Virus record (IMG/VR): IMGVR_UViG_3300025127_006147
Location: 130,482-194,481 of that record
DNA from: a virus
Length of the DNA: 64,000 nt
Direction: 5' to 3' (one strand)
The translations under genes and the position numbers were made by a program. Below, in pieces: positions 1-64,000 of this stretch (its first letter is position 1; each line of letters begins with the position of its first letter). Below the pieces are notes generated by a model. That model was not told the origin of the DNA. It saw only the letters and a program-made list of their open reading frames with translations, and made no database searches.

Positions 1-444
1 GGACAAGTTAGATTAAAACCAGACGATAGTGTTTATTTGCCCTGGAACCAGTGGTTAAAGGAAACTCATCCAGACGAACACAAAAAAGCTATAAGTGCTA
101 CAGGCCCTAAACAAAATGTAATAAATAAAGTATTTAAACATTGTGGAATTAAACCCTCAGCGTATGACCACGGATTCAAAAGAGGTGTTTACTTGGCGAT
201 GATGTATGAAAATGGTAATGAGTTTTTAAGAGGAGAAATAGGTGAGAATGAACTTAAATTAAAATTAAAATTTGAAGAAGATATTCCATATACTAAAAGA
301 TGGTGGACCAAAAAAGCTATCAGAAGATATGAAAGTTTATACAAACAAAATAGATTAAAACCAGAAACTTTATTCTATTGGGACGCGATAGACATATCTT
401 GGGAAGAGATGAAAGAAAAATATTTAAAAGAAGTTGGACGTTAA
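1..444 (+). CDS. 5'-truncated protein resembling the C-terminus of phage DUF4338 (DruA-like) proteins
   Basis: Frame is open from base 1 (GQVRLKPDDSVYLPWNQWL...). Motifs GPKQ..I..VFK, Y.HGFKRGVY.AMMY and WW..KA..RY resemble DUF4338-type phage proteins (recalled, not searched). Confidence 0.45.
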   Translation, partial: GQVRLKPDDSVYLPWNQWLKETHPDEHKKAISATGPKQNVINKVFKHCGIKPSAYDHGFKRGVYLAMMYENGNEFLRGEIGENELKLKLKFEEDIPYTKRWWTKKAIRRYESLYKQNRLKPETLFYWDAIDISWEEMKEKYLKEVGR

Positions 445-456
445 AAAAATAAATAA

Positions 457-675
457 ATGAAAAAAACAAGAACATTAAACGAATTGAGACAAGTAAAAGA
501 CACGGTATACACACACCCCTTATCACATCAAGAACAACTAAGTCAATGTGAATTAGATAAGAAAAGAATGTACACTAGAGAACAAGTAACAGATTTAATA
601 TACAGATATATTAAAGACAATGAAAATACTATAAGTGATTTAGATATGGTATGGATAGAAAAAAATATTAAATAA
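457..675 (+). CDS. hypothetical protein
   Basis: 72-aa ORF, ATG with A-rich leader, co-oriented with neighbours. Confidence 0.6.
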   Translation: MKKTRTLNELRQVKDTVYTHPLSHQEQLSQCELDKKRMYTREQVTDLIYRYIKDNENTISDLDMVWIEKNIK

Positions 676-707
676 TTTGTTTTATAGAAATAAATTATTT
701 AGATTTG
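676..707 (+). promoter_or_regulatory. Bacteroidota sigma70-type promoter (-33 TTTG / -7 TAnnTTTG)
   Basis: TTTG 676-679 and TAGATTTG 700-707, intergenic, upstream of ORF 746. Confidence 0.6.
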
Positions 708-745
708 TGTAAAGAAATTAATAATTATCAAAAATAAAAAATCCA

Positions 746-1033
746 ATGAGAGCAACTAAAAAAGAAAAATTAGGAAACTATATTTGTAAAGTAGGAAAAT
801 ATGATGTCAGACAAATTATTAAGGCTGGTGGACTGAGTAAAAGTTTTGGAAAAGTAACCCAAAGTAAAGGGAGTTGTGAAGGTAGGATATACTTAGGTAA
901 AAAACTAGTTGAGGGTAATCTTAAAAGTGCTAGTGATGCGGTTCAAAAAGCTTTTGCTTTAACTTGTAAAGAAGGTAATGAACAGTACGTAGATAAACGA
1001 CTAATCAAAAAACATAATTTAGTCTGTGAGTAG
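746..1033 (+). CDS. basic hypothetical protein
   Basis: 95-aa ORF between a promoter and a terminator. Confidence 0.7.
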   Translation: MRATKKEKLGNYICKVGKYDVRQIIKAGGLSKSFGKVTQSKGSCEGRIYLGKKLVEGNLKSASDAVQKAFALTCKEGNEQYVDKRLIKKHNLVCE

Positions 1034-1056
1034 TCTTAATCACAGAGTAAAGAAAG

Positions 1057-1090
1057 GGAGGGTAAATAACTTTACTCTCCTTTTTTTTTT
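1057..1090 (+). terminator. intrinsic terminator
   Basis: 10-bp stem GGAGGGTAAA/TTTACTCTCC, TAAC loop, then a 10-T tract. Confidence 0.8.
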
Positions 1091-1106
1091 AAACATATTA
1101 TAGAAG

Positions 1107-1134
1107 TATTTATTACATAGAAGTGATATTTATA
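1107..1134 (+). promoter_or_regulatory. two TATTTAT motifs (putative late promoter element)
   Basis: TATTTAT 1107-1113 and TATTTATA 1127-1134 upstream of ATG 1155. The same motif precedes many genes of this class. Confidence 0.5.
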
Positions 1135-1154
1135 ATTAAACAATAAATCTAGAA

Positions 1155-2519
1155 ATGAGTTTTACAAGTTTATTAAACGAGGTTAGAGAGATATTAGAAC
1201 AAGAGTTATCACGTTTAGACGTGATGATGGATAGATATGCAAAACCTAAAAAGAAGGCGAGTGGAAAAGTAATCCCAGCAAAAATACCAGAAGATATACT
1301 AATAAAATTAATCATTGCAGACCCTACTAGTAGACACGAGGGTGACACCGAAGGTGTAGACCCAGATGTGATGGATAATATACAAGTCCAAAAAGTAGGT
1401 AAGTATGTTCAATGGATAATTAAACAATGGTTAGGATTACAACAAAAAGCTCAAGAGGAATACCCTTATGACCCAAAACCTAACTCACCATTCCAAGGTA
1501 AACTTAACCAATTACAAGAACTATTTTTAGAAGACCTTTACAAAACAACTGAAGATTTAATTAAGTTTGATAGATTTAAATCACAAATAGATGCGAGTAA
1601 AAGAGATATTAATAAGATTACTTCTACTGATGAATTGTATGATTTAACCAAAGATTTTTCATTAGAAAAAGCCACCACTAGTAAAGCGGAACAAAAAGAA
1701 AAAAGAAAACGTGAAGAGGTTGATTATGTTTACGATGGGAACAGATGGGAAGTAGTTGTCCCAAAAACTAAAGCGGTGAGTTGTGATATGGCAGGTGCAC
1801 CTTTAACTAGATGGTGTACAGCTTCCGACAATTGGAATTACTATGAAAGATATTCAGGACAAGGTCCTTTATACATGATTAGAGATAAGAATGATATTGT
1901 GACTAGTGGAGGTAAAGGTGAAGGTGAACCACGACCTAAATACCAATTCCATTTCCCATCCAATCAATATATGGACCAAGATGATAGAAGTGTTAACTTG
2001 GAACAAATGTTACAAGATGGTGGGGAACTTAGTGAGTTAAAACAATTCTTTAAACATGAATTTGCAAAAGCACTTAACAAAGACTTTGGTGACCAGGTAC
2101 AAATAAACTACCCTAATGACCAAGTATCTAGATTCATAGGTCTATATGGTTTTGATGAATTTTTTGATAAACTTCCACAATCATTAAAAAGATTTGATTT
2201 TGAAAAAGGTAGAAGTGGATACGGTAGAGACGACCAAGACTTACCAGCAACACCTCTTCATCCTAAAGTTTTAAATTTCCCTAACTTAGAGGTATTACAT
2301 ATTGAAGGTTTACTTAGTGAGTTACCAGAAGATATTAATAGATTACAAAATCTAATGTTTATTTCTATACCTAATAATCCAGAATTAAAAACACTACCAG
2401 AATCATTAGCAGACTTACCAGCCTTACAAGTTTTAAATATTAGAAACAATCCTAAATTACAAATAGGTCCTAGAGTTCAAGCGATGATTGATAGTGGTGA
2501 TGTAACTGTAGTACAGTAA
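1155..2519 (+). CDS. leader-tagged protein: PcfJ-like 'WCT' domain plus C-terminal leucine-rich repeats
   Basis: N-terminal LLNE|V..ILE|Q; VVVPKTKAVSC...RWCTA; LRRs NFPNLEVLHI, LPEDINRLQNLMFISI, LPESLADLPALQVLNI. Confidence 0.7.
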   Translation: MSFTSLLNEVREILEQELSRLDVMMDRYAKPKKKASGKVIPAKIPEDILIKLIIADPTSRHEGDTEGVDPDVMDNIQVQKVGKYVQWIIKQWLGLQQKAQEEYPYDPKPNSPFQGKLNQLQELFLEDLYKTTEDLIKFDRFKSQIDASKRDINKITSTDELYDLTKDFSLEKATTSKAEQKEKRKREEVDYVYDGNRWEVVVPKTKAVSCDMAGAPLTRWCTASDNWNYYERYSGQGPLYMIRDKNDIVTSGGKGEGEPRPKYQFHFPSNQYMDQDDRSVNLEQMLQDGGELSELKQFFKHEFAKALNKDFGDQVQINYPNDQVSRFIGLYGFDEFFDKLPQSLKRFDFEKGRSGYGRDDQDLPATPLHPKVLNFPNLEVLHIEGLLSELPEDINRLQNLMFISIPNNPELKTLPESLADLPALQVLNIRNNPKLQIGPRVQAMIDSGDVTVVQ

Positions 2520-2918
2520 TTAGGATATTTTATCCCATTTCCCATTATTCATTAATTTAAAACTACCAATATATTTTTTATCCCATTCGGTAGGTTTAAT
2601 TAAACTTAAGAATAAATTTTTATTTTTTCTTTCATATAAAAAGTATTCTTCCCCTAGTAAAGGTTGAAAGTTGTATTCTGATTCATATACTAACTTAGTC
2701 CAATTATACTCATCAACTAATTTTTGATACTCTTTTTTTAATTCTTTTAATCTAGAATCAAAATAATTATCAGCTTTATAACTATCACTTTTATCTACCT
2801 TAATAGGTTCAAATTTTTGTGAACCAACAGTCGTAGGATAAGATTTTAAGTTAGCGTCAAATTTGTCCGTATCTTCGTTATAAACTATATTATCTGGGTA
2901 CTTTTTTTTCATAAACAA
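2520..2918 (-). CDS. DUF2452 family protein
   Basis: YNFQPLLGEEYFLYERK...FLSLIKP.EW...GSFKL pattern typical of Bacteroidota/phage DUF2452. Confidence 0.65.
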   Translation of the reverse strand: MFMKKKYPDNIVYNEDTDKFDANLKSYPTTVGSQKFEPIKVDKSDSYKADNYFDSRLKELKKEYQKLVDEYNWTKLVYESEYNFQPLLGEEYFLYERKNKNLFLSLIKPTEWDKKYIGSFKLMNNGKWDKIS

Positions 2919-3793
2919 CTAAAATATCTTTCACCTCTATCACAGAGTATTGTTAAACCGTTATTACTATCATTATCTCGTAACCACTCAAAACATACTT
3001 TAACATTAGCTGCTGCACTAACACCAACAAATAAACCAAATTCAGAAGCTAATTTTTTAGCAAATAATTTAGCACATTCAGTTTTAATTGTCCTAACTTC
3101 ATCTACTAACTCTAGGTCAACTAAAAATTTACTACCATCCCCTATTCCTTGTATGCCGTGAAGTCCTGGTTCACCCCCTGACATTACTGGAGATTCAGCT
3201 GGTTCTACAGCGACTACTTTTATATCGGGCCATTTTTCTTTTAGATATTTTGCTGTACCCATTAAACTTCCACCAGTACCCGTTCCCAAAACTATTACAT
3301 CTGGTTTACTAGTATATAAGGGATATGTGGAGTAAAATTCAGGTCCCGTAGTTTCGTAATGAGCTTTTATATTTAAAGGATTGTGGAACTGATTACAATT
3401 AAACCAACCTTCTTCTTCACACATTTTATCTCTTAATGCTATTGCTCCATCGAAATCACCTTCATCTACTTCTATTAACTTTGCTCCATATATTTTAAAC
3501 ATATTCTTTCTTTCTTCGGACATATTAGAAGGCATGATAATAACCATCCTATAACCTCTTTCCGCAGCTAACATAGCAAATGCAATTCCACTATTACCTG
3601 ATGTTGCTTCACAAAGGGTACTTCCTTTTTTTATTAAATTTCTTTTTTCTGCATCATTCAAAATGTAAGTAGCCATACGGTCCTTTACTGAACCAGACGG
3701 ATTCATAAATTCTGCTTTTCCCCATACAGTAAACTCACCAATCTCTATTGGTATTAATGGGGTTCGACCTACGTAATCTGATAATTTTTTCAT
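2909..3793 (-). CDS. cysK: PLP-dependent cysteine synthase (CysK/CysM family)
   Basis: GRTPL, KAEFMNPSGSVKDR (PLP lysine), EATSGNSGIA, GTGTGGS, HGIQGIGDG, CDRGERY. Confidence 0.92.
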   Translation of the reverse strand: MKKLSDYVGRTPLIPIEIGEFTVWGKAEFMNPSGSVKDRMATYILNDAEKRNLIKKGSTLCEATSGNSGIAFAMLAAERGYRMVIIMPSNMSEERKNMFKIYGAKLIEVDEGDFDGAIALRDKMCEEEGWFNCNQFHNPLNIKAHYETTGPEFYSTYPLYTSKPDVIVLGTGTGGSLMGTAKYLKEKWPDIKVVAVEPAESPVMSGGEPGLHGIQGIGDGSKFLVDLELVDEVRTIKTECAKLFAKKLASEFGLFVGVSAAANVKVCFEWLRDNDSNNGLTILCDRGERYFSCL

Positions 3794-3893
3794 ATCATAA
3801 GTTTAATATTTTAGGTGATAAAGTCCACATCATCTTGATAAGTATTTTACTTTAATGTATTATTATTTAACTAATTTCAAATATTTATAAATT

Positions 3894-4229
3894 ATGAATG
3901 TAGATGTGGAAATATATTGTAAGAACTTTAAAAGTTTTTTTCTTAATAACCCTACCAGTAAAGAAGAATTATTGTCGACAGTTCCTGGGGTTAGTTTTGA
4001 AAATTTTATAATAGAAGTTACTAAAATAGCTGAAGATAATTTTGAAAAAGGAGGTGACCCCGCAGTAAGTAGAAAACAAATTTTAGATATACTAAATGAT
4101 TTGTATATTGAACATGTTAAGGAAAATTACAGAGAATTTGGTGAAGATGTGGGATTAATAGATAAAGTTAATATAGACGAATCTAAAGTTTTTCAAAATC
4201 TAAAAGGATTTAACATAGGTTTAAATTAA
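3894..4229 (+). CDS. hypothetical protein
   Basis: 111-aa ORF; TATTTATA at 3882-3889 directly upstream. Confidence 0.7.
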   Translation: MNVDVEIYCKNFKSFFLNNPTSKEELLSTVPGVSFENFIIEVTKIAEDNFEKGGDPAVSRKQILDILNDLYIEHVKENYREFGEDVGLIDKVNIDESKVFQNLKGFNIGLN

Positions 4230-5083
4230 GCTATATTTTCTATAGTTGCTTTATAACTAGATTTAATTATAGTGGCTCCCGACTCTCCCTGTATTAAAGT
4301 GTAAGAAATCAGAAAATGGGTTGTACACTCAGTTATTTTGTCTTCCCCATTAGTGACATTCATACTCCAACACGTGGTAACTCCCGTCGCTTCTCCTTCT
4401 GGTTGTAGGAGTTCTAATATCAGTGTAAATAACAGAGTTAAAGTTGGGGTATTACTACCTTCCACACATTCAAACTTATAAATTTTTATATGTACATTGA
4501 CTGTTTCTCTATGTCCCCCAACGTATAAATTACCACATACATTTAAAGCATTACTTACAGAACCATCTATAGTATGTGGAAAGGGTACCCCGCAATTTAA
4601 ATTTGCATAAGTAAAACTAGTTTTAACTAAATTCCAAGCTCCATTACCTGAACCTGAATTAAATCCACTATTTATATTTCCTATATATTCAAATCCACCT
4701 TTTGGTTTTTCTACATGCATAGAATTAGAAACAATTAATATTGGGGTAATTGAACTATCAGGAACGTCTATTTTTATTAAATTAGTGGAAGGGTTACTTA
4801 AAGTAACATTACTACCTCCACTTAACATTAATACTTGTTGAGAATCATTTCTGGTGGTGTAAGACTTATTACCAGATAATGTAGTACCAGTTACAAAAGT
4901 ATCGGTACCACTACTACCACTTACACAATGTTTTATTAAATCACAGTCAAAAGGAGTCGGTTCGGGTAAACAACTCTTATAATCTTCAGTAATAGATGAA
5001 TAAATTGGTTGGGTGTTAACTATTCTATCATACTCAGGACAAGGTCCATCACAACCGTAATATTGGTCAAACCAGTTAGACAT
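4226..5083 (-). CDS. S/T/G-rich hypothetical protein, possibly structural
   Basis: 285-aa ORF with SGSSGTDTFVTGTTLSG low-complexity segment and a beta-rich C-terminus; last gene of a minus-strand run. Confidence 0.6.
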   Translation of the reverse strand: MSNWFDQYYGCDGPCPEYDRIVNTQPIYSSITEDYKSCLPEPTPFDCDLIKHCVSGSSGTDTFVTGTTLSGNKSYTTRNDSQQVLMLSGGSNVTLSNPSTNLIKIDVPDSSITPILIVSNSMHVEKPKGGFEYIGNINSGFNSGSGNGAWNLVKTSFTYANLNCGVPFPHTIDGSVSNALNVCGNLYVGGHRETVNVHIKIYKFECVEGSNTPTLTLLFTLILELLQPEGEATGVTTCWSMNVTNGEDKITECTTHFLISYTLIQGESGATIIKSSYKATIENIA

Positions 5084-5085
5084 AC

Positions 5086-6771
5086 TTATCTATATTTAAT
5101 TCTAAGTAACTCACCTCTAGTCCAAGGTTCGTAATTAGGACCTAAGGTATAAACAAACTGTCTACCTTTTCTATCCATTTTTACTATGCCAGAGTCGTTT
5201 ATAACTGCAAAGAATTCAGAGTTGTGACCTGGAGTATAAGTTCTACCAATAGAATCATAAAATTCTTTTCTGGTTTTACCAGGGTTGTTCTTAACGAAGT
5301 CTACAAATAATTGAGTTAATGAACCTTCTTTAGGTGGGTATTTAAAAGTTAAAGGTGTTCTACCTCTCATAGGTTCCCAAGTCTTACTATCTTTTGTAGT
5401 AAGGTCTTTAACTTCCGGTCTAGATAAAAGAAACCTTAAGTTTCGCAATAGGACTCCATTTAAGAAAGCTTTTTCTGGGAAACCTCTATAGTAGTTATTC
5501 TGATACCTATCATTATCTAAGAACCTCTCTTTGAATTCATCCCGAGGAGGCAAACCTAACTTTATTCCATCAGTTTCTCCATCAATTTCATAATAGCCAA
5601 GATTATTACTGGCAGCTACAATATGTCCAGGAAGAAGTCTAAAATACCAACCTATATCTTCCGCTAAGTCGTTCTCTGCTGTGGGTTCTATATATCCATT
5701 AAAATCGGAAACAATAATTTCATATTCCGTGTCGTTAAACACCTCAACAGAAAATTTATATTTATTATCTCCGATAGGACTTACGTACCATTCATTACGA
5801 CCAACCACTTCAAGTTCCCATGGACCACTTTCCGTGTTAAATTTAATTTTCTCACCTTGTAATTTATCTGTGATTAAATTAACAAATTCATTAAGACTTT
5901 TGTATCTCTTAAAGTCTAACACTTCCGAATAAGAATCTAATTCTTTTTTATATAAATCGTCAATTACTTGAATAGCCTTATCTGGTAACATAGAACTAAC
6001 TATGGATGCTGTCCTACTATCTAATAGATTATCTTGCATATCATACCACTGGTCATCAGGTGCCCTACCTAGTACTCTTCTATTTGTTCTATAATCAGTG
6101 CCTAATTTAGGTAATTCCTTATAAAGTGCTATTTTATAATCCTTACCAGATTGTTTTTTTATGACATAATATAACACACCCTCGTTATTATATTTATTAA
6201 AAAATGACATATCTTTTGATGTTGTACACCATTTGGTACCTGCACCGTAATAACAAGAAGCACCATGACTTTTAGGTCTAATAATTACCCAGTTATCATC
6301 TTCATATACCTTATCAACCTCCGACTTAAGCATTTTCTCTTTATCTTTTCTAGTCATTATAGATTCTACTTCATCCATAAGTCTTTCTAATACCGCTAAG
6401 TCATCATAAGAGTCTATGTTTTTTGGAGCCTTTATCATCTTCTGATTAACATCCATAAATGGTAATTGTTCTATAAGTTCAGGTGTCATTCTAGGTGAGT
6501 TAATGTCGAACCTCATAGCTAGAGACGATATGTCTATAGGGCTTGTGGATTGTTCGTCAATGTACCTTTTAACCATCCACAAAAGATATTTCTGGTTATT
6601 TGAAGGGTCCGAATTAACAAAATGTTCTAAAACAGATTCTAAATTAGTTCCCACACCAATCCCAGCTGGATTACCTGGTTCTGCAACAGGCCAAGACCCA
6701 ACAGCTTTTTCAAAATATTGTTGTGCGTCTTCTACTCTCCCTTCTAATAATATGTGTTTATTAAATCTCAT
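5086..6771 (-). CDS. leader-tagged PcfJ-like 'WCT' domain protein, possible C-terminal winged helix
   Basis: MRFNKHILLE|G leader; DKVYEDDNWVIIRPKSHGASCYYGAGTKWCTT; TATTTATA on the sense strand at 6784-6791, inside the upstream gene. Confidence 0.7.
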   Translation of the reverse strand: MRFNKHILLEGRVEDAQQYFEKAVGSWPVAEPGNPAGIGVGTNLESVLEHFVNSDPSNNQKYLLWMVKRYIDEQSTSPIDISSLAMRFDINSPRMTPELIEQLPFMDVNQKMIKAPKNIDSYDDLAVLERLMDEVESIMTRKDKEKMLKSEVDKVYEDDNWVIIRPKSHGASCYYGAGTKWCTTSKDMSFFNKYNNEGVLYYVIKKQSGKDYKIALYKELPKLGTDYRTNRRVLGRAPDDQWYDMQDNLLDSRTASIVSSMLPDKAIQVIDDLYKKELDSYSEVLDFKRYKSLNEFVNLITDKLQGEKIKFNTESGPWELEVVGRNEWYVSPIGDNKYKFSVEVFNDTEYEIIVSDFNGYIEPTAENDLAEDIGWYFRLLPGHIVAASNNLGYYEIDGETDGIKLGLPPRDEFKERFLDNDRYQNNYYRGFPEKAFLNGVLLRNLRFLLSRPEVKDLTTKDSKTWEPMRGRTPLTFKYPPKEGSLTQLFVDFVKNNPGKTRKEFYDSIGRTYTPGHNSEFFAVINDSGIVKMDRKGRQFVYTLGPNYEPWTRGELLRIKYR

Positions 6772-6772
6772 T

Positions 6773-8521
6773 CTATCCTATTCTATAAATATAAAACCAT
6801 TCACCATCATAGACTATTTCATTTTCTTCACCATCATAACCAGCAAGACCATTTCCTCTTCCATCAGAAGATATGACTTCTCTAACAAATTCATCTTCAT
6901 CTATAAAATGTGTAATATCTAATTCGTACATTTGGATATATTCCATGGGGTCATTTCTAATCTCATCCAATTTGTATTCCACAGCTTGGTCTATAGCATC
7001 CTCAGTCCATTCATAACTGTCCTCGTCTTCTATAATATCTTGTTTTTGTTCTTCTAATGCGTCTATTTGGTCTTGGATGTATTCTTCGTCTGATTCTCTA
7101 TCAACCTCGTCTAACTCTTCCAGATGTTCTCCTATTTGTTCATCTATTGCTTCTATTTGTTCTTTATAATATGCTATCATCACTCTATCATCCTCTTCAT
7201 CTAAATAACTTTCAGGACTTTCTTCAACATCTTGTCTAATATAATCTTCTACATAGTCCGCAACCTCATCACCATTTACGTGGGATTCATAGAACCATGA
7301 ATTAAAACCTTCATACCCGATATCGTCAACTAAGTTTCTTACTTGTTCCTCAGCAGCTTCATCCGCTTCATCATCATCACCTACAGCATATTCAGCTCCA
7401 TCGTACTCAAATATAGGCATTTCACCATAGTGAGTAGTTCCTTCATACATAATATCATAAACTGTAGAAATATTTTCCCTTTCTTCTTCTAGTTCTTCCT
7501 CTAAATTATTTAAATCCATCCCATAATCTTGAGCTCTTTCCCCATTAGGGTTTTCTATAACTTCAGGGTCATTTTCCATATCACTACGAAGGTCTCTAAT
7601 TTGTTCCTCTAAGTACTCGATTTCGTCACTGTTGTCCGACCACTCACCTTCATCTTTTAGGAATTCCATTAATGCGTTAGCTCTTATACCAACGGAGTCA
7701 GTATCTTCAGGATTCCACTCCTCATTTTCTCTTCTTAATTCTGCTTCAGCATTTAATCTAGCTATTCTTTCTCTTCTACGTTGAGCCCATTCATTTTCTC
7801 TCGCCTGTCTCTCCAGTTCCCTAGCTTTTACTTCTGCACCTATTTTATCTATTTCCTCTTTATATGTGTATTCGAAAAAACTTTCTATCGCACTCATTAA
7901 AGGATGTTCTAAAATATAATCTATATTTGTTGTATCACTAATTAAATTATCAGGTGCGTCATAAAAACTTTTACCTCCCGAATATTTTCTATTTAAAGCT
8001 ACTTTATAGTAGGGGTTAGAAGTAGGTAATGTTTTATCTAGTATGTAAAAAAGTTTACCTTCTTGATTATAATTTTTAAATTGATAATCACTATCTTTAG
8101 CTGCTGTACACCATTTGGTACCCGCACCATAATAACAAGAAGCGTCATGAGATTCTGGTACCACAACTTTAAAACGGTCATCCTCGTAAATAACTTCAGA
8201 TTGTTCATGAGTCTTAATAACTCTTTGTCGTTTTTTTAAATTATCTAAAGCATCATTAAGGTCAGTGTAAGAATTATAAGAGTATAAATCTTTTATCTTT
8301 AAGTTATTTCGTTTCCTATCGAAAGCTTCTACCGCGTCTAATACCATTTCTAAATAAATGACATTTTGTACAATAGAGTTCATATAATCTCTAGCTATCC
8401 ACTCCAAATATTTTTGATTATTTGCTATAGCACCACTACCAGTTACCATCTGGTCCCAGACATCTAAAGGTACGTTGTACTTTTCTTTTACTCTTGAAAT
8501 TCTATTTTCTACTAGTAACAC
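6773..8521 (-). CDS. leader-tagged PcfJ-like 'WCT' domain protein with highly acidic C-terminal region
   Basis: GTG start, LLVE|N; EVIYEDDRFKVVVPESHDASCYYGAGTKWCTA; D/E/Y-rich C-terminal half; sense TATTTATA at 8536-8543. Confidence 0.7.
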   Translation of the reverse strand: MLLVENRISRVKEKYNVPLDVWDQMVTGSGAIANNQKYLEWIARDYMNSIVQNVIYLEMVLDAVEAFDRKRNNLKIKDLYSYNSYTDLNDALDNLKKRQRVIKTHEQSEVIYEDDRFKVVVPESHDASCYYGAGTKWCTAAKDSDYQFKNYNQEGKLFYILDKTLPTSNPYYKVALNRKYSGGKSFYDAPDNLISDTTNIDYILEHPLMSAIESFFEYTYKEEIDKIGAEVKARELERQARENEWAQRRRERIARLNAEAELRRENEEWNPEDTDSVGIRANALMEFLKDEGEWSDNSDEIEYLEEQIRDLRSDMENDPEVIENPNGERAQDYGMDLNNLEEELEEERENISTVYDIMYEGTTHYGEMPIFEYDGAEYAVGDDDEADEAAEEQVRNLVDDIGYEGFNSWFYESHVNGDEVADYVEDYIRQDVEESPESYLDEEDDRVMIAYYKEQIEAIDEQIGEHLEELDEVDRESDEEYIQDQIDALEEQKQDIIEDEDSYEWTEDAIDQAVEYKLDEIRNDPMEYIQMYELDITHFIDEDEFVREVISSDGRGNGLAGYDGEENEIVYDGEWFYIYRIG

Positions 8522-8563
8522 AGTTTTCTTTTTATTATAAATACTTATTAAAAGACTTATATT

Positions 8564-9127
8564 ATGGATAAAAGTAAATCATATATTATCGGATTTACCA
8601 TCACCTTATTTTTCGTATTGTTAATGGTAAATCAAAATTCAAACAGCAACTCCAAGGAACTTACCTATAAACAGACTTATGTAGATTCTTTAAAGTATGA
8701 AATACAGTTAAGAGACTCTTTAATTAAAGATTTTAAAAATTATATACCTATTGGTTCTCCTTTAGATAGTACTAAAATTAATAGTAAATACGGTTGGAGA
8801 TGGGGAAGAATGCATCAAGGAGTAGACCTTAGAGGTAGGTATAGAGATACAGTGTTCTCAACAGCCGCAGGGGTTGTAGTAGAAGCGAAACGTATGGGTG
8901 GTTACGGTAAGTGTGTAAAAATAAGTCATAACAATGGTTATCAAACACTATATGCACATTTAAGTAAAATATTTATTAAAAAGGGTGACATAGTAAAAGA
9001 CTCAACAGCTATCGGAAAAGTGGGTAATACTGGTTTTAGTACTGGGTGTCACTTACATTACGAGATAATTAAAGACGGTGAAAAAATTAACCCAGAAGAA
9101 TTACTTTACAAAGAAATAGATAACTAG
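8564..9127 (+). CDS. M23 (LytM) metallopeptidase with N-terminal membrane anchor
   Basis: HQGVD (HxxxD), YAHL, STGCHLHYE (HxH); hydrophobic N-terminus. Confidence 0.88.
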   Translation: MDKSKSYIIGFTITLFFVLLMVNQNSNSNSKELTYKQTYVDSLKYEIQLRDSLIKDFKNYIPIGSPLDSTKINSKYGWRWGRMHQGVDLRGRYRDTVFSTAAGVVVEAKRMGGYGKCVKISHNNGYQTLYAHLSKIFIKKGDIVKDSTAIGKVGNTGFSTGCHLHYEIIKDGEKINPEELLYKEIDN

Positions 9128-9170
9128 TACTATTTATGGGTATAATAAAAGTAACTCAAAACAAAAAACT

Positions 9171-9392
9171 ATGCAAGAACATGAATTACCAATGAAAGAG
9201 ACTGATAACTCTTTAGAAATTACATTATGTGGGAAAGGAAGTTGTAAATGTCCAGCGGTAGATATCCATACGGACCGTGATGATGTTATAATTGGAGGAG
9301 ACGATGAAGGTTTTACTACATTCACTAAAGAACAATTTGAATTGTTAGTAAACGAAGTTAAGAATGGTAGATTTGATAAATTCATCAAGTAA
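9171..9392 (+). CDS. small hypothetical protein
   Basis: 73 aa, CGKGSCKCP; TATTTAT at 9131-9137. Confidence 0.65.
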   Translation: MQEHELPMKETDNSLEITLCGKGSCKCPAVDIHTDRDDVIIGGDDEGFTTFTKEQFELLVNEVKNGRFDKFIK

Positions 9393-9393
9393 C

Positions 9394-9528
9394 ATGGGGT
9401 GTGGTTGTAAAAAAAATAAAGGAAAAGAAAAAGACCCTAAAGAAGTAGGTGAAAAACTACAAAAAATGATTAGGGATAAAATCCAGGAACAACTAGACAA
9501 AAATCGTAATTTAAAGAAAGGGGTATAA
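9394..9528 (+). CDS. 44-aa basic protein beginning MGCGCKK (not in ORF track)
   Basis: ATG 9394 one base after the previous stop; open to TAA 9526-9528. Confidence 0.6.
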   Translation: MGCGCKKNKGKEKDPKEVGEKLQKMIRDKIQEQLDKNRNLKKGV

Positions 9529-9546
9529 AACCCCTTTTTTATTTTT
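9517..9546 (+). terminator. intrinsic terminator
   Basis: AAAGGGG-TATAAAA-CCCCTTTT followed by T-rich tract. Confidence 0.65.
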
Positions 9547-9564
9547 CACAAACTATTTATGGGT

Positions 9565-10668
9565 ATGAAATTACTTCATACAATACAAACCCTAGTAGAA
9601 CAGGAAGGACAACCTTTTTGGGTTAAACAAGCACTCGATAGTTGGGATTGGGATGACATTCACGACACTCTTAAACTATTTGGTGGTGACCTACATGAAT
9701 ATTACAAAGCTTTAGAGAGTAGAGGTTTCGGTGAAGACTTTTTAAATCAAATAACTCATTGGGAAGAATCTCCAAATTACTATATCACACAAGCTTTAGG
9801 TGGTAGAGACGCTTATAGGAGGGGTCTAATAGATGAAGACTTACTAGTAAAGTATGTAGTAGATAATATAGTAGAGAATGAGATTAGGGATTTAAAAAAA
9901 TACGAAACTGGTAAGATATACCTTACTTTAGACATGTATAGTAAACCTGATTTTTTTGAGAAAGATTCATATGACCGTATAAGTTGTGAGGAAACCGCAA
10001 GATTAGTATTTGAAGATACTTTGTGGGAAAATTGGGAGAATACGGATACCTGGACACCTAACCTAGATGGGTTACTTGAAAATTTATCACCACAAAATTA
10101 CAAAAAATTAATATCTAACATCTTAAATAATCACCAAACGTTAACTTGTTTCAGAGAAGAGTTTGAGTCTTGGGTAGAACAAGACAATATTGGTGAAGAT
10201 ACTTTTTATGTAGATGTTTCTAGAATGAATTGGTTTTTAAATGACCCAGATAGATATAATTTCGAAGTATTACTTGGTTGTGCGGAAGAGTTAGAGGATT
10301 ATGTAGATGAAATGAAACGAAGTTATCAAAGAGCTTATAATGATGAATTATTGTCGATTTACTACAATCAATACCATAAGGATTTAGAAAGGTTACTAGG
10401 TAAACCTGTAGGTAAAGATAAAACCTATGACTACAGAGGAAAAGAAAAAATTGAACTTGAGGCAGATGTTTATGAAGTTACAGATTTGGTAAATAAAATA
10501 TTAATTGAGGCCGCTTTAAGTGGAGAAGAACTACAATACTCGGAGTTTGGTGAAATATATAGAGATTTAAATAGTGGGGGTGGATTATGTCCAGGTCATT
10601 TTGATGACGTTTATGACGATGAAAAACTTTGGGAACAGTACAATGAACGATTTAGTGAGTATTTATAG
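9565..10668 (+). CDS. leader-tagged acidic hypothetical protein
   Basis: MKLLHTIQTLVE|Q leader. TATTTAT 9554-9560 overlaps the upstream ATG (9559), so 9565 is the preferred start. Confidence 0.7.
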   Translation: MKLLHTIQTLVEQEGQPFWVKQALDSWDWDDIHDTLKLFGGDLHEYYKALESRGFGEDFLNQITHWEESPNYYITQALGGRDAYRRGLIDEDLLVKYVVDNIVENEIRDLKKYETGKIYLTLDMYSKPDFFEKDSYDRISCEETARLVFEDTLWENWENTDTWTPNLDGLLENLSPQNYKKLISNILNNHQTLTCFREEFESWVEQDNIGEDTFYVDVSRMNWFLNDPDRYNFEVLLGCAEELEDYVDEMKRSYQRAYNDELLSIYYNQYHKDLERLLGKPVGKDKTYDYRGKEKIELEADVYEVTDLVNKILIEAALSGEELQYSEFGEIYRDLNSGGGLCPGHFDDVYDDEKLWEQYNERFSEYL

Positions 10669-10681
10669 TTAAAACAAAATT

Positions 10682-11518
10682 ATGGAACTCAAAAAGATTT
10701 ATTTAGAGAGTGAGGAGTATTATCATGACATAGTCCCTAAAAAGACAATATACTTACATCACACAGCTGGTAGTCACAGACCTGATTGGACTGTTGCTAA
10801 CTGGGAAAGAGACAAGACCAAAAGTGGTGGAGTAAGACACATCGCTACTGCTTATGTTATCGGTGGTAAATCAACCAGAGACGGTAATACTAAATGGGAT
10901 GGTACTGTCATAGAATGTCATCCACCAGAAAAGTGGGCACATCATCTGGGAATCAAAGCAAGAAACAATAGAACACTAAATAAAGAAAGTATTGGTTTAG
11001 AGATATGTAACTATGGTCCTATTAAAGTTAAAGATGGGGAGTATTTCAACTACGTTAATAGTAGGGTACCTAAAGAAGATGTTATTGATTTAGGATTCAC
11101 CTTTAAGGGTTACAGACACTACCATGCTTATACAGACGCACAAATAGAATCTACAAGACAACTTATACATTACCTAAGTGATAAATTTGATATTGATATT
11201 GCTAAAGGAATGAAAAGAATCATCAACAAATCTTTAAAGATGCCAGAAGATTTAGATTTACTAGGAAAACAAAAATGGTTAAACATTCAAGGATATCTAG
11301 GAGCTAACGGTAGGGTATTAGCGGAAGATGGTGTAGATGGAAGAAATACACAATACGCTGTAGATTCTTATCTTCATGACAAAAAAGGAGATGCTTTTGC
11401 ATTGAATAAACAAGCTTTAGTTGGAGCGGAAGGAGTATGGACACATACTAATGTAAGAAAAGATAAATTTGATTTATCCCCACAACCTAAGTTAATTGAA
11501 ATGTTAAGTGAATTATAA
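10682..11518 (+). CDS. N-acetylmuramoyl-L-alanine amidase (Amidase_2), endolysin candidate
   Basis: IYLHHTAG, HIATAYVIG, WAHHLG, SIGLEICN, THTNVRKDKFD; TATTTATA 10660-10667 upstream. Confidence 0.85.
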   Translation: MELKKIYLESEEYYHDIVPKKTIYLHHTAGSHRPDWTVANWERDKTKSGGVRHIATAYVIGGKSTRDGNTKWDGTVIECHPPEKWAHHLGIKARNNRTLNKESIGLEICNYGPIKVKDGEYFNYVNSRVPKEDVIDLGFTFKGYRHYHAYTDAQIESTRQLIHYLSDKFDIDIAKGMKRIINKSLKMPEDLDLLGKQKWLNIQGYLGANGRVLAEDGVDGRNTQYAVDSYLHDKKGDAFALNKQALVGAEGVWTHTNVRKDKFDLSPQPKLIEMLSEL

Positions 11519-11574
11519 ACCTTAAAGGTTTACGCTTAACATTTAGTTGTGTATAATTTATAAAAATATAAGTT

Positions 11575-11775
11575 ATGAAGATAATTACACACAAATTTAA
11601 AAGAACAGATAATGACATTGTATATCTAGTTAATCTAGTAGATGTCACTGGTCACCCTCTTGAGAGTTTAGTGGCAGAAAATAAAGATGAACGTACTAGT
11701 GTTGCAAACTCTTTAGCCATTAAACATAACATTAAAAATGTTTTACACAATCCAGGTTTTTCAATAGTATCATAA
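11575..11775 (+). CDS. hypothetical protein
   Basis: 66-aa ORF. Confidence 0.6.
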   Translation: MKIITHKFKRTDNDIVYLVNLVDVTGHPLESLVAENKDERTSVANSLAIKHNIKNVLHNPGFSIVS

Positions 11776-11951
11776 TGAAACAAGAATCATTAAATAAAAA
11801 AATAGATAGAGTTATTGAAAAATTAAGGATAGCACAATCTGAAAAAAATGAAAAATCTATTCAAGAGAGTATAAACGAGCTAAATAAGTTGTGGGAAGAA
11901 TCTAGTGTAGAGATGAAAAAAAATGCTCGTAAAGATGGTTTTGATGTTTAA
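11775..11951 (+). CDS. 58-aa coiled-coil hypothetical protein (not in ORF track)
   Basis: TAATG stop/start overlap at 11773-11777; MKQESLNKKIDRVIEKL...DGFDV*. Confidence 0.6.
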   Translation: MKQESLNKKIDRVIEKLRIAQSEKNEKSIQESINELNKLWEESSVEMKKNARKDGFDV

Positions 11952-11971
11952 GGCCATCCAAACAATTTTAA

Positions 11972-12193
11972 ATGGAAGAAAAACAAAAACTGAGAGACCT
12001 AGTTTCTCAAAAAGACAAAATCACCAAGGAGATAGAACAAATTCAAAACGAATGTTCTCATTCTGATAAACACATTAAGTTTATAAGTGATGACAAAGGA
12101 AGTACATCTAAACCGATGTGGGTCTGCAAAATATGTGAAAAAGTGTTAAACATACCCACACAACAAGAGATAGAGAATTGGATGAAAAAATAA
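11972..12193 (+). CDS. small protein with possible Zn-binding motif
   Basis: C.H...CKIC. Confidence 0.6.
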   Translation: MEEKQKLRDLVSQKDKITKEIEQIQNECSHSDKHIKFISDDKGSTSKPMWVCKICEKVLNIPTQQEIENWMKK

Positions 12194-12271
12194 TGTTGTA
12201 TTTTATTGGTTAAGTGTAAAAATTTTTTTAATTTTGTATAAATATTTATATTAACCTGACAATAACATTAT

Positions 12272-12460
12272 ATGCTAATAGTAAAAGTACAAAAAAACAA
12301 CATAGATAGAGCCATCAAACAGATGAGGAGAAAAGTAATTAATACACAACTCCTAAAAGAGTGTAGAAAAAGAAAACACTTTACCAAACCATCAATCATC
12401 CGAAGAGATGAAATTCAAAAAGCAAGTTACGTACAAAAAAAGTTTGGAGACGAAGATTAA
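12272..12460 (+). CDS. rpsU: ribosomal protein bS21
   Basis: MLIV.V...NIDRA.K..RRK...R.R.HF.KPS..RR..I.KA.Y, the Bacteroidota-type bS21 pattern; TATTTATA 12243-12250 upstream. Confidence 0.9.
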   Translation: MLIVKVQKNNIDRAIKQMRRKVINTQLLKECRKRKHFTKPSIIRRDEIQKASYVQKKFGDED

Positions 12461-15400
12461 GATTCAAACATGGTAGGACTTTGTACATAAGTTACAAAAT
12501 CCTCAAATGATTTAACATACCTTTCTTGATTCATACGACTGTCGTTTCCTACGTTCTCCCTTACCTCCACGTCAAAAACAATAGTTTCGTTCTCAGTATC
12601 TATTTTTCTAATACCCACTTTCCTATCTGGTTTATTGGGGTTACCATACTTTTTACTAAAGTTATATATACCCCAGTCATGAGATTCAAATTTTTCTTTC
12701 GTTAAATAATCATTAACCTTTTTTATAAAATCTTTTCTTCTTTCTATATCCACGTCATCTATTTTTTCTAAAAAGCTATCAATTTCAGATTCAACATTTT
12801 CTTCTGTTCCTTCTGACCACTCATATGTGTCATAATACACATCCTGAGGTTCAGTAGGGATGTAGTTGATTTGTTTATCTTGACTAAAGAGTGTATCTAA
12901 AGTACCACCCTCTGAAGGTAAGTTTTCACTAACAAGATAAAGTAAAGGTTCCCAACCTATATGTATTCTTACACTGTCTCCTCCTATATGGTCATATTCT
13001 AAAAATATTTCATTTTTGAAGAATTGTTTCATTTCTTCTACTCTACTTTCACCAACACCTTTACCTACTTCATATAATATATCTGGAGCAGCGTTGTCCC
13101 ATTCTGTAGGAAAGTACTTTTCAAAAAAGTCATTTATTTCCCCATCTTCAAATTGATGACACGGTCTATCTATAGGTTTGTCGGTACCCTCTATTAGATT
13201 CATTAACTCGGTTACTTTTCTCAATTGACTATCATTAAACCAACAAGACATATAATTTAATTCGTCATCATCTATCTCCTCATAATAATCACTATAACCA
13301 TAATCATGAGCTAAATTATAATAATATTCACCATCACCAATTACTAAAACGTTTTGTATCCAGTCATCTTTTTTTAAATAAACGTTAATTCCGTCAGGAA
13401 CAATCTCTATTTCATCTTCACCCCCTCGAGTGTAATAACTTTCCGTATAAGGTTCAAACTCACCATAATATTCTTCTAAATCTGCAGGGTCACCATTATT
13501 ATTAATTATATTGTATATAAGTTCACCCAATTTACTATGTTCTTTACCGTCCAATAAAACATCTTCATCAAATTCCATATTGTATTTAATTCTTTCAGGT
13601 AAACTATATTTTACATGAAAGAACTTTTGTAATTCTTTTTCTTGACTTAGGAGTTCTTTAAGATTTTCCACCATACCATTAGTATTATACATATACTTCT
13701 GACTCTTAGGTTCACGTAAAAAAGGAATTTTACCTCTATCTATAAGTAAAAGTTGGTTAGGGCCACCTATTCTAACAGGGGATGAATCTTTTTTAAATTC
13801 AATAATATAAGGAGTTCCCATACTTGCTTGACTCTGTAAAATTGTATTTAAGGACTCACAATATTTAGTGTTTGGTATATTACAAATACCATCTTTGTCA
13901 AGTGGTACATATATCCTGTAATCTTCGTTATCCAGGACCACCTTTTTACGTATGTTTACTTTATTATCTGTTTGTTCATATAAATCTTCACCTCTTCTAA
14001 AACCAGGTCTTAATATCCACTCGTCCGAACCTTCACCACCTACCATTGTGATTTCTGGACCGTCACCATCTATTGGCATTATGTTATAAATTCTCTTGTC
14101 ATAATTCGGTAAACCCGATTTTGGCACTTTGGGATGATACCGAACACCAAAATTCCATCCAGTAACTACGTATGGTTTGAATAACTCCATGTGTTTAGAT
14201 GAACCAAGAGATTTGTGGATTATTATAATTTCATCACCCACATCTAATGTCATGTTTTTTTTTAAATCTTTAGATTCTTGTAAAGACTCTTTACCATACC
14301 TTTCTGTAATATCTTTTAAAAGTATATCATAAAGTTGTTCTCCTTCTTCATTACTTAACCCATGTCTTAGTTTTGTATTCTCTACAGAACCTCTAATGAC
14401 TTCCTCGAAGGACCTACCTTGTTTTATTCTTCTTGCGTTAAGACCAGAAGTCTGTGCATCGATTTCATGGTCTTGAGTATAATATGGTAAACCTTTTAAA
14501 TCTTCTTCAGTTTCTCCAGGGTGAGTACCCATAACTTCTTGTTCCGCATGTCTAATTTCATGCCTAATATATTCAGTTAAGTAATCTTCTATATGTGTAT
14601 AACTTTCAGGTTCCATAAGTGGATTGATAATTAAACCAATCTCTATTGTATCATCACCAGCGTAATAAGCATCTATATTAAATTCATCTTCTATCTCTTC
14701 ATCTCTACCAAGAGTTAGTTCTAAGGTGAATGAATAATTTTCTATTGCATAAAGCATTTCATCTGGTCTTAGGTCTTCAGGTAAAAAGTAAGTCTTAGTT
14801 TCTGGTTCAGTAACTGTGTCCTTAACAACTTTCATAACGTCATCAACCATCATTAAAGTTTCATTATAAAAATCAGTTTGTTCGTTTAAGTTATCTCTAC
14901 CTCTATCTAATGATTTTAATTTACCACCTAATTTCTTTATTATATGATTAAACACATTTTTAAATCCTATTATGCCCACACCTACAAGAACACTTTTTAA
15001 GTAACCTGTGGGTGAACCAGGATGTATGAGACCCTGATTTATTAAGAAAAGTAAACCATCTAATATAGGGAAAGCTAAAAATGTAAAAGCTACTACATCA
15101 GCTAATGAGTTAGCTGTATAACCTAAGGATTCACCTATTTTAATCGCTATATCTTCAACCGATTTTAAGAAATCTAAAACTACAGACAGTCCTTTAGTAA
15201 GTCCTTTTTCTCTTATAATATCCATAAGTTTTTGAACTTTATCTTTATGTCTCCCCACCAAAATCCACATAGCTGTTATGTACAGTAAGATTACATCTTG
15301 TTCAGTTAAAGTAGGCATTGTTCCCGACATTAACTCTTTAACCGCGGGTAACATAGCTGTAATACCAGTTCCGAAAGTAAAGGTACCATCTATAACATCA

Positions 15401-15501
15401 CCCAAATCCATTAAGGTTTTTTTAACTACAGAATCTTTTTCCTCTATCTTTTCTAAAATTAATCCTTTTTGATTAACACTATTGATTAAACTGATATTCA
15501 T
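12457..15501 (-). CDS. 1014-aa putative polyprotein: hydrophobic helical module / HExxH Zn-peptidase-like module / GD-W repeat / degenerate WCT plus acidic module
   Basis: Leader GLILE|K; junctions LNE|Q 14878-14889, LQE|S 14272-14283, LYE|Q 13972-13983; HEIRH...HEIDAQ; TATTTAT 15518-15524 (minus). Confidence 0.75.
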   Translation of the reverse strand: MNISLINSVNQKGLILEKIEEKDSVVKKTLMDLGDVIDGTFTFGTGITAMLPAVKELMSGTMPTLTEQDVILLYITAMWILVGRHKDKVQKLMDIIREKGLTKGLSVVLDFLKSVEDIAIKIGESLGYTANSLADVVAFTFLAFPILDGLLFLINQGLIHPGSPTGYLKSVLVGVGIIGFKNVFNHIIKKLGGKLKSLDRGRDNLNEQTDFYNETLMMVDDVMKVVKDTVTEPETKTYFLPEDLRPDEMLYAIENYSFTLELTLGRDEEIEDEFNIDAYYAGDDTIEIGLIINPLMEPESYTHIEDYLTEYIRHEIRHAEQEVMGTHPGETEEDLKGLPYYTQDHEIDAQTSGLNARRIKQGRSFEEVIRGSVENTKLRHGLSNEEGEQLYDILLKDITERYGKESLQESKDLKKNMTLDVGDEIIIIHKSLGSSKHMELFKPYVVTGWNFGVRYHPKVPKSGLPNYDKRIYNIMPIDGDGPEITMVGGEGSDEWILRPGFRRGEDLYEQTDNKVNIRKKVVLDNEDYRIYVPLDKDGICNIPNTKYCESLNTILQSQASMGTPYIIEFKKDSSPVRIGGPNQLLLIDRGKIPFLREPKSQKYMYNTNGMVENLKELLSQEKELQKFFHVKYSLPERIKYNMEFDEDVLLDGKEHSKLGELIYNIINNNGDPADLEEYYGEFEPYTESYYTRGGEDEIEIVPDGINVYLKKDDWIQNVLVIGDGEYYYNLAHDYGYSDYYEEIDDDELNYMSCWFNDSQLRKVTELMNLIEGTDKPIDRPCHQFEDGEINDFFEKYFPTEWDNAAPDILYEVGKGVGESRVEEMKQFFKNEIFLEYDHIGGDSVRIHIGWEPLLYLVSENLPSEGGTLDTLFSQDKQINYIPTEPQDVYYDTYEWSEGTEENVESEIDSFLEKIDDVDIERRKDFIKKVNDYLTKEKFESHDWGIYNFSKKYGNPNKPDRKVGIRKIDTENETIVFDVEVRENVGNDSRMNQERYVKSFEDFVTYVQSPTMFES

Positions 15502-15547
15502 TTAATTTCTTTTACTAATAAATATAATCTTAAAACTATTTATGTAT

Positions 15548-15889
15548 ATGGAATTATCAATAAATAGAAAGACTATACCAATAGAAGTAATGGAGACTCC
15601 TAGTCAGAAGAGTTTAGGGATGATGGGTAGAAAAAAATTGAATGGTGGTATGTTATTTACTTTCCCAGAAATACAGGAACAATCTTTTTGGATGAAGAAC
15701 TGTCTAATTCCATTGGATATACTTATGTTGGTTGATAATAAAGTAACTAAAATTCATTCTAATTGTCCACCTTGTACTAGTAATCCTTGTAAACATTACC
15801 AAGGAATTGGTAACAAAGTTTTAGAATTGAATGGAGGTGAGTGTAAAAAGTTAGGCATTAAAATAGGGGATGAGTTAGAATTTATCTAA
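15548..15889 (+). CDS. DUF192 family protein
   Basis: GMMGRKKL.GGMLF.F...Q.QSFWMKNCLIPLDI, VLELNGG; TATTTAT 15537-15543. Confidence 0.88.
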   Translation: MELSINRKTIPIEVMETPSQKSLGMMGRKKLNGGMLFTFPEIQEQSFWMKNCLIPLDILMLVDNKVTKIHSNCPPCTSNPCKHYQGIGNKVLELNGGECKKLGIKIGDELEFI

Positions 15890-17795
15890 GTTCCTTACCT
15901 ATTTTATTAAGTAATTCGTGAGCTAAACCAACATTTTCCATAGCTTTAACTACATCACTTTTCCCAATAACAGGAATCTTATCTAATAAACCTCTTAACT
16001 TATCTAAAATTCCAGGTACCTCATCTATAGCTAATCTTTCAAGACCTTGTTCACCTACAAAAGCTGCGAAGTCACTAATACCTGTTGGGTCAGGAGCCAG
16101 TTGAATTATTCTGGAAGTTAAATCCAAAAGGTCAGAAGTCACAGTAAACATTTCTTTTTCTATTGTTTTAAGGTCTTTAGCTGTAGGATTATTTTTAAAT
16201 TTATCTAGAGCTATTTCTAAATCAGTATTATGTTTTTTAACCTCATAAATATTTTTACCTATTAAGGCGACCATGACTGGCATACCTACCACACCTGTTG
16301 CTCCTATAGCTGCAGCACCCAAATCACCTAACGCGTCTGAAACAAAAGAAGTTTCTAAAAGAGTATTTTTTATATTATGTTTAATTTCATTAATAGAACT
16401 CTGTTCTATTTTTTCTTTAAGTTTTTCTACCATTTGTTTCTGTACCCATTTAACAAACTCTACATAACGAGTTGTTTGACCAGCTTGTTTTCGGTAAGAC
16501 CCTTGTGGATTTCTGGTAGCTCTTGAAAAGAAATTAAGTCCACTTACATTAGTTATACATTTATGTCCACCACTATTAGCCTGAATTACGTCCCAAGCAG
16601 ATACAGTTATATTATCTAAAATTTGTTTTTGTTCTTCACTTAAATTTTGCCATGGTGTGTCAATAATTTTTACAGCTTCACTGTAGTAAGGTGAGTTCAC
16701 GGGTGGCATGTTATTAAGTTTGTCTTTATATAAAGCAAACAAATCAGATGTTTTGAAACCTATACTACTTTCATCAGCTTTAGTCTCACCTATTCTTTTT
16801 ATTACTGAAACAGGTACTTGATTTTTCTTAAGTTGAGGTTCGATACCACCTAATACTTCTTGAGCTATATCAGCTAAGTTAATTCCCTTTAAAGCTCTGT
16901 CTTTCTTAAACGGGTTACATGACGCTTGTACCAATCCCATAGGCCAAGCTATAACTAAAAAGTCAGCATCTGGATATATTTTAAAAGGTGTATAACGGTC
17001 ATACGACCCTGGTTTAAAAAGACTACCTCCACCATATTGTACTATAATATTATCCTCTAAAGTTAGATTATCACTTTCTTCTTGTGATTTAATATATTCT
17101 TGTTGATTAACCTTCATTTGTTCTGGACTAGCAAAATTTCTATCTCCAGCTATCGAGTTAATGTTATGAAAAATATTCATTAGTGAAGGTGATGACCTAT
17201 CAACTAACGCTTCTAAGAATCCTGGTTTATTTTTGTAAGCTAATAATAACTTGTTTGTTAAAAGAGCTAACATCCATTTATTACTAGGAACAGTACCATT
17301 AGCGTCAAACTTTTTAATGTAATTCATAACATCGTCTGGAGTTAAACCGTGTTTTGCATAATCAGCACTATCTACAGTAGATATTCTCATCACATCATCA
17401 CTTGTAAAAATATCTTGGGGACTCACTATTTGTGAAAGAGTTTCCACGTTGGACCTAGCTCCTCTAAATTGAGTCGAAGTGTCTCCCTCAACACCCGATT
17501 GACTATCATGATGGTCAGTATGTATAGTGAACATAGGTTTACCATGAGCAAAATCTACCAAAACCTGCATTGTGTCTCCTTCAGCTTTAGGTTTAGCTAC
17601 AGAAAATTCTTTATCACCGTATTGAATAACATGAGTATCTACCACATCTATACCATACTTTTCTAAGTATTCTTTCATTGCTATTGCAGATACTACACCA
17701 TCTAAGTCCTGGTGAAAATAAATTTCAGCTTTAGGATATCTTTTAGCTATCTTATTAATATCCTGTATTCCACTTTCTTTAATTATCTTTTTCAT
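15882..17795 (-). CDS. leader-tagged DHH-family phosphoesterase plus a second C-terminal helical module
   Basis: MKKIIKE|S; FHQDLDG, VDF, TDHHD, SGGH; junction INE|I 16383-16394; TATTTAT 17801-17807 (minus). Confidence 0.75.
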   Translation of the reverse strand: MKKIIKESGIQDINKIAKRYPKAEIYFHQDLDGVVSAIAMKEYLEKYGIDVVDTHVIQYGDKEFSVAKPKAEGDTMQVLVDFAHGKPMFTIHTDHHDSQSGVEGDTSTQFRGARSNVETLSQIVSPQDIFTSDDVMRISTVDSADYAKHGLTPDDVMNYIKKFDANGTVPSNKWMLALLTNKLLLAYKNKPGFLEALVDRSSPSLMNIFHNINSIAGDRNFASPEQMKVNQQEYIKSQEESDNLTLEDNIIVQYGGGSLFKPGSYDRYTPFKIYPDADFLVIAWPMGLVQASCNPFKKDRALKGINLADIAQEVLGGIEPQLKKNQVPVSVIKRIGETKADESSIGFKTSDLFALYKDKLNNMPPVNSPYYSEAVKIIDTPWQNLSEEQKQILDNITVSAWDVIQANSGGHKCITNVSGLNFFSRATRNPQGSYRKQAGQTTRYVEFVKWVQKQMVEKLKEKIEQSSINEIKHNIKNTLLETSFVSDALGDLGAAAIGATGVVGMPVMVALIGKNIYEVKKHNTDLEIALDKFKNNPTAKDLKTIEKEMFTVTSDLLDLTSRIIQLAPDPTGISDFAAFVGEQGLERLAIDEVPGILDKLRGLLDKIPVIGKSDVVKAMENVGLAHELLNKIGKELR

Positions 17796-17811
17796 ATAAT
17801 ATAAATATTAA

Positions 17812-18429
17812 TTAGTTATCTACACAACCACCATCTCTACAAAATAAATCTGCGGTTTCGTTTTTTCTTTCAGGATGACCCCAATCTAAATCATTTCTAA
17901 TCCAAGATTGAGCACTTTTAAATTTACCAGTTTCAATTTTAGATATCCCTTGAGTCCTTATAAATGCAGAACAACCTAAGTTGTATGCAATATCTGACAT
18001 CGCTATATACATACTAGTAGTTAATTTTCTTTCATTATGGTCTTTATCAGTCGCACGATTTTGCCATCTTTTAATACAGTTAGCCGCTTCTTGGATATCA
18101 GGTTTACTTAATTTTTCTGCCTCACTAACACTCATCGTTTTGTTCATGTAAGTTTTAATAACAGCAGGGTCAGTGGTTCCCCACCCTATAGTTAAAGTAC
18201 CATATGTAGTTCCTCCAGTATACTTAGGAGGCATTTTCATCTTTTTGTGTTTATTATAAACCCACTTTACTTTATCATCATAAACATAAGGTATGTGGTT
18301 ACCTTTAACGTCCCCTTCATTTCTTCTTAAATAATCAAATATTGGTTGTCCCGCAGACTTTTTATTCCAGTCATAAAAATTAACGGACTCCTGTTCGATT
18401 AATAAAGTAAGTTGATTTATAAGTTTCAT
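17812..18429 (-). CDS. leader-tagged phage lysozyme (GH24-like)
   Basis: LLIE|Q leader; RRNEG..YVYDD..TLTIGWGT, SEAEKL, DIAYNLG; TATTTATA 18433-18440 (minus). Confidence 0.75.
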   Translation of the reverse strand: MKLINQLTLLIEQESVNFYDWNKKSAGQPIFDYLRRNEGDVKGNHIPYVYDDKVKWVYNKHKKMKMPPKYTGGTTYGTLTIGWGTTDPAVIKTYMNKTMSVSEAEKLSKPDIQEAANCIKRWQNRATDKDHNERKLTTSMYIAMSDIAYNLGCSAFIRTQGISKIETGKFKSAQSWIRNDLDWGHPERKNETADLFCRDGGCVDN

Positions 18430-18459
18430 ACCTATAAATACTATAATAAGTAATAATGA

Positions 18460-18678
18460 TTATTTTTCTACTTCTCTTTTTAGATACCAAAGAGCTTTCT
18501 CTAAATCTTGTTTAATGTCATCTTTTTTACCTGCACGTGAAATATATTTAACCACATTCCCCAGATTAAAATTTAAGTCCCATGCTTCAATAACTTTTAT
18601 AGCTTCATATAGGTTATCTTCTCCACCATAATGTTTTGGGTGATTTACCCAGTTACTTTGAGGTTTCTTCGTCATCAT
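18460..18678 (-). CDS. DUF3310 family protein
   Basis: VNHPKHY, IKVIEAW.LNFNLGNVVKYISRAGKK, DLEKALWYL. Confidence 0.88.
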   Translation of the reverse strand: MMTKKPQSNWVNHPKHYGGEDNLYEAIKVIEAWDLNFNLGNVVKYISRAGKKDDIKQDLEKALWYLKREVEK

Positions 18679-18979
18679 TTGATACTGACATTAATACATC
18701 TTTATATTCCTTTTCTAAGTCACCTATTAAATCTAAAACTCTATTAGTTAGGTCCTCTACCTTTTTAACATCTGTTTTAAGTACACTAATTAATTCTACT
18801 TTAGTTTCTATATCTCCAGGTAATACTAATACCTTATAACCAAATTGTTCAGAAAGACCCTTTGCAAAAGCTTGTAGTTCTTCTTGTGGAGGAACTCTTA
18901 ATAGTTGAACCACCAAAATAGGTTCATATTTTTCATTTAATAAATCTTCTAATTTAGACAGTAGTTTTTTCTCTTCCAT
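18653..18979 (-). CDS. hypothetical protein
   Basis: 108-aa ORF, overlap-coupled with neighbours. Confidence 0.7.
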   Translation of the reverse strand: MEEKKLLSKLEDLLNEKYEPILVVQLLRVPPQEELQAFAKGLSEQFGYKVLVLPGDIETKVELISVLKTDVKKVEDLTNRVLDLIGDLEKEYKDVLMSVSNDDEETSK

Positions 18980-19223
18980 TTTTTTCTTTTAATATTAATT
19001 CTGCAATTTTATTCCATTTTTCAGGTAAGTTTAATTTTTCACTCAATAATACATCAACAATTTCAGAAGATAAATCATCTTCGGTTATTAATGCGTCTGC
19101 TCCACCTATATACTTTTCTAAACCTAACAGACCTCGGTCCTCGTAAACTCGTATAATGTTATCTTTATTTAACCACCTTTTATGAAAACTCATATTTTTT
19201 TTAGATTTTATTTGTATTACCAA
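18954..19223 (-). CDS. hypothetical protein (start may be the internal MSFHKRWL)
   Basis: ORF in a minus-strand run. Confidence 0.6.
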   Translation of the reverse strand: MVIQIKSKKNMSFHKRWLNKDNIIRVYEDRGLLGLEKYIGGADALITEDDLSSEIVDVLLSEKLNLPEKWNKIAELILKEKNGREKTTV

Positions 19224-19241
19224 ATTAATTTATTATATTTG
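19211..19241 (+). promoter_or_regulatory. Bacteroidota-type promoter
   Basis: TTTG 19211-19214, TATATTTG 19234-19241. Confidence 0.7.
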
Positions 19242-19281
19242 TACTGTAATCATATTAATAAACACGAATAAATAAATAAAA

Positions 19282-20064
19282 ATGGTAGAAAAAATTATGG
19301 AACCTCTAACAAAAACTCACATCGAATCAGTAGCACCTTCAGTATACGCTACATCACCCTCAACTAATGTCTCTGACAAATACAGTTTTATCCCAACAAC
19401 CCAAATAATGAATGATTTGGGACAAGAAGGTTGGCAAGTTTATGACGCTAGTCAACGTAACTCTAGAACTGGACAAGGAATGTTTACTAAACATATGTTG
19501 AGATTTAGAAACAATGATGTACCTATGGTAGACGGTATTGTTCCAGAAATCGTTCTAACTAATTCACACGATGGTCGAAACGCTTTTAACCTACACGCTG
19601 GACTATTTCGTTTAGTTTGTTCTAACGGACTGGTAATCGCTGACCAAACTTTTGAAAAAGTAAAAATTAAACATCAATGGTATAACCTTAACGATGTTCA
19701 AGAAATTACAGATAAAGTAGTAACTTCAATTCCTAAAATTATGGGTTGTGTAGATAACTTCAAAAAAACTAACCTAACTGAGGCAGCTAAAAAAGATTTC
19801 GCTAAAAAAGCTATCCTTACTCGTTGGAAAGATGGTCAAGATTATCTACCTCTATCTGAAATCCTTAAACCAACCAGAGGTGCAGACCAAGGAAATAAAC
19901 TTTGGGAAGTATTCAATATCATCCAAGAGAAAATTATTCGTGGGGGAATTACATACTACTTGGCTTCGGGAAGACAACAAACTGTTCGAGAGTTGACCAA
20001 CATTGACCAACGATTAAACGTCAACAAAAAACTTTGGACACTAGCGGAAGAGTATGTGTCGTAA
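19282..20064 (+). CDS. DUF932/DUF945 family protein
   Basis: SDKYSFIPT, KHMLRFR, PEIVLTNSHDG..AF.LHAGLFRLVCSNGL, LWEVFN.IQE. Confidence 0.88.
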   Translation: MVEKIMEPLTKTHIESVAPSVYATSPSTNVSDKYSFIPTTQIMNDLGQEGWQVYDASQRNSRTGQGMFTKHMLRFRNNDVPMVDGIVPEIVLTNSHDGRNAFNLHAGLFRLVCSNGLVIADQTFEKVKIKHQWYNLNDVQEITDKVVTSIPKIMGCVDNFKKTNLTEAAKKDFAKKAILTRWKDGQDYLPLSEILKPTRGADQGNKLWEVFNIIQEKIIRGGITYYLASGRQQTVRELTNIDQRLNVNKKLWTLAEEYVS

Positions 20065-20084
20065 AAAGTTAAAACTTATTTAAT

Positions 20085-20114
20085 AAAAAAAACCCTCCTA
20101 CTGGAGGGTTTTTT
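20085..20114. terminator. bidirectional intrinsic terminator
   Basis: AAAAAAACCCTCC-TACT-GGAGGGTTTTTT between convergent genes. Confidence 0.85.
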
Positions 20115-20132
20115 CGTTTAGATTGGTACTAC

Positions 20133-20549
20133 TTAAAAGGTATAGGATAAACCAATATTAATTGCTCCATCTCTATCCCCATTTTCGTTTTCTTTTAAAC
20201 CAACATTATATCTAGGTTCAAAACACAACCCTTTCCACACATCTAGTGAATAACCAAGACCTAATTCCATATTGTCTATTACTTCTTCGGTTGGAGCTTG
20301 TATTGTTACAAATACATTTTCTTTCCATAAGTAACGACTATACAAATCATAGTCTTCACCATTCTTTACTAGTCCAAAAAAACAGTTATCAGCTACTTTG
20401 TAAGCTATACCTATATTTTCAGTGAAATTGGATGTTCCCCATTCTTCTCCTTCTCCAGGTTCTGTAACAGTAGTTACTGTTAAAAAGTTTTGTGAAAAAG
20501 AGAACAATGATAATGAACATATAATGAAGGTTAAAAATAATTTTTTCAT
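20133..20549 (-). CDS. signal-peptide protein, outer-membrane beta-barrel-like
   Basis: MKKLFLTFIICSLSLFSFSQ signal; alternating strands ELGLGYSLDV, FEPRY, INIGLSYTF with terminal Phe. Confidence 0.65.
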   Translation of the reverse strand: MKKLFLTFIICSLSLFSFSQNFLTVTTVTEPGEGEEWGTSNFTENIGIAYKVADNCFFGLVKNGEDYDLYSRYLWKENVFVTIQAPTEEVIDNMELGLGYSLDVWKGLCFEPRYNVGLKENENGDRDGAINIGLSYTF

Positions 20550-20664
20550 AGTTTTAATCTTCTTTAATTTTTTATACTTTATTTTTTATTAAAGAGGAAA
20601 ATAAAATAAAAAACCTCTTATATATCAAGCCTCGGAATTAACCGAGGCCTAATATAACATCATC

Positions 20665-20889
20665 TTATTTTCTGTCAATGATTTTTAACAGGAGAATTAC
20701 AGCGATAAGTCCTACAAACCCAGAATTCCCTAAAGAATCGATAAGTCCAGTAACATTACCCACTACATCCATACCAAAAACTGGTCCACCGAATAATACT
20801 TGGACTAATACGCCTACTGATAAGAAAGTAATCAATAAATCTGATACTCCCGTAAAAAATCCTTTAATCATACCAAAAACATTTTCCAT
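20665..20889 (-). CDS. small membrane protein
   Basis: 74 aa, two to three hydrophobic segments. Confidence 0.7.
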   Translation of the reverse strand: MENVFGMIKGFFTGVSDLLITFLSVGVLVQVLFGGPVFGMDVVGNVTGLIDSLGNSGFVGLIAVILLLKIIDRK

Positions 20890-21146
20890 TTTACATTTTT
20901 TTATTTAAAGGTTTAGGTACATACACGTGCTCTGTACTAGTGTTAAGAAATACTAGTTTCCTGTTCACTACTCAAATAATTAAGAACTTAATTTAAAAAA
21001 ATTAAAACTGTAAAGATATTTTTTTTATCGTAAATCTTTATAAAAAACCTATATGTTGAGTTTTGATTTAAGTAACCTTTAATTTTTTTATTAATAATGA
21101 CAGTTGATAGTCTTGTAAAAACTATTTTTTTACGACAAAAAATAGG

Positions 21147-21178
21147 TTTGTTTCTATAAAATTTTTTACCTATATTTG
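21147..21178 (+). promoter_or_regulatory. Bacteroidota-type promoter, probably giving a leaderless mRNA
   Basis: TTTG 21147-21150, TATATTTG 21171-21178, ATG at 21183. Confidence 0.7.
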
Positions 21179-21182
21179 TTTT

Positions 21183-23099
21183 ATGAGTAAAAAAACCACA
21201 AAATGGGAAACAATTTTTAAAGATGTAGACGAAAAATTTGAACTATTATCTTATGAAGACAGTAATTTAATTCCCACAGACAATAATCAAAACGAAGAAG
21301 AAGAAGTGTTTGCCTTGAATGGTAATAGAGTAATCACTCGACCACTTAGTGACCAGTGGGCAAAAAAAACTAGTGTACCTTACGTGCAAAAAAAAGATGT
21401 TAAGGGTATAAAACATGTGGAGGTGGGGTTCTTTACACCTAAAAGTGATATCCAATTTATAGGGGAGAAAGAGTGGTTAGAAAAATCTGTGGACATACTC
21501 AATAGTGCTTTGGTTAGGAGAACAACACTAGTCTTAGAAAAAAATGAAGATAAGATTAAATTATCTCTATTTAATTTTTGTAAAAGTAGAAGTGTCGGTC
21601 ATAGGTATTTTGCTAAACAAAGTAATGACATTCACATTACCTTTAATTTAAAAACTAAAAACTTTTATATAACTACTTCTACTTTTGTTAATAGACGTAA
21701 AAGAACTAGTACAACCAAGAACGATTTTTCAAAAATTATAAACATAATTAACCCTTTAAAGTTCATTAATACATTTGGTGGGTTAGTACACCCCACCCAA
21801 ACTACAGCAAGTAACTCATTTTATCCGCTACATCGACCAACACCCAAAGTAGAACCCATAAAAGCGTTGATAGAATTAGTAGAAGAATTAGATGTGGATA
21901 TTAGTGTGGTTCCACATGATATCAATTCCCCCTCTGAACTATTAAGTCAAATTATTGTAAAATGGTTTGTTAAAGTATGGGGAATTAAAACTTCCAACGA
22001 TTACACTTATTATTTACTCAAACATTATCCTGGGATTAAAAAGTTAAGAAAATATGATATGAACTTAATTCATACTATATTAGGTGAAAGAGAACTTAAA
22101 GGTAAGTTTTACAATAAATTACTTAATCTAGAACCAGAGATTAATATAACAGACCTACACTTCCTCCAAAAAACTTTAGGTGATGATGGGGTAAAAAGAA
22201 TATCGACCCATCTACTAGCTTATAGTAAAAATTTTGAGGATAGTAAGTTTACTCAACCAGAACATTTAATTACTAATATTGGTTATTGTGATGAACTATC
22301 CAAGTATGAGAAAAATAATATAATCAATATATACAATACCTGTAAAGACCCTACACGTATTGGAGGTTTTATAGATTTACTGTTAGACCATTTTAAAATT
22401 AAAAATAAACTACAAGGATACGGTATTCTTAAAAAGATAAAAGCTAAAACCTTGGATAAATTTAATGAGGAACATAGTGAATGGTCTAATTTACTTCATG
22501 AATGTGAAAGAACCACACAAGTCAATTATATCTACCCTAATGATTTTATTACTCACATAGAAAAACCTATACAATTAGATGGTGATATATATTTTGTAAA
22601 AGTATTAAAGGACGATAATGATTATTTTAAAGAAGGGCAAATACAAAATCACTGTGTACGAACTTATTTGGATAAATACAAAAGTATTATAATTTCAGTA
22701 AGAAAAAATCACGAAAGTGGGATGGAAAGAATGACCTGTGAATTTGTTAGTAATTCTGAAATTACCAACATTAGACATATTAAAGATTATTCCAACACAC
22801 CAACCCTGGTTCAAGCTAGAATGAAATATAATAATAATCCAGTAGGTAATTGGGAAGTCGCTATGAAAGTTTTACGAAAAGAGTTTTTAGATTATACTTG
22901 CAAACCTAGAAATAATACAAGACCTATTATTAAAATAAGTAATAAAATGACAAACCACATTGAGACTTTAAAATATGATGTGAAGGTTAATAGGTATATA
23001 AGTGATGATGAGGTAATCCGCCAAGACCCAAATGTTACTTTACCTACAATACCTAGAGTTAGACATGAAAATTATATGAGAGATGATTTACCTTTTTAA
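21183..23099 (+). CDS. PcfJ-domain protein
   Basis: C-terminal VKVLK...YFKEGQIQNHCVRTY...IISVR, matching the PcfJ-like motif EG....HCV..Y. Confidence 0.75.
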   Translation: MSKKTTKWETIFKDVDEKFELLSYEDSNLIPTDNNQNEEEEVFALNGNRVITRPLSDQWAKKTSVPYVQKKDVKGIKHVEVGFFTPKSDIQFIGEKEWLEKSVDILNSALVRRTTLVLEKNEDKIKLSLFNFCKSRSVGHRYFAKQSNDIHITFNLKTKNFYITTSTFVNRRKRTSTTKNDFSKIINIINPLKFINTFGGLVHPTQTTASNSFYPLHRPTPKVEPIKALIELVEELDVDISVVPHDINSPSELLSQIIVKWFVKVWGIKTSNDYTYYLLKHYPGIKKLRKYDMNLIHTILGERELKGKFYNKLLNLEPEINITDLHFLQKTLGDDGVKRISTHLLAYSKNFEDSKFTQPEHLITNIGYCDELSKYEKNNIINIYNTCKDPTRIGGFIDLLLDHFKIKNKLQGYGILKKIKAKTLDKFNEEHSEWSNLLHECERTTQVNYIYPNDFITHIEKPIQLDGDIYFVKVLKDDNDYFKEGQIQNHCVRTYLDKYKSIIISVRKNHESGMERMTCEFVSNSEITNIRHIKDYSNTPTLVQARMKYNNNPVGNWEVAMKVLRKEFLDYTCKPRNNTRPIIKISNKMTNHIETLKYDVKVNRYISDDEVIRQDPNVTLPTIPRVRHENYMRDDLPF

Positions 23100-23147
23100 T
23101 CATAATTTGTATATTTTCTTAAAATAAATTTTTTTATAACAAATAAG

Positions 23148-24227
23148 ATGAAAGTAAAATTAGAGTACATTTGGTTGGACGGAAATGAACCAACACAAAA
23201 ATTAAGAAGTAAAACCAAAGTTTGGGATTATGACCCAATGAATAATCCTAAGATGCAAACTAAAAGAACTATGGCATATAACGGTAGAGTGATACCTTGT
23301 CCTGAGGAATTACCTAACTGGAGTTTTGATGGTTCTTCTACACAACAAGCTATAGGGAATAGTTCAGATTGTATACTTAAACCAGTTCACGTTATAATGG
23401 ACCCACAAAGATTAGATGGTTATCTAGTAATGTGTGAAGTTCTTAATTCAGACGGGACACCACACGTTAGTAATAAAAGGCATGACTTAATAGATGATGA
23501 CCAGTACTGGTTTGGATTTGAACAAGAGTATACTTTAACTAAAACGGGAGGAGTTCCTCTAGGTTTCCCAGTTGAAGGTTTCCCTAAACCACAAGGAGAT
23601 TACTATTGTGGTATTGGAGCGGAAAATGTCGTTGGACGTGATATAGTGGAAGAACACTTACAAGTTTGTTTAGAGGCTAATCTTAACATAACTGGAACCA
23701 ATGCTGAAGTTATGTTAGGACAATGGGAATACCAGTTGTTTTCTGAAGGGGCAAAAAAAGCTAGTGATGAATTGTGGTTATCTCGTTTCCTTTTAATGAG
23801 ACTTACGGAAAAATATGATTTGAAAGTAGATTTTACCCCTAAACCAGTAGAGGGAGATTGGAATGGTTCAGGACTTCACGTTAATTTCTCAAGTGACTTA
23901 ACTAGAGAAGTGGGAGGTGATGAAATGTTTAACTCTATTTGTGAAGAAATGGGAAAAAACCATAAAGAACACATTGATGTTTATGGTGAAGAAAATGAAA
24001 AAAGATTAACTGGTTTACACGAAACACAACATATTAGTAAATTTAGTTATGGGGTAAGTGATAGAGGAGCTAGTATTCGTATTCCTATTTCTACTGTAGA
24101 AAATAACTGGAAAGGTTATTTAGAAGATAGAAGACCAGCGAGTAATGCGGACCCTTATTTGTTAACCAGAACAATTTACGCTAGTCTAGTGAGAGCCGAA
24201 AATAAATTTAGAACAATAGAAGTATAA
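23148..24227 (+). CDS. glnII: glutamine synthetase, type II
   Basis: KLEYIWLDG, WSFDGSST.QA, WFGFEQEY, PQG.YYCG.G, NAEVMLGQWEYQ, DWNGSGLH, GVSDRGASIRIP, YLEDRRPASN.DPY. Confidence 0.93.
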   Translation: MKVKLEYIWLDGNEPTQKLRSKTKVWDYDPMNNPKMQTKRTMAYNGRVIPCPEELPNWSFDGSSTQQAIGNSSDCILKPVHVIMDPQRLDGYLVMCEVLNSDGTPHVSNKRHDLIDDDQYWFGFEQEYTLTKTGGVPLGFPVEGFPKPQGDYYCGIGAENVVGRDIVEEHLQVCLEANLNITGTNAEVMLGQWEYQLFSEGAKKASDELWLSRFLLMRLTEKYDLKVDFTPKPVEGDWNGSGLHVNFSSDLTREVGGDEMFNSICEEMGKNHKEHIDVYGEENEKRLTGLHETQHISKFSYGVSDRGASIRIPISTVENNWKGYLEDRRPASNADPYLLTRTIYASLVRAENKFRTIEV

Positions 24228-24229
24228 CA

Positions 24230-24508
24230 ATGAAATTAACTTTATTTAGTCAATGGGAATGTAAAACTTGTCTAGCTTTAAAAGATAAATTAAAAGACGA
24301 AAACCTACCTTATAAATTAATAGAAGTTCTAGAACATCTAGAGTTGTGGGAGGGAATAAGACAACAACAATTAAAAGTAGACCCTAGTAGTATAATGTAT
24401 ACACCTACACTATTAGTAGAAAATAATGGAAAAGCTACATATGTTTCCGCTGGTAGAGATTTTGATACAGTTGAAGAGGCATTAGACAAACTAAAACAAT
24501 ATTTATAA
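24230..24508 (+). CDS. glutaredoxin-like (thioredoxin-fold) protein
   Basis: CKTC, cis-Pro motif YTPTL. Confidence 0.65.
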   Translation: MKLTLFSQWECKTCLALKDKLKDENLPYKLIEVLEHLELWEGIRQQQLKVDPSSIMYTPTLLVENNGKATYVSAGRDFDTVEEALDKLKQYL

Positions 24509-24510
24509 TT

Positions 24511-24822
24511 ATGGAATTAACAGATAATACATTAAAGACTACATTGAAAGACAATAAAGTAGTCTTAGTAGATTTTTGGGCAGAGTGGTGTGGACCGTGT
24601 AGAGTATTAGGACCCACAATTGAAGAACTTGAAATAGATTTTAAAGATAAAGCTATTGTAGGTAAAGTTAATGTTACGGATAATCCAGAAGTTTCTTCCC
24701 AATACAAAGTAAGAAGTATACCTACTGTTATTATATACAAAAATGGTGAGGAAGTGGAAAGATTAGTGGGATTAAGAGACAAAACATTCTATAAAGATAA
24801 AATTAATTACTATTTAAATTAA
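24511..24822 (+). CDS. trxA: thioredoxin
   Basis: VDFWAEWCGPC, VRSIPT. Confidence 0.93.
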   Translation: MELTDNTLKTTLKDNKVVLVDFWAEWCGPCRVLGPTIEELEIDFKDKAIVGKVNVTDNPEVSSQYKVRSIPTVIIYKNGEEVERLVGLRDKTFYKDKINYYLN

Positions 24823-24823
24823 A

Positions 24824-25096
24824 ATGAAAACATTATTAATATATTCAGAGGAAGGATGTCCGTGGTGTACTAAAATGAAAGCTATGTTAGAAGAAAATGG
24901 TATAAAATTTTTAGTAAGGGACATTGATAGATATGATAAAGAATGGGAAAAAGTTAGTAAAGAAGCTAAAACTGACTATATACCCACCGCATGTATAGTA
25001 GACCACCAAGAAAAAAGTAAAACTTATTTAACACCAGATGTAGATTTCGAAGAAATTGAAGAAGGTGTAGAAAAAATTAAAATATTAATGAAATAA
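24824..25096 (+). CDS. glutaredoxin-like protein
   Basis: GCPWC, YIPT. Confidence 0.75.
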   Translation: MKTLLIYSEEGCPWCTKMKAMLEENGIKFLVRDIDRYDKEWEKVSKEAKTDYIPTACIVDHQEKSKTYLTPDVDFEEIEEGVEKIKILMK

Positions 25097-25707
25097 TGGG
25101 ATTAGATATTTCATATTACCCCAATGTAAAACGTATACCTGATGAAGAAGTTCCAGAAGGTGTAGAAGCATTCAACAAAGAGTATGAGGAGTGGGAAAAA
25201 AAGAGATTTAATGAAGGTAATAACACTTACTTATATTATTTAGACCCAGACCGGGGTTATTTTGGAGGTCATATGAAAGGTATAGAACCTGGTTGGTATG
25301 AAGTCCCACGAGATGATAGTAGTGTTAATTATTTTAGAGCGGGAAGTTATTCTGGATATAATAATTGGAGAAATGACCTTGCATTAGCTGCAGGATATGA
25401 AGGAGGAGCTGAAGAAGTGTGGTCAATGAGTGACCGACTCTATGAACCAGATAGTCCACCATTTTTAGAATTAATTAACTTTTCAGATTCAGAGGGCGTA
25501 ATAGGTCCTGACGTAAGTAAAAAACTTTATAATGATTTTGTTAATTACGAAAACAAAATTAAACAAGAAGTAGATAGGTGGTATCTTAAAATACATCCAG
25601 AAAAAGCATATGGTGTAGATGACACTAAATGGTTTTTATCTAAATATGAAGATTGGAAAAAAGCTTTTGAATCCGCATCCAAGGGTGGATTCGTTTCTTT
25701 CCACTAA
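25096..25707 (+). CDS. conserved phage hypothetical protein
   Basis: MGLD..Y...FRAGSYSGYNNWR...LINFSDSEG.IGP...LVSFH pattern. Confidence 0.7.
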   Translation: MGLDISYYPNVKRIPDEEVPEGVEAFNKEYEEWEKKRFNEGNNTYLYYLDPDRGYFGGHMKGIEPGWYEVPRDDSSVNYFRAGSYSGYNNWRNDLALAAGYEGGAEEVWSMSDRLYEPDSPPFLELINFSDSEGVIGPDVSKKLYNDFVNYENKIKQEVDRWYLKIHPEKAYGVDDTKWFLSKYEDWKKAFESASKGGFVSFH

Positions 25708-25754
25708 CCCTTGTCTATTCATTTTATTTTTCTTATTATTTTATCAAACATAAA

Positions 25755-26030
25755 ATGATGACCGAAGAAAATACAACCCTAGAACATATCAGAGAATTAA
25801 ATCCCGAAGCTATAGTATTAGATGGTTTAGATGACGCTATAGTTGGAGTAGGACATTCAAAAGATTTAGAACCTAGGTTGATTTATTCAGTTAACATTAT
25901 TATATTAACCCTTATGAAACGTGACAAAATGACATTACCTGAAGCTAGAGAATTTTATGACTATAACATAGCTGATGGTTATTTCGGAAATCACGGACCC
26001 ATATTTTTAGAATTACCCAGTAACAATTAA
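25755..26030 (+). CDS. conserved phage hypothetical protein
   Basis: LDGLDDAIVG, EAREFYDYNI.GY.G..GPIF. Confidence 0.7.
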   Translation: MMTEENTTLEHIRELNPEAIVLDGLDDAIVGVGHSKDLEPRLIYSVNIIILTLMKRDKMTLPEAREFYDYNIADGYFGNHGPIFLELPSNN

Positions 26031-26045
26031 AAAAAATTATCAAAC

Positions 26046-26276
26046 ATGGACGGAAAACAATTAATGTACAACGCACTCAAAACTCAATGTGAAGCAGAAA
26101 AAGCAGAAGCTGAGTTCACACTTAACAACTACATGATGAACAGTGTAGGGATTGGGGAACACCCACAACAAGTTGAAGAAGCTATGGCAGCTTTGGATAA
26201 ACTTGCTGCAGCTAATGACAAAATAGAAAATCTGGAAAGATTTATTGAAAAAGATAGAATGCACGGAACCAGATAA
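26046..26276 (+). CDS. hypothetical protein
   Basis: 76 aa, VGIGEHP motif. Confidence 0.7.
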   Translation: MDGKQLMYNALKTQCEAEKAEAEFTLNNYMMNSVGIGEHPQQVEEAMAALDKLAAANDKIENLERFIEKDRMHGTR

Positions 26277-26292
26277 AAAAAAAATTAAAAAA

Positions 26293-26328
26293 AATACCCT
26301 CTGGGGGTTGACGGAGGGATATTTTTTT
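26293..26328 (+). terminator. intrinsic terminator overlapping the next promoter
   Basis: AATACCCTC...GAGGGATATT then T tract; TTGA 26308 and TATAATTG 26330-26337 overlap it. Confidence 0.6.
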
Positions 26329-26412
26329 ATATAATTGAAGGACGTTAGTGACTTTTACTATTTTATTAACTACTTATAATACTATTCAAAAATTACTTTA
26401 ACACTAGAAACT

Positions 26413-27849
26413 ATGAATTTACGAGACGCACTTCAGACACAAGACACAGTAACCGAAAACGGGATGACAACTAACTCATCTACTTTAAATCACTGTGTAG
26501 ACCTATTCTTCCAGATAGGTGCGATGAGAGGTATGGACAAGAAGCGACTTTTTTCTAAATTCTCAAAAGCGTACAACGAAGACGCTCTAGTAGCCATGAG
26601 AATTTTATTCTGGGCAAGAGACGTAAGAGGTGGAGCTGGTGAAAGACAAATTTTTAGAGATTTACTAGGTTGGTTGTGTAGAAATCACAGTGATGTACTG
26701 AACAAAAATGTTCACTTAATTAGTGAATATGGAAGATGGGATGACATTTTGACACTTGTTGGTAGTACTAACTGTTGGTTGGAACCACTAAACTTAATCA
26801 AAACCGCTTTGGAGAACAAAGATGGGTTATGTGCAAAGTGGATGCCTAGAAAAGGAGTTAAAGCCAATACTATTAGAAAGTATATGAAAATGACACCTAA
26901 AGAGTATCGTAAAACTTTAGTAGGATTAACTAATGTGGTAGAAACCAGTATGTGTTCTAAGGAATGGGAGAATATCGATTATTCTAAATTACCATCCTTG
27001 GCATCATCTAGATATCAAAAAGCATTTCATAAAAATGACGGGGAAAGATATCGTGAGTATGTAGAGTCTTTGAAAAAAGGAACTGCTAAAATCAACGCGG
27101 GAGCGGTGTACCCTTACGACATCACTAAGTCTCTGAGATTCGGTGATATCGATGTTTCTAGTGAACAATGGAAAGCTTTACCTAACTATATGGAAGGTTC
27201 CGAAGAAAGAATTCTTCCAGTAGTTGATGTCTCAGGTTCAATGGGGTGTTCTGCGGGAAATAATCCTAACCTTACTTGTATGGATGTGGCCATCTCCCTA
27301 GGTTTATACATTTCGGAAAGAAACGTAGGTCAATTCCACGATACGTTTATAACGTTCTCGGCACGACCACAACTTCAAGTACTTAATGGTAACCTAAGGG
27401 ACAGAATGGACCAACTAGGACGAGCGGACTGGGGTATGAACACGGACCTAGAAGCGACCTTTAAACTGATTTTAGACCAAGCTGTCAAACATCGAGTTTC
27501 ACAAGATGAAATGCCAACAAAGGTATTGATTCTGTCAGACATGGAGTTTGATTCTGCTACAGGTAGACATAGAAATTGGGATGGTGTAACTGACTGGAAT
27601 CCAACCGCACAACAAATGATTAAAGGAATGTATAAAGATGCTGGATACGAAATGCCAGATGTCGTTTACTGGAACTTAAACGCTAGGAATGACAATTTCC
27701 CTACTTCAGTTAATGAGATGGGAACAGCATTAGTATCTGGTTTCTCTCCTTCAATCATGAAAAGTGTTTTAACATGTGAGGAGTTTACACCTTACAAAAT
27801 GATGATGGAGACTATCGACTCACCTCGATACGAACCAATCACGGTCTGA
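26413..27849 (+). CDS. Ro60/TROVE-like helical domain plus vWA domain (DUF2828 family)
   Basis: DLFF, ARDVRGGAGER..FR, EYGRWDD, AKWMPR, VDVSGSM (MIDAS), ILSDMEFD, LVSGFSP. Confidence 0.88.
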   Translation: MNLRDALQTQDTVTENGMTTNSSTLNHCVDLFFQIGAMRGMDKKRLFSKFSKAYNEDALVAMRILFWARDVRGGAGERQIFRDLLGWLCRNHSDVLNKNVHLISEYGRWDDILTLVGSTNCWLEPLNLIKTALENKDGLCAKWMPRKGVKANTIRKYMKMTPKEYRKTLVGLTNVVETSMCSKEWENIDYSKLPSLASSRYQKAFHKNDGERYREYVESLKKGTAKINAGAVYPYDITKSLRFGDIDVSSEQWKALPNYMEGSEERILPVVDVSGSMGCSAGNNPNLTCMDVAISLGLYISERNVGQFHDTFITFSARPQLQVLNGNLRDRMDQLGRADWGMNTDLEATFKLILDQAVKHRVSQDEMPTKVLILSDMEFDSATGRHRNWDGVTDWNPTAQQMIKGMYKDAGYEMPDVVYWNLNARNDNFPTSVNEMGTALVSGFSPSIMKSVLTCEEFTPYKMMMETIDSPRYEPITV

Positions 27850-28007
27850 TGGGTAGACCAAAGAATCTCTCCGGCAAAATTTAACTTTAAATCAAAACCA
27901 GAGAAGAGAGGTGGAAGTTACTCCCCACCTGCCAAACTAAACAAGGGGTACTTAGTCTCAGGAGTCCTAAGTAAAATAAGAGTCCACAACTTGATTCTGA
28001 CTACCCA
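27850..28007 (+). ncRNA. putative structured RNA (Y-RNA-like candidate)
   Basis: Terminal helices TGGGTAG/CTACCCA and AGAATC/GATTCT flank an internal loop; internal hairpins AGGTGG/CCACCT and TACTTAG/CTAAGTA; starts right at the TROVE stop. Confidence 0.55.
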
Positions 28008-28072
28008 GAAGATTTGACAACTATCGTGACACGGTTGGAAGGTACATCAAAAGTGTTCACGTTTATATACAA

Positions 28073-28129
28073 AGGAAGGCTACAGCAATCTTAAAATTGT
28101 AACCAAATATGACAAATGACCCCCTTCCT
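28073..28129 (+). ncRNA. putative small stem-loop RNA with ACAGCAA core
   Basis: AGGAAGG/CCTTCCT stem with CTACAGCAA on its 3' side. Confidence 0.4.
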
Positions 28130-28137
28130 GAATTATT

Positions 28138-28167
28138 AAACCCTCAGTGACGACTGGGGGTTTTTTT
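28138..28167 (+). terminator. intrinsic terminator
   Basis: AAACCCTCAGT-GACG-ACTGGGGGTTT plus T tract. Confidence 0.85.
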
Positions 28168-28168
28168 A

Positions 28169-28200
28169 TTTGGTATTTTAAAATATTTTTCTTATCTTCG
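28169..28200 (+). promoter_or_regulatory. Bacteroidota-type promoter
   Basis: TTTG 28169-28172, TATCTTCG 28193-28200 (one mismatch to TAnnTTTG). Confidence 0.55.
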
Positions 28201-28220
28201 TATTATTAAAATTAGAAATT

Positions 28221-28955
28221 ATGCCAAAGATATTTGAAGTAGGAGGTTGTGTTAGAGATGAACTATTAGGGGTTCACACTAATGATATTGATTTTACTTT
28301 TGTATTAGATGATATTAATCAGACAGTAGATGAAGGGTGGGAACAAATGTTAAATCACTTAAAATCCACAGGATTTAAAATATTTTTGGAGACAAAAGAT
28401 TGTTTTACTGTGAGAGCTAAGTTCCCAAAAGGACATCAACACGAAGGTCTAGTTGCAGATTTTGTAATGGCAAGAAAAGAAGTTGGTGTAATTCCTGGTA
28501 CTAGAAAACCAGTTCTTAGGTTGGGTACTTTAGAAGATGACTTAACTCGAAGAGATTTTACTCTTAACGCTTTAGCAAAAGATTTAGATGGTAACATTAT
28601 AGATTTATTTGACGGACAACTTCATTTGATTTTAAATTTGTTGATTACTCCCTTGGACCCAGTTACCACCTTTTTAGATGACCCTCTTCGTATGATTCGT
28701 GCACTCAGATTTCACATCACCAGAGGTTTCCAAATTCACGAAACTGTATGGGAAGCAATTTTTACTCCAGGTCTTATAGATAAATTGGAAGAAGTTGTTT
28801 CACAAGAACGAATTCAAGGGGAAGTTATTAAAATGATGAAACATGACACAGTAAGAACTTTACGATTGTTTTCTAAGATTGATAAAGCAGAACCTAGATT
28901 ATTAGAAATTATGTTTGGTGGTAACATGTGGCTACTACCAACAACTAAAAAATAA
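28221..28955 (+). CDS. cca: tRNA nucleotidyltransferase (class II CCA-adding/poly(A) polymerase family)
   Basis: VGGCVRD..LG...DIDF, DL.RRDFTLNALA, DLFDG, DDPLRMIRALRF, VSQERI..E. Confidence 0.88.
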   Translation: MPKIFEVGGCVRDELLGVHTNDIDFTFVLDDINQTVDEGWEQMLNHLKSTGFKIFLETKDCFTVRAKFPKGHQHEGLVADFVMARKEVGVIPGTRKPVLRLGTLEDDLTRRDFTLNALAKDLDGNIIDLFDGQLHLILNLLITPLDPVTTFLDDPLRMIRALRFHITRGFQIHETVWEAIFTPGLIDKLEEVVSQERIQGEVIKMMKHDTVRTLRLFSKIDKAEPRLLEIMFGGNMWLLPTTKK

Positions 28956-28969
28956 AAATGAGTAGATTT

Positions 28970-29200
28970 TTATCTACTTTTGAGATAGTCAGTTATTAAC
29001 TGTACCATTCCAGCATCAAAATATCTAGAATCAAACTCTGCTACTATTTCACTTGAGTCATCAGTTTCATGATATATCATATAACGAGGGTAATCAAAAG
29101 CGTCAGTGTATTCTACAACTAGTTCACCATCTTTATAGTCGGTTCTACTAATTTCATCAATACTAAACTCTCTTAATAGTTTTATAATTTGATTTCTCAT
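28970..29200 (-). CDS. small leader-tagged acidic protein
   Basis: MRNQIIKLLRE|F; TATTTAT 29217-29223 (minus). Confidence 0.6.
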   Translation of the reverse strand: MRNQIIKLLREFSIDEISRTDYKDGELVVEYTDAFDYPRYMIYHETDDSSEIVAEFDSRYFDAGMVQLITDYLKSR

Positions 29201-29240
29201 TTGATTTGTTTTATTAATAAATATTAATTACTTTTGAAAT

Positions 29241-29717
29241 ATGGATGAAATAATATATATAGTATCTTTTATAATTTTTTTGATAGGAATTTCGGGGTCA
29301 ATAGTTCCAGGAATACCAGGTCCCTTTATAAGTTATATGGGATTGGTTTTAATATACGGAACTACTGATTTTCCTGTGTCTACTGAAATGATGTGGATAC
29401 TAGGGTTCTTTATGTTATTATCTACTGTAGGTGACTATGTCTTACAGATATTAGGAGTCAAGAAGTTAGGTGGTGGTAAAAATGCCATTAGAGGTACAAT
29501 AATAGGTACCATAATTGGGTTATTAGTTCCGCCTGTAGGGATATTAATAGGTGCACTGATAGGTGCATTTATAGGTGCACAAAGTGAAACGGATAATGAT
29601 TCACAAGCTTTAAAAGTTGCTTTAGGTGCATTTGTTGGATTTGTTTTGGGTACTGTTGTCAAACTAGTTTACAGTATCTATATTATTTATTACGCAATTA
29701 CATTATTATGGATTTAG
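29241..29717 (+). CDS. DUF456 family membrane protein
   Basis: G..G.IVPGIPGP, VKKLGGGK.A..G.IIG, GALIGAFIG. Confidence 0.88.
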   Translation: MDEIIYIVSFIIFLIGISGSIVPGIPGPFISYMGLVLIYGTTDFPVSTEMMWILGFFMLLSTVGDYVLQILGVKKLGGGKNAIRGTIIGTIIGLLVPPVGILIGALIGAFIGAQSETDNDSQALKVALGAFVGFVLGTVVKLVYSIYIIYYAITLLWI

Positions 29718-30628
29718 GATACGCTTGTATAAACATGACCCTAAGTGGTCAAAAACCAAAAATTACTACAAATAGGTCAATGATTAAAAAAACCTTTTTA
29801 AGTAAGGGTATAGAATATGCTGGAGAACTAGCATTGTTAAATTGTACGGACCTATACAAAATTATACTTTGGAATGTAAAAAATGGAGTTAAATTTTTTA
29901 GAATATCTTCAGATATCTTTCCTTGGGCTTCTGAATACAATATAGAAGACCTACCACAATACGGGATGATTCAAACTATACTAAGTAGTTGTGGTCAGTA
30001 CGCTAAGGACAACGGTTTGAGACTCACTACACATCCAGGTCCATTCAATGTTCTAGTTTCACCCAGAGAACATGTAGTAAAAAATACTATAACTGATTTG
30101 ACCAATCATGGTAAAGTTTTTGATTTATTAGAACTAACACGTACACCTTATAATAAAATTAATATTCATTGTAATGGTGTCTACGGTGATAAAAAGGCAG
30201 CTATGGACCGATTCTGTGAAAACTTCAAATTATTACCTGAGTCAGTCCAGACTCGTCTTACAGTTGAAAATGATGACAAAGCGAGTATGTACTCAGTTAA
30301 AGACTTAATGTATATACATGAAAAGATAGGTATCCCAATAGTCTTTGACTATCACCACCACAAGTTTTGTACTGGAGGTCTTTCAGAACAAGAAGCTTTG
30401 GAATTGGCAATCTCTACATGGCCTACAGATATTACACCTGTGGTACATTATTCCGAATCTAAATCACTACATGAAAGTAATGAAAAAATAAAACCACAAG
30501 CACACTCCGACTATGTGGACAAGATACCAGATACCTATGGTCATGATGTGGATATTATGGTAGAAGCAAAAGCCAAAGAGTTATCAATATTAAAACATTT
30601 GAATTCACAACCTAGTTTAGTAATATAA
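29708..30628 (+). CDS. uvsE: UV-damage endonuclease UvdE/UvsE
   Basis: LGYACIN, FFRISS.IFP, RLTTHPGPFNVL.S, INIHCNG, RLTVENDDK, VFDYHHH, HYSE, MVEAKAKE. Confidence 0.92.
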   Translation: MDLGYACINMTLSGQKPKITTNRSMIKKTFLSKGIEYAGELALLNCTDLYKIILWNVKNGVKFFRISSDIFPWASEYNIEDLPQYGMIQTILSSCGQYAKDNGLRLTTHPGPFNVLVSPREHVVKNTITDLTNHGKVFDLLELTRTPYNKINIHCNGVYGDKKAAMDRFCENFKLLPESVQTRLTVENDDKASMYSVKDLMYIHEKIGIPIVFDYHHHKFCTGGLSEQEALELAISTWPTDITPVVHYSESKSLHESNEKIKPQAHSDYVDKIPDTYGHDVDIMVEAKAKELSILKHLNSQPSLVI

Positions 30629-30640
30629 TTTACAATTAAG

Positions 30641-30671
30641 TTTGTATTTTAAAATTATTTTTGTATATTTG
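30641..30671 (+). promoter_or_regulatory. Bacteroidota-type promoter
   Basis: TTTG 30641-30644, TATATTTG 30664-30671. Confidence 0.7.
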
Positions 30672-30705
30672 TATTGTTCAATTATTCACACTTAATACTT
30701 TTTAC

Positions 30706-31275
30706 ATGACAGACCAGGAGACAATACAAAAACTTAAAGACTATACAGGAGATAACGGATTTATTAAATCTGTACTAAACGGATACAATCGTTGGGGGAG
30801 ACTAACCCCAAAACAAATGGAAGCTGTTAAAAAGTTTTTTACCCCTAAAAAACCTAAAGGTACTATCAAACCTATTAAAGTTAATGTTGACCTTGTTTTA
30901 AAAAGGTATGTAGCAAGAGGAATTTCAGAAGAGTATGAACTAGGTAAAGTAACACCTATTACTGTTACTGTTTCTGAAATTAATGCACTTACTCCTAAAG
31001 CGGTAAGAGTGAAAGGAAAGATGACTTTTACTGATGTCGGATGTTGTCGTAATTGTGGGAGAGACTTAACCGACTGGATATCAAAAGCCTCAGGAATGGG
31101 ACCAGTATGTGCAAAATATTTAGGGATTAAAAGACCAACTACTAAAGCAGAAATTGCTGAGTTCAATAAAAACTTAAAAGAAAAAATCGAAGAAATGGGT
31201 GAGTTTGAATTTTGGATTCCTAAATCACATATTAAAAATGCGATGGGACATATGAAGTATATTCTTGAGTGTTAA
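30706..31275 (+). CDS. DUF6011-like Zn-finger protein
   Basis: CRNCGRDLTDWISKASGMGPVCAK. Start moved to ATG 30706 because the TTG at 30661 overlaps the promoter. Confidence 0.7.
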   Translation: MTDQETIQKLKDYTGDNGFIKSVLNGYNRWGRLTPKQMEAVKKFFTPKKPKGTIKPIKVNVDLVLKRYVARGISEEYELGKVTPITVTVSEINALTPKAVRVKGKMTFTDVGCCRNCGRDLTDWISKASGMGPVCAKYLGIKRPTTKAEIAEFNKNLKEKIEEMGEFEFWIPKSHIKNAMGHMKYILEC

Positions 31276-31282
31276 GAACTAC

Positions 31283-31307
31283 ATGGGACTTCGGTCCCAT
31301 TTTTTTT
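31283..31307 (+). terminator. intrinsic terminator
   Basis: ATGGGAC-TTCG-GTCCCAT plus T7. Confidence 0.9.
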
Positions 31308-31351
31308 GCATTAGACTTTTCTTAACTGTTATTATTTAGTATAATTACAAT

Positions 31352-32494
31352 ATGGATAAAAGAATTGTAGAAATATTAAATAAAGAAAAAAATAGACAAT
31401 CTAATACTATTGAACTAATCGCAAGTGAGAACTTTGTTTCTGATTCTATTATGGAGTTAACGGGTTCTATATTCACTAACAAATATGCTGAGGGTTATCC
31501 TAGTAAAAGATACTATAATGGGTGTGAACACATGGACGAAATAGAAAATCTCGCAATTGAAGAACTTAAAAAGTTATACAAATGTAATTTTGCTAATGTA
31601 CAACCCCATTGTGGTGCAAATGCTAACACAGCGGTATTTCAAGCATTTTTAAAACCTGGTGATACTATATTGGGAATGGATTTAGCCAGTGGAGGACATT
31701 TGTCCCATGGTAGTAAACCAAATATATCGGGTAAAGTATACGATGCTCATTCATATGGTGTCGATAAAAATGGTTATTTAAATTATGACGACATAAAGAC
31801 TAAAGCATTAGAAGTTAAACCTAAAATGATTATAGCTGGTGCCAGTGCTTATTCAAGAGTAATAGACTGGAAAAAGTTTAGGAACATAGCTGATGAAGTA
31901 GGTGCAACTTTACTAGTAGATATGGCTCATTATTCTGGTCTTATTGCGGGTGGAGAGTATCCTAATCCAGTCCCATATGCAGATGTAGTAACATCGACGA
32001 CTCACAAAACTTTAAGAGGACCAAGAGGGGGAATTATAATATGGAATAACTCAGATTATTCAAAAAGGATAAATGGAGCTATATTCCCAGGAACCCAAGG
32101 TGGACCTCTCATGCATATAATCGCTGCAAAAGCACAATGTTTTATAGAAGCAAATAAACCAGAATTTAAAGATTATTGTTTTTTGGTAAAACAAAATGCA
32201 AAATATATGTGTGATGTTTTTAAAGAAAACAATATACCAATTTTAACAGACGGTACGGATTCACATTTAATTTTAATTGATTTATCAAATAAAAAATATA
32301 GTGGACGAGTAATTGCGGACAGATTAGAAGAAAATGGGATAACACTCAATAAGAATGGTATACCTAATGACCCAAGAAGTTTTATAGAAACAAGTGGTAT
32401 TAGAATTGGTACTGCTGCTGAAACAACTAGAGGTAGAAATAAGGATTGGTTTATACAATTAGCTAAAAGAATAAGTAAAATAATAAATAATTAA
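31352..32494 (+). CDS. glyA: serine hydroxymethyltransferase
   Basis: IELIASENF, NKYAEGYP..RYY.GC, GGHLSHG, DMAH.SGL, TSTTHKTLRGPRGG, SGIRIGT. Confidence 0.95.
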   Translation: MDKRIVEILNKEKNRQSNTIELIASENFVSDSIMELTGSIFTNKYAEGYPSKRYYNGCEHMDEIENLAIEELKKLYKCNFANVQPHCGANANTAVFQAFLKPGDTILGMDLASGGHLSHGSKPNISGKVYDAHSYGVDKNGYLNYDDIKTKALEVKPKMIIAGASAYSRVIDWKKFRNIADEVGATLLVDMAHYSGLIAGGEYPNPVPYADVVTSTTHKTLRGPRGGIIIWNNSDYSKRINGAIFPGTQGGPLMHIIAAKAQCFIEANKPEFKDYCFLVKQNAKYMCDVFKENNIPILTDGTDSHLILIDLSNKKYSGRVIADRLEENGITLNKNGIPNDPRSFIETSGIRIGTAAETTRGRNKDWFIQLAKRISKIINN

Positions 32495-32496
32495 GT

Positions 32497-32880
32497 ATGA
32501 ATTATCACGAAGACGACAGAGCACAAAGATTGTTAGATGTATTTCCTTTAGAAAAAGGACAAATTAATATTAGTTATATAAACTCAACAGAACATATAGT
32601 TGCGTGGCACAAACATGAAAAACAAACTGACTATTGGATTTGTTTAAAAGGAAGTTTAAAAGTTGGTTGGGCTACAGAAGAAGATGGGTGTGAGTTTAAG
32701 TACCTATCAGATAAAAATCCCCAAGTACTAGAAATACCACCAGGAATATATCATGGTTATAAAGCTTTAGAACCCGGGACTATTCTAGCATATTATGTTA
32801 CTAGAAAGTATGACCCAACAGATGAACACAGAGCAAACATTGGTGATTTTGGTGAGGAATGGAAAACAGAAAATAAATAA
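32497..32880 (+). CDS. cupin, dTDP-sugar epimerase/isomerase (RmlC/FdtA-like)
   Basis: AWHKH..QTD, LEIPPGIYHGY. Confidence 0.75.
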   Translation: MNYHEDDRAQRLLDVFPLEKGQINISYINSTEHIVAWHKHEKQTDYWICLKGSLKVGWATEEDGCEFKYLSDKNPQVLEIPPGIYHGYKALEPGTILAYYVTRKYDPTDEHRANIGDFGEEWKTENK

Positions 32881-32885
32881 AAAAT

Positions 32886-33554
32886 ATGAAAGATAATATA
32901 ATTAAAGATTTTAGTTTATACGCTAGAAGTATGAAAAACCCTATAAGTTCTACCACTTTGTGGGATTATGAAAATGCCTTAACTCCTTACATATTAGAAG
33001 AAAGGGAAATGAGAGCAACACAAATGGATATTTTTTCTAGATTAATGATGGAAAGAATAATATGGTTGTCTGGTCCAGTGATGGATATAACAGCACAAGT
33101 ATTACAAGCACAAATAATGTACTTAGATACAATTAATGATGACGACATTACATTACATATAGATTCTCCTGGTGGTTCAGTAAAAGCTGGTTTAGGTATC
33201 GTAGATGTAATGGAATATGTCAAATGTGATATCAGAACTTTAAATACTGGTATGGCAGCATCAATGGGTTCAGTACTATTAGGTGTGGGAACTAAAGGTA
33301 AAAGAAGTTCTTTACGTTACAGTAAAACAATGTTACATCAGTCTAGTGGTGGTGCGGTTGGTAATATCCAAGACGCTCGTATTACTATGGATGAATGGGA
33401 AAAAACTAATAAGATTTTATTTGAAATCTTAGGTAAAGCTTGTGGGAAAACAGCAAAAAGAGTAGAAAAAGACGCTCAAAGGGACTTGTGGTTAGATGCA
33501 AAACAAGCATTAGACTATGGAATAATCGATGAAATAATTCAAAAAAGAAGTTAA
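32886..33554 (+). CDS. clpP: Clp protease proteolytic subunit
   Basis: DIFSRL..ERII, IDSPGGSV, GMAASMGS, MLHQ, RDLWL.A..A..YGIID. Confidence 0.92.
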   Translation: MKDNIIKDFSLYARSMKNPISSTTLWDYENALTPYILEEREMRATQMDIFSRLMMERIIWLSGPVMDITAQVLQAQIMYLDTINDDDITLHIDSPGGSVKAGLGIVDVMEYVKCDIRTLNTGMAASMGSVLLGVGTKGKRSSLRYSKTMLHQSSGGAVGNIQDARITMDEWEKTNKILFEILGKACGKTAKRVEKDAQRDLWLDAKQALDYGIIDEIIQKRS

Positions 33555-33555
33555 A

Positions 33556-34158
33556 ATGAAAAAAGAACCAATTTGGGGAAGTAAGGGAGAAGAAGAATCT
33601 AACGCTTCCAGTAATAGTAATAACCAGATTACAAATGTAGATAACCATATCTATTTTTATTCAGAAGTAGAAAGACCTAAGATGTTAGAATTAAATAAGA
33701 AACTAAATGAGTTAGATGTAAAACTTCAAACCACTAGTTTAAAGTTAGGCACAGAATTACCTAAAATTTATCTTCACATTAATTCATATGGTGGTAGTAT
33801 TTTTGCTGGACTTTCAACCCTGGACACGATTAGAAATACTAAATGTGAAGTTGTTACAATTATCGAAGGATGTGCGGCTAGTGCAGGTACAATGATAAGT
33901 GTTGTGGGTAAAGAAAGATACATGCATAAACATGCTTACATGTTAATACATCAGTTAAGTGCTGGTAGTTGGGGTAAGTATTCAGACCTTGTTGATGATA
34001 TGGAAAACAATACAAGGTTAATGGAAATGATAAAAAAATTATATAAAGAATATACAAAAGTACCAGATAAAGAATTAGATGAAATTCTTAAACACGATTT
34101 ATGGTGGGATGCTGAAAAATGTTTAGAATATGGTTTAGTAGATAAAATTTTAGATTAA
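33556..34158 (+). CDS. second, divergent ClpP-family protease
   Basis: INSYGGSIFAG, GCAASAGT, LIHQLS, DLWWDAE.CL.YGLVD. Confidence 0.85.
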   Translation: MKKEPIWGSKGEEESNASSNSNNQITNVDNHIYFYSEVERPKMLELNKKLNELDVKLQTTSLKLGTELPKIYLHINSYGGSIFAGLSTLDTIRNTKCEVVTIIEGCAASAGTMISVVGKERYMHKHAYMLIHQLSAGSWGKYSDLVDDMENNTRLMEMIKKLYKEYTKVPDKELDEILKHDLWWDAEKCLEYGLVDKILD

Positions 34159-35061
34159 ATGAAAAAAGTAATTGTAACTGGAGGGGCAGGATTTATAGGT
34201 TCTCACATAGTAGATGAATTAATTAAAATGGGAGTACAAGTTACCATTATAGATAACTTCTCTACAGGTAAAGAAGAAAATGTTAATAAAGCAGCATATT
34301 GTTGGAAACAAGATTTGACTACTATAGATATTGAATACTTAACTAAATTCATGGAAGGTGTTGATACAGTTTTTCATTTAGCTGCGTTACCTAGGGTACA
34401 ACCTTCAATAGATGAACCTATTGAGTATCACAATGTAAATGTTACAGTCACACATAATTTATTAGTTGCTGCTAAAAATGCTGATGTTAAAAAGTTTGTA
34501 TTCAGTTCTTCAAGTTCGGTATATGGTGACGCTAAAAGGTTCCCAACACCCGAAGAGTACCCACTTAATCCAATCTCACCCTATGCAATGCATAAATTAA
34601 TGGGTGAACAATACTGTAAATTATTTAGTACATTGTACGGTATGAACACAGTTTCACTTAGGTATTTTAATGTTTACGGGGATAGAATGTCATTGGATGG
34701 TGCATACAGACTAGCAATCCCGATATTTGCTTCTCAAATCAAAGAAGGTAAACCTTGTACTATTAATAATGACGGAAACCAAAAAAGAGATTACGTTAAT
34801 GTAAAAGATGTTGTTAAAGCTAACATAATGGTAGCTACTACAGATAAGTTATTTAAAGGTGATGTTTTTAACATTGGAAATGGTACTAATGTGTCCGTTA
34901 ACGAATTAGTAGATATGATGGGTGGTGAAAAATCCTATGGTAATGAAGTGATAGAACCCTTCCAAACTTTAGCTGATACCTCTAAAATTGATTTAGAATT
35001 AGACTGGAGACCGTCTACTAGCTTAAATCAATGGATAAAAAAATACATAAAATCTCTTTAA
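34159..35061 (+). CDS. NAD-dependent nucleotide-sugar epimerase/dehydratase (SDR)
   Basis: TGGAGFIGSH, FHLAA, SSSSVYG, YAMHK (YxxxK), LRYFNVYG, RDYVNV. Confidence 0.92.
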   Translation: MKKVIVTGGAGFIGSHIVDELIKMGVQVTIIDNFSTGKEENVNKAAYCWKQDLTTIDIEYLTKFMEGVDTVFHLAALPRVQPSIDEPIEYHNVNVTVTHNLLVAAKNADVKKFVFSSSSSVYGDAKRFPTPEEYPLNPISPYAMHKLMGEQYCKLFSTLYGMNTVSLRYFNVYGDRMSLDGAYRLAIPIFASQIKEGKPCTINNDGNQKRDYVNVKDVVKANIMVATTDKLFKGDVFNIGNGTNVSVNELVDMMGGEKSYGNEVIEPFQTLADTSKIDLELDWRPSTSLNQWIKKYIKSL

Positions 35062-35062
35062 A

Positions 35063-35527
35063 ATGTTTGATAGATATATAAAATTTTTAGATAAAATAGT
35101 AGAAAAATTTAATAATAAAGATAAGATATTAGGGTTTTTAAAATCCAATAAATGGAAAATAATAATATTTTTCTTTTTATTTAAAACTATTGAAACAATG
35201 TATGTAGTTTATGATAGGGGACATTGTATTAATTGTGAAATTGTAACTAAAGAAAAAATAGAAAGTCTTGAAGGTGATACTGAAAAGTTAATAGAGTTTA
35301 CCAATCAAGAATTAGTATTCGTACCATACACTAACATTAAAACTTACTTAATAGACCTTATAATACCACTTATTTTAAACCTAGGAACTATGTTCATAGG
35401 ACTTTCAATAATTTATGTTTTATATATGATAAGTATAAAATTACTTAAGGCTTTGAGAGTTAGGGTAAACGAAAAAATAAAAAACCGAATGGAAGAAGAA
35501 TTAAAAAAACAACAAAGAAAAAAATGA
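35063..35527 (+). CDS. membrane protein
   Basis: Two hydrophobic segments. Confidence 0.65.
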   Translation: MFDRYIKFLDKIVEKFNNKDKILGFLKSNKWKIIIFFFLFKTIETMYVVYDRGHCINCEIVTKEKIESLEGDTEKLIEFTNQELVFVPYTNIKTYLIDLIIPLILNLGTMFIGLSIIYVLYMISIKLLKALRVRVNEKIKNRMEEELKKQQRKK

Positions 35528-36027
35528 AATACGGAGGACTTAAGTTAACTAACAAAGAAATAAAAAAAAGAAGAAAAAAAGCTGATAAATACTTTGCTTC
35601 ATTAGGTATTAATCCTGACACTAAAGGTAATATGCATCAAGAAAGAATCTTAGATAGAAAACCAGTTTATAAACCTAAAGGAGATGTTGCAAATGCACAA
35701 TCTATGATTGAGGTGGATTGTTATTTATTCTATACCCATATTGAAATAACAATGCAAGTGGGAGATGACACTTATGTTTTTTACGGGAACTCTGGTGGTG
35801 TAGGACTTCCTGGAGGAATGACCCAAGTAGGTAATACAACCTATAATGATTTAGATACTTTACTAGCAACTACAACTTTTGGTGTGTTCTTTGCTGGTGA
35901 TGAAGGAGGTGCAGTTGAAATAACTTGGGGTAGTCATGGTAATTGTGTTGGTGCGGGTACAGCAGATTGTTTCCCTTGTTGTGCGGGGTCTTTTGGTGGT
36001 AGTGGTAACTGGGTTAAAAAAAATTAA
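35524..36027 (+). CDS. VapA/VapB-family (Rhodococcus virulence-associated) beta-barrel-like protein
   Basis: FYGNSGGVGLPG, NDLDTL and terminal GGSGNW parallel the Vap core as I recall it (F.GD.GG...PG, NDLQRL, GGGSGSW). Confidence 0.6.
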   Translation: MKYGGLKLTNKEIKKRRKKADKYFASLGINPDTKGNMHQERILDRKPVYKPKGDVANAQSMIEVDCYLFYTHIEITMQVGDDTYVFYGNSGGVGLPGGMTQVGNTTYNDLDTLLATTTFGVFFAGDEGGAVEITWGSHGNCVGAGTADCFPCCAGSFGGSGNWVKKN

Positions 36028-36039
36028 AAAATAAAAGAA

Positions 36040-36456
36040 ATGAGAATAATAACTGAACACGGAGACATGATAATTTCATTATATGATGAAACTCCTATAA
36101 CTACTAAAAATTTTAAAAATTTAGTTAATAATAATTTTTATAAAGATTTAAATTTCCATAGAGTCATTCCAGGTTTTGTAGTACAAGGAGGATGTCCAAA
36201 CGGTAACGGTTCAGGTGGACCAGGTTATAATATAAAATGTGAATGTGATAGTGAAAAACAGTATCATGATAAAGGTATATTGTCTATGGCACACAGAGGT
36301 AAAGATACTGGTGGTTCACAATTCTTTATTTGTCTTAATAGACACACCACAGAACATTTAGATGGGCTACATACGTGTTTTGGAAAAATAGTAAAAGGTA
36401 TAGAAATACTTGACAAAATAAAACAAGGTGATAAATTTAGTGTAGTAAAAAAATAG
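36040..36456 (+). CDS. cyclophilin-type peptidyl-prolyl isomerase
   Basis: FHRVIPGFVVQGG, GPGY, LSMAH.GKDTGGSQFFI, HLDG.HT.FG. Confidence 0.93.
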   Translation: MRIITEHGDMIISLYDETPITTKNFKNLVNNNFYKDLNFHRVIPGFVVQGGCPNGNGSGGPGYNIKCECDSEKQYHDKGILSMAHRGKDTGGSQFFICLNRHTTEHLDGLHTCFGKIVKGIEILDKIKQGDKFSVVKK

Positions 36457-36459
36457 ATT

Positions 36460-36957
36460 ATGGAGAAACCTGAAATTTTTATGTATACAATGCCAACCTG
36501 TGGTTATTGTGCAAAAATGAAACAAGAATTAAATGAGGCTGGTGTCTCATACATTGAAAGAGATTATAAAGAGTATAAAGAAGATTGGGACCATATTAAA
36601 TCCCTAACTAGAAGTGCTGTATTCCCAACCTTTACTGTAGGTAATGAGTATCTCATCCCCAATAGAGATTTTAATAGTCCACAAGAAGCGATACAGTCGT
36701 TACAGTATTACCAGACTGTAAAACATAGAGCACAAACAATTGAAGATGTGGTAGAACTTGTTAAAAATAATATGTACATGACAAAAATGTTAGTTGATAA
36801 AGTAGATGTTATTCTACAAAAACTCCAAAAAGAAGAAGAACAAAAAAAACATTTTGAAGAGTTACAAAAAAGAAGACGAGAGAGTGTAGAAAAAAATAAA
36901 AAAATGGCAGAGTCTCTAAAATTAAAAAGACAAGGTTTAGACCCTTCTGATTTATAA
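36460..36957 (+). CDS. glutaredoxin-like domain plus coiled coil
   Basis: CGYC, VFPT. Confidence 0.75.
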   Translation: MEKPEIFMYTMPTCGYCAKMKQELNEAGVSYIERDYKEYKEDWDHIKSLTRSAVFPTFTVGNEYLIPNRDFNSPQEAIQSLQYYQTVKHRAQTIEDVVELVKNNMYMTKMLVDKVDVILQKLQKEEEQKKHFEELQKRRRESVEKNKKMAESLKLKRQGLDPSDL

Positions 36958-36973
36958 ATAAGTATTTATTTAC

Positions 36974-37111
36974 ATGAAAGTACATGTACCCATGATTATA
37001 AGACATTTAACCAGTAACCAATTACTAGTTGCGGTACCTGATTACCCCAGACCCTTAGTTATGTCATATGAACAATTCGAAAGAGAACAAAGAAAATACG
37101 GACAACATTAA
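36974..37111 (+). CDS. 45-aa hypothetical protein (not in ORF track)
   Basis: TATTTAT 36963-36969 then ATG; MKVHVPMIIRH...KYGQH*. Confidence 0.45.
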   Translation: MKVHVPMIIRHLTSNQLLVAVPDYPRPLVMSYEQFEREQRKYGQH

Positions 37112-37331
37112 ATCACTTGAAAATCAAAATAAAATATTTGATAAAATAGTAGAGTGTATTCTTAAAGACCAAATTAAAGAGAGGTCAGACCTTAAACTTT
37201 TTGGTATCACCGAACCACAACTACAAAAAGAAGTTTTGTGGGCACTTTTTGAAGAAAAGGTGGTTACTACAGAAAACAAAAAAGAAAAACATAGATTAAT
37301 CAATAAATTTCATAGAGCGAATCTTCTATAG
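37068..37331 (+). CDS. hypothetical protein
   Basis: 87-aa ORF; LKLFG segment resembles FKLFG in the downstream polyprotein. Confidence 0.55.
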   Translation: MNNSKENKENTDNIKSLENQNKIFDKIVECILKDQIKERSDLKLFGITEPQLQKEVLWALFEEKVVTTENKKEKHRLINKFHRANLL

Positions 37332-37350
37332 TCTCAGATATTTATGATTA

Positions 37351-40300
37351 ATGAGACAAAATTCACCACATATCAAAGAAAATATTGACCCAGAGTTACA
37401 ATGGGCTATAGATAATCAATATCGCACAAATCCTGAATTGAGAGATGAAATTTTAGATTATTTAAGTGATGATGATTTAGATTCATACATTGTTAATGTG
37501 GAACATGGGGACGTAAAATTTAAATTACCACCAGAAAAAATATTAGAAAAACTGACAGGACTATCCGATTTAGGTAATGTAGTAACTACAATGCGGGGAG
37601 GGAATGGTGTAGCTATAATAACCGATAAAAATTTAGTAGTTAAGATTACGGGAGATAAAGCAGAATATATAACAGCTAAAGAACTTGAGGGTATTAATAG
37701 TAAACACATAGTTAAAGTTCATGAAAGTAAAGTTATAGACCCAGACGACCAGAGTATTTATACCGAAGATAGTAAACCAGCATATTTAATTATAATGGAT
37801 AAAGTAGATTCTCCCACACCCCAACAAGAAAAGGATTGGTTTGATTGTTGTTGTAGTGAGGATAAACCCATATATGTAGATTTTACTGACCCTAATGGTG
37901 ATGCTGTAGTACATCCACCAGTGGATGATTATGATAAATGTAATAAGATTTATGATGATATAATGAATATTAGGAAAGAGGTTGAAAAGACAGGGAGAAG
38001 ATGGGTAGACATCGGTATAGATAATGTAGGGATGAAGGATGGTAATTACGTGTTAATTGATTTGGGAACAAATGACCCACTACCACTTACTGAAAGTAAA
38101 AAAATTATAAACGAAGGATTTTTTGACATCCTTAGTAATCTTTTTAAAAGACCAGAACAAAAAAGTGACACTCCTGACGAGTTAAATCAATACCTACAAC
38201 AACTACAGGATACTCTGGATGAAAATGAAATTTATGATGAACAAGTTTCCAAGTTAGTCGACCAGTTAAAAGATTCAGATTATATAGACCTGGTAGATTT
38301 CCCTACCATGTTAAGAGGATTAGAAAACAAACTTTTAAAAAGTGGAGAAAATAATGAAATAGTTATAGACTATTTGACTAGGTTAAATAACTCTTTACCT
38401 AAAAGAGCTAAATACGAAAAGAAATTATTACAAGGTCAAGTACCACAAGATAGTGAGTATTACGATGAGGTAGAACAAGAAAAATCTAGGATACCCAAAA
38501 AAATATTTAAAACTGAAAAAGAACTATTACAGATAGAGTTATTAAAACTACAAGAATGGGTTAAGAAAAATAACGTACCCGTTGCGGTAGTATTTGAAGG
38601 TAGAGATACTGCGGGTAAAGGTTCGACAATCAAAAAGTTAACAGAATATTTAGACCCTAAATATTTTAATATTGTCGCATTAGGAATTCCTAGTGAAGAC
38701 GAAAAAAAGAACTGGTTTAAGAGATATGAAAAATATATTGAACCAGGAAAGATAACTTTTTTTGATAGGAGTTGGTATAACAGAGGAATAGTAGAACCAG
38801 TGATGGGTTATTCTTCAAAAGAAGAGTACGAACAGTTTATGAAAGAAGTTGTTCCTTTTGAAAAAAGTTTATTAAGTAGAGGTGTAGTATTGATTAAGTT
38901 CTGGTTATCAATCACTCAAGGAAAACAAGAACAAAGATTTACAATTAGACAACAATCTCCACTTAAATATTGGAAGTACTCTCCAAACGATGAAGCTTCC
39001 AGAGAAAAATGGGATGAATATACTGACTACAAAGAAAGAGTATTAAAGGATACTTCTCACAGTGGTGCACCTTGGGTGGTTCTAGATTCTAATGATAAAA
39101 GAATGTCTGCTTTAAATGCTATGAGACATGTGTTAGACCAAGTAGATTATGATGGTAAAGATACTGAAACGGTTCGACCAAAATATCCTGAAGCTATTAG
39201 TACCATTAGAAGAAGATTAGACGAACAAAGTGAAGAGGAAGTTAAGTTTACAAAAAGTGCAGAGAGAGTATTAAACACTGCGTGGTCCATGTCGAAAGAT
39301 TCAAATCATAAGTTTACAGAGTTTAGGTCAGTCTTAGTTAAATTTTTTAACATACCTCTTACTACCGCTGAAGAGTTAACTTTTTTATGTAAATACAATA
39401 TAGCAAGGGGTAATGAAAAAGTAGAAGAATGGGTTATACCCTACATTTATGAATCCACAGTTTACGTTTATGGTGATTATGACACAGAATCTTATTATGA
39501 TGAGTGTGATGAAGAAGGTATGAGTGGAGCTTATGGGCAGGAGTGTGAATGTCTTGAGGGTGAAATTATGGATGAAGACGAGGCGGAATACAGACCTTGT
39601 GATGAACAGGAGTTAGAGGATATCCACTATGATGATGAGTGTGAGTGTAATAATTGGGAAGACCCAACAATAGAATTATATTATTATCCAATATATAGAA
39701 AAACAGTATACAGTACATCTGACCCAAATGAGTTAGGGTGTGTATACGACAGTCACCATGACCTAGATGATTATGTTAATTGTCTAGAAGTTGACGATGA
39801 ACTAGTACAAGTAATGAGTGAAGAGCATGAAGATGATACTGATAGGGTCATTGAAGATGAGTTCGAATGGGATAAAGACCAAACAATAGTGGATTCATGG
39901 GAGTATGAGATAGACACGGATGAATGGTCAGGGAGTTATATGATAAATAAAATAAATGAAATATATCCTGATAAACCAACTAAACTTAACGAACAACAGA
40001 TGTCTTTGTTTCCAACTGGAGAATGGAGACTACCAGTGGGTGAAGAAGATGAATTAGAAAAGTTAGAAAGAATGTTACCCGAATCTATAGTCAAGATAAT
40101 ATTTGAACGATGGGACAAAGAAGAACCTCTTAGAATGGATGATAGGGATTTTAAGTTGTTTGGCCTACCTAAAGATGAGAGATTATTATTATTTTTAATA
40201 GTGAGGTACTTACAAAATACCACCAGACCTATTCCTGTTGGTAGAGTGTGGGACTGTGATGATTTAGTTTCCTTATTTAATGATGAAGATAGGAGCACAG

Positions 40301-42357
40301 CACAAAAGTATTTGTGTGAAGAAGACTTTGATTATGAGAGTATGTACGGATATGATGAGTGGTACGATGGGATGTTGGATAACTTAGACGATATGAGTTG
40401 GAAATATATTACCACTTTACTAGGTGTAGATAAATCTACAGCAGAAAAACTTTTAGATGATAGTTACACAACTGAAGAAGAGGGAGAGATATGGAGAGAA
40501 AAAGAAGATGATATTGATAGGATTAAAGACTTAATGAGGTGGGCCAATGAACGTGCAGCAGCTGCCACTACCTTTTCTGCTATTAGACAAGATATTAAAG
40601 ATGAAATAGAAGAACATTTTGAAAATGAAGGAAAATTTGAGTACGACCATAATGGTAGTATTGTATATGAAATTAAAGGAGATTTAAAAGATTACGTACA
40701 AGACCCCGACACTTGGGACAACATAGAAAGATTTAATAACCATGAAGAGTTTAGAGATAGACACTTACAGGATATTTTATATGATTTTGACTTAAGGTAT
40801 AAAGGTCGTGACGGATTTCAACAAAGTCTTTCTGATGTAATATTCAATTTATTCATGGAAAATGATTTTGCAATTTGGTGGGATAGTGAAAAAGATTATT
40901 TAGATATTGACGGTAAATTTACAGACGGTTACTGGTACCCAGACTATGACTTTAATCAAGATTTTAGGGAGTACATGATGGAGGAATATTATGACGAACT
41001 AAGAGGAAATATAAATGAACAAAAAAATTACGATGCTGAGATAGAACTAACGAGTAATGACGCTTACATTGAAGAAACACCAATTACAAAACAAGAAGCT
41101 ACTATTCTTAATTTAGTATTGGATAGATTTTCTATAGAAGAACTTAATGAATTAGTGTCAAATGATGTAGCAGAAATAGGGAGTGATGTTGAAAATAAGT
41201 GGATAAATTTTGTTAAGTTAATCGGTGAAACGGCAAATACTCCAGAAACATTTACTAAAAGTACCAGATGGGCAAAATGGATGTTGGATAACCTTGATAA
41301 AGCAGAGTATGAAAATGAAGAAGGTGAAATTAATATTGATTTTAATAATGTGGACATTCTAACTAAAAATTACCCATCGGTTTATGAAGTAGAAGGAGAT
41401 GAACGTATATGGCAACAAGAATATAGAAAAGCTACAGTACACATACCAGCATTTGATAGTGAAGATGCAAACAATAGAGGTCAAAATAGTTTCTGGGAAT
41501 ATGACCCTGACTTTGAAACTTATGATTATGGGGATATGGACCCTGATTATTTTGATGTTGGAGATATCCAACATTACAATGTTTTAAAAGAACAAATCAT
41601 AGATACTGAAAATTTACCAGAAGAAGAGATAAGTCCTGACTTAGTTGAAGGTGACAAAGTATTTGTGTGGGATATAACACCTGACCCCGTACCACCAGGT
41701 GGAACTTCTAACATTATCCCTTCTACAGTTATTGGGGTGGTGACAGAAGTAATGCCAGATGATATACAACAGAGAAGAGGTGAGTACCGAGGAGGTATAA
41801 AATACATTATAGACACTTCTTCAGGTTTGATAGGACTATACCAAGGAGTGGAAGATTATAACCATTATGCCGATGATGGTGGAGGTAGAGATAAGTGGGT
41901 TAAACTAAACAAACAAAACCTACAAGAGATTAAAAAAATCACCGACCTCAAGAACATTGAAAGACAAAAAGATTTTACATTAAAAAAATCTTTTATGGAA
42001 TCAATAAACAATTTAACCGAAAAAGATATTACACCAATTAAAGAAAGTGTGGTAGAAAGTAGAGTTATATTATTTAATTACTTAGATGGAATCACAAAAA
42101 CGAATCTAATAAAAGAAGAAGAGTTACCTAACCTTTTAATTGGTGGTAGAACCTGGACTGATAGACTTACAGTATCCAATTCAATAGATTTAGATGACAT
42201 CAAGGAAAACTCTAATAAGGTAAGAGATATCATATTTAATAATACAAAACTAAAATTAGATAACCCTTCCTTTATTGAAACTAAAAGAGATTTGTTAGAG
42301 ACAGCTAAACAAACTGTAACTCTCTGGAAAGAAACTTCAAATACTATTTCTAAGTAG
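37351..42357 (+). CDS. 1668-aa putative polyprotein: protein-kinase-like / polyphosphate kinase 2 / Cys-rich acidic / acidic / FW-YDP module / GD-W repeat / tail
   Basis: Kinase motifs GGNG, VVKIT, DIGIDN, IDLG; PPK2 motifs FEGRDTAGKG, FFDRSWYNRG, LKYWK; junctions IKE|N 37372, LTE|S 38086, INE|G 38107, LDE|Q 39217, LNE|Q 39985, INE|Q 41011, LKE|Q 41584, LQE|I 41920; TATTTAT 37339-37345. Confidence 0.8.
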   Translation: MRQNSPHIKENIDPELQWAIDNQYRTNPELRDEILDYLSDDDLDSYIVNVEHGDVKFKLPPEKILEKLTGLSDLGNVVTTMRGGNGVAIITDKNLVVKITGDKAEYITAKELEGINSKHIVKVHESKVIDPDDQSIYTEDSKPAYLIIMDKVDSPTPQQEKDWFDCCCSEDKPIYVDFTDPNGDAVVHPPVDDYDKCNKIYDDIMNIRKEVEKTGRRWVDIGIDNVGMKDGNYVLIDLGTNDPLPLTESKKIINEGFFDILSNLFKRPEQKSDTPDELNQYLQQLQDTLDENEIYDEQVSKLVDQLKDSDYIDLVDFPTMLRGLENKLLKSGENNEIVIDYLTRLNNSLPKRAKYEKKLLQGQVPQDSEYYDEVEQEKSRIPKKIFKTEKELLQIELLKLQEWVKKNNVPVAVVFEGRDTAGKGSTIKKLTEYLDPKYFNIVALGIPSEDEKKNWFKRYEKYIEPGKITFFDRSWYNRGIVEPVMGYSSKEEYEQFMKEVVPFEKSLLSRGVVLIKFWLSITQGKQEQRFTIRQQSPLKYWKYSPNDEASREKWDEYTDYKERVLKDTSHSGAPWVVLDSNDKRMSALNAMRHVLDQVDYDGKDTETVRPKYPEAISTIRRRLDEQSEEEVKFTKSAERVLNTAWSMSKDSNHKFTEFRSVLVKFFNIPLTTAEELTFLCKYNIARGNEKVEEWVIPYIYESTVYVYGDYDTESYYDECDEEGMSGAYGQECECLEGEIMDEDEAEYRPCDEQELEDIHYDDECECNNWEDPTIELYYYPIYRKTVYSTSDPNELGCVYDSHHDLDDYVNCLEVDDELVQVMSEEHEDDTDRVIEDEFEWDKDQTIVDSWEYEIDTDEWSGSYMINKINEIYPDKPTKLNEQQMSLFPTGEWRLPVGEEDELEKLERMLPESIVKIIFERWDKEEPLRMDDRDFKLFGLPKDERLLLFLIVRYLQNTTRPIPVGRVWDCDDLVSLFNDEDRSTAQKYLCEEDFDYESMYGYDEWYDGMLDNLDDMSWKYITTLLGVDKSTAEKLLDDSYTTEEEGEIWREKEDDIDRIKDLMRWANERAAAATTFSAIRQDIKDEIEEHFENEGKFEYDHNGSIVYEIKGDLKDYVQDPDTWDNIERFNNHEEFRDRHLQDILYDFDLRYKGRDGFQQSLSDVIFNLFMENDFAIWWDSEKDYLDIDGKFTDGYWYPDYDFNQDFREYMMEEYYDELRGNINEQKNYDAEIELTSNDAYIEETPITKQEATILNLVLDRFSIEELNELVSNDVAEIGSDVENKWINFVKLIGETANTPETFTKSTRWAKWMLDNLDKAEYENEEGEINIDFNNVDILTKNYPSVYEVEGDERIWQQEYRKATVHIPAFDSEDANNRGQNSFWEYDPDFETYDYGDMDPDYFDVGDIQHYNVLKEQIIDTENLPEEEISPDLVEGDKVFVWDITPDPVPPGGTSNIIPSTVIGVVTEVMPDDIQQRRGEYRGGIKYIIDTSSGLIGLYQGVEDYNHYADDGGGRDKWVKLNKQNLQEIKKITDLKNIERQKDFTLKKSFMESINNLTEKDITPIKESVVESRVILFNYLDGITKTNLIKEEELPNLLIGGRTWTDRLTVSNSIDLDDIKENSNKVRDIIFNNTKLKLDNPSFIETKRDLLETAKQTVTLWKETSNTISK

Positions 42358-42906
42358 TATCCTGGTATTCCATATACTAATCAAAATTATAAAAGCTATT
42401 TCAGCAACTCCATAACTAGGGAAAGGTATAACCAGTAATGAGGTAAGTAACATTAAAGTTCCCATACCCACAGAGAAAATCCCTTTCTTTAAATAATTTA
42501 AAGACCTTACAATTCCAAACATAAAAACAAAAAGGTTGTAACCACAAAAGAAAATTAGAGCCACAATTTTGTGGGTCCAGTGATAAGACATATCTATTAC
42601 CGCAGTTAGGACTAAACATAACACCGATACTCTTAGTATTATTTTTAATAAAGGTTTCCATGGTTCTCTCTTTATAAGTTCCTTTATCCTATACTCTCCA
42701 TTTAACCACAATCCTAAAGATATAGCGATTAAAGACCAAAACCATATTTTAGAAGTTTGGGTGGAGATACCGAACTTTGAAAGGGGTTCACTTTGAATGT
42801 TAAAGTCTGGTAATAAAAAGTAACACAGGAGAGGTGCTGTCATACCTATAATGATAGAAATGATTATATAAATTCTTCTTAACCTTTTTATTTTTTTATA
42901 ATCCAA
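42337..42906 (-). CDS. multi-pass membrane protein (DUF998-like)
   Basis: Five to six hydrophobic helices, LSKFG and THKIVA motifs; TTG start. Confidence 0.6.
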   Translation of the reverse strand: MDYKKIKRLRRIYIIISIIIGMTAPLLCYFLLPDFNIQSEPLSKFGISTQTSKIWFWSLIAISLGLWLNGEYRIKELIKREPWKPLLKIILRVSVLCLVLTAVIDMSYHWTHKIVALIFFCGYNLFVFMFGIVRSLNYLKKGIFSVGMGTLMLLTSLLVIPFPSYGVAEIAFIILISIWNTRILLRNSI

Positions 42907-43018
42907 AACTCATGTAATGTGTTAACATTTTGTTAACGTAAAATTAACTTAATAATTTAATATTAGTAACCCCCATAAGGTATGTATTGTTAGAAATAAA
43001 ATAAATAAAAAAAAGATA

Positions 43019-43255
43019 ATGGAAAGAAAAAAAATTGATATAACCCCACTAGTATATGTTACACTTATGATTGTAGTATTTTTATTAGGGTCCTGTAGTA
43101 CATCAAAAAGAGTTGTACCAGCAGCAAAGTATCAAAAGTCTACATGTTGTAAATCTGACACGACTTCATGGAATGGTCTTAAGATTAGTGACTATGAAAG
43201 TCAGGGAGGATTCAATTACCTGGAAGATATTATAAAAATATCAAAGAAAAAATAA
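43019..43255 (+). CDS. putative lipoprotein
   Basis: Hydrophobic N-terminus with LLGS-C lipobox. Confidence 0.6.
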   Translation: MERKKIDITPLVYVTLMIVVFLLGSCSTSKRVVPAAKYQKSTCCKSDTTSWNGLKISDYESQGGFNYLEDIIKISKKK

Positions 43256-43262
43256 GTTTACC

Positions 43263-43293
43263 TTGACGGTTTATAAAATTATACCTATATTTG
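43263..43293 (+). promoter_or_regulatory. Bacteroidota-type promoter for the RNA cassette
   Basis: TTGA 43263-43266, TATATTTG 43286-43293. Confidence 0.65.
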
Positions 43294-43329
43294 TTATGTC
43301 AAATGACAAACCGATTGATAAAAGTGAAA

Positions 43330-43425
43330 GAAGGTTTTAACTAACGTATTAAGGCACAACAATCTATACAAGGAAGGAGTTACGCAATGATATCTGGAAC
43401 TACGTAACTTTAAAAAAGAACCTTC
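43330..43425 (+). ncRNA. putative structured RNA or tRNA leader
   Basis: GAAGGTT/AACCTTC outer stem and AGTTACG/CGTAACT inner stem. Confidence 0.35.
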
Positions 43426-43433
43426 CTTTATAA

Positions 43434-43505
43434 GCGGGTGTAGTTTAACGGTAAAACACCTAACATCCAGTTAGGAATTGGGAGTTCAAATCTTACCCAT
43501 CCGCT
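43434..43505 (+). tRNA. tRNA-Gly(TCC), atypical, no encoded CCA
   Basis: Acceptor GCGGGTG/CATCCGC, D arm GTTT/AAAC, anticodon stem CCTAA/TTAGG with loop CATCCAG, T loop TTCAAAT, discriminator T. Confidence 0.8.
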
Positions 43506-43510
43506 CTAAA

Positions 43511-43623
43511 TTAAGAGGTTGCAGTAAACTATAAGGGATACGCAATACAAACTATCGGGTGTCACGGTGGGTATCGAAAAAAATACCTAAATAGCGTATG
43601 AGAGACACCGTCGAACTTCTTAA
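43511..43623 (+). ncRNA. putative pseudoknotted RNA downstream of the tRNA
   Basis: 10-bp closing stem TTAAGAGGTT/AACTTCTTAA, inner GGTGTC/GACACC and GGTAT/ATACC, crossing helix ATACGC/GCGTAT. Confidence 0.45.
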
Positions 43624-43664
43624 TTTCCCGAAAGGGTGGTGGAACCCGAATCCAATTCGGCCCC

Positions 43665-43696
43665 AAAGCCAGAGTTTAATTACTCTGGCTTTTTTT
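43665..43696 (+). terminator. intrinsic terminator
   Basis: AAAGCCAGAG-TTTAATTA-CTCTGGCTTT plus T tract. Confidence 0.88.
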
Positions 43697-43740
43697 ATTG
43701 ACAATAGTATAAAATTCATATAAGTTTAAAAAAAAAGATT

Positions 43741-43926
43741 ATGCCAAAAAGTAAACACAGAAAAGGTCAAAAACAAAAAGCTAAACAACGTACTTTACGT
43801 ATGAGAAGTCAACAAAAGAAACAAATGGAACAATATGTTGAAATGTTAAAAAAAGCACAAGAAGAACAACAAACACAGTCTGCTGTAACACCTCCACCTA
43901 ACCCATACGACTTGAGTAGTAAATAA
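43741..43926 (+). CDS. small basic protein
   Basis: MPKSKHRK..., 61 aa. Confidence 0.65.
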   Translation: MPKSKHRKGQKQKAKQRTLRMRSQQKKQMEQYVEMLKKAQEEQQTQSAVTPPPNPYDLSSK

Positions 43927-43961
43927 TAATAAATTCCATTAATATGAAGTATTTATAGTTA

Positions 43962-45272
43962 ATGGAAAGAAGAAAAACTATAAAAGAACAAACACCTAAC
44001 TTAACTCCTGATGAGATTGTTGGTGATTTCCTAGATTTTTGTCAAGATAATTTAGGTTACAAAACACCAGCGTCTGTAGAATTAGTAACAGATAGAGATA
44101 AGTTAGTTACTTTAGCTTCTTACAACTTAAATGACAACAGTGTAAGGGTATACTCTAAAAATAGAGCACTTGCAGATATACTAAGAAGTATAGCACACGA
44201 ACTAGTTCACCACAAACAATTAGAAGATGGTAGAATTGACATTAACAATCCCCCACAGGATGTTGGTGGTGAAATTGAAGATGAAGCAAATGCTGTAGCT
44301 GGACAATTAGTAAAAGCTTTTGGTTATACTGGTGTAAACATATATGAAAATTGGGATAAAACTGGTTGTGCAGACCCAGACCAAGGGAAATTCTTTTGTC
44401 AAGATAAAGGGGAAAATATTGGAATAAGTGACATCTTTAAAGGAGATGGACACAATATAATCCATGGTTTTGCACAAAAGTTTCACTTATCCGATGTAAC
44501 ACCAGAATCAGAAGAAACTTATAATGACCCTGCTCAGGTAAAACCAAAAGAAAATAATTTCAAACCTAACCTTAGAAAAGGACCATTTAGTATTCCAGCA
44601 CAGAGTAGAGATTTACTAACTTTAATTAATGAAGAGAAAGACCCAAATAAATTAAAGTTAATACAAGAAGTAATTCATAACCAATTAAGGTATCTTAAGG
44701 AAAATAAAGAAATTTTAAAAGAACAAGTGGAATCTTCAGAGGGTGAAACTATAACACCTATGGATGTTAAAATAATGAATCACATTATTAAAGATTATAG
44801 TAAAAATGAAATAGAGGAGATGGTAAACACTTCCGTTTATGATGTGGATTTAAGAAATGTTTTAAAACTATACGGTGAACATGACTTAGGAGGAATGAAA
44901 CCAAAACAATTAATACAGTTTATTTATGATAATAATTATAATGTTACTGAAAACAATGTAGGTGATTTACTTCCACCATTAAATACATACCGAGTAGTAC
45001 AAAATTCAGTTACAGTACAAAGAGTAGCACAAGATTATGAAGTCGAAGGTAAAGACACTAACTTTAACGGGTTTATGTGTGGGGTTAAAGAAGACTTCTG
45101 GGGTTACGACCCAGAAATTATTAATCGGGAAGTCATAGATGAGGATTTTATTGGTGATGAAGAATGGATATCCGCATCTGAGAACGGTAAAAGGATGTGG
45201 GACGGAACTGGTAGTATGATAAAAGGAAATGAAAAATTCAACCCGTATAATATAGAGTGTGACGAAGATTAA
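43962..45272 (+). CDS. leader-tagged three-module protein: HExxH Zn-peptidase-like / linker module / FW-YDP module
   Basis: IKE|Q 43980, IYE|N 44340, LKE|Q 44715; SIAHELVHHKQ...EDEANA; TATTTATA 43950-43957. Confidence 0.75.
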   Translation: MERRKTIKEQTPNLTPDEIVGDFLDFCQDNLGYKTPASVELVTDRDKLVTLASYNLNDNSVRVYSKNRALADILRSIAHELVHHKQLEDGRIDINNPPQDVGGEIEDEANAVAGQLVKAFGYTGVNIYENWDKTGCADPDQGKFFCQDKGENIGISDIFKGDGHNIIHGFAQKFHLSDVTPESEETYNDPAQVKPKENNFKPNLRKGPFSIPAQSRDLLTLINEEKDPNKLKLIQEVIHNQLRYLKENKEILKEQVESSEGETITPMDVKIMNHIIKDYSKNEIEEMVNTSVYDVDLRNVLKLYGEHDLGGMKPKQLIQFIYDNNYNVTENNVGDLLPPLNTYRVVQNSVTVQRVAQDYEVEGKDTNFNGFMCGVKEDFWGYDPEIINREVIDEDFIGDEEWISASENGKRMWDGTGSMIKGNEKFNPYNIECDED

Positions 45273-45277
45273 AAAAT

Positions 45278-46642
45278 ATGAAAATTGTAATTACAGAAGA
45301 ACAACTTCAAAAAATATTAAAGATTAAGTCAACTTTAAATGAAGCTGCTTTAGCTTCTCCTTTAGCTAACGTAGATGTAAAAATAAATAGTGGTTATGGT
45401 GGAAGATGGGGGAGAATGCACCATGGTGCAGACCTAAAAGCTTCAAGTGGTACCCAACTAGTAGCTCCAGCAGATGGAGAAGTCATAGATGCAAAGATAA
45501 GAAGAAACGCGTGTGGAGGAACTTTATATATAGACCATTTGAACGGTTTAAAAACTCGTTATTGTCATTTAAAAAGAATAGATGTTAATAAAGGTGATAC
45601 TGTAACTAAAGGACAAGTTGTAGGATTGACAGGGGGTGCTAGAGGTGATAGAGGTAGAGGAAGGTCGACTGGAGCTCACTTACATTATGAAGTATATAAA
45701 GATGGTAAAACAGTAGACCCAGAACCATATTTAAGTGGGGCAGACATAATTAATAATGTAGCTCCAGACGAACATGGTAAGAATACCCAAGTACCAGAAG
45801 GTTCTATTACCTTATATGATGGTATGGGTAAAGGTAGAAGAGGAATGAGACCCCAGGTAAAAGAAATGCAACAAGACCTAATTACTCTTAATTATGTATT
45901 ACCACGATTTGGGGTTGACGGTAAATTTGGTCCAGAAACTTTAAAAGCGGTCAACGCTTTTCAGTCTGACCACGGATTTGAGGAAAGTAATATTGTTGAT
46001 GAAGAGACTTTAAAAGCAATGAAGAATTCTGAAAATATAAATAAAAATCCTGAAATCAACGACCCAAAAGAAATTAAAAGACAAGCTAGAGAAGGTAATA
46101 TAAAACCTTTTGACCCAGCCGTAATAGACGCCATCAATAAAGCTAGTGATGATAATGGGTTAAGTAGAGAGTTAATGTTTACTATAGCTAATATAGAATC
46201 AGGTGGTAACCCTACTGCTAAAAATAGAAGAAGTGGAGCATCAGGACTTTATCAAATAATGCCTAAATATTTTAGTGATTATGGAGTTACAAGAACTACT
46301 GTTTGGGACCCTTACACAAATGCAGATGCAGCTGCTAAGGGATTAAATAGAAAAATAAATCGTATAAATAGTAAACTAGGTATTGACCCCACAAATCCCC
46401 AAATTTATATGGCACACAATCAAGGGAGTCAGGGTTTTCAAATAATATACACTGCTTGTAAAGAGTTTGGTAATTTAGACGGAAAAGAATCTTTACAACA
46501 AGCTTCTAACAGTTTAGGATTTGGAAGGAGAGTGGGTAGTAGAATATATAGAAATATGAGAGGTAATAAAGGAAACCACCCATGTCAGTTTATGGATAGT
46601 TGGGTGGATATATATAATAGTAAAAAGACTTCTTACGCGTAA
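45278..46642 (+). CDS. leader-tagged M23 peptidase + peptidoglycan-binding domain + lytic transglycosylase (SLT-like)
   Basis: MKIVITEEQL...LNE|A; HHGAD, STGAHLHYE; VDGKFGPET.KAV..FQ; IANIESGGNP.A, ASGLYQI. Confidence 0.88.
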   Translation: MKIVITEEQLQKILKIKSTLNEAALASPLANVDVKINSGYGGRWGRMHHGADLKASSGTQLVAPADGEVIDAKIRRNACGGTLYIDHLNGLKTRYCHLKRIDVNKGDTVTKGQVVGLTGGARGDRGRGRSTGAHLHYEVYKDGKTVDPEPYLSGADIINNVAPDEHGKNTQVPEGSITLYDGMGKGRRGMRPQVKEMQQDLITLNYVLPRFGVDGKFGPETLKAVNAFQSDHGFEESNIVDEETLKAMKNSENINKNPEINDPKEIKRQAREGNIKPFDPAVIDAINKASDDNGLSRELMFTIANIESGGNPTAKNRRSGASGLYQIMPKYFSDYGVTRTTVWDPYTNADAAAKGLNRKINRINSKLGIDPTNPQIYMAHNQGSQGFQIIYTACKEFGNLDGKESLQQASNSLGFGRRVGSRIYRNMRGNKGNHPCQFMDSWVDIYNSKKTSYA

Positions 46643-49600
46643 TGTATACACTAAAAGAAATAAGAAAGATTTTAAATATTCAAGAACAAGACCGTAATGA
46701 AGACTCTTGGTCTGATGAAGATGCTATCGAAACAAATGAAGGAGACGGTAAACCTTTCACCCCTTTTGAATTAGCCATACTCAAATTAATCCACCAAAAC
46801 TTAACTAAAGGAAATATGGAGGATGTCCTACGTGACCACGCTTATCCTGGAAACGTGGGTAAGAAATGGATTAACATTGCAAAATTAGTTGGTCTAAGAC
46901 ATAGTATTCAACAAGGACATTCAATAAATGATATTGCATATGATAAAAAATATGTTAAGTGGGCATTAGATAATTGGACTGAAGACGGTGACTATGCTTC
47001 TATAGAAAAACCAATAAAAGTTCCACCTAAAAGATATGAAGTTGACCGAGAAGAATCAGGTTCCCAGGTAGTATATAAAGACGGTTCAACAACTGTAATT
47101 GCATATGATGAAGACATGGCAGGTGATACCGCAAATAATCAGTTTTGGGACTGGGGTGGTGAAATGGAGACTAATGATTATGGTGATTATGAAACTTATG
47201 ATAGTGAAATTACTGGTGTTAGACCCTTAGAAGTATTAAGTGAAGAAAAACAAAAAGAATTTAATGAGTTAGTTAAATTGTGTGAATTGGGTGAAAAGTA
47301 CACACCTAGAATTGTTGGTGGAGTTACCAGAGAAACTCTCACACAATTTTTAAAAGAAAATATAAATGATATGGTTTATAGGGATGAACCCAAAGAAAAA
47401 CATGTCAGAAGAATGAATCGTCCTTTGGGACCTTTGGAGGGATTCCCGATAGAGAAATTCAAAAACATACCTCCACCTAAAAACGAGTCCACAGAAACTG
47501 AAGAAGAAATAGATTATCTTGATAGTATTCCAGTAGAGAAAGGATTTGTTAATAGTGCAGACGATGTAGATGGACATTTCAAAAAGTTTTTAGAACCAAA
47601 AGGGTTAGAGTTTCCAACAGAAGAATTAAAAGACGTAATGAAAGGAGTTAAATCTATAATACTCCAATTGAAGTACCATTACAACAGACCTAGACCTTAT
47701 CAAGTAGCGGATGCTAAAAATTTAAAATTAGATTCAGAAAATTTAAAGTCTGCTAGTACACCTTCCTATCCTTCTGGACATGCAACACAAGGTACTTTCT
47801 TAGGTAGATATCTAGCTGACCTATACCCAGAGTACGAAAAAGAATTAAGACAGATAGGTGAGGATATTGCATTCAGTAGAAACATGGCAAAGGTTCACTA
47901 CCCTAGTGATTCAGAGTTTGGTAAAATGTTAGGTAATGATTTGTATGAGTTCGTATATCAACGAGAAGTAGAACTACAAGAACACTTTGAAGAATCTTCT
48001 TCAGAATATGGTGGAGACAAACTTCTCGTACCAATAAAAGCCTTGGAACAGTACGCTAACACATATTTAAAAGAAGATTTTAAAAATGAAATGAGTAATG
48101 TATTAGAATGTCTTGAGAGGACTTGTTATCAGATAGGTGAACCATATTATCTTTCAATGGTAGACGAGGATGGAGAATTAGTTCAACTACAATCAAATTG
48201 TAATGATTGTACTCACTTATTGGATGAGATACTACAAACTTTAGATGCGGAACTAATTAAAATGGGATTTTTAAAAGGGAATGATAATGGTATGTTAGTA
48301 AAACCATTCCCAAAAGAATATAATAGATGGGTAGAAGACATAATGCAAGAGATTAACCCAGGTTTTTTTATAGATGATAACGATGAGGTGAGTTATAAAG
48401 ATTTAGGAAATGCTCATGACGCATATTATGACTTGAGTGAACAAATTTCACCAGAAGCCTTACAAGACTTATATGCATTTCATGGTGAAGAATTAAAAGA
48501 ACGTAAGTTCGGTGAAAAAATTAAAGGTTTTACACAGAAAAAAAAAGAAGATTTAAAAAAGTTTTGGTTTGAATTAACAAAGGGTGCTAAACGTGAACGT
48601 AAAGAAACGGCAGAAGCAGTTAAGATATTAGCAAGACTTATTAAAAATAGAGACAGTGTTACCCAAGAGGACCTCACATTTCTAAAACAACAATCAGGAG
48701 ATATAGCGAGAATTATCGCCTTAATTAGTTTAGGTGCTGTATCAGTTGTAATACCAGTAGGTTTAGAAAAACTATTAAACCAGTATGGTATTTCTATTAT
48801 GCCTAGAAAGAGAAGTAAAGACGAAGATGGTAATGGGATAGATGACTATATAGATGTTACACAGAATGATAATCTACTAAACGAACAACAAGAAATTAGT
48901 CCAGTTTTAAAATATGGTGATATAATAACCATTCTAGATATACCAACACCCGAAATTGGCTTTTGGGAGGATGTACCTAGAGAAAAAAGACAAAGTTATG
49001 CATTTGGAGAACCAGAATTATTTAAACCTTACTGGGTATGGAAACCAAGTTATGGTGCACCAAAAAAAGAAGGAACTTACATTATAGTACCTCTCGATGA
49101 GGTATCTGAGTTACAAAAATTAGGACACTTAAAGCCAGAAGATGAAGGGTTACCGGGACATTTACATAAAAAACTAAGAACAATAAGAAGAAGTAGAGGT
49201 GACCAATGGTTAATGATAAATCATACAGAACCATTAAATGAATCAAAACAACAATTCAATCCAGAACTTAAAGAAGGTGATTTTATAAGAATTTATGATG
49301 TTGATAAAGACTCACCAATCATTAGTCGGGAAGGTTATACAGACCAAGACCGTTATACGATGTATGGTGGTGATAGTATACCAGAAATATTTAAAGTTTA
49401 TGTTGTTATGTTGGTAACCAAATATAAAACAACACAGTTTGGAAGAGAGGGTGAAAAAATTTATGTATTAATGGGACCAGACATGAACCCAAGTCGTCCA
49501 TATTATATATTTCCCTCACATGATACTTGGGTTAAAGTACCAAAAGAAGAAGGGTTGGAAGCGTTTAAAGAGGGTTTAGAGTCCTATCACCGTATGCATT

Positions 49601-52600
49601 TAAATGAGTCTGACCCTAAAAAAGGTACGGGAAAAAAACCAAAAGGTAGTGGTAGAAGATTATATACAGATGAAGACCCTAGTGACACAGTATCAGTTAA
49701 GTTTAGAACTAAAGAAGACATTGTAGACACATTAAATAAACCTTCGTTTAAATCTAAATCACACAAAAGACAATCACAAATCATTAATCTTATACACCAG
49801 AGAGTAAGAGCTGCACATAAAAACGCAAAAGACCCTAAAACCAAGAAAAGACTTAAAAGAGCTTTAGATTATATTACAAACAAAAAAGAAAGGTCAAAAG
49901 AAAAAACTAAAAGATTAAATAAATTAAACGAGTCTACTCAAACAAACCAACCACTTAATAGGGGTGATGAGATTATGATTGTAGACTTAGACCATAGTAC
50001 ACAAGGATACATGACTGGTAGACTTCCTATATCTATGGTAACACCAGACACCTTCAAACCTTATAGGATTTTTGGAATCACACACAGACGAAGAGAAAAC
50101 TGGGAGGGTCCAGATGCAGATACAAGAATTTATCAATTAGAACCTGTAGATATCACTGACGAAGAAAGAACTCAAGACATGATATCTGGTGGAGGCCAAA
50201 GAAGAGGTTTACATATGATACCAGGAGATACTTGGATACTACAAAAAAGACCAGAAAATTGGTATGATAATTTACATGAATCAAAACAAGAAATCAGTCC
50301 TAGGTTAGAAATTGGGGATAAAATTAAAGTAATTCAAATCGACGGGGAACACGAGAATGAATTAGGTGAACAACCAAACGAGGCCGCTAGAACATTAGCA
50401 AACACAAGAAAACATGGTATTGGAACTAGATTTTCAAAACCTGCTATAAAAGCCAACCCACAAAGATTTAGAAAATACACAAGAGACAAATATTTAAATG
50501 AACAACAAGAAATTAACCCAGAGTTAGAAATCGGTGATAAAATTAAAGTAATTGAAGTTGATGGTGAACACGGAAGAATGCCTAAATTATTTACAACAGT
50601 TTATGAAGTTATAAGAAGTTGGAGAAGGAATGTGAATGAAAATGGAGTGAGGGGAGAATGGTATGACTTGCTTCCAGAAAATTTTAGGGAACAGAAAAAG
50701 GTTGGAGAAAGGGATGTTAGGAATGATTCTAAAACAATATATCACGGTGATATCTGGATAAAGGTTAACCCAACTGAAACCCTGAATGAACAAAGAGAAC
50801 CCACAGAATTAAATCCTGAATTAAAAATGGGGGATGAAATTATGGTAGTGGATGTAAATAGTGAAAGAGAAAGTGGTGAGACATCGTACACGACTCCACC
50901 TACAGGACGTAAATCAGAAAGATATATTCCTTATGTGGTTGTAGAAAAAAATTCTAATGGACATCAGTCAGAATGGCGTTGGAAATACGTGGTTGTGGAA
51001 AAGAGATTTTTAGAAAAAATTCTTAAACTAATGGAGGAACGACCAGGTTATGTGAAAAGTGTTCCTGGTCGAAATTTAGCCCCTGGTTATGATACAGATT
51101 GGACAGGAAACCTTATAGAAATGAATGCTAAGTTTTTATATCCTTGGGTATACCAGTGGATAAAAACTGGTGAGTTTAATGAACTTAGTAAATTTGGACT
51201 AACTGAAACTTTAAATGAAGAGACTACTATCTTTGGACAAGGTTTAATGAATAACATTAAACCAGAAGAGTTTGAAGGTACGGATGAAGAATGGGAAGAA
51301 ATGGTAACATTAAATTCAGATGAGGTATTAGATATAGAAGATGATTATGAATATGTTGGAGGTATAACTGACCCATCAACAGGATTTGTTGCCCCATCTA
51401 AAGAAGTCACCAATAATATATGTAAAGTAAAAGGTTTCTGTAAAGCACAAGGACCTATTACTTTTGGACAATTAAGAGAATTAGTGAAAGCTGCAAGTAG
51501 TAAAAGACTTAAATCTGACATGGGACGTGGTACATTTAGAGAACTATGGAGAATAGTACCATTCTTTATACCACAAGTTTTATTAGCTGCTGTTGGAGCA
51601 GAACTAGCAAGAGTCATTAACAAAATAATATCTCCAGCTTTAAAGGAAGCTGGAAGTTATAAATCCTGGTGGGGTCAAGTAGTTATGAAAACTATGAATG
51701 TTGCGGAAGGAACAGCTTTTCCTAATATGGTTTTAGGTGATGACCCACTTACCAAAGTATTTTTTATCTCCGATGGTCTATTACATATGATTAGTGATAA
51801 GTACAAATTAAAGTTTGCGAAATATGTTGCGGATGTAGCAGCAAGTAAACCTGACGATGAACCAGTTCCAGATTGGTTTGTTGAAAATTTATTAAGAGAT
51901 TATTTAAATCAAAAGTTTTTATTAGACCCACCATTACCAGTCAAGGTAAGTAACGAACCACTAAATGAACAACAGTTCCCTTTTAATCCCAACAACAAAG
52001 ATATAGAAAGGGACCATCCAGAAGGTGAACCAGACTGGTCTATAAGACGTGGTGACCAACACTACGCTATGAATGTAGAAAATACACCTAACGAACCCGT
52101 TGCGGCGTTTAATAACTATTTGGTTAAGAATTCACCTTTTATAATTGAAGGTTTTGATTTTTATCTAAGTGCAGTTCCAGGTAATATGCCTCAATCAGCT
52201 ATTGTCGATGTGTATGTTCCCATGATGGATGATAGTGCAGTTGCGGATGATATTTGGAATAAGGATAGAATTTATTATGAAAGAACCCAGGATGGGTCTA
52301 GTGACCGTATGATATACCAAGGAAGAAAAGAGAAACTGCATAATCTTGATTATGACCAAAAATTTCCTGAATTTACATACTATGAAGATTTTCAAGACCA
52401 ACATCCAGAATATATTGAGTACTTAGAAAAAGAATTAGGTGATAGCAATTTACTTAATGAACCTGGGGCACAATATGAAATGATTTGGAGAACCAAAAGA
52501 ATGAACTTACAAAATGAATTAGATAGTATGGCTAAATTATTTGGTGTAAGTCGGGCTTTAATCAATAGGAACCCTAGAAAACCATGGAAGAGACAAAGAG

Positions 52601-52665
52601 ACAATTATAATAATGAAAAAATTAGACCAGGTAAGTTAGTACCAAGAGGATGGCCTCGTCCTTAA
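46642..52665 (+). CDS. 2007-aa putative polyprotein: FW module / PAP2-family phosphatase / hydrophobic module / six GD-W repeats with an inserted basic module / further modules
   Basis: KYHYNRPRP, PSYPSGHA, SRNMAKVHYPSD (PAP2); L-[NH]-E-[QSE] junctions at 48877, 49234, 49600, 49924, 50272, 50494, 50782, 51211, 51961; also LKE|N 47350 and LQE|H 47974. Confidence 0.8.
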   Translation: MYTLKEIRKILNIQEQDRNEDSWSDEDAIETNEGDGKPFTPFELAILKLIHQNLTKGNMEDVLRDHAYPGNVGKKWINIAKLVGLRHSIQQGHSINDIAYDKKYVKWALDNWTEDGDYASIEKPIKVPPKRYEVDREESGSQVVYKDGSTTVIAYDEDMAGDTANNQFWDWGGEMETNDYGDYETYDSEITGVRPLEVLSEEKQKEFNELVKLCELGEKYTPRIVGGVTRETLTQFLKENINDMVYRDEPKEKHVRRMNRPLGPLEGFPIEKFKNIPPPKNESTETEEEIDYLDSIPVEKGFVNSADDVDGHFKKFLEPKGLEFPTEELKDVMKGVKSIILQLKYHYNRPRPYQVADAKNLKLDSENLKSASTPSYPSGHATQGTFLGRYLADLYPEYEKELRQIGEDIAFSRNMAKVHYPSDSEFGKMLGNDLYEFVYQREVELQEHFEESSSEYGGDKLLVPIKALEQYANTYLKEDFKNEMSNVLECLERTCYQIGEPYYLSMVDEDGELVQLQSNCNDCTHLLDEILQTLDAELIKMGFLKGNDNGMLVKPFPKEYNRWVEDIMQEINPGFFIDDNDEVSYKDLGNAHDAYYDLSEQISPEALQDLYAFHGEELKERKFGEKIKGFTQKKKEDLKKFWFELTKGAKRERKETAEAVKILARLIKNRDSVTQEDLTFLKQQSGDIARIIALISLGAVSVVIPVGLEKLLNQYGISIMPRKRSKDEDGNGIDDYIDVTQNDNLLNEQQEISPVLKYGDIITILDIPTPEIGFWEDVPREKRQSYAFGEPELFKPYWVWKPSYGAPKKEGTYIIVPLDEVSELQKLGHLKPEDEGLPGHLHKKLRTIRRSRGDQWLMINHTEPLNESKQQFNPELKEGDFIRIYDVDKDSPIISREGYTDQDRYTMYGGDSIPEIFKVYVVMLVTKYKTTQFGREGEKIYVLMGPDMNPSRPYYIFPSHDTWVKVPKEEGLEAFKEGLESYHRMHLNESDPKKGTGKKPKGSGRRLYTDEDPSDTVSVKFRTKEDIVDTLNKPSFKSKSHKRQSQIINLIHQRVRAAHKNAKDPKTKKRLKRALDYITNKKERSKEKTKRLNKLNESTQTNQPLNRGDEIMIVDLDHSTQGYMTGRLPISMVTPDTFKPYRIFGITHRRRENWEGPDADTRIYQLEPVDITDEERTQDMISGGGQRRGLHMIPGDTWILQKRPENWYDNLHESKQEISPRLEIGDKIKVIQIDGEHENELGEQPNEAARTLANTRKHGIGTRFSKPAIKANPQRFRKYTRDKYLNEQQEINPELEIGDKIKVIEVDGEHGRMPKLFTTVYEVIRSWRRNVNENGVRGEWYDLLPENFREQKKVGERDVRNDSKTIYHGDIWIKVNPTETLNEQREPTELNPELKMGDEIMVVDVNSERESGETSYTTPPTGRKSERYIPYVVVEKNSNGHQSEWRWKYVVVEKRFLEKILKLMEERPGYVKSVPGRNLAPGYDTDWTGNLIEMNAKFLYPWVYQWIKTGEFNELSKFGLTETLNEETTIFGQGLMNNIKPEEFEGTDEEWEEMVTLNSDEVLDIEDDYEYVGGITDPSTGFVAPSKEVTNNICKVKGFCKAQGPITFGQLRELVKAASSKRLKSDMGRGTFRELWRIVPFFIPQVLLAAVGAELARVINKIISPALKEAGSYKSWWGQVVMKTMNVAEGTAFPNMVLGDDPLTKVFFISDGLLHMISDKYKLKFAKYVADVAASKPDDEPVPDWFVENLLRDYLNQKFLLDPPLPVKVSNEPLNEQQFPFNPNNKDIERDHPEGEPDWSIRRGDQHYAMNVENTPNEPVAAFNNYLVKNSPFIIEGFDFYLSAVPGNMPQSAIVDVYVPMMDDSAVADDIWNKDRIYYERTQDGSSDRMIYQGRKEKLHNLDYDQKFPEFTYYEDFQDQHPEYIEYLEKELGDSNLLNEPGAQYEMIWRTKRMNLQNELDSMAKLFGVSRALINRNPRKPWKRQRDNYNNEKIRPGKLVPRGWPRP
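48877..51200 (+). repeat. six tandem, protein-level diverged GD-W modules
   Basis: Each starts after L-x-E-[QS] with P.L..GD.I.[IV]; five end in D.W[ILV] or YQWI. Confidence 0.8.
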
Positions 52666-52706
52666 TCATTTACATTTTATTAACTAACATTTAAACTTAT
52701 AATATA

Positions 52707-53177
52707 ATGAGATATGTTATTGAAATATTTAAGTTTATAGGTAAAGTATTAAATCCAAACTACTATTTAAAAGCAATTCAAGTTAGAGACATAATACAGT
52801 ATAGAAAATTAAAAGTAGTAGGTAGAGATAATTATTTTACTGATACCGTATATGATTGGAATTACCTTAGAAAGTCTTTAAACAGGGGTTATATACCTTC
52901 TATAGTAGTTCATTTAGACTTAGATAAAAGTACTAATGAATTCATATACAACATATCAAACGGTAACCATAGATTTTTTATTTTAACAGAAAACAAAAAA
53001 GAAAATGATTACATAAAAGTATGGGTAGATAGAAGGTTGGGAAGAAGATATCACAAAGCTATCCAGACAGCACAAAATATGGAACAAAAGGTTAAAAAAA
53101 TTGAAAACGATTTGAAAAAAAATTATCACGATAGGATAAATAATTCACCCAATAAAAAAAGACTAAAAAATAATTAA
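52707..53177 (+). CDS. possible ParB/Srx-like protein
   Basis: GYIPSIVV...ISNGNHRF (GxHR-like). Confidence 0.45.
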   Translation: MRYVIEIFKFIGKVLNPNYYLKAIQVRDIIQYRKLKVVGRDNYFTDTVYDWNYLRKSLNRGYIPSIVVHLDLDKSTNEFIYNISNGNHRFFILTENKKENDYIKVWVDRRLGRRYHKAIQTAQNMEQKVKKIENDLKKNYHDRINNSPNKKRLKNN

Positions 53178-53178
53178 C

Positions 53179-53400
53179 ATGAATTTAAATTCAAAAGCAG
53201 ACTACTATCAATGGTTAATGTCTGAACATGGTAAAATATCAGAAATGATGAGAAGGATACCTAAGTTATCCATTGAAGAACAATCCAAAAGAGTGGATTT
53301 AGTAGAGTACGATGAAACTAATCAGAAAAAAATAAATGAGTATAAACAGGCTTTGTTAAGATTAGAAAACGAAGCCAACAGAATTACTCGATACCTGTAA
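53179..53400 (+). CDS. hypothetical protein
   Basis: 73-aa ORF in a tight operon. Confidence 0.65.
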   Translation: MNLNSKADYYQWLMSEHGKISEMMRRIPKLSIEEQSKRVDLVEYDETNQKKINEYKQALLRLENEANRITRYL

Positions 53401-53405
53401 AACAA

Positions 53406-53606
53406 ATGCCTCTTAAACCACCCCCATTAAAAGTTATTTTAGAATTATTATCATTCTTATTTCAAATAACTTTAGGTTTATTAGTTTTAGGCTTGTCATT
53501 ACCATTTATTATTAGTAGAATTATAATAGAAGAAATTTGGGATGTTGTGAAAACATATGTCAAAATTTTATCCCAATCTAAATTTATAAAAAGATTAAAA
53601 AAATGA
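53406..53606 (+). CDS. small membrane protein
   Basis: Hydrophobic core; ATGA-coupled to the next gene. Confidence 0.6.
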   Translation: MPLKPPPLKVILELLSFLFQITLGLLVLGLSLPFIISRIIIEEIWDVVKTYVKILSQSKFIKRLKK

Positions 53607-53860
53607 ACAGTAATGAATTTGTGTTTTGGTTAAAGGGTATAGTTGACTCTACTGATTTTATGCCAACTAAAAAAACTTGGGACTTAATAGTAGATGTAAT
53701 GGACACCGTAAAAATTAACAAAAAAGAACCGACTCCCTTTAATCCAGCGGTAGTAACAAGATTGACAGAAATACAGTCACCACCACCAACCGAAAATCCG
53801 TATGAAGTTAGGTGTGAAAAAAATCAAGAACAAAATATTAACTTAAAAAAAGACATATAA
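53603..53860 (+). CDS. conserved phage hypothetical protein
   Basis: EFVFWLKGIV...PT...W motif. Confidence 0.7.
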   Translation: MNSNEFVFWLKGIVDSTDFMPTKKTWDLIVDVMDTVKINKKEPTPFNPAVVTRLTEIQSPPPTENPYEVRCEKNQEQNINLKKDI

Positions 53861-54052
53861 ATGCCTTATCTAATTATTAAAAAAATGAAAAACCCAAAAA
53901 CGGGTAAAACCACTTTTACGGTTTTAAATAACGGTATAAGTGAAATAATGGAAATAAAAGAAAAAAAGAAAGCGGAAAAACTAGTTAAAGTTTTTAATGA
54001 AAATTCCGATAGTGGTTGGACTTACGAAGTAAAAGAAATATGCGAAAAATGA
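53861..54052 (+). CDS. hypothetical protein
   Basis: 63-aa ORF abutting the previous stop. Confidence 0.65.
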   Translation: MPYLIIKKMKNPKTGKTTFTVLNNGISEIMEIKEKKKAEKLVKVFNENSDSGWTYEVKEICEK

Positions 54053-54124
54053 AAAGAAAACATTATCACGTAATTTATGTAACTTTAATGTTATTAATGT
54101 TATTTATAGGACAAAATTACTAAA

Positions 54125-54322
54125 ATGGGACATTGGGAGGATTTTTGGTGGGATACTACCAGAGAATTAAAAGAATTAGGTCTACAAGAAGAGTTTAATA
54201 AAGAACTTAAAAAGATGGACACTAAACATAAACACAGGTATAAGGACACCAGAACTAGGTGGGAACACGCTTTCGGTAAAGTTCTTAAAAAATATATAAA
54301 GAAAAATGGGAGCACTAATTAG
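54125..54322 (+). CDS. hypothetical protein
   Basis: 65-aa ORF. Confidence 0.6.
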   Translation: MGHWEDFWWDTTRELKELGLQEEFNKELKKMDTKHKHRYKDTRTRWEHAFGKVLKKYIKKNGSTN

Positions 54323-54396
54323 TACTTGTGTCATATTAGTTATATTAAATTTGCTTTTATTAGCTAGTAGAACAATGGACAAAAAAGATAAATAAT

Positions 54397-54594
54397 ATGG
54401 ATATGATGACGTTTATAATGGGTTTTAGTTACCTTATGTTAGGATTTTTATGGGTATATTTACACTACAAAATTTATAATAGGCAGTTACTCAACGAGTT
54501 AAGTGTTTTTTTCCTTATAATTTTGTGGCCTATATCTTTTTTATTCACAATTCCTACCATTTTTAGATTGTTACGTAGAAAGTTGAATATTTAA
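54397..54594 (+). CDS. small membrane protein
   Basis: Two hydrophobic segments, ILWP motif. Confidence 0.6.
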   Translation: MDMMTFIMGFSYLMLGFLWVYLHYKIYNRQLLNELSVFFLIILWPISFLFTIPTIFRLLRRKLNI

Positions 54595-54613
54595 AAAAAT
54601 ATTATTAAATTTG
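54583..54613 (+). promoter_or_regulatory. Bacteroidota-type promoter, probably leaderless
   Basis: TTGA 54583-54586, TAAATTTG 54606-54613, ATG 54618. Confidence 0.55.
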
Positions 54614-54617
54614 TCGT

Positions 54618-55148
54618 ATGGATTTATCATATAAAATAAAAAATGAAGACAGAAGAAATCATCCACTTAAGTGGTGGGTTATGCCAGACGAAACAGCTGT
54701 AGCTATATACCAAGGTTTTAGAGGTGAAAACCCAGACTTAGATTTTATTGTTAAGTACCGAAGTCCTGGTAAAAGATTAAGAACACCTTCTCATACCCAT
54801 TGGATAGTCGATTTATTAGTTAAATGTGAATACAATAAAGACTTAGTTAAATTGTATGTAGAACATTTAATTAAAATGTATGAAGAAATAGAACCTTTTA
54901 AAAATCAACAAGACCGTAATAATTATTCCCTGAAGTACGTACCTACTACCGTGGCATTATTTGGAGAATTAGATAATGCGGGATATTACTCAGTGCAAAT
55001 GTTGACCACCTTAGTAGAATTATTTTGTAAATGTGAAAAACAAACTACGGGTGCATTTATGTTTAAAGGATTACTTAATCTAGTTAAAGAATATTGTGAA
55101 GGAACCAAAGACTTTTACCAAATTGTAGGATATTCAAAACGTGTATAA
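54618..55148 (+). CDS. hypothetical protein
   Basis: 176-aa ORF, RTPSHTHWIVDLL. Confidence 0.75.
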   Translation: MDLSYKIKNEDRRNHPLKWWVMPDETAVAIYQGFRGENPDLDFIVKYRSPGKRLRTPSHTHWIVDLLVKCEYNKDLVKLYVEHLIKMYEEIEPFKNQQDRNNYSLKYVPTTVALFGELDNAGYYSVQMLTTLVELFCKCEKQTTGAFMFKGLLNLVKEYCEGTKDFYQIVGYSKRV

Positions 55149-55497
55149 AATGAAAAATAGTTACCCAAACACAGTTCAAGAATGGTTAGAAAACTTATAT
55201 TCTAACCTCAAAAAAGAAGGGTTTTTTGAAGACCAGGAACTAGGACTTTATTCAGATGAAAAAGTATACAACCATTTCCAAGAAATTTTAGGTGATGCTG
55301 CTTTACAATCCTGGTTAAAAGAAGGTGAGGTTACAATAAAAGAAAAAGATTTAACAATACTTTTATTTCAAGTGGTTGTTAAAACCCATGTAGAAGAGTT
55401 AAAAAATGAAGGTACTATAGACTCAATAGAAAATGAAAATGGTGATGAAGTAATGTGGTTAACACAGAAAGGTAAAAATCAAGTAAAAGACTTATGA
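55141..55497 (+). CDS. hypothetical protein
   Basis: 118-aa ORF, overlap-coupled. Confidence 0.7.
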   Translation: MYKMKNSYPNTVQEWLENLYSNLKKEGFFEDQELGLYSDEKVYNHFQEILGDAALQSWLKEGEVTIKEKDLTILLFQVVVKTHVEELKNEGTIDSIENENGDEVMWLTQKGKNQVKDL

Positions 55498-55685
55498 ATA
55501 TACACCAACAATTAAAAGCTAAACAAAAAGCTATTAGAGTAATCCAAAGTTGTAAAACCTTGGAACAACTTAATAGTGCTGTAAACTATGTTAGAAACTA
55601 TAATGACTTATTTTCTGATATGGTTGGTTACTCAGAACTTAAAAGATTAATTTTTAAAAAACAAAACTTATGTCAAAAAAACTAG
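55494..55685 (+). CDS. hypothetical protein
   Basis: KAIRVIQSCKT.EQL motif, ATGA overlap. Confidence 0.65.
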   Translation: MNIHQQLKAKQKAIRVIQSCKTLEQLNSAVNYVRNYNDLFSDMVGYSELKRLIFKKQNLCQKN

Positions 55686-56329
55686 AACTAATAATTGGTA
55701 GGTGGGGTCATGAATTAACAATGAATGAATTCACACCAGAAGAATATAAAAAGATTGAAGATTACGCTTTAGAAAACAATAAAGAAATAGAAGATGTAAT
55801 ACTTTATGAGATAGGTGATGCCTTAGATACAGGGAACGATTGGTATGATTTTGATAACCTGGGTCACTATTACGGACCAAGTAGCCCAGATTGCAAATTA
55901 ATGGTATATGAAGGTACCAAACAATTAGGTGAATACGATGTTTGTGAAATAGAATACAGTGAAGTGATATCTAAAATAGAAAGTAAACCAGATAACATTT
56001 TAGTAACTTACGTATCTTCTGAAAAAGGTAATTTAAAAACTTTTGAATTAGAACTAAAAGATGGGGAAGAATTTGATATTAAAAAACTTAAATTAGAAAT
56101 AAATGTCATCTTAACACCTAACAATGTTTATGAAATAGTTAACGAGGCAACTTACAATGGTGAATCTTTATATGGAGATGGTGGTGACACCACTGGTAAA
56201 GGGTTGGATTGTGAAGTTAAATTACCCCTATCAATACTAAAAGAAGAAAAACGTTTAGTCAGTAGTACTCTAAAAGAACTAGAAGAAAAAGAAAAATGGG
56301 CAGAAGGTGAAGGTCCCCAAACAGATTAA
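55670..56329 (+). CDS. acidic hypothetical protein
   Basis: 219-aa ORF. Confidence 0.75.
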   Translation: MSKKLELIIGRWGHELTMNEFTPEEYKKIEDYALENNKEIEDVILYEIGDALDTGNDWYDFDNLGHYYGPSSPDCKLMVYEGTKQLGEYDVCEIEYSEVISKIESKPDNILVTYVSSEKGNLKTFELELKDGEEFDIKKLKLEINVILTPNNVYEIVNEATYNGESLYGDGGDTTGKGLDCEVKLPLSILKEEKRLVSSTLKELEEKEKWAEGEGPQTD

Positions 56330-56332
56330 AAT

Positions 56333-56482
56333 ATGGGAACATTAGGGATAATAGTAATTATGACAATAGTTGTAATGGTAATTAGATTGGGAGTACTTTC
56401 TAAGTATAATGACCAAAATAATGACCTACTACGGAACATTAAAAAATTTGATATTAATCGAAACAATAAAAAAAATGGATAA
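56333..56482 (+). CDS. 49-aa membrane-anchored protein (not in ORF track)
   Basis: MGTLGIIVIMTIVVMVIRLG..., open to TAA 56480-56482. Confidence 0.5.
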   Translation: MGTLGIIVIMTIVVMVIRLGVLSKYNDQNNDLLRNIKKFDINRNNKKNG

Positions 56483-56714
56483 AGAATACATAACACTTAA
56501 ACTTATAGAAGAATTAAATGAACTATCAACAATACTTTTACAACAACATAATAAACCCCATAAAGATTTTATAAATGAAATATCTATGGAGTTTGGAGAT
56601 GTTCAATATTGGATGGATATGTTTAAAGATGATTGTAAATTAGATAAAAAATTAGTAAAAGAAACATATAAAAATAAAACATGGAAACACGAGAGAATGA
56701 AGATAAGGGGATAG
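56475..56714 (+). CDS. MazG-like (all-alpha NTP pyrophosphohydrolase) protein
   Basis: KLIEELNEL...ISMEFGDV (EExxE...ExxD); start taken at MDKEY. Confidence 0.55.
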   Translation: MDKEYITLKLIEELNELSTILLQQHNKPHKDFINEISMEFGDVQYWMDMFKDDCKLDKKLVKETYKNKTWKHERMKIRG

Positions 56715-56878
56715 AACCAGATTTTATTTGTGATAAGTGTAATTATCCTATGTATGGCATAGAAGAATTAGGGTTTTTGGGTAATCCAGATAAAGAAAAC
56801 TTTGAATGTAGTCCTTTTACGGAACTTATGACTTTATGTCCTAAATGTACACCTCCCGAGTATCTTATTAACAAATAA
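56681..56878 (+). CDS. small Zn-ribbon-like protein
   Basis: CDKC...CPKC. Confidence 0.55.
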   Translation: METRENEDKGIEPDFICDKCNYPMYGIEELGFLGNPDKENFECSPFTELMTLCPKCTPPEYLINK

Positions 56879-56879
56879 A

Positions 56880-56911
56880 TTTGTATTATTAAATATTTTT
56901 TCCTATATTTG
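56880..56911 (+). promoter_or_regulatory. Bacteroidota-type promoter
   Basis: TTTG 56880-56883, TATATTTG 56904-56911. Confidence 0.65.
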
Positions 56912-56939
56912 TATTATTAACTAATTAAAAATATAAAAT

Positions 56940-57035
56940 ATGAAATTAATAAAATATGTAATTTTGGGTATACTGGTGATTCTAGGGGTAAACGCTATTC
57001 TAAGTGGTGGTGAGGAAGAGGAAGAGACTACTTAA
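56940..57035 (+). CDS. 31-aa membrane peptide (not in ORF track)
   Basis: MKLIKYVILGILVILGVNAILSGGEEEEETT*, downstream of its own promoter. Confidence 0.5.
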   Translation: MKLIKYVILGILVILGVNAILSGGEEEEETT

Positions 57036-57354
57036 AGAATTGAATCAGTGTTAAAGCAACACCAACCAATCCTTGTACTATTAAAAATATGGTTACCGCT
57101 TGAGTTTTAAAAGTTTTAAGTTCGGTAACCTTGTCACTCAATTCTTTAAGTTGTGTGGGTGAAGCTACTTCGTCCACTGCTTGTTTCCAAGCTTTTAATT
57201 CCTTTACAGATTCTTCTTTACCTTTGAGTTCTACTATTTCGTTCTTCAACTCTATTATTTGACCATTAAGAACAGTAATTCCTTCATTAAGTCTTTCTAA
57301 CTCATTAATAACTAATTTTGAGTATTCGTTCCATCCGTTTTGTCCGTCTGACAT
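57028..57354 (-). CDS. coiled-coil protein with C-terminal transmembrane helix (holin-like candidate)
   Basis: Heptad-rich N-terminus and C-terminal AVTIFLIVQGLVGVALTLIQFF. Confidence 0.65.
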   Translation of the reverse strand: MSDGQNGWNEYSKLVINELERLNEGITVLNGQIIELKNEIVELKGKEESVKELKAWKQAVDEVASPTQLKELSDKVTELKTFKTQAVTIFLIVQGLVGVALTLIQFFK

Positions 57355-57355
57355 A

Positions 57356-57877
57356 TCACACCAATTTTCTAATCAATTCCATTTTATCCTGAGAACAAGT
57401 TTCTCGGTCTTTAATAATTTTTTCTAATTCCTCAATCTTTTTTTGTTGGTCTATGTATTGAGTAATGTCAAAAGCACAACCAGCAACTCCTACTACTTTG
57501 TTTTTGTTATTATAAATTGGTGTACAATGTGTATGCCACACTCTCCCCAGATGTTCATAATCATATTTGACTGGGGAACCTTCTAAAGCTTTAATATGGT
57601 GTTGAATAGGGTCAAAAGAATCGTCTACCGTATCAAAGTATTCATACAAACTTTTACCAATACTTTGACCTTCTTTTATACCTAAATTTTTTAGTCCTCT
57701 ACCACCTGAAAGGGTAAAAACTAAGTTTTTATCAACCGCCCATATTACCAGACCAGCTGGACAATTTTCAAAGACTAATTTTACCAATTCATCTCTCTTT
57801 TTCATCTCAGCATCTCTGTCATTTAAGGTGTCTGTTAACTGTTTTAAGTAACTTAAATTACATTCTGATGTGTACAT
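57356..57877 (-). CDS. stand-alone PAS-domain protein
   Basis: VFENCPAGLVIWAVD, IGKSLYE.F, ALEG, TPIYN...VVGVAGCAFDIT (PAS/PAC signature). Confidence 0.85.
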   Translation of the reverse strand: MYTSECNLSYLKQLTDTLNDRDAEMKKRDELVKLVFENCPAGLVIWAVDKNLVFTLSGGRGLKNLGIKEGQSIGKSLYEYFDTVDDSFDPIQHHIKALEGSPVKYDYEHLGRVWHTHCTPIYNNKNKVVGVAGCAFDITQYIDQQKKIEELEKIIKDRETCSQDKMELIRKLV

Positions 57878-57893
57878 ATGTGAGTAAGTTTTT

Positions 57894-57907
57894 ATATTTA
57901 TAAATAT
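57894..57907. promoter_or_regulatory. palindromic double TATTTAT motif between divergent genes
   Basis: ATATTTATAAATAT, a perfect 14-bp palindrome. Confidence 0.5.
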
Positions 57908-58172
57908 GGAGAATCCAAAAGAAAGAAGAAAAAGACTTATAAAAAACTGGGATGACAGGAAAATAGACCAAGTTGAAAAGTCGTTTAAAGATTTAATTGA
58001 GATGGGACCAGAACAATGGACTCAAAATTATACTATTTCTCATAGTGATAAAATAGCTCAATTAGACCTAATGATTGAGTATTTTGAAAATCCAGATATT
58101 GAAGAATATGAAAAATGTCAGTTCCTTTTAGATGTTAAAAATGACATTAATATTCATAGATATATGTTGTAA
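57906..58172 (+). CDS. hypothetical protein with UvrB/UvrC-like motif
   Basis: EYFE...EEYEKCQFL.D. Confidence 0.65.
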   Translation: MENPKERRKRLIKNWDDRKIDQVEKSFKDLIEMGPEQWTQNYTISHSDKIAQLDLMIEYFENPDIEEYEKCQFLLDVKNDINIHRYML

Positions 58173-58176
58173 TTTA

Positions 58177-58208
58177 TTTGGTAGTTTCGACATAAATTCT
58201 TATATTTG
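58177..58208 (+). promoter_or_regulatory. Bacteroidota-type promoter
   Basis: TTTG 58177-58180, TATATTTG 58201-58208. Confidence 0.7.
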
Positions 58209-58243
58209 TATTAATAATAATTAACCACTCAAATAAAGATTCT

Positions 58244-59122
58244 ATGAAACCAGTAAGATTAAAAGACCTACATATTCCCCAAGAAGTACTACAACCAATG
58301 AAAACCAACTCTGAGTTAGACCAGTTTGTTTCTACCAGAGGAGGATTTTTACCTTCAACAGTTTATATTGTTGTTGGTGGTGCAGGTAGTGGTAAAACAT
58401 CTTGGGCTATAGATACATTATCTAAACTACAAAGTAACAACCCGACTAAAAAATGTTTATATATTTCAGGAGAACAGGACGAGATAGATAACTATGAACT
58501 ATCTACTTTTATTCCTGGTCTACTAGAATTAGATACTCTTTATCTTGCAGGTGTTAAAAATCCACAAAAACTTATCCAAGATACTCTAGACCAGGGATGG
58601 GATATGGTATTAATGGATTCCTTAGAGGTAGTATCAGGACGTATTCAGACTACTACAGACCTTAACTCTAAACAAAGTTTAAAGTGGGTCATGGACCTTA
58701 TGTTCAAACATAAGAGAGGGAATAATCCTACCAACACCTACACTGGATTCCTAGTCATTCAACAAGCTACTAAGAGTGGAACCTTTAAAGGAGATTCGTC
58801 TATTGAGTTTGACACTTCAGGAATGTTATATATCCGTAGAGGTCATGGTACTGAGAGACATTTAGAATTCAGTAAAAACCGTAGAGGTGAATCCAATGTT
58901 AAGTTATACTATAAACTTGATAACGGACAAATGGTTTACATGAAGGAGGAAGAGGAGGTAGTTGAACCAACCGTTAAACCTACAATCGGAATTCCTACTA
59001 TAGCTTTCGCTTCTTTAATCAAAGCATTAGCTAAGAAAAGATTTGCAACTAACCTTACACAAAATGAATCATTCGTTATTGTGAAAGAATTAGAGGACAC
59101 ATATAAAAACTTGGTAAAGTAA
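58244..59122 (+). CDS. RadA/Sms-like RecA-fold ATPase
   Basis: ELD..VS..GG..P, GGAGSGKTS (Walker A), YISGEQ, VLMDS (Walker B), G.FKGDS, KNRRG. Confidence 0.8.
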   Translation: MKPVRLKDLHIPQEVLQPMKTNSELDQFVSTRGGFLPSTVYIVVGGAGSGKTSWAIDTLSKLQSNNPTKKCLYISGEQDEIDNYELSTFIPGLLELDTLYLAGVKNPQKLIQDTLDQGWDMVLMDSLEVVSGRIQTTTDLNSKQSLKWVMDLMFKHKRGNNPTNTYTGFLVIQQATKSGTFKGDSSIEFDTSGMLYIRRGHGTERHLEFSKNRRGESNVKLYYKLDNGQMVYMKEEEEVVEPTVKPTIGIPTIAFASLIKALAKKRFATNLTQNESFVIVKELEDTYKNLVK

Positions 59123-59141
59123 TAAATTTTAATTATATTTG
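59111..59141 (+). promoter_or_regulatory. Bacteroidota-type promoter, probably leaderless
   Basis: TTGG 59111-59114, TATATTTG 59134-59141, ATG 59146. Confidence 0.6.
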
Positions 59142-59145
59142 TACT

Positions 59146-59640
59146 ATGAAAAACATAATATTTATTTTAACCTTTATTTTAACAACATTCAGTTTGAGTG
59201 CACAGACTCAACTAGATTACCTAGTGTTAGAAAAAGTTAATGAGTATCGTATAGAAAATGGTTTAACCAAATTAGAGTGGTGTGATAAAACTTATCTTGC
59301 TAGTAAACACCATACAGAATACATGGTTAAAGTTGGTGACGTATTACATAGAGAAAAAAACAATACACCAAAACCAAGTGATAGACTTTTACTTTATAAT
59401 GTTGATTTTAATATTTCTGGTGAAAATTGTACTTCAGTATTACTAGATGAGGATTCTCCTTTAAGTGTAAACGAAATGGCAAATGAAATCGTACAAAATT
59501 GGAAAAATTCACCTACACATAATTCTATAATGTTAGATAATGATTTTAATAGTGGTGCAGTTAGTTGTGGACCAGGTATTCTAAAAGTTTATGGTAATAG
59601 TTACGAGTGGATGTTGTCTACTCTTAATGTATCTAATTAA
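59146..59640 (+). CDS. secreted CAP (SCP-like) domain protein
   Basis: Signal peptide; VNEYR..NGL, H..YM...H, SGEN, W.NSPTHN.IML. Confidence 0.85.
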   Translation: MKNIIFILTFILTTFSLSAQTQLDYLVLEKVNEYRIENGLTKLEWCDKTYLASKHHTEYMVKVGDVLHREKNNTPKPSDRLLLYNVDFNISGENCTSVLLDEDSPLSVNEMANEIVQNWKNSPTHNSIMLDNDFNSGAVSCGPGILKVYGNSYEWMLSTLNVSN

Positions 59641-59642
59641 AT

Positions 59643-60938
59643 TTAAACTGATTTTTTAGTACAAGGATTGAATTTAACTAATCGTCTAACTCCACCACCA
59701 ACATCCCCTTTGGATGCACCAAAAGGTTCTTTTGGACCATAAATTTTATTAATTAGTTTTCCCTTATCATCTACAGTGTACGCACAAACCATAGGTGCGT
59801 CACCATGATATAACTCTCTTACTAAGGTTCCTTTTTTACCCTGTATAGTTAAATTTAATAAACCGTTAGGTGACTTCTCTATCATTTGTTTTAATAAGTC
59901 ATCACTTACACCTAATACATTAATTGCTGAACCACCTCTCTCAGATGGACTTATCCTCTCAACCAAATTAGGGTTATCTGATTTATCCGTACCAATTGTA
60001 GCCTTAGGATTTTTCGCAAAATACTGGGTTCCATTGTTCATATTAGCAACACCTACAGGTATACCATTACATTTAATATCAAAGGTCGCGTAATCACAAG
60101 CGTGTGGCCCACTATTTGCTGGGACTTCTATACGAGAAATTACTCTTCCACCTTCTTTAGGGGCAAAGAAACCTACAATTACTCTAAGTCCTTTCGCACA
60201 GTTAAATAATTTTTCTTTTTCACCTACAGTTAATGGTCTAGGAACTAATTTCATGAAACCTTTAATCTGAACATATTGTCCAGCTTTAGGATATTTTGAA
60301 GAATTCCTTTTCTCATCAGTACAACCTCCAGTATCTGTAATCTTCGAGGTTATTTTTCTAGGTTCAATACCATCTTTTACACTAAATCCTAATCCTTTAC
60401 CTTTTGTTTTAATTACATTAACCAGTCCTTTCCATCTGTTTTCTGCGTAACCCATATTTTTATCCCAGTTACTATCACCTGGTTTAGGTAAAGTATCAAA
60501 AGGTGGTTTAGAAAGTTCTTCAGGTTTGTATTTATATCCATCATTTTTCCAAGTAGGTTGTAAAGGTCCACTTAAATGATTACTTGCTGAACCTACTACA
60601 TCAGCAATACTTACTAAGTCTAAATTATAAAGACCCTCTAAGTTTTCAGCAGCTAAAATCTCTGTCATTTTTTGTTTTACTGATGATAAAGCTTCTAAGT
60701 AAACTTTTTCACTAGACTTAGCTGCTCCAAAGTAAGCTCTAAACGAAAATCTAATATTAGTTGGTTTACCTTCTTTGTTTTTACCAAGTTTTATTTCACC
60801 AATAATAGGAGGTTCAATAGAATTGCTACCACTACAATTCCCATATTTTTCTTCTTGTTCACTAATGGTTTCACCTATATTATAACCTATAAGTGATTTC
60901 ATTTTGTTAATGTCGTTCTCTAATAAACTCTTTTTCAT
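59643..60938 (-). CDS. leader-tagged hypothetical protein
   Basis: MKKSLLE|NDINKMKSLIGY...ISE|Q; TATTTATA 60943-60950 (minus). Confidence 0.7.
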   Translation of the reverse strand: MKKSLLENDINKMKSLIGYNIGETISEQEEKYGNCSGSNSIEPPIIGEIKLGKNKEGKPTNIRFSFRAYFGAAKSSEKVYLEALSSVKQKMTEILAAENLEGLYNLDLVSIADVVGSASNHLSGPLQPTWKNDGYKYKPEELSKPPFDTLPKPGDSNWDKNMGYAENRWKGLVNVIKTKGKGLGFSVKDGIEPRKITSKITDTGGCTDEKRNSSKYPKAGQYVQIKGFMKLVPRPLTVGEKEKLFNCAKGLRVIVGFFAPKEGGRVISRIEVPANSGPHACDYATFDIKCNGIPVGVANMNNGTQYFAKNPKATIGTDKSDNPNLVERISPSERGGSAINVLGVSDDLLKQMIEKSPNGLLNLTIQGKKGTLVRELYHGDAPMVCAYTVDDKGKLINKIYGPKEPFGASKGDVGGGVRRLVKFNPCTKKSV

Positions 60939-60953
60939 ATCATATAAATATTA

Positions 60954-61373
60954 TTACCAGGTTAATCCACCAGTTCCCGTTATATATTTCCAGTAAGAGT
61001 CTTCGGGGGAATTAGCTCTTAACATATTACTATAATCATCTTCATCTCTGGGAGCATATATCTTTAACTCATAAGGTAATTTTTTACCACCAAACAATTT
61101 AACCACATCGTTAGTAATATGGTGGTCCATCATATAAGACCAGTCAAAATTGTGAGTGTCCCATAAATCTTCTTCCATATCTATAGGTGAATTAAGATAG
61201 ACGTTCACATCCAACCAGTCCTCACTTCTACTGTCACCGTAGTAACTTCTTCCCACTTCAGGATTAGTGTGGTACACCAAGTCAATTTTTTCTACCACAG
61301 GATAGATTTGTCTAATCTTTCCGGTTGGTGAATTAATATAATCGTTAATTACTTTTTCTATTTCTGGTGTCAT
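60954..61373 (-). CDS. hypothetical protein
   Basis: 139-aa ORF in a minus-strand late-type run. Confidence 0.7.
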   Translation of the reverse strand: MTPEIEKVINDYINSPTGKIRQIYPVVEKIDLVYHTNPEVGRSYYGDSRSEDWLDVNVYLNSPIDMEEDLWDTHNFDWSYMMDHHITNDVVKLFGGKKLPYELKIYAPRDEDDYSNMLRANSPEDSYWKYITGTGGLTW

Positions 61374-61380
61374 ATTATTT

Positions 61381-63117
61381 TTAATAGTCTATACCAGGTC
61401 CAAACGTCCTAGTATCTTTTATTGTGAAATAAACGTCAGTGTTAGGGATAAGTTTATTAATATCATATCTAATCTCACTTCTAGTGTTTCTGTAGTCTTC
61501 AAAACCATACCTAGGACCATTCACATACATATCAACATGTAACCTGTTACCAAAACCCTCCATATCTATATTCTGGATGTTTTTTACTATCACACCTTCA
61601 ACTGATTCTATTTCATTAATAAATTCCATTTCACCCAGACCCATTTCTTCAGTTTCTTTCTCCATTCTTATTAGAGACTGGTCTATAATGGATTGTATAC
61701 CTTTAATAAGTTTATCGGAGTTAGAATTTACCTGTTCAGATAGATTTTTATTACTATTGTTTATTTTAAATTCAACCTTAGAGTTAGGTAATAGTTTATT
61801 AATCTCCATTTCCATATAATACATGATATTTTCATAAGCGTAATTTGGCATATAAGAAGTACTCACATTAAGTGTAGCAAAAACCATAAAGTCATAAGGT
61901 CCAAATTTTGGAAAAACCTCATCTACCACAATACTTTCTATAGAATCTATATCGGCCCTTGTTTCCACATCAACCCAATCCTCTCTACTGACGGATACTA
62001 AAGATTGGTTTAATAAAGTTTGTAGTGTCAATATAAGTTTCCTATCTCTATTGAACTGTTCAGATAATGTACCACCTATATTTGTACAAATAGGGTTATC
62101 AATATAAAAATATCTACTACCTTCAGGTTTAGGTAAAACCATTTTATCAGTATAAACATATTGTTTGTCTCTAATAACAACTTCTTTTTGTCTACCACCT
62201 ATAATAGTTTGACCCTCTAAAGTACCATAACCTACCAAGTCTACATTTCTTTGTTTAGAAACATAAACATTTCCTGTTATCCTATATGCTCCACTATCTG
62301 GATTCATTCGTGTGGAAGGTAAGTTTTCAATTTTCCACACCTTCTTACATTGTATAGTTTTTAATTCCCCATTTTTTTCCATAATTAAATCTATTCCTAA
62401 AAATACATCTATTATGTCACCACCACCACCCTGGTGTATAAGTTCCCATCCACAATCCAACATAGATTCAAGAACAAAATCCTCAACTTCCTCACCTTGT
62501 AAAGAATAATATAAAGATTGTGTGGTATATAAATCAGAGTCACTAATAAACCTATCATATAAAATTTCTGGGTAATTACCTACAGTATCAACAACATCCT
62601 GAAGTATATTTGTATTACCCTCACTTAAATCATTTAACAAATCTTCAACAGTGAAAGTTTTAGATTGTTCTACTATGTCTGTAATTAAAACAGCCAAGTC
62701 AGAATAGTTAGTGTCTAGTTTGTTTACTGGGTCCCACTCTAAGTTTCCATCTACTTCTCTATATAGAAAACCTAGTTCTGGTATACGGTTATTAATAAAT
62801 TCATCTATAGTACCATAAGTTATCTTACCTGTTTCAGAAGGCCACTGCCATTTTCTAGTAGGGTCTAAATCTTTAAGTCTAGATAATGTAGATAAAGTTC
62901 TTTCTTGTTCTTCTGGTGACATTACCTCATTCCACTTTTGTTTTTTCATATCAAAAACTTTTCTAATCAGTGGATACGTTATCTTTCTATAAAGTGATTT
63001 GTTTAACGTATTACACAATTTTTTAGATGCGGAACCATTAGGGTATTTAGTACAACCCCGAGGTAAAGTACCAGTACCATTTATTTCTTCAGATAATATG
63101 TTTAATAGTTTAATCAC
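61381..63117 (-). CDS. leader-tagged three-module protein with a restriction-endonuclease-fold (PD-(D/E)xK/Mrr-like) domain and two related C-terminal modules
   Basis: GTG start, ILSE|E; QGEEVEDFV...GWEL...GIDLIM...IQCKK; junctions TLSE|Q and NLSE|Q precede two similar modules (LQTLLNQSL / IQSIIDQSL). Confidence 0.65.
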   Translation of the reverse strand: MIKLLNILSEEINGTGTLPRGCTKYPNGSASKKLCNTLNKSLYRKITYPLIRKVFDMKKQKWNEVMSPEEQERTLSTLSRLKDLDPTRKWQWPSETGKITYGTIDEFINNRIPELGFLYREVDGNLEWDPVNKLDTNYSDLAVLITDIVEQSKTFTVEDLLNDLSEGNTNILQDVVDTVGNYPEILYDRFISDSDLYTTQSLYYSLQGEEVEDFVLESMLDCGWELIHQGGGGDIIDVFLGIDLIMEKNGELKTIQCKKVWKIENLPSTRMNPDSGAYRITGNVYVSKQRNVDLVGYGTLEGQTIIGGRQKEVVIRDKQYVYTDKMVLPKPEGSRYFYIDNPICTNIGGTLSEQFNRDRKLILTLQTLLNQSLVSVSREDWVDVETRADIDSIESIVVDEVFPKFGPYDFMVFATLNVSTSYMPNYAYENIMYYMEMEINKLLPNSKVEFKINNSNKNLSEQVNSNSDKLIKGIQSIIDQSLIRMEKETEEMGLGEMEFINEIESVEGVIVKNIQNIDMEGFGNRLHVDMYVNGPRYGFEDYRNTRSEIRYDINKLIPNTDVYFTIKDTRTFGPGIDY

Positions 63118-63132
63118 CGATACTATATAAGA

Positions 63133-63630
63133 TTATGTAATTACGTCAATACCGTTTTCTTGCATATACATTATATCGTCAGGATTTACACTGTTTTTTG
63201 TATTTCTAATATTCAATACATTTATATTAGAATTCACTATTTCCTCCACAGGTAAAGAACCTATATGAGCACCAGGTAAAGAAAGAAACAATAAGTTAGG
63301 TGATATTGCTTCTGCGGGTAAAGACTGAATAGTCCCACCGTCAATATGTAATACCTCTAAGTTAGGAAATCTAGAAAGTTCCATTAATTGTTCTGTGGAC
63401 AGTTCACCGTCACGATTTTCTATATCTATTCTTCTAGTTTCTTCAGTAGTACCTTCGTCAAAATTTATATTGTTGTCCTGGTTTATTAGATTAAGAAATA
63501 CAGGAGGATTATGCATTGGCCCAACTTGTTCATTTAAAAGTGAAGAACTACCACGGAAGTCTTTACGTGACTCATGTAGACTTAAGATTCTACTCTTCTC
63601 TGAGTCTGAGATTAAAAATCGATTTTTCAT
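63133..63630 (-). CDS. leader-tagged leucine-rich-repeat protein
   Basis: MKNRFLISDSEKSRILSLHE|S...LLNE|Q; RFPNLEVLHI, IQSLP, IGSLP, VLNIRN; TATTTATA 63648-63655 (minus). Confidence 0.75.
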   Translation of the reverse strand: MKNRFLISDSEKSRILSLHESRKDFRGSSSLLNEQVGPMHNPPVFLNLINQDNNINFDEGTTEETRRIDIENRDGELSTEQLMELSRFPNLEVLHIDGGTIQSLPAEAISPNLLFLSLPGAHIGSLPVEEIVNSNINVLNIRNTKNSVNPDDIMYMQENGIDVIT

Positions 63631-63821
63631 AGTAATATTGTTTATAGTATAAATAGTTTAATGTGTGAGATAATAACAACTAAGTTCCTCCCCATTATCC
63701 CTTATCCCTCCACTAACGTTTCGGTCAGGGTCACTACGGTCATTTCATTCCCTCCGTTTAATGTGGACTCACTCATTTGTTATTATCCACCTGGTGGGGG
63801 TAAAATTAATATTAGTATAAG

Positions 63822-63975
63822 TATAATCCCTATATATAATCCTATAGTAAACACTTAAGTTATATACCTTAACCCAGTTCCTATAATATATAACCATACA
63901 GTAAAAGGATACATCCTATATATAATGGTTATACATAAGGAACTTAACAATGACCCTATAGTATAATCCCTAAAT
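63822..63975. repeat. cluster of short direct repeats (CCTATA, TATAATCC)
   Basis: CCTATA at 63829, 63841, 63880, 63915, 63955; TATAATCC at 63822, 63835, 63962. Confidence 0.5.
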
Positions 63976-64000
63976 TGGAATGTAATTCCTAAGGTAAAGA

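Follow-up and report, generated by a model that had tools for sequence, protein, structure and literature searches.

Putative capsid cargo polyproteins joined at (L/I)-x-E motifs in an uncultured marine giant T4-type phage

Gene organization of the putative polyprotein operon

The window analyzed here (the whole 64,000-nucleotide stretch of DNA) comes from an uncultured marine giant T4-type phage. At 46642 to 52665 it carries an open 2007-aa open reading frame (ORF), a late gene whose product is a string of about 12 modules on [LI]-x-E joints (Table 1). In the same operon lie a 436-aa gene, which has an orthologue in the same position in the related genome G001, and a cell wall hydrolase gene whose end overlaps the polyprotein start. 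The hydrolase has the leader MKIVITE/E...STLNE/A (slashes mark candidate cut positions), and its G001 orthologue starts MKILITE/K...LLNE/E. A protein identical to the 2007-aa product (P0003) is encoded on an assembly of ~270 kb.

Of 190 ORFs, 42 have the motif TATTTAT in the 30 nt upstream; neck, baseplate, and tail genes are among them, as are the polyprotein genes starting at 37351, 43962, 12457, and 15882. From this placement we infer that it may act as a promoter. The T4 late promoter TATAAATA was not enriched in the window (22 matches versus 15.7 expected). The second polyprotein gene encodes a leader (MRQNSPHIKE/N), PPK2, a Cys-rich acidic module, module A, and one r-type module. A tandem pair of ClpP genes (32886 to 34158) that carry catalytic Ser and His motifs lies 3 kb upstream of it.

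The 2007-aa protein begins with a short leader ending in (L/I)-x-E that resembles the T4 capsid-targeting sequence (CTS) MKTYQEFIAE in style, and orthologues retain its end site as IQE, INE, or IKE. Leaders of neighboring and other listed genes end in IKE/N, IKE/Q, IKE/S, ITE/E, LSE/E, or LILE/K. Genome-wide, an N-terminal [LI]xE within 25 residues was found in 60 ORFs versus 45 to 56 in controls and was thus not clearly enriched.

Table 1. Features of the polyprotein operon and the second polyprotein gene. Nucleotide positions of sites are those of the first base of the Leu codon.
Feature	Nucleotides	Strand	Residues	Remarks
Second polyprotein gene, 1668 aa	37339..42357	+		Behind TATTTAT; PPK2, 240 bits
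Late-promoter-like motif TATTTATA	43950..43957	+		5 nt upstream of first gene of operon 43962-52665
436-aa gene	43962..45272	+		First in operon; leader MERRKTIKE/Q
454-aa cell wall hydrolase (M23 peptidase, PG_binding_1, SLT)	45278..46642	+		Pfam 92, 48, and 55 bits
N-terminal leader MYTLKEIRKILNIQE/Q	46642..46686	+	1-15	Candidate capsid-targeting sequence
Module A	46687..47358	+	16-239	Ends LKE/N; possible inner site LSE/E at 201
PAP2 acid phosphatase module	47359..47982	+	240-447	Ends LQE/H
Module C	47983..48885	+	448-748	Hydrophobic helix; ends LNE/Q
Repeats r1 and r2	48886..49608	+	749-867, 868-989	Each ends LNE/S
Module B	49609..49932	+	990-1097	Very basic; begins SDPKKGTGKKPKGS; ends LNE/S
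Repeat r3	within 49933..51219	+	1098-1213	Ends LHE/S; self-HMM, AlphaFold
Repeat r4	within 49933..51219	+	1214-1287	Truncated; ends LNE/Q; self-HMM, AlphaFold
Repeat r5	within 49933..51219	+	1288-1383	Ends LNE/Q; self-HMM, AlphaFold
Repeat r6	within 49933..51219	+	1384-1526	Ends LNE/E; self-HMM, AlphaFold
Module X	51220..51969	+	1527-1776	Hydrophobic helix; most conserved module; ends LNE/Q
Module Y	51970..52665	+	1777-2007	Further LNE/P at 1940; stop codon
Site LKE/N	47350		Glu 239
Site LQE/H	47974		Glu 447
Site LNE/Q	48877		Glu 748
Site LNE/S	49234		Glu 867
Site LNE/S	49600		Glu 989
Site LNE/S	49924		Glu 1097
Site LHE/S	50272		Glu 1213
Site LNE/Q	50494		Glu 1287
Site LNE/Q	50782		Glu 1383
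Site LNE/E	51211		Glu 1526
Site LNE/Q	51961		Glu 1776
Extra candidate sites			15, 201, 600, 620, 1940	IQE/Q (leader), LSE/E, LSE/Q, LKE/R, LNE/P; missed in initial annotation

Module composition of the 2007-aa protein

The autonomous modules comprise the leader, A, PAP2, C, six beta-rich repeats, the basic module B, and two conserved modules, X and Y. The joints are short, unstructured linkers with (L/I)-x-E at their ends; this tripeptide is mostly L-N-E, and the residue after it is Q, S, E, or H. PAP2 (32.9 bits, residues 342 to 431) was the sole domain recognizable by Pfam in the whole protein; 10 modules searched separately gave nothing at an E value of ≤1, and PHROGs gave nothing usable for them. 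Neither resource revealed an embedded peptidase (MPTase, assemblin-like, or LonC), nor did module A match in Pfam or PHROG. Likewise, r3 and module X had no usable match in the ESM Atlas, and a PDB sequence search with modules X and Y returned nothing. The label "multi-enzyme" in the initial annotation is therefore overstated for this ORF, in which PAP2 alone is recognizable. Enzymes are common in the wider family (superoxide dismutase [SOD], cupredoxin, kinases, nucleotidyltransferases, DUF192).

Repeats r1 and r2 (self-HMM i-E values of 6e-38 and 2e-25) were modeled by AlphaFold as beta-rich domains with a pLDDT of 80 to 92 and low-confidence linkers between them. A Foldseek search with the 1071-residue model returned only SH3/Tudor-like rows, all of them weak (E > 0.04), and an SH3/Tudor-like r domain may be taken as a lead. 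An HMM of r1 to r6 detected no further gene in this genome at an E value of ≤1, and a short start-motif test located one r-type module start each in 12457-15501 and 37351-42357. The AlphaFold model of module X, built from 17 sequences, reached a pLDDT of only 39.7; this module forms 116 clusters at 50% identity.

Frequency and position of the junction tripeptides

All 11 junction sites claimed in the initial annotation are present, with coordinates that fit the Leu codons of L-x-E tripeptides. Its caveat that L-x-E is common by chance was correct, as generic [LI]xE occurs 35 times in the ORF versus 25 expected (1.4-fold; P = 0.04). LNE, on the other hand, was seen 9 times versus 0.87 expected from composition (0 of 20,000 shuffles reached 9; maximum, 6), and the rest of the genome would predict 1.24 (Poisson P = 6e-6). 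As generic [LI]xE barely exceeds background, the signal is LNE together with its position and not L-x-E as such. Furthermore, 6 of the 11 sites stand before paralogous copies of one small repeat; these sites are therefore not independent and could have been copied along with the repeat unit. With generic L-x-E near background and six sites at repeats, the 2007-aa ORF alone constitutes weak evidence. The codons of the junction tripeptides differ from site to site, which places the conservation at the protein level; for the same reason, recombination at a conserved DNA joint was rejected.

Two lines of evidence support the proposal that the sites fall at domain ends. In BLAST comparisons with 119 homologues, blocks begin and stop at the listed junction residues, and all nine sites covered by the AlphaFold model fall in linkers with a pLDDT of <50 between confident small domains. 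The first AlphaFold model was poor, with a mean pLDDT of 58.6 and 43% of residues below 50.

Breakpoints and module shuffling among homologues

The family numbers at least 122 long relatives and 325 shorter ones, and its giant ORFs are common and unannotated in ocean metagenomes. A query of IMG/VR for related loci with the whole 2007-aa ORF found no relative. In the relatives, modules occur in other orders or in extra copies, are missing, or form genes of their own, with joints at [LI]-x-E linkers, and the 122 long homologues exhibit 117 different module orders. The earlier claim that modules recur in different order in different genes is supported among homologues; within this genome, sharing of modules was seen for three of the six genes concerned. 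Module A, for example, is also found in P0002 (residues 1244 to 1415) and occurs in one to three copies at varying positions in homologues. The same organization had been proposed for five other ORFs of this genome: 37351-42357 passes the breakpoint test and shares module A, 12457-15501 contains one r-type start, and the layout of 43962-45272, 15882-17795, and 61381-63117 was examined by eye.

Among 84 dereplicated giant homologues, breakpoints within 6 residues of LNE had a mean of 11.7 versus 2.6 under the null (z = 20.6), and those within 6 residues of [LI]xE had a mean of 6.2 versus 2.6 (z = 25.7), z-scores that overstate independence because the sequences are related. The null was derived from circular shifts, and 0 of 1,000 reached either observed value. 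The control tripeptides [LI]xD, VxE, [FM]xE, and LN[KQD] were at or below the null in the same homologues. In the PPK2 polyprotein family (27 homologues), breakpoints were likewise enriched at [LI]NE (z = 14.1) and [LI]xE (z = 12.4), with flat controls. The enrichment check suggested in the initial annotation thus gave a strong signal at module boundaries, absent from control tripeptides, in two families. The specificity seen at breakpoints, with L or I at P3 and Glu at P1, is that of T4 gp21 (PMC9026906); across 496 unique [LI]NE contexts, P3 was L in 63% and I in 37%.

Junction sites keep this pattern in homologues while L/I and x vary, whereas intradomain L-x-E tripeptides lose the Glu. For instance, site 1383 appears as LNEQ, ISEH, LTEQ, or IVEQ, with [LI]xE retained in 86%, and the PAP2 module ends in LNE/Q or LSE/Q. 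In P0123 and P0124, the PAP2 module is joined directly to module X via SLDE/E. The inner candidate sites of module C retain [LI]xE in 11 of 11 (LSE/Q, 600) and 80% (LKE/R, 620) of spanning homologues. Pfam enzymes of homologues that are unrelated to one another (SOD, cupredoxin, DUF192, AAA_33, NTase, and DUF6934) each have an [LI]xE 8 to 19 residues upstream.

Stand-alone module genes carry short amphipathic leaders of 10 to 25 residues; these terminate in (L/I)-x-E and are similar to the T4 capsid-targeting sequence. Module B, matched by 83 of 120 shorter homologues, directly follows a leader of 10 to 21 residues ending in LNE/S, LNE/T, or INE/S in several of them (e.g., MNLQETIRRILREELLNE/T). 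A short leader ending in [LI]xE was present in 21 of 30 stand-alone X modules; leaders seen before module X include MELKRYDDFIINE/, MKRIDSYEEFLILE/, and MDYMKSYKDKLNE/, and in a 735-kb huge phage, module X is encoded by a gene of 237 aa that begins MDYMKSYKDKLNE/E. In P0158, an entire Met-leader is retained inside the protein ahead of LNE/SDPK, likely a fossil of gene fusion. A tblastn search of 50,697 phage records matched module X only, in four uncultured huge phages. In LR756501, S77-like matches were below threshold (24 bits), and a link to huge phages should be taken as a lead.

Head module and gp21-type protease in a relative

Neither an S77 protease gene (PF03420) nor a gp23 gene was found on the 194-kb contig, which is 61% complete (CheckV) and lacks the head module entirely. 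The relative G001, identified via a baseplate wedge protein (78% identical), matches in gene order around the genes of the polyprotein operon and possesses a T4-type head module. Its S77 protease (PF03420, 82 bits; L104:10472-11182, minus strand) shares 34% identity with T4 gp21, and the LNHP and SSRG motifs of the two align. A gp21-like protease, which the initial annotation advised looking for, was found in this relative and not on the incomplete contig itself.

The junction motif also occurs in the capsid protein and scaffold of this lineage. The gp23-type capsid protein of G001 (215 bits) contains a sole [LI]NE, INE/A, in its N-terminal arm between conserved ENQ and RR motifs, and this is its predicted cut site. 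Between protease and major capsid protein, the ORF in scaffold position has 6 LNE and 2 INE in 560 aa, predicted from the sequence to be maturation sites. The junction between modules X and Y reads EELNE/QDFPF in G001 versus EPLNE/QQFPF in the 2007-aa ORF.

Proposed processing and alternative explanations

Overall, these genes probably encode capsid cargo polyproteins that are cut by the prohead protease, in a variant of the T4 system. Cleavage, packaging, and ejection of the modules are all deduced from gene and protein sequences. The operon would be expressed late, alongside the structural genes, and the N-terminal leader would carry the whole chain into the prohead scaffolding core, so that a single targeting signal could deliver many proteins. 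There, the gp21-type serine protease of the lineage would cut after each junction Glu, as with the capsid propeptide and scaffold. The released folded pieces, of 70 to 300 residues, might be too large to escape from the head and would therefore stay with the DNA and be ejected into the host. Fusion of adjacent leader-bearing genes would convert a leader cleavage site into an internal joint, and cargo could thereby be easily added, lost, and shuffled.

It is unlikely, in our view, that the chain instead remains uncut as a very large multidomain ("polyvalent") protein, virion-borne or ejected, with L-N-E as no more than a conserved flexible linker or domain cap spread by tandem repeat duplication. 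The six sites flanking paralogous repeats would fit this explanation, and beads-on-a-string proteins with shuffled domains, such as the N4 vRNAP and TraC1, are known to be delivered without cutting by some phages and plasmids (PMC5512222). However, the motif is found at the borders of unrelated modules and enzymes, ends the N-terminal leaders of single-module genes, is concentrated in the G001 scaffold, and follows gp21 specificity, with no enrichment of Asp at P1 or of Val, Phe, or Met at P3. A purely structural linker is disfavored because it would not be expected to show gp21 specificity, leader ends, or such density in a scaffold.

There is a small chance that the head protease does cut the 2007-aa protein but that the latter serves in an assembly core or scaffold, its pieces being degraded and expelled to free space for DNA, as with T4 gp22, gp67, and gp68. 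The predicted G001 scaffold has a similar LNE density, and T4 core proteins have many cut sites (PMC9026906). However, T4 heads release only small peptides (PMC9026906), and modules of 70 to 300 residues, several of them predicted to fold, do not fit this fate. Nor do enzymes without a role in assembly (PAP2 here; PPK2, SOD, and kinases in the family), and rapid module gain and loss between close relatives is at odds with a size-determining scaffold.

Cutting by another protease or outside the capsid, by the two ClpP homologues or a host enzyme, appears very improbable. The tandem ClpP pair is encoded in the window, and a gp21-type gene was not found on the 61%-complete contig. However, the motif fits gp21 specificity, and the gp21 homologue of the lineage adjoins a capsid protein and scaffold carrying the same motif. 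ClpP degrades unfolded chains processively and has no defined tripeptide motif, and the pair was judged unlikely as the processing enzyme. Finally, a chance pattern or compositional artifact of an AT-rich genome, suggested by the commonness of L, N, and E and the low enrichment of generic [LI]xE, has a negligible probability given the absence of nine LNE from all 20,000 shuffles and breakpoint z-scores above 20 with flat controls, replicated in a second family.

Implications of the proposed cargo polyproteins

If the joints are cut, a dozen proteins would be loaded in fixed stoichiometry by one capsid-targeting signal, and cargo could evolve through simple in-frame fusions and deletions at joints of three residues, which would explain the extreme mosaicism of the giant ORFs. 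Cutting would also provide a sequence rule to predict the injected proteins of uncultured T4-type phages. Candidates would include phosphatases, polyphosphate kinase, superoxide dismutase, nucleotidyltransferases, and the cell wall hydrolase, and injected enzymes would be candidates for early host takeover or counterdefense. The arrangement would further represent a natural design for delivering several proteins by means of T4-like packaging vectors. The chances are about even that marine giant T4-type phages in general, and possibly some huge phages, use the prohead protease site as a universal joint at which leader-plus-module genes fuse, split, and shuffle, yielding hundreds of polyproteins of up to about 3,200 residues with changing injected enzymes and binding domains and an injected proteome readable from (L/I)-x-E-bounded modules.

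Comparison with known systems

The T4 internal proteins IPI, IPII, IPIII, and Alt have a capsid-targeting sequence and are processed by gp21, and reviews suggest that the CTS allows T4-like phages to load varied proteins (PMC3012670, PMC9026906). As in T4, the genes described here are late genes, their short leader ends in (L/I)-x-E, a gp21-type S77 protease occurs in the lineage, and the putative cargo is diverse and fast evolving, part enzymatic and part basic. In contrast, T4 cargo is encoded by separate small genes with one leader each, and Alt has one C-terminal cut; here, a single chain of 1100 to 3500 residues would hold as many as a dozen modules or more, with the motif reused at each joint and modules exchanged between chains. 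The T4 core proteins gp22, gp67, and gp68 are also cut at many (L/I)-x-E sites in the prohead, similar to the LNE-rich predicted G001 scaffold, but these small proteins have an assembly role and no enzymatic one, and most of their fragments exit the head.

Outside the phages, the African swine fever virus polyproteins pp220 and pp62 are cut at Gly-Gly-X by the pS273R protease. This is likewise a large double-stranded DNA virus with virion-internal proteins in one chain and a recurring short motif cut at maturation; however, virus, protease, and motif are unrelated, and the products are structural core-shell proteins that have a fixed order, unlike the shuffled cargo proposed here.

Head and ejection proteins of phiKZ, 201phi2-1, and SPN3US are processed by gp175 or gp245 (PMC9026906, PMC10052503). 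These giant myoviruses also package many proteins, and a distant gp21 homologue cuts after the Glu of a three-residue motif present in multiple copies per substrate, although the motif is S/A/G-x-E there and L/I-x-E here. All cuts identified in SPN3US other than protease self-cleavage take off N-terminal propeptides, which are subsequently chopped up (PMC10052503), whereas release of a series of folded modules is proposed here. No sequence relationship between modules of the 2007-aa ORF and phiKZ or SPN3US head proteins was found by tblastn against 50,697 phage records or with PHROGs.

Polyvalent proteins, as portrayed by Iyer et al. 2017, have 2 to 15 domains, are extremely mosaic, and are predicted to be packaged and injected with DNA; the authors liken them to viral polyproteins and ascribe release to embedded peptidase domains (zincin-like MPTase, C-terminal assemblin-like, LonC) (PMC5512222). 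Many unrelated domains and mosaicism are shared with the present family (about 12 modules; 117 orders in 122 homologues), but the 2007-aa ORF has no peptidase domain by Pfam, and the domains characteristic of polyvalent proteins were not detected in it. The initial annotation knew of no comparable system. No mention of linkers was found in PMC5512222, and its passages considered here describe no recurrent cleavage motif; this novelty nevertheless needs qualifying, because the T4 capsid-targeting system and polyvalent proteins are close precedents. Cargo polyproteins of the kind proposed here extend the known T4 mechanism rather than founding a new one.

Candidate capsid cargo polyprotein and its motif content

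We consider it likely that the 2007-residue main ORF encodes a capsid cargo polyprotein that is processed at its junctions. Such a chain would be expressed late, directed to the prohead core by its N-terminal leader and cut after every junction Glu, and its pieces would be kept in the head and then ejected. The 11 junction coordinates of the initial annotation all mark an L-x-E tripeptide, each falling on the opening nucleotide of its Leu codon (Glu residues 239, 447, 748, 867, 989, 1097, 1213, 1287, 1383, 1526 and 1776; in motifs, a slash marks the predicted cut after Glu). The ORF contains nine LNE tripeptides, compared with 0.87 predicted by composition (0 of 20,000 shuffles reached nine) and 1.24 predicted by the rest-of-genome rate (P = 6e-6). 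As generic [LI]-x-E is barely above expectation (35 versus 25), L-x-E as such is little proof, and the caveat of the initial annotation that it is common by chance was well placed. At six of the 11 sites, the segment that follows is a paralogous copy of a single small domain (r1 to r6), so the LNE count may stem partly from duplication of a unit and its linker. Short N-terminal [LI]xE leaders showed no clear enrichment genome-wide. Motif counts within the ORF are insufficient by themselves; homologues decide.

Features of the window discussed in the text
Feature	Position (strand)	Observation
Main ORF	46642-52665 (+)	leader, A, P (PAP2), C, r1, r2, B, r3-r6, X, Y
PPK2 polyprotein (P0002)	37351-42357	1668 aa
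Other listed genes	12457-15501, 15882-17795, 43962-45272, 61381-63117	
Module B (P0156-P0242)	49609-49932	very basic; starts DPK-x-GTGKKPKGS
r4	50281-50502	truncated r domain plus conserved basic motif ARTL-N-R-x-G-x-G-x-RF-K-x-AIKANP-x-RFR
Modules and genes with hydrophobic helices	47983-48885, 51220-51969, 12457-15501, 15882-17795	about 20 residues; e.g., IIALISLGAVSVVIPVGL, VPFFIPQVLLAAVGAEL
Acidic Cys-rich module of PPK2 polyprotein	~39400-39950	residues ~690-860, between LDE/Q and LNE/Q; e.g., CDEEGMSGAYGQECECLEGE, ECECNNWEDP
Tandem ClpP paralogues	32886-33554, 33556-34158 (+)	Ser and His motifs in both; first copy Pfam CLP_protease, 191 bits
TATTTAT(A)	37339-37345, 43950-43957	

Module shuffling and breakpoints

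Among 5.8 billion clustered proteins searched, at least 122 homologues of 1100 to 3500 residues and at least 325 shorter ones were found, drawn from JGI, ENA, Logan, NCBI and Tara metagenomes. When the 12 modules of the ORF were mapped onto the 122 long homologues, 117 distinct architectures were found (A-P-C-...-X-Y in this ORF, X-A-Y, A-A-X-...-P-Y and, in one homologue, Y first), and relatives at 78 to 92% identity already differ in whether r modules, B and X have been gained, lost or duplicated. Pfam domains elsewhere in the family include AAA_33 kinase, DUF192, Fe/Mn superoxide dismutase (SOD), cupredoxin, several nucleotidyltransferases, Nudix and DUF2237. The description "multi-enzyme" thus fits the wider family better than the main ORF, where PAP2 is the sole recognizable enzyme. 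Recurrence of modules among six genes was borne out for three: module A is present in the main ORF and the PPK2 polyprotein, and the r-type start motif (8 occurrences versus 0.46 expected) occurs only in these two and the gene at 12457. The remaining three listed genes were inspected by eye.

Among 84 dereplicated homologues, a breakpoint was a BLAST block end that was not terminal in either partner and lay no more than 6 residues from a tripeptide; the null came from shifting the sites circularly within each protein 1000 times. As had been proposed, domains are joined at the motif: breakpoints concentrate at [LI]xE, and control tripeptides are not enriched. The z-scores are inflated by shared ancestry, but the contrast to the controls is clear. 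For the PPK2 polyprotein (27 homologues), z was 14.1 for [LI]NE and 12.4 for [LI]xE, and the controls were again flat.

Breakpoints between homologues at motif and control tripeptides
Tripeptide	Observed	Null	z
LNE	11.7	2.6	20.6
[LI]xE	6.2	2.6	25.7
[LI]xE, x not Asn	5.6	2.6	19
[LI]xD	2.0	about 2.6	no enrichment
VxE	2.5	about 2.6	no enrichment
[FM]xE	2.2	about 2.6	no enrichment
LN[KQD]	2.1	about 2.5	no enrichment

In spanning alignments, the pattern is conserved at junctions while individual letters vary. Site 1383 appears as LNEQ, ISEH, LTEQ or IVEQ, and site 447, LQE/H in this ORF, is LNEQ or LSEQ in homologues. Intradomain L-x-E loses its Glu in homologues (LKD at residue 1669, LKA at 1613). 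In distant homologues, an [LI]xE stands 8 to 19 residues ahead of each Pfam enzyme domain: ITE/N (SOD), ITE/S (cupredoxin), LNE/Q (DUF192), IKE/E (AAA_33) and IKE/V (DUF6934). As junction codons differ (Leu TTA, CTA, CTG, CTT; Asn AAT, AAC; Glu GAA, GAG), the constraint acts on the peptide rather than on a signal for DNA recombination.

An AlphaFold model of residues 730 to 1800 (25 sequences) was poor overall (mean pLDDT, 58.6), with confident small beta-rich domains and low-confidence stretches between them. All nine sites in the modelled range lie in segments of pLDDT <50; as these comprise 43% of residues, the chance expectation is about 5e-4. Foldseek returned weak SH3/Tudor-like rows and nothing stronger, and AlphaFold yielded no usable model of module X. 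We regard as doubtful the alternative of an uncut polyvalent protein whose linker is purely structural.

If released, some of the pieces with hydrophobic helices could enter the host membrane as they are ejected. No family matched the acidic Cys-rich module of the PPK2 polyprotein, which is possibly metal-binding.

Leaders and internal joints

Judged from the sequences, N-terminal leaders and internal joints are equivalent. Module B starts at LNE/SDPKKGTGKKPKGS in this ORF and directly follows a 10- to 21-residue N-terminal leader in shorter proteins (e.g., MNLQETIRRILREELLNE/T or MGQKEHIRRILREELINE/S). The 340-residue homologue P0158 (DUF2237 plus module B) carries a complete Met-leader between its two modules, MNLQESITRILREELLNE/SDPK (LNE/SDPK), apparently a relic of two genes, each with its own leader, that fused recently. 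Module X is also a 212-residue protein starting M-VTE/ETDIFGQG, and PAP2 is fused directly to it via SLDE/E in P0123 and P0124. Module X was found in 116 clusters among 1.84 billion representatives scanned; of 30 stand-alone forms, 21 carry a short leader that ends in [LI]xE ahead of the conserved core (e.g., MELKRYDDFIINE/, MYIKRFDDIINE/ and MKRIDSYEEFLILE/). LR756501.1, a 735-kb uncultured huge phage with only subthreshold S77-like matches (24 bits), encodes a stand-alone X of 237 residues (5902-6615; about 30% identity) beginning with the 13-residue leader MDYMKSYKDKLNE/E.

Marine metagenomes contain module B in great abundance, either in small genes or in fusions with DUF2237, Nudix, PF01329 and others; it matches no Pfam family. 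It could act as a DNA-binding internal protein akin to the basic internal proteins of T4. In many short proteins (P0159-P0171), the r4 basic motif immediately precedes the junction before module B.

Protease, head proteins and expression

The source record is a contractile-tailed phage (194,481 bp, 32% G+C, CheckV 61% complete; the window is its final 64 kb) with genes for baseplate wedge and neck proteins, family-B DNA polymerase, DnaB-type helicase and ribonucleotide reductase. Neither a major capsid protein gene nor a prohead protease gene was found across the whole record, so the earlier remark that the protease is absent from the window extends to the full fragment. The gp21-like protease sought was present in a relative, G001, a 245,874-bp record reached via its baseplate wedge protein (78% identical). 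Its gene order is the same: a PPK2-type polyprotein (2457 aa), a 435-aa gene, an M23/SLT hydrolase and a 3039-aa polyprotein composed of modules A, X, r and Y. The G001 head module is T4-type in content and order (portal, small core genes, protease, scaffold-position ORF, capsid protein). The protease (Peptidase_S77, 82 bits) shares 34% identity with T4 gp21, and their LNHP and SSRG motifs align. The sole [LI]NE of the capsid protein (Gp23, 215 bits), INE/A, sits between its conserved IAQLYENQ and RR motifs, the region in which T4 gp23 is cleaved. Six LNE and two INE occur in the 560-residue acidic ORF that separates protease and capsid protein. Enzyme and motif-bearing obligatory substrates are thus both present in the lineage; we infer a protease preference for Asn at P2.

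A core or scaffold role with discarded fragments would fit the motif-rich scaffold-position ORF, but is improbable for proteins with enzyme domains. That the tandem ClpP pair or some other protease makes the cuts is very improbable given a gp21 homologue whose head substrates carry the motif. The pair, possibly a ClpP1/P2-type heteromer, is encoded some 3 kb upstream of the gene for the PPK2 polyprotein. A chance pattern is hardly credible.

The main ORF is the final gene of an operon starting at 43962, behind TATTTATA. Both upstream operon genes carry leaders (MERRKTIKE/Q in the first); that of the M23/PG-binding/SLT cell-wall hydrolase is MKIVITE/E...STLNE/A. For 42 of the 190 ORFs in the genome, TATTTAT(A) lies 11 to 29 nt ahead of the start codon. 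These include neck, baseplate and tail genes as well as four of the six listed candidate cargo genes, which suggests late co-expression. TATTTAT(A) probably serves as the lineage's late promoter; no enrichment was seen for the classical T4 late box TATAAATA.

Comparison with known systems

The initial annotation knew of no such system, and full-text searches turned up no description of capsid cargo polyproteins with prohead-protease-site joints, which is absence of evidence only. Polyvalent proteins are described as mosaic, injected and multidomain and likened to polyproteins, their release is attributed to embedded peptidases, and the term "linker" was not found in that paper (PMC5512222). 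In SPN3US, the identified cuts take off N-terminal propeptides (PMC10052503). Novelty is nevertheless tempered by a direct precedent in T4, where internal proteins IPI-III and Alt carry capsid-targeting sequences and are processed by gp21; these sequences have been suggested to let T4-like phages load varied proteins (PMC9026906, PMC3012670). The leaders of stand-alone modules here are similar to MKTYQEFIAE, the capsid-targeting sequence of T4, whose coding sequence was confirmed at two places of the T4 record, and the published gp21 requirement for Leu/Ile at P3 and Glu at P1 (PMC9026906) is the pattern of the joints.
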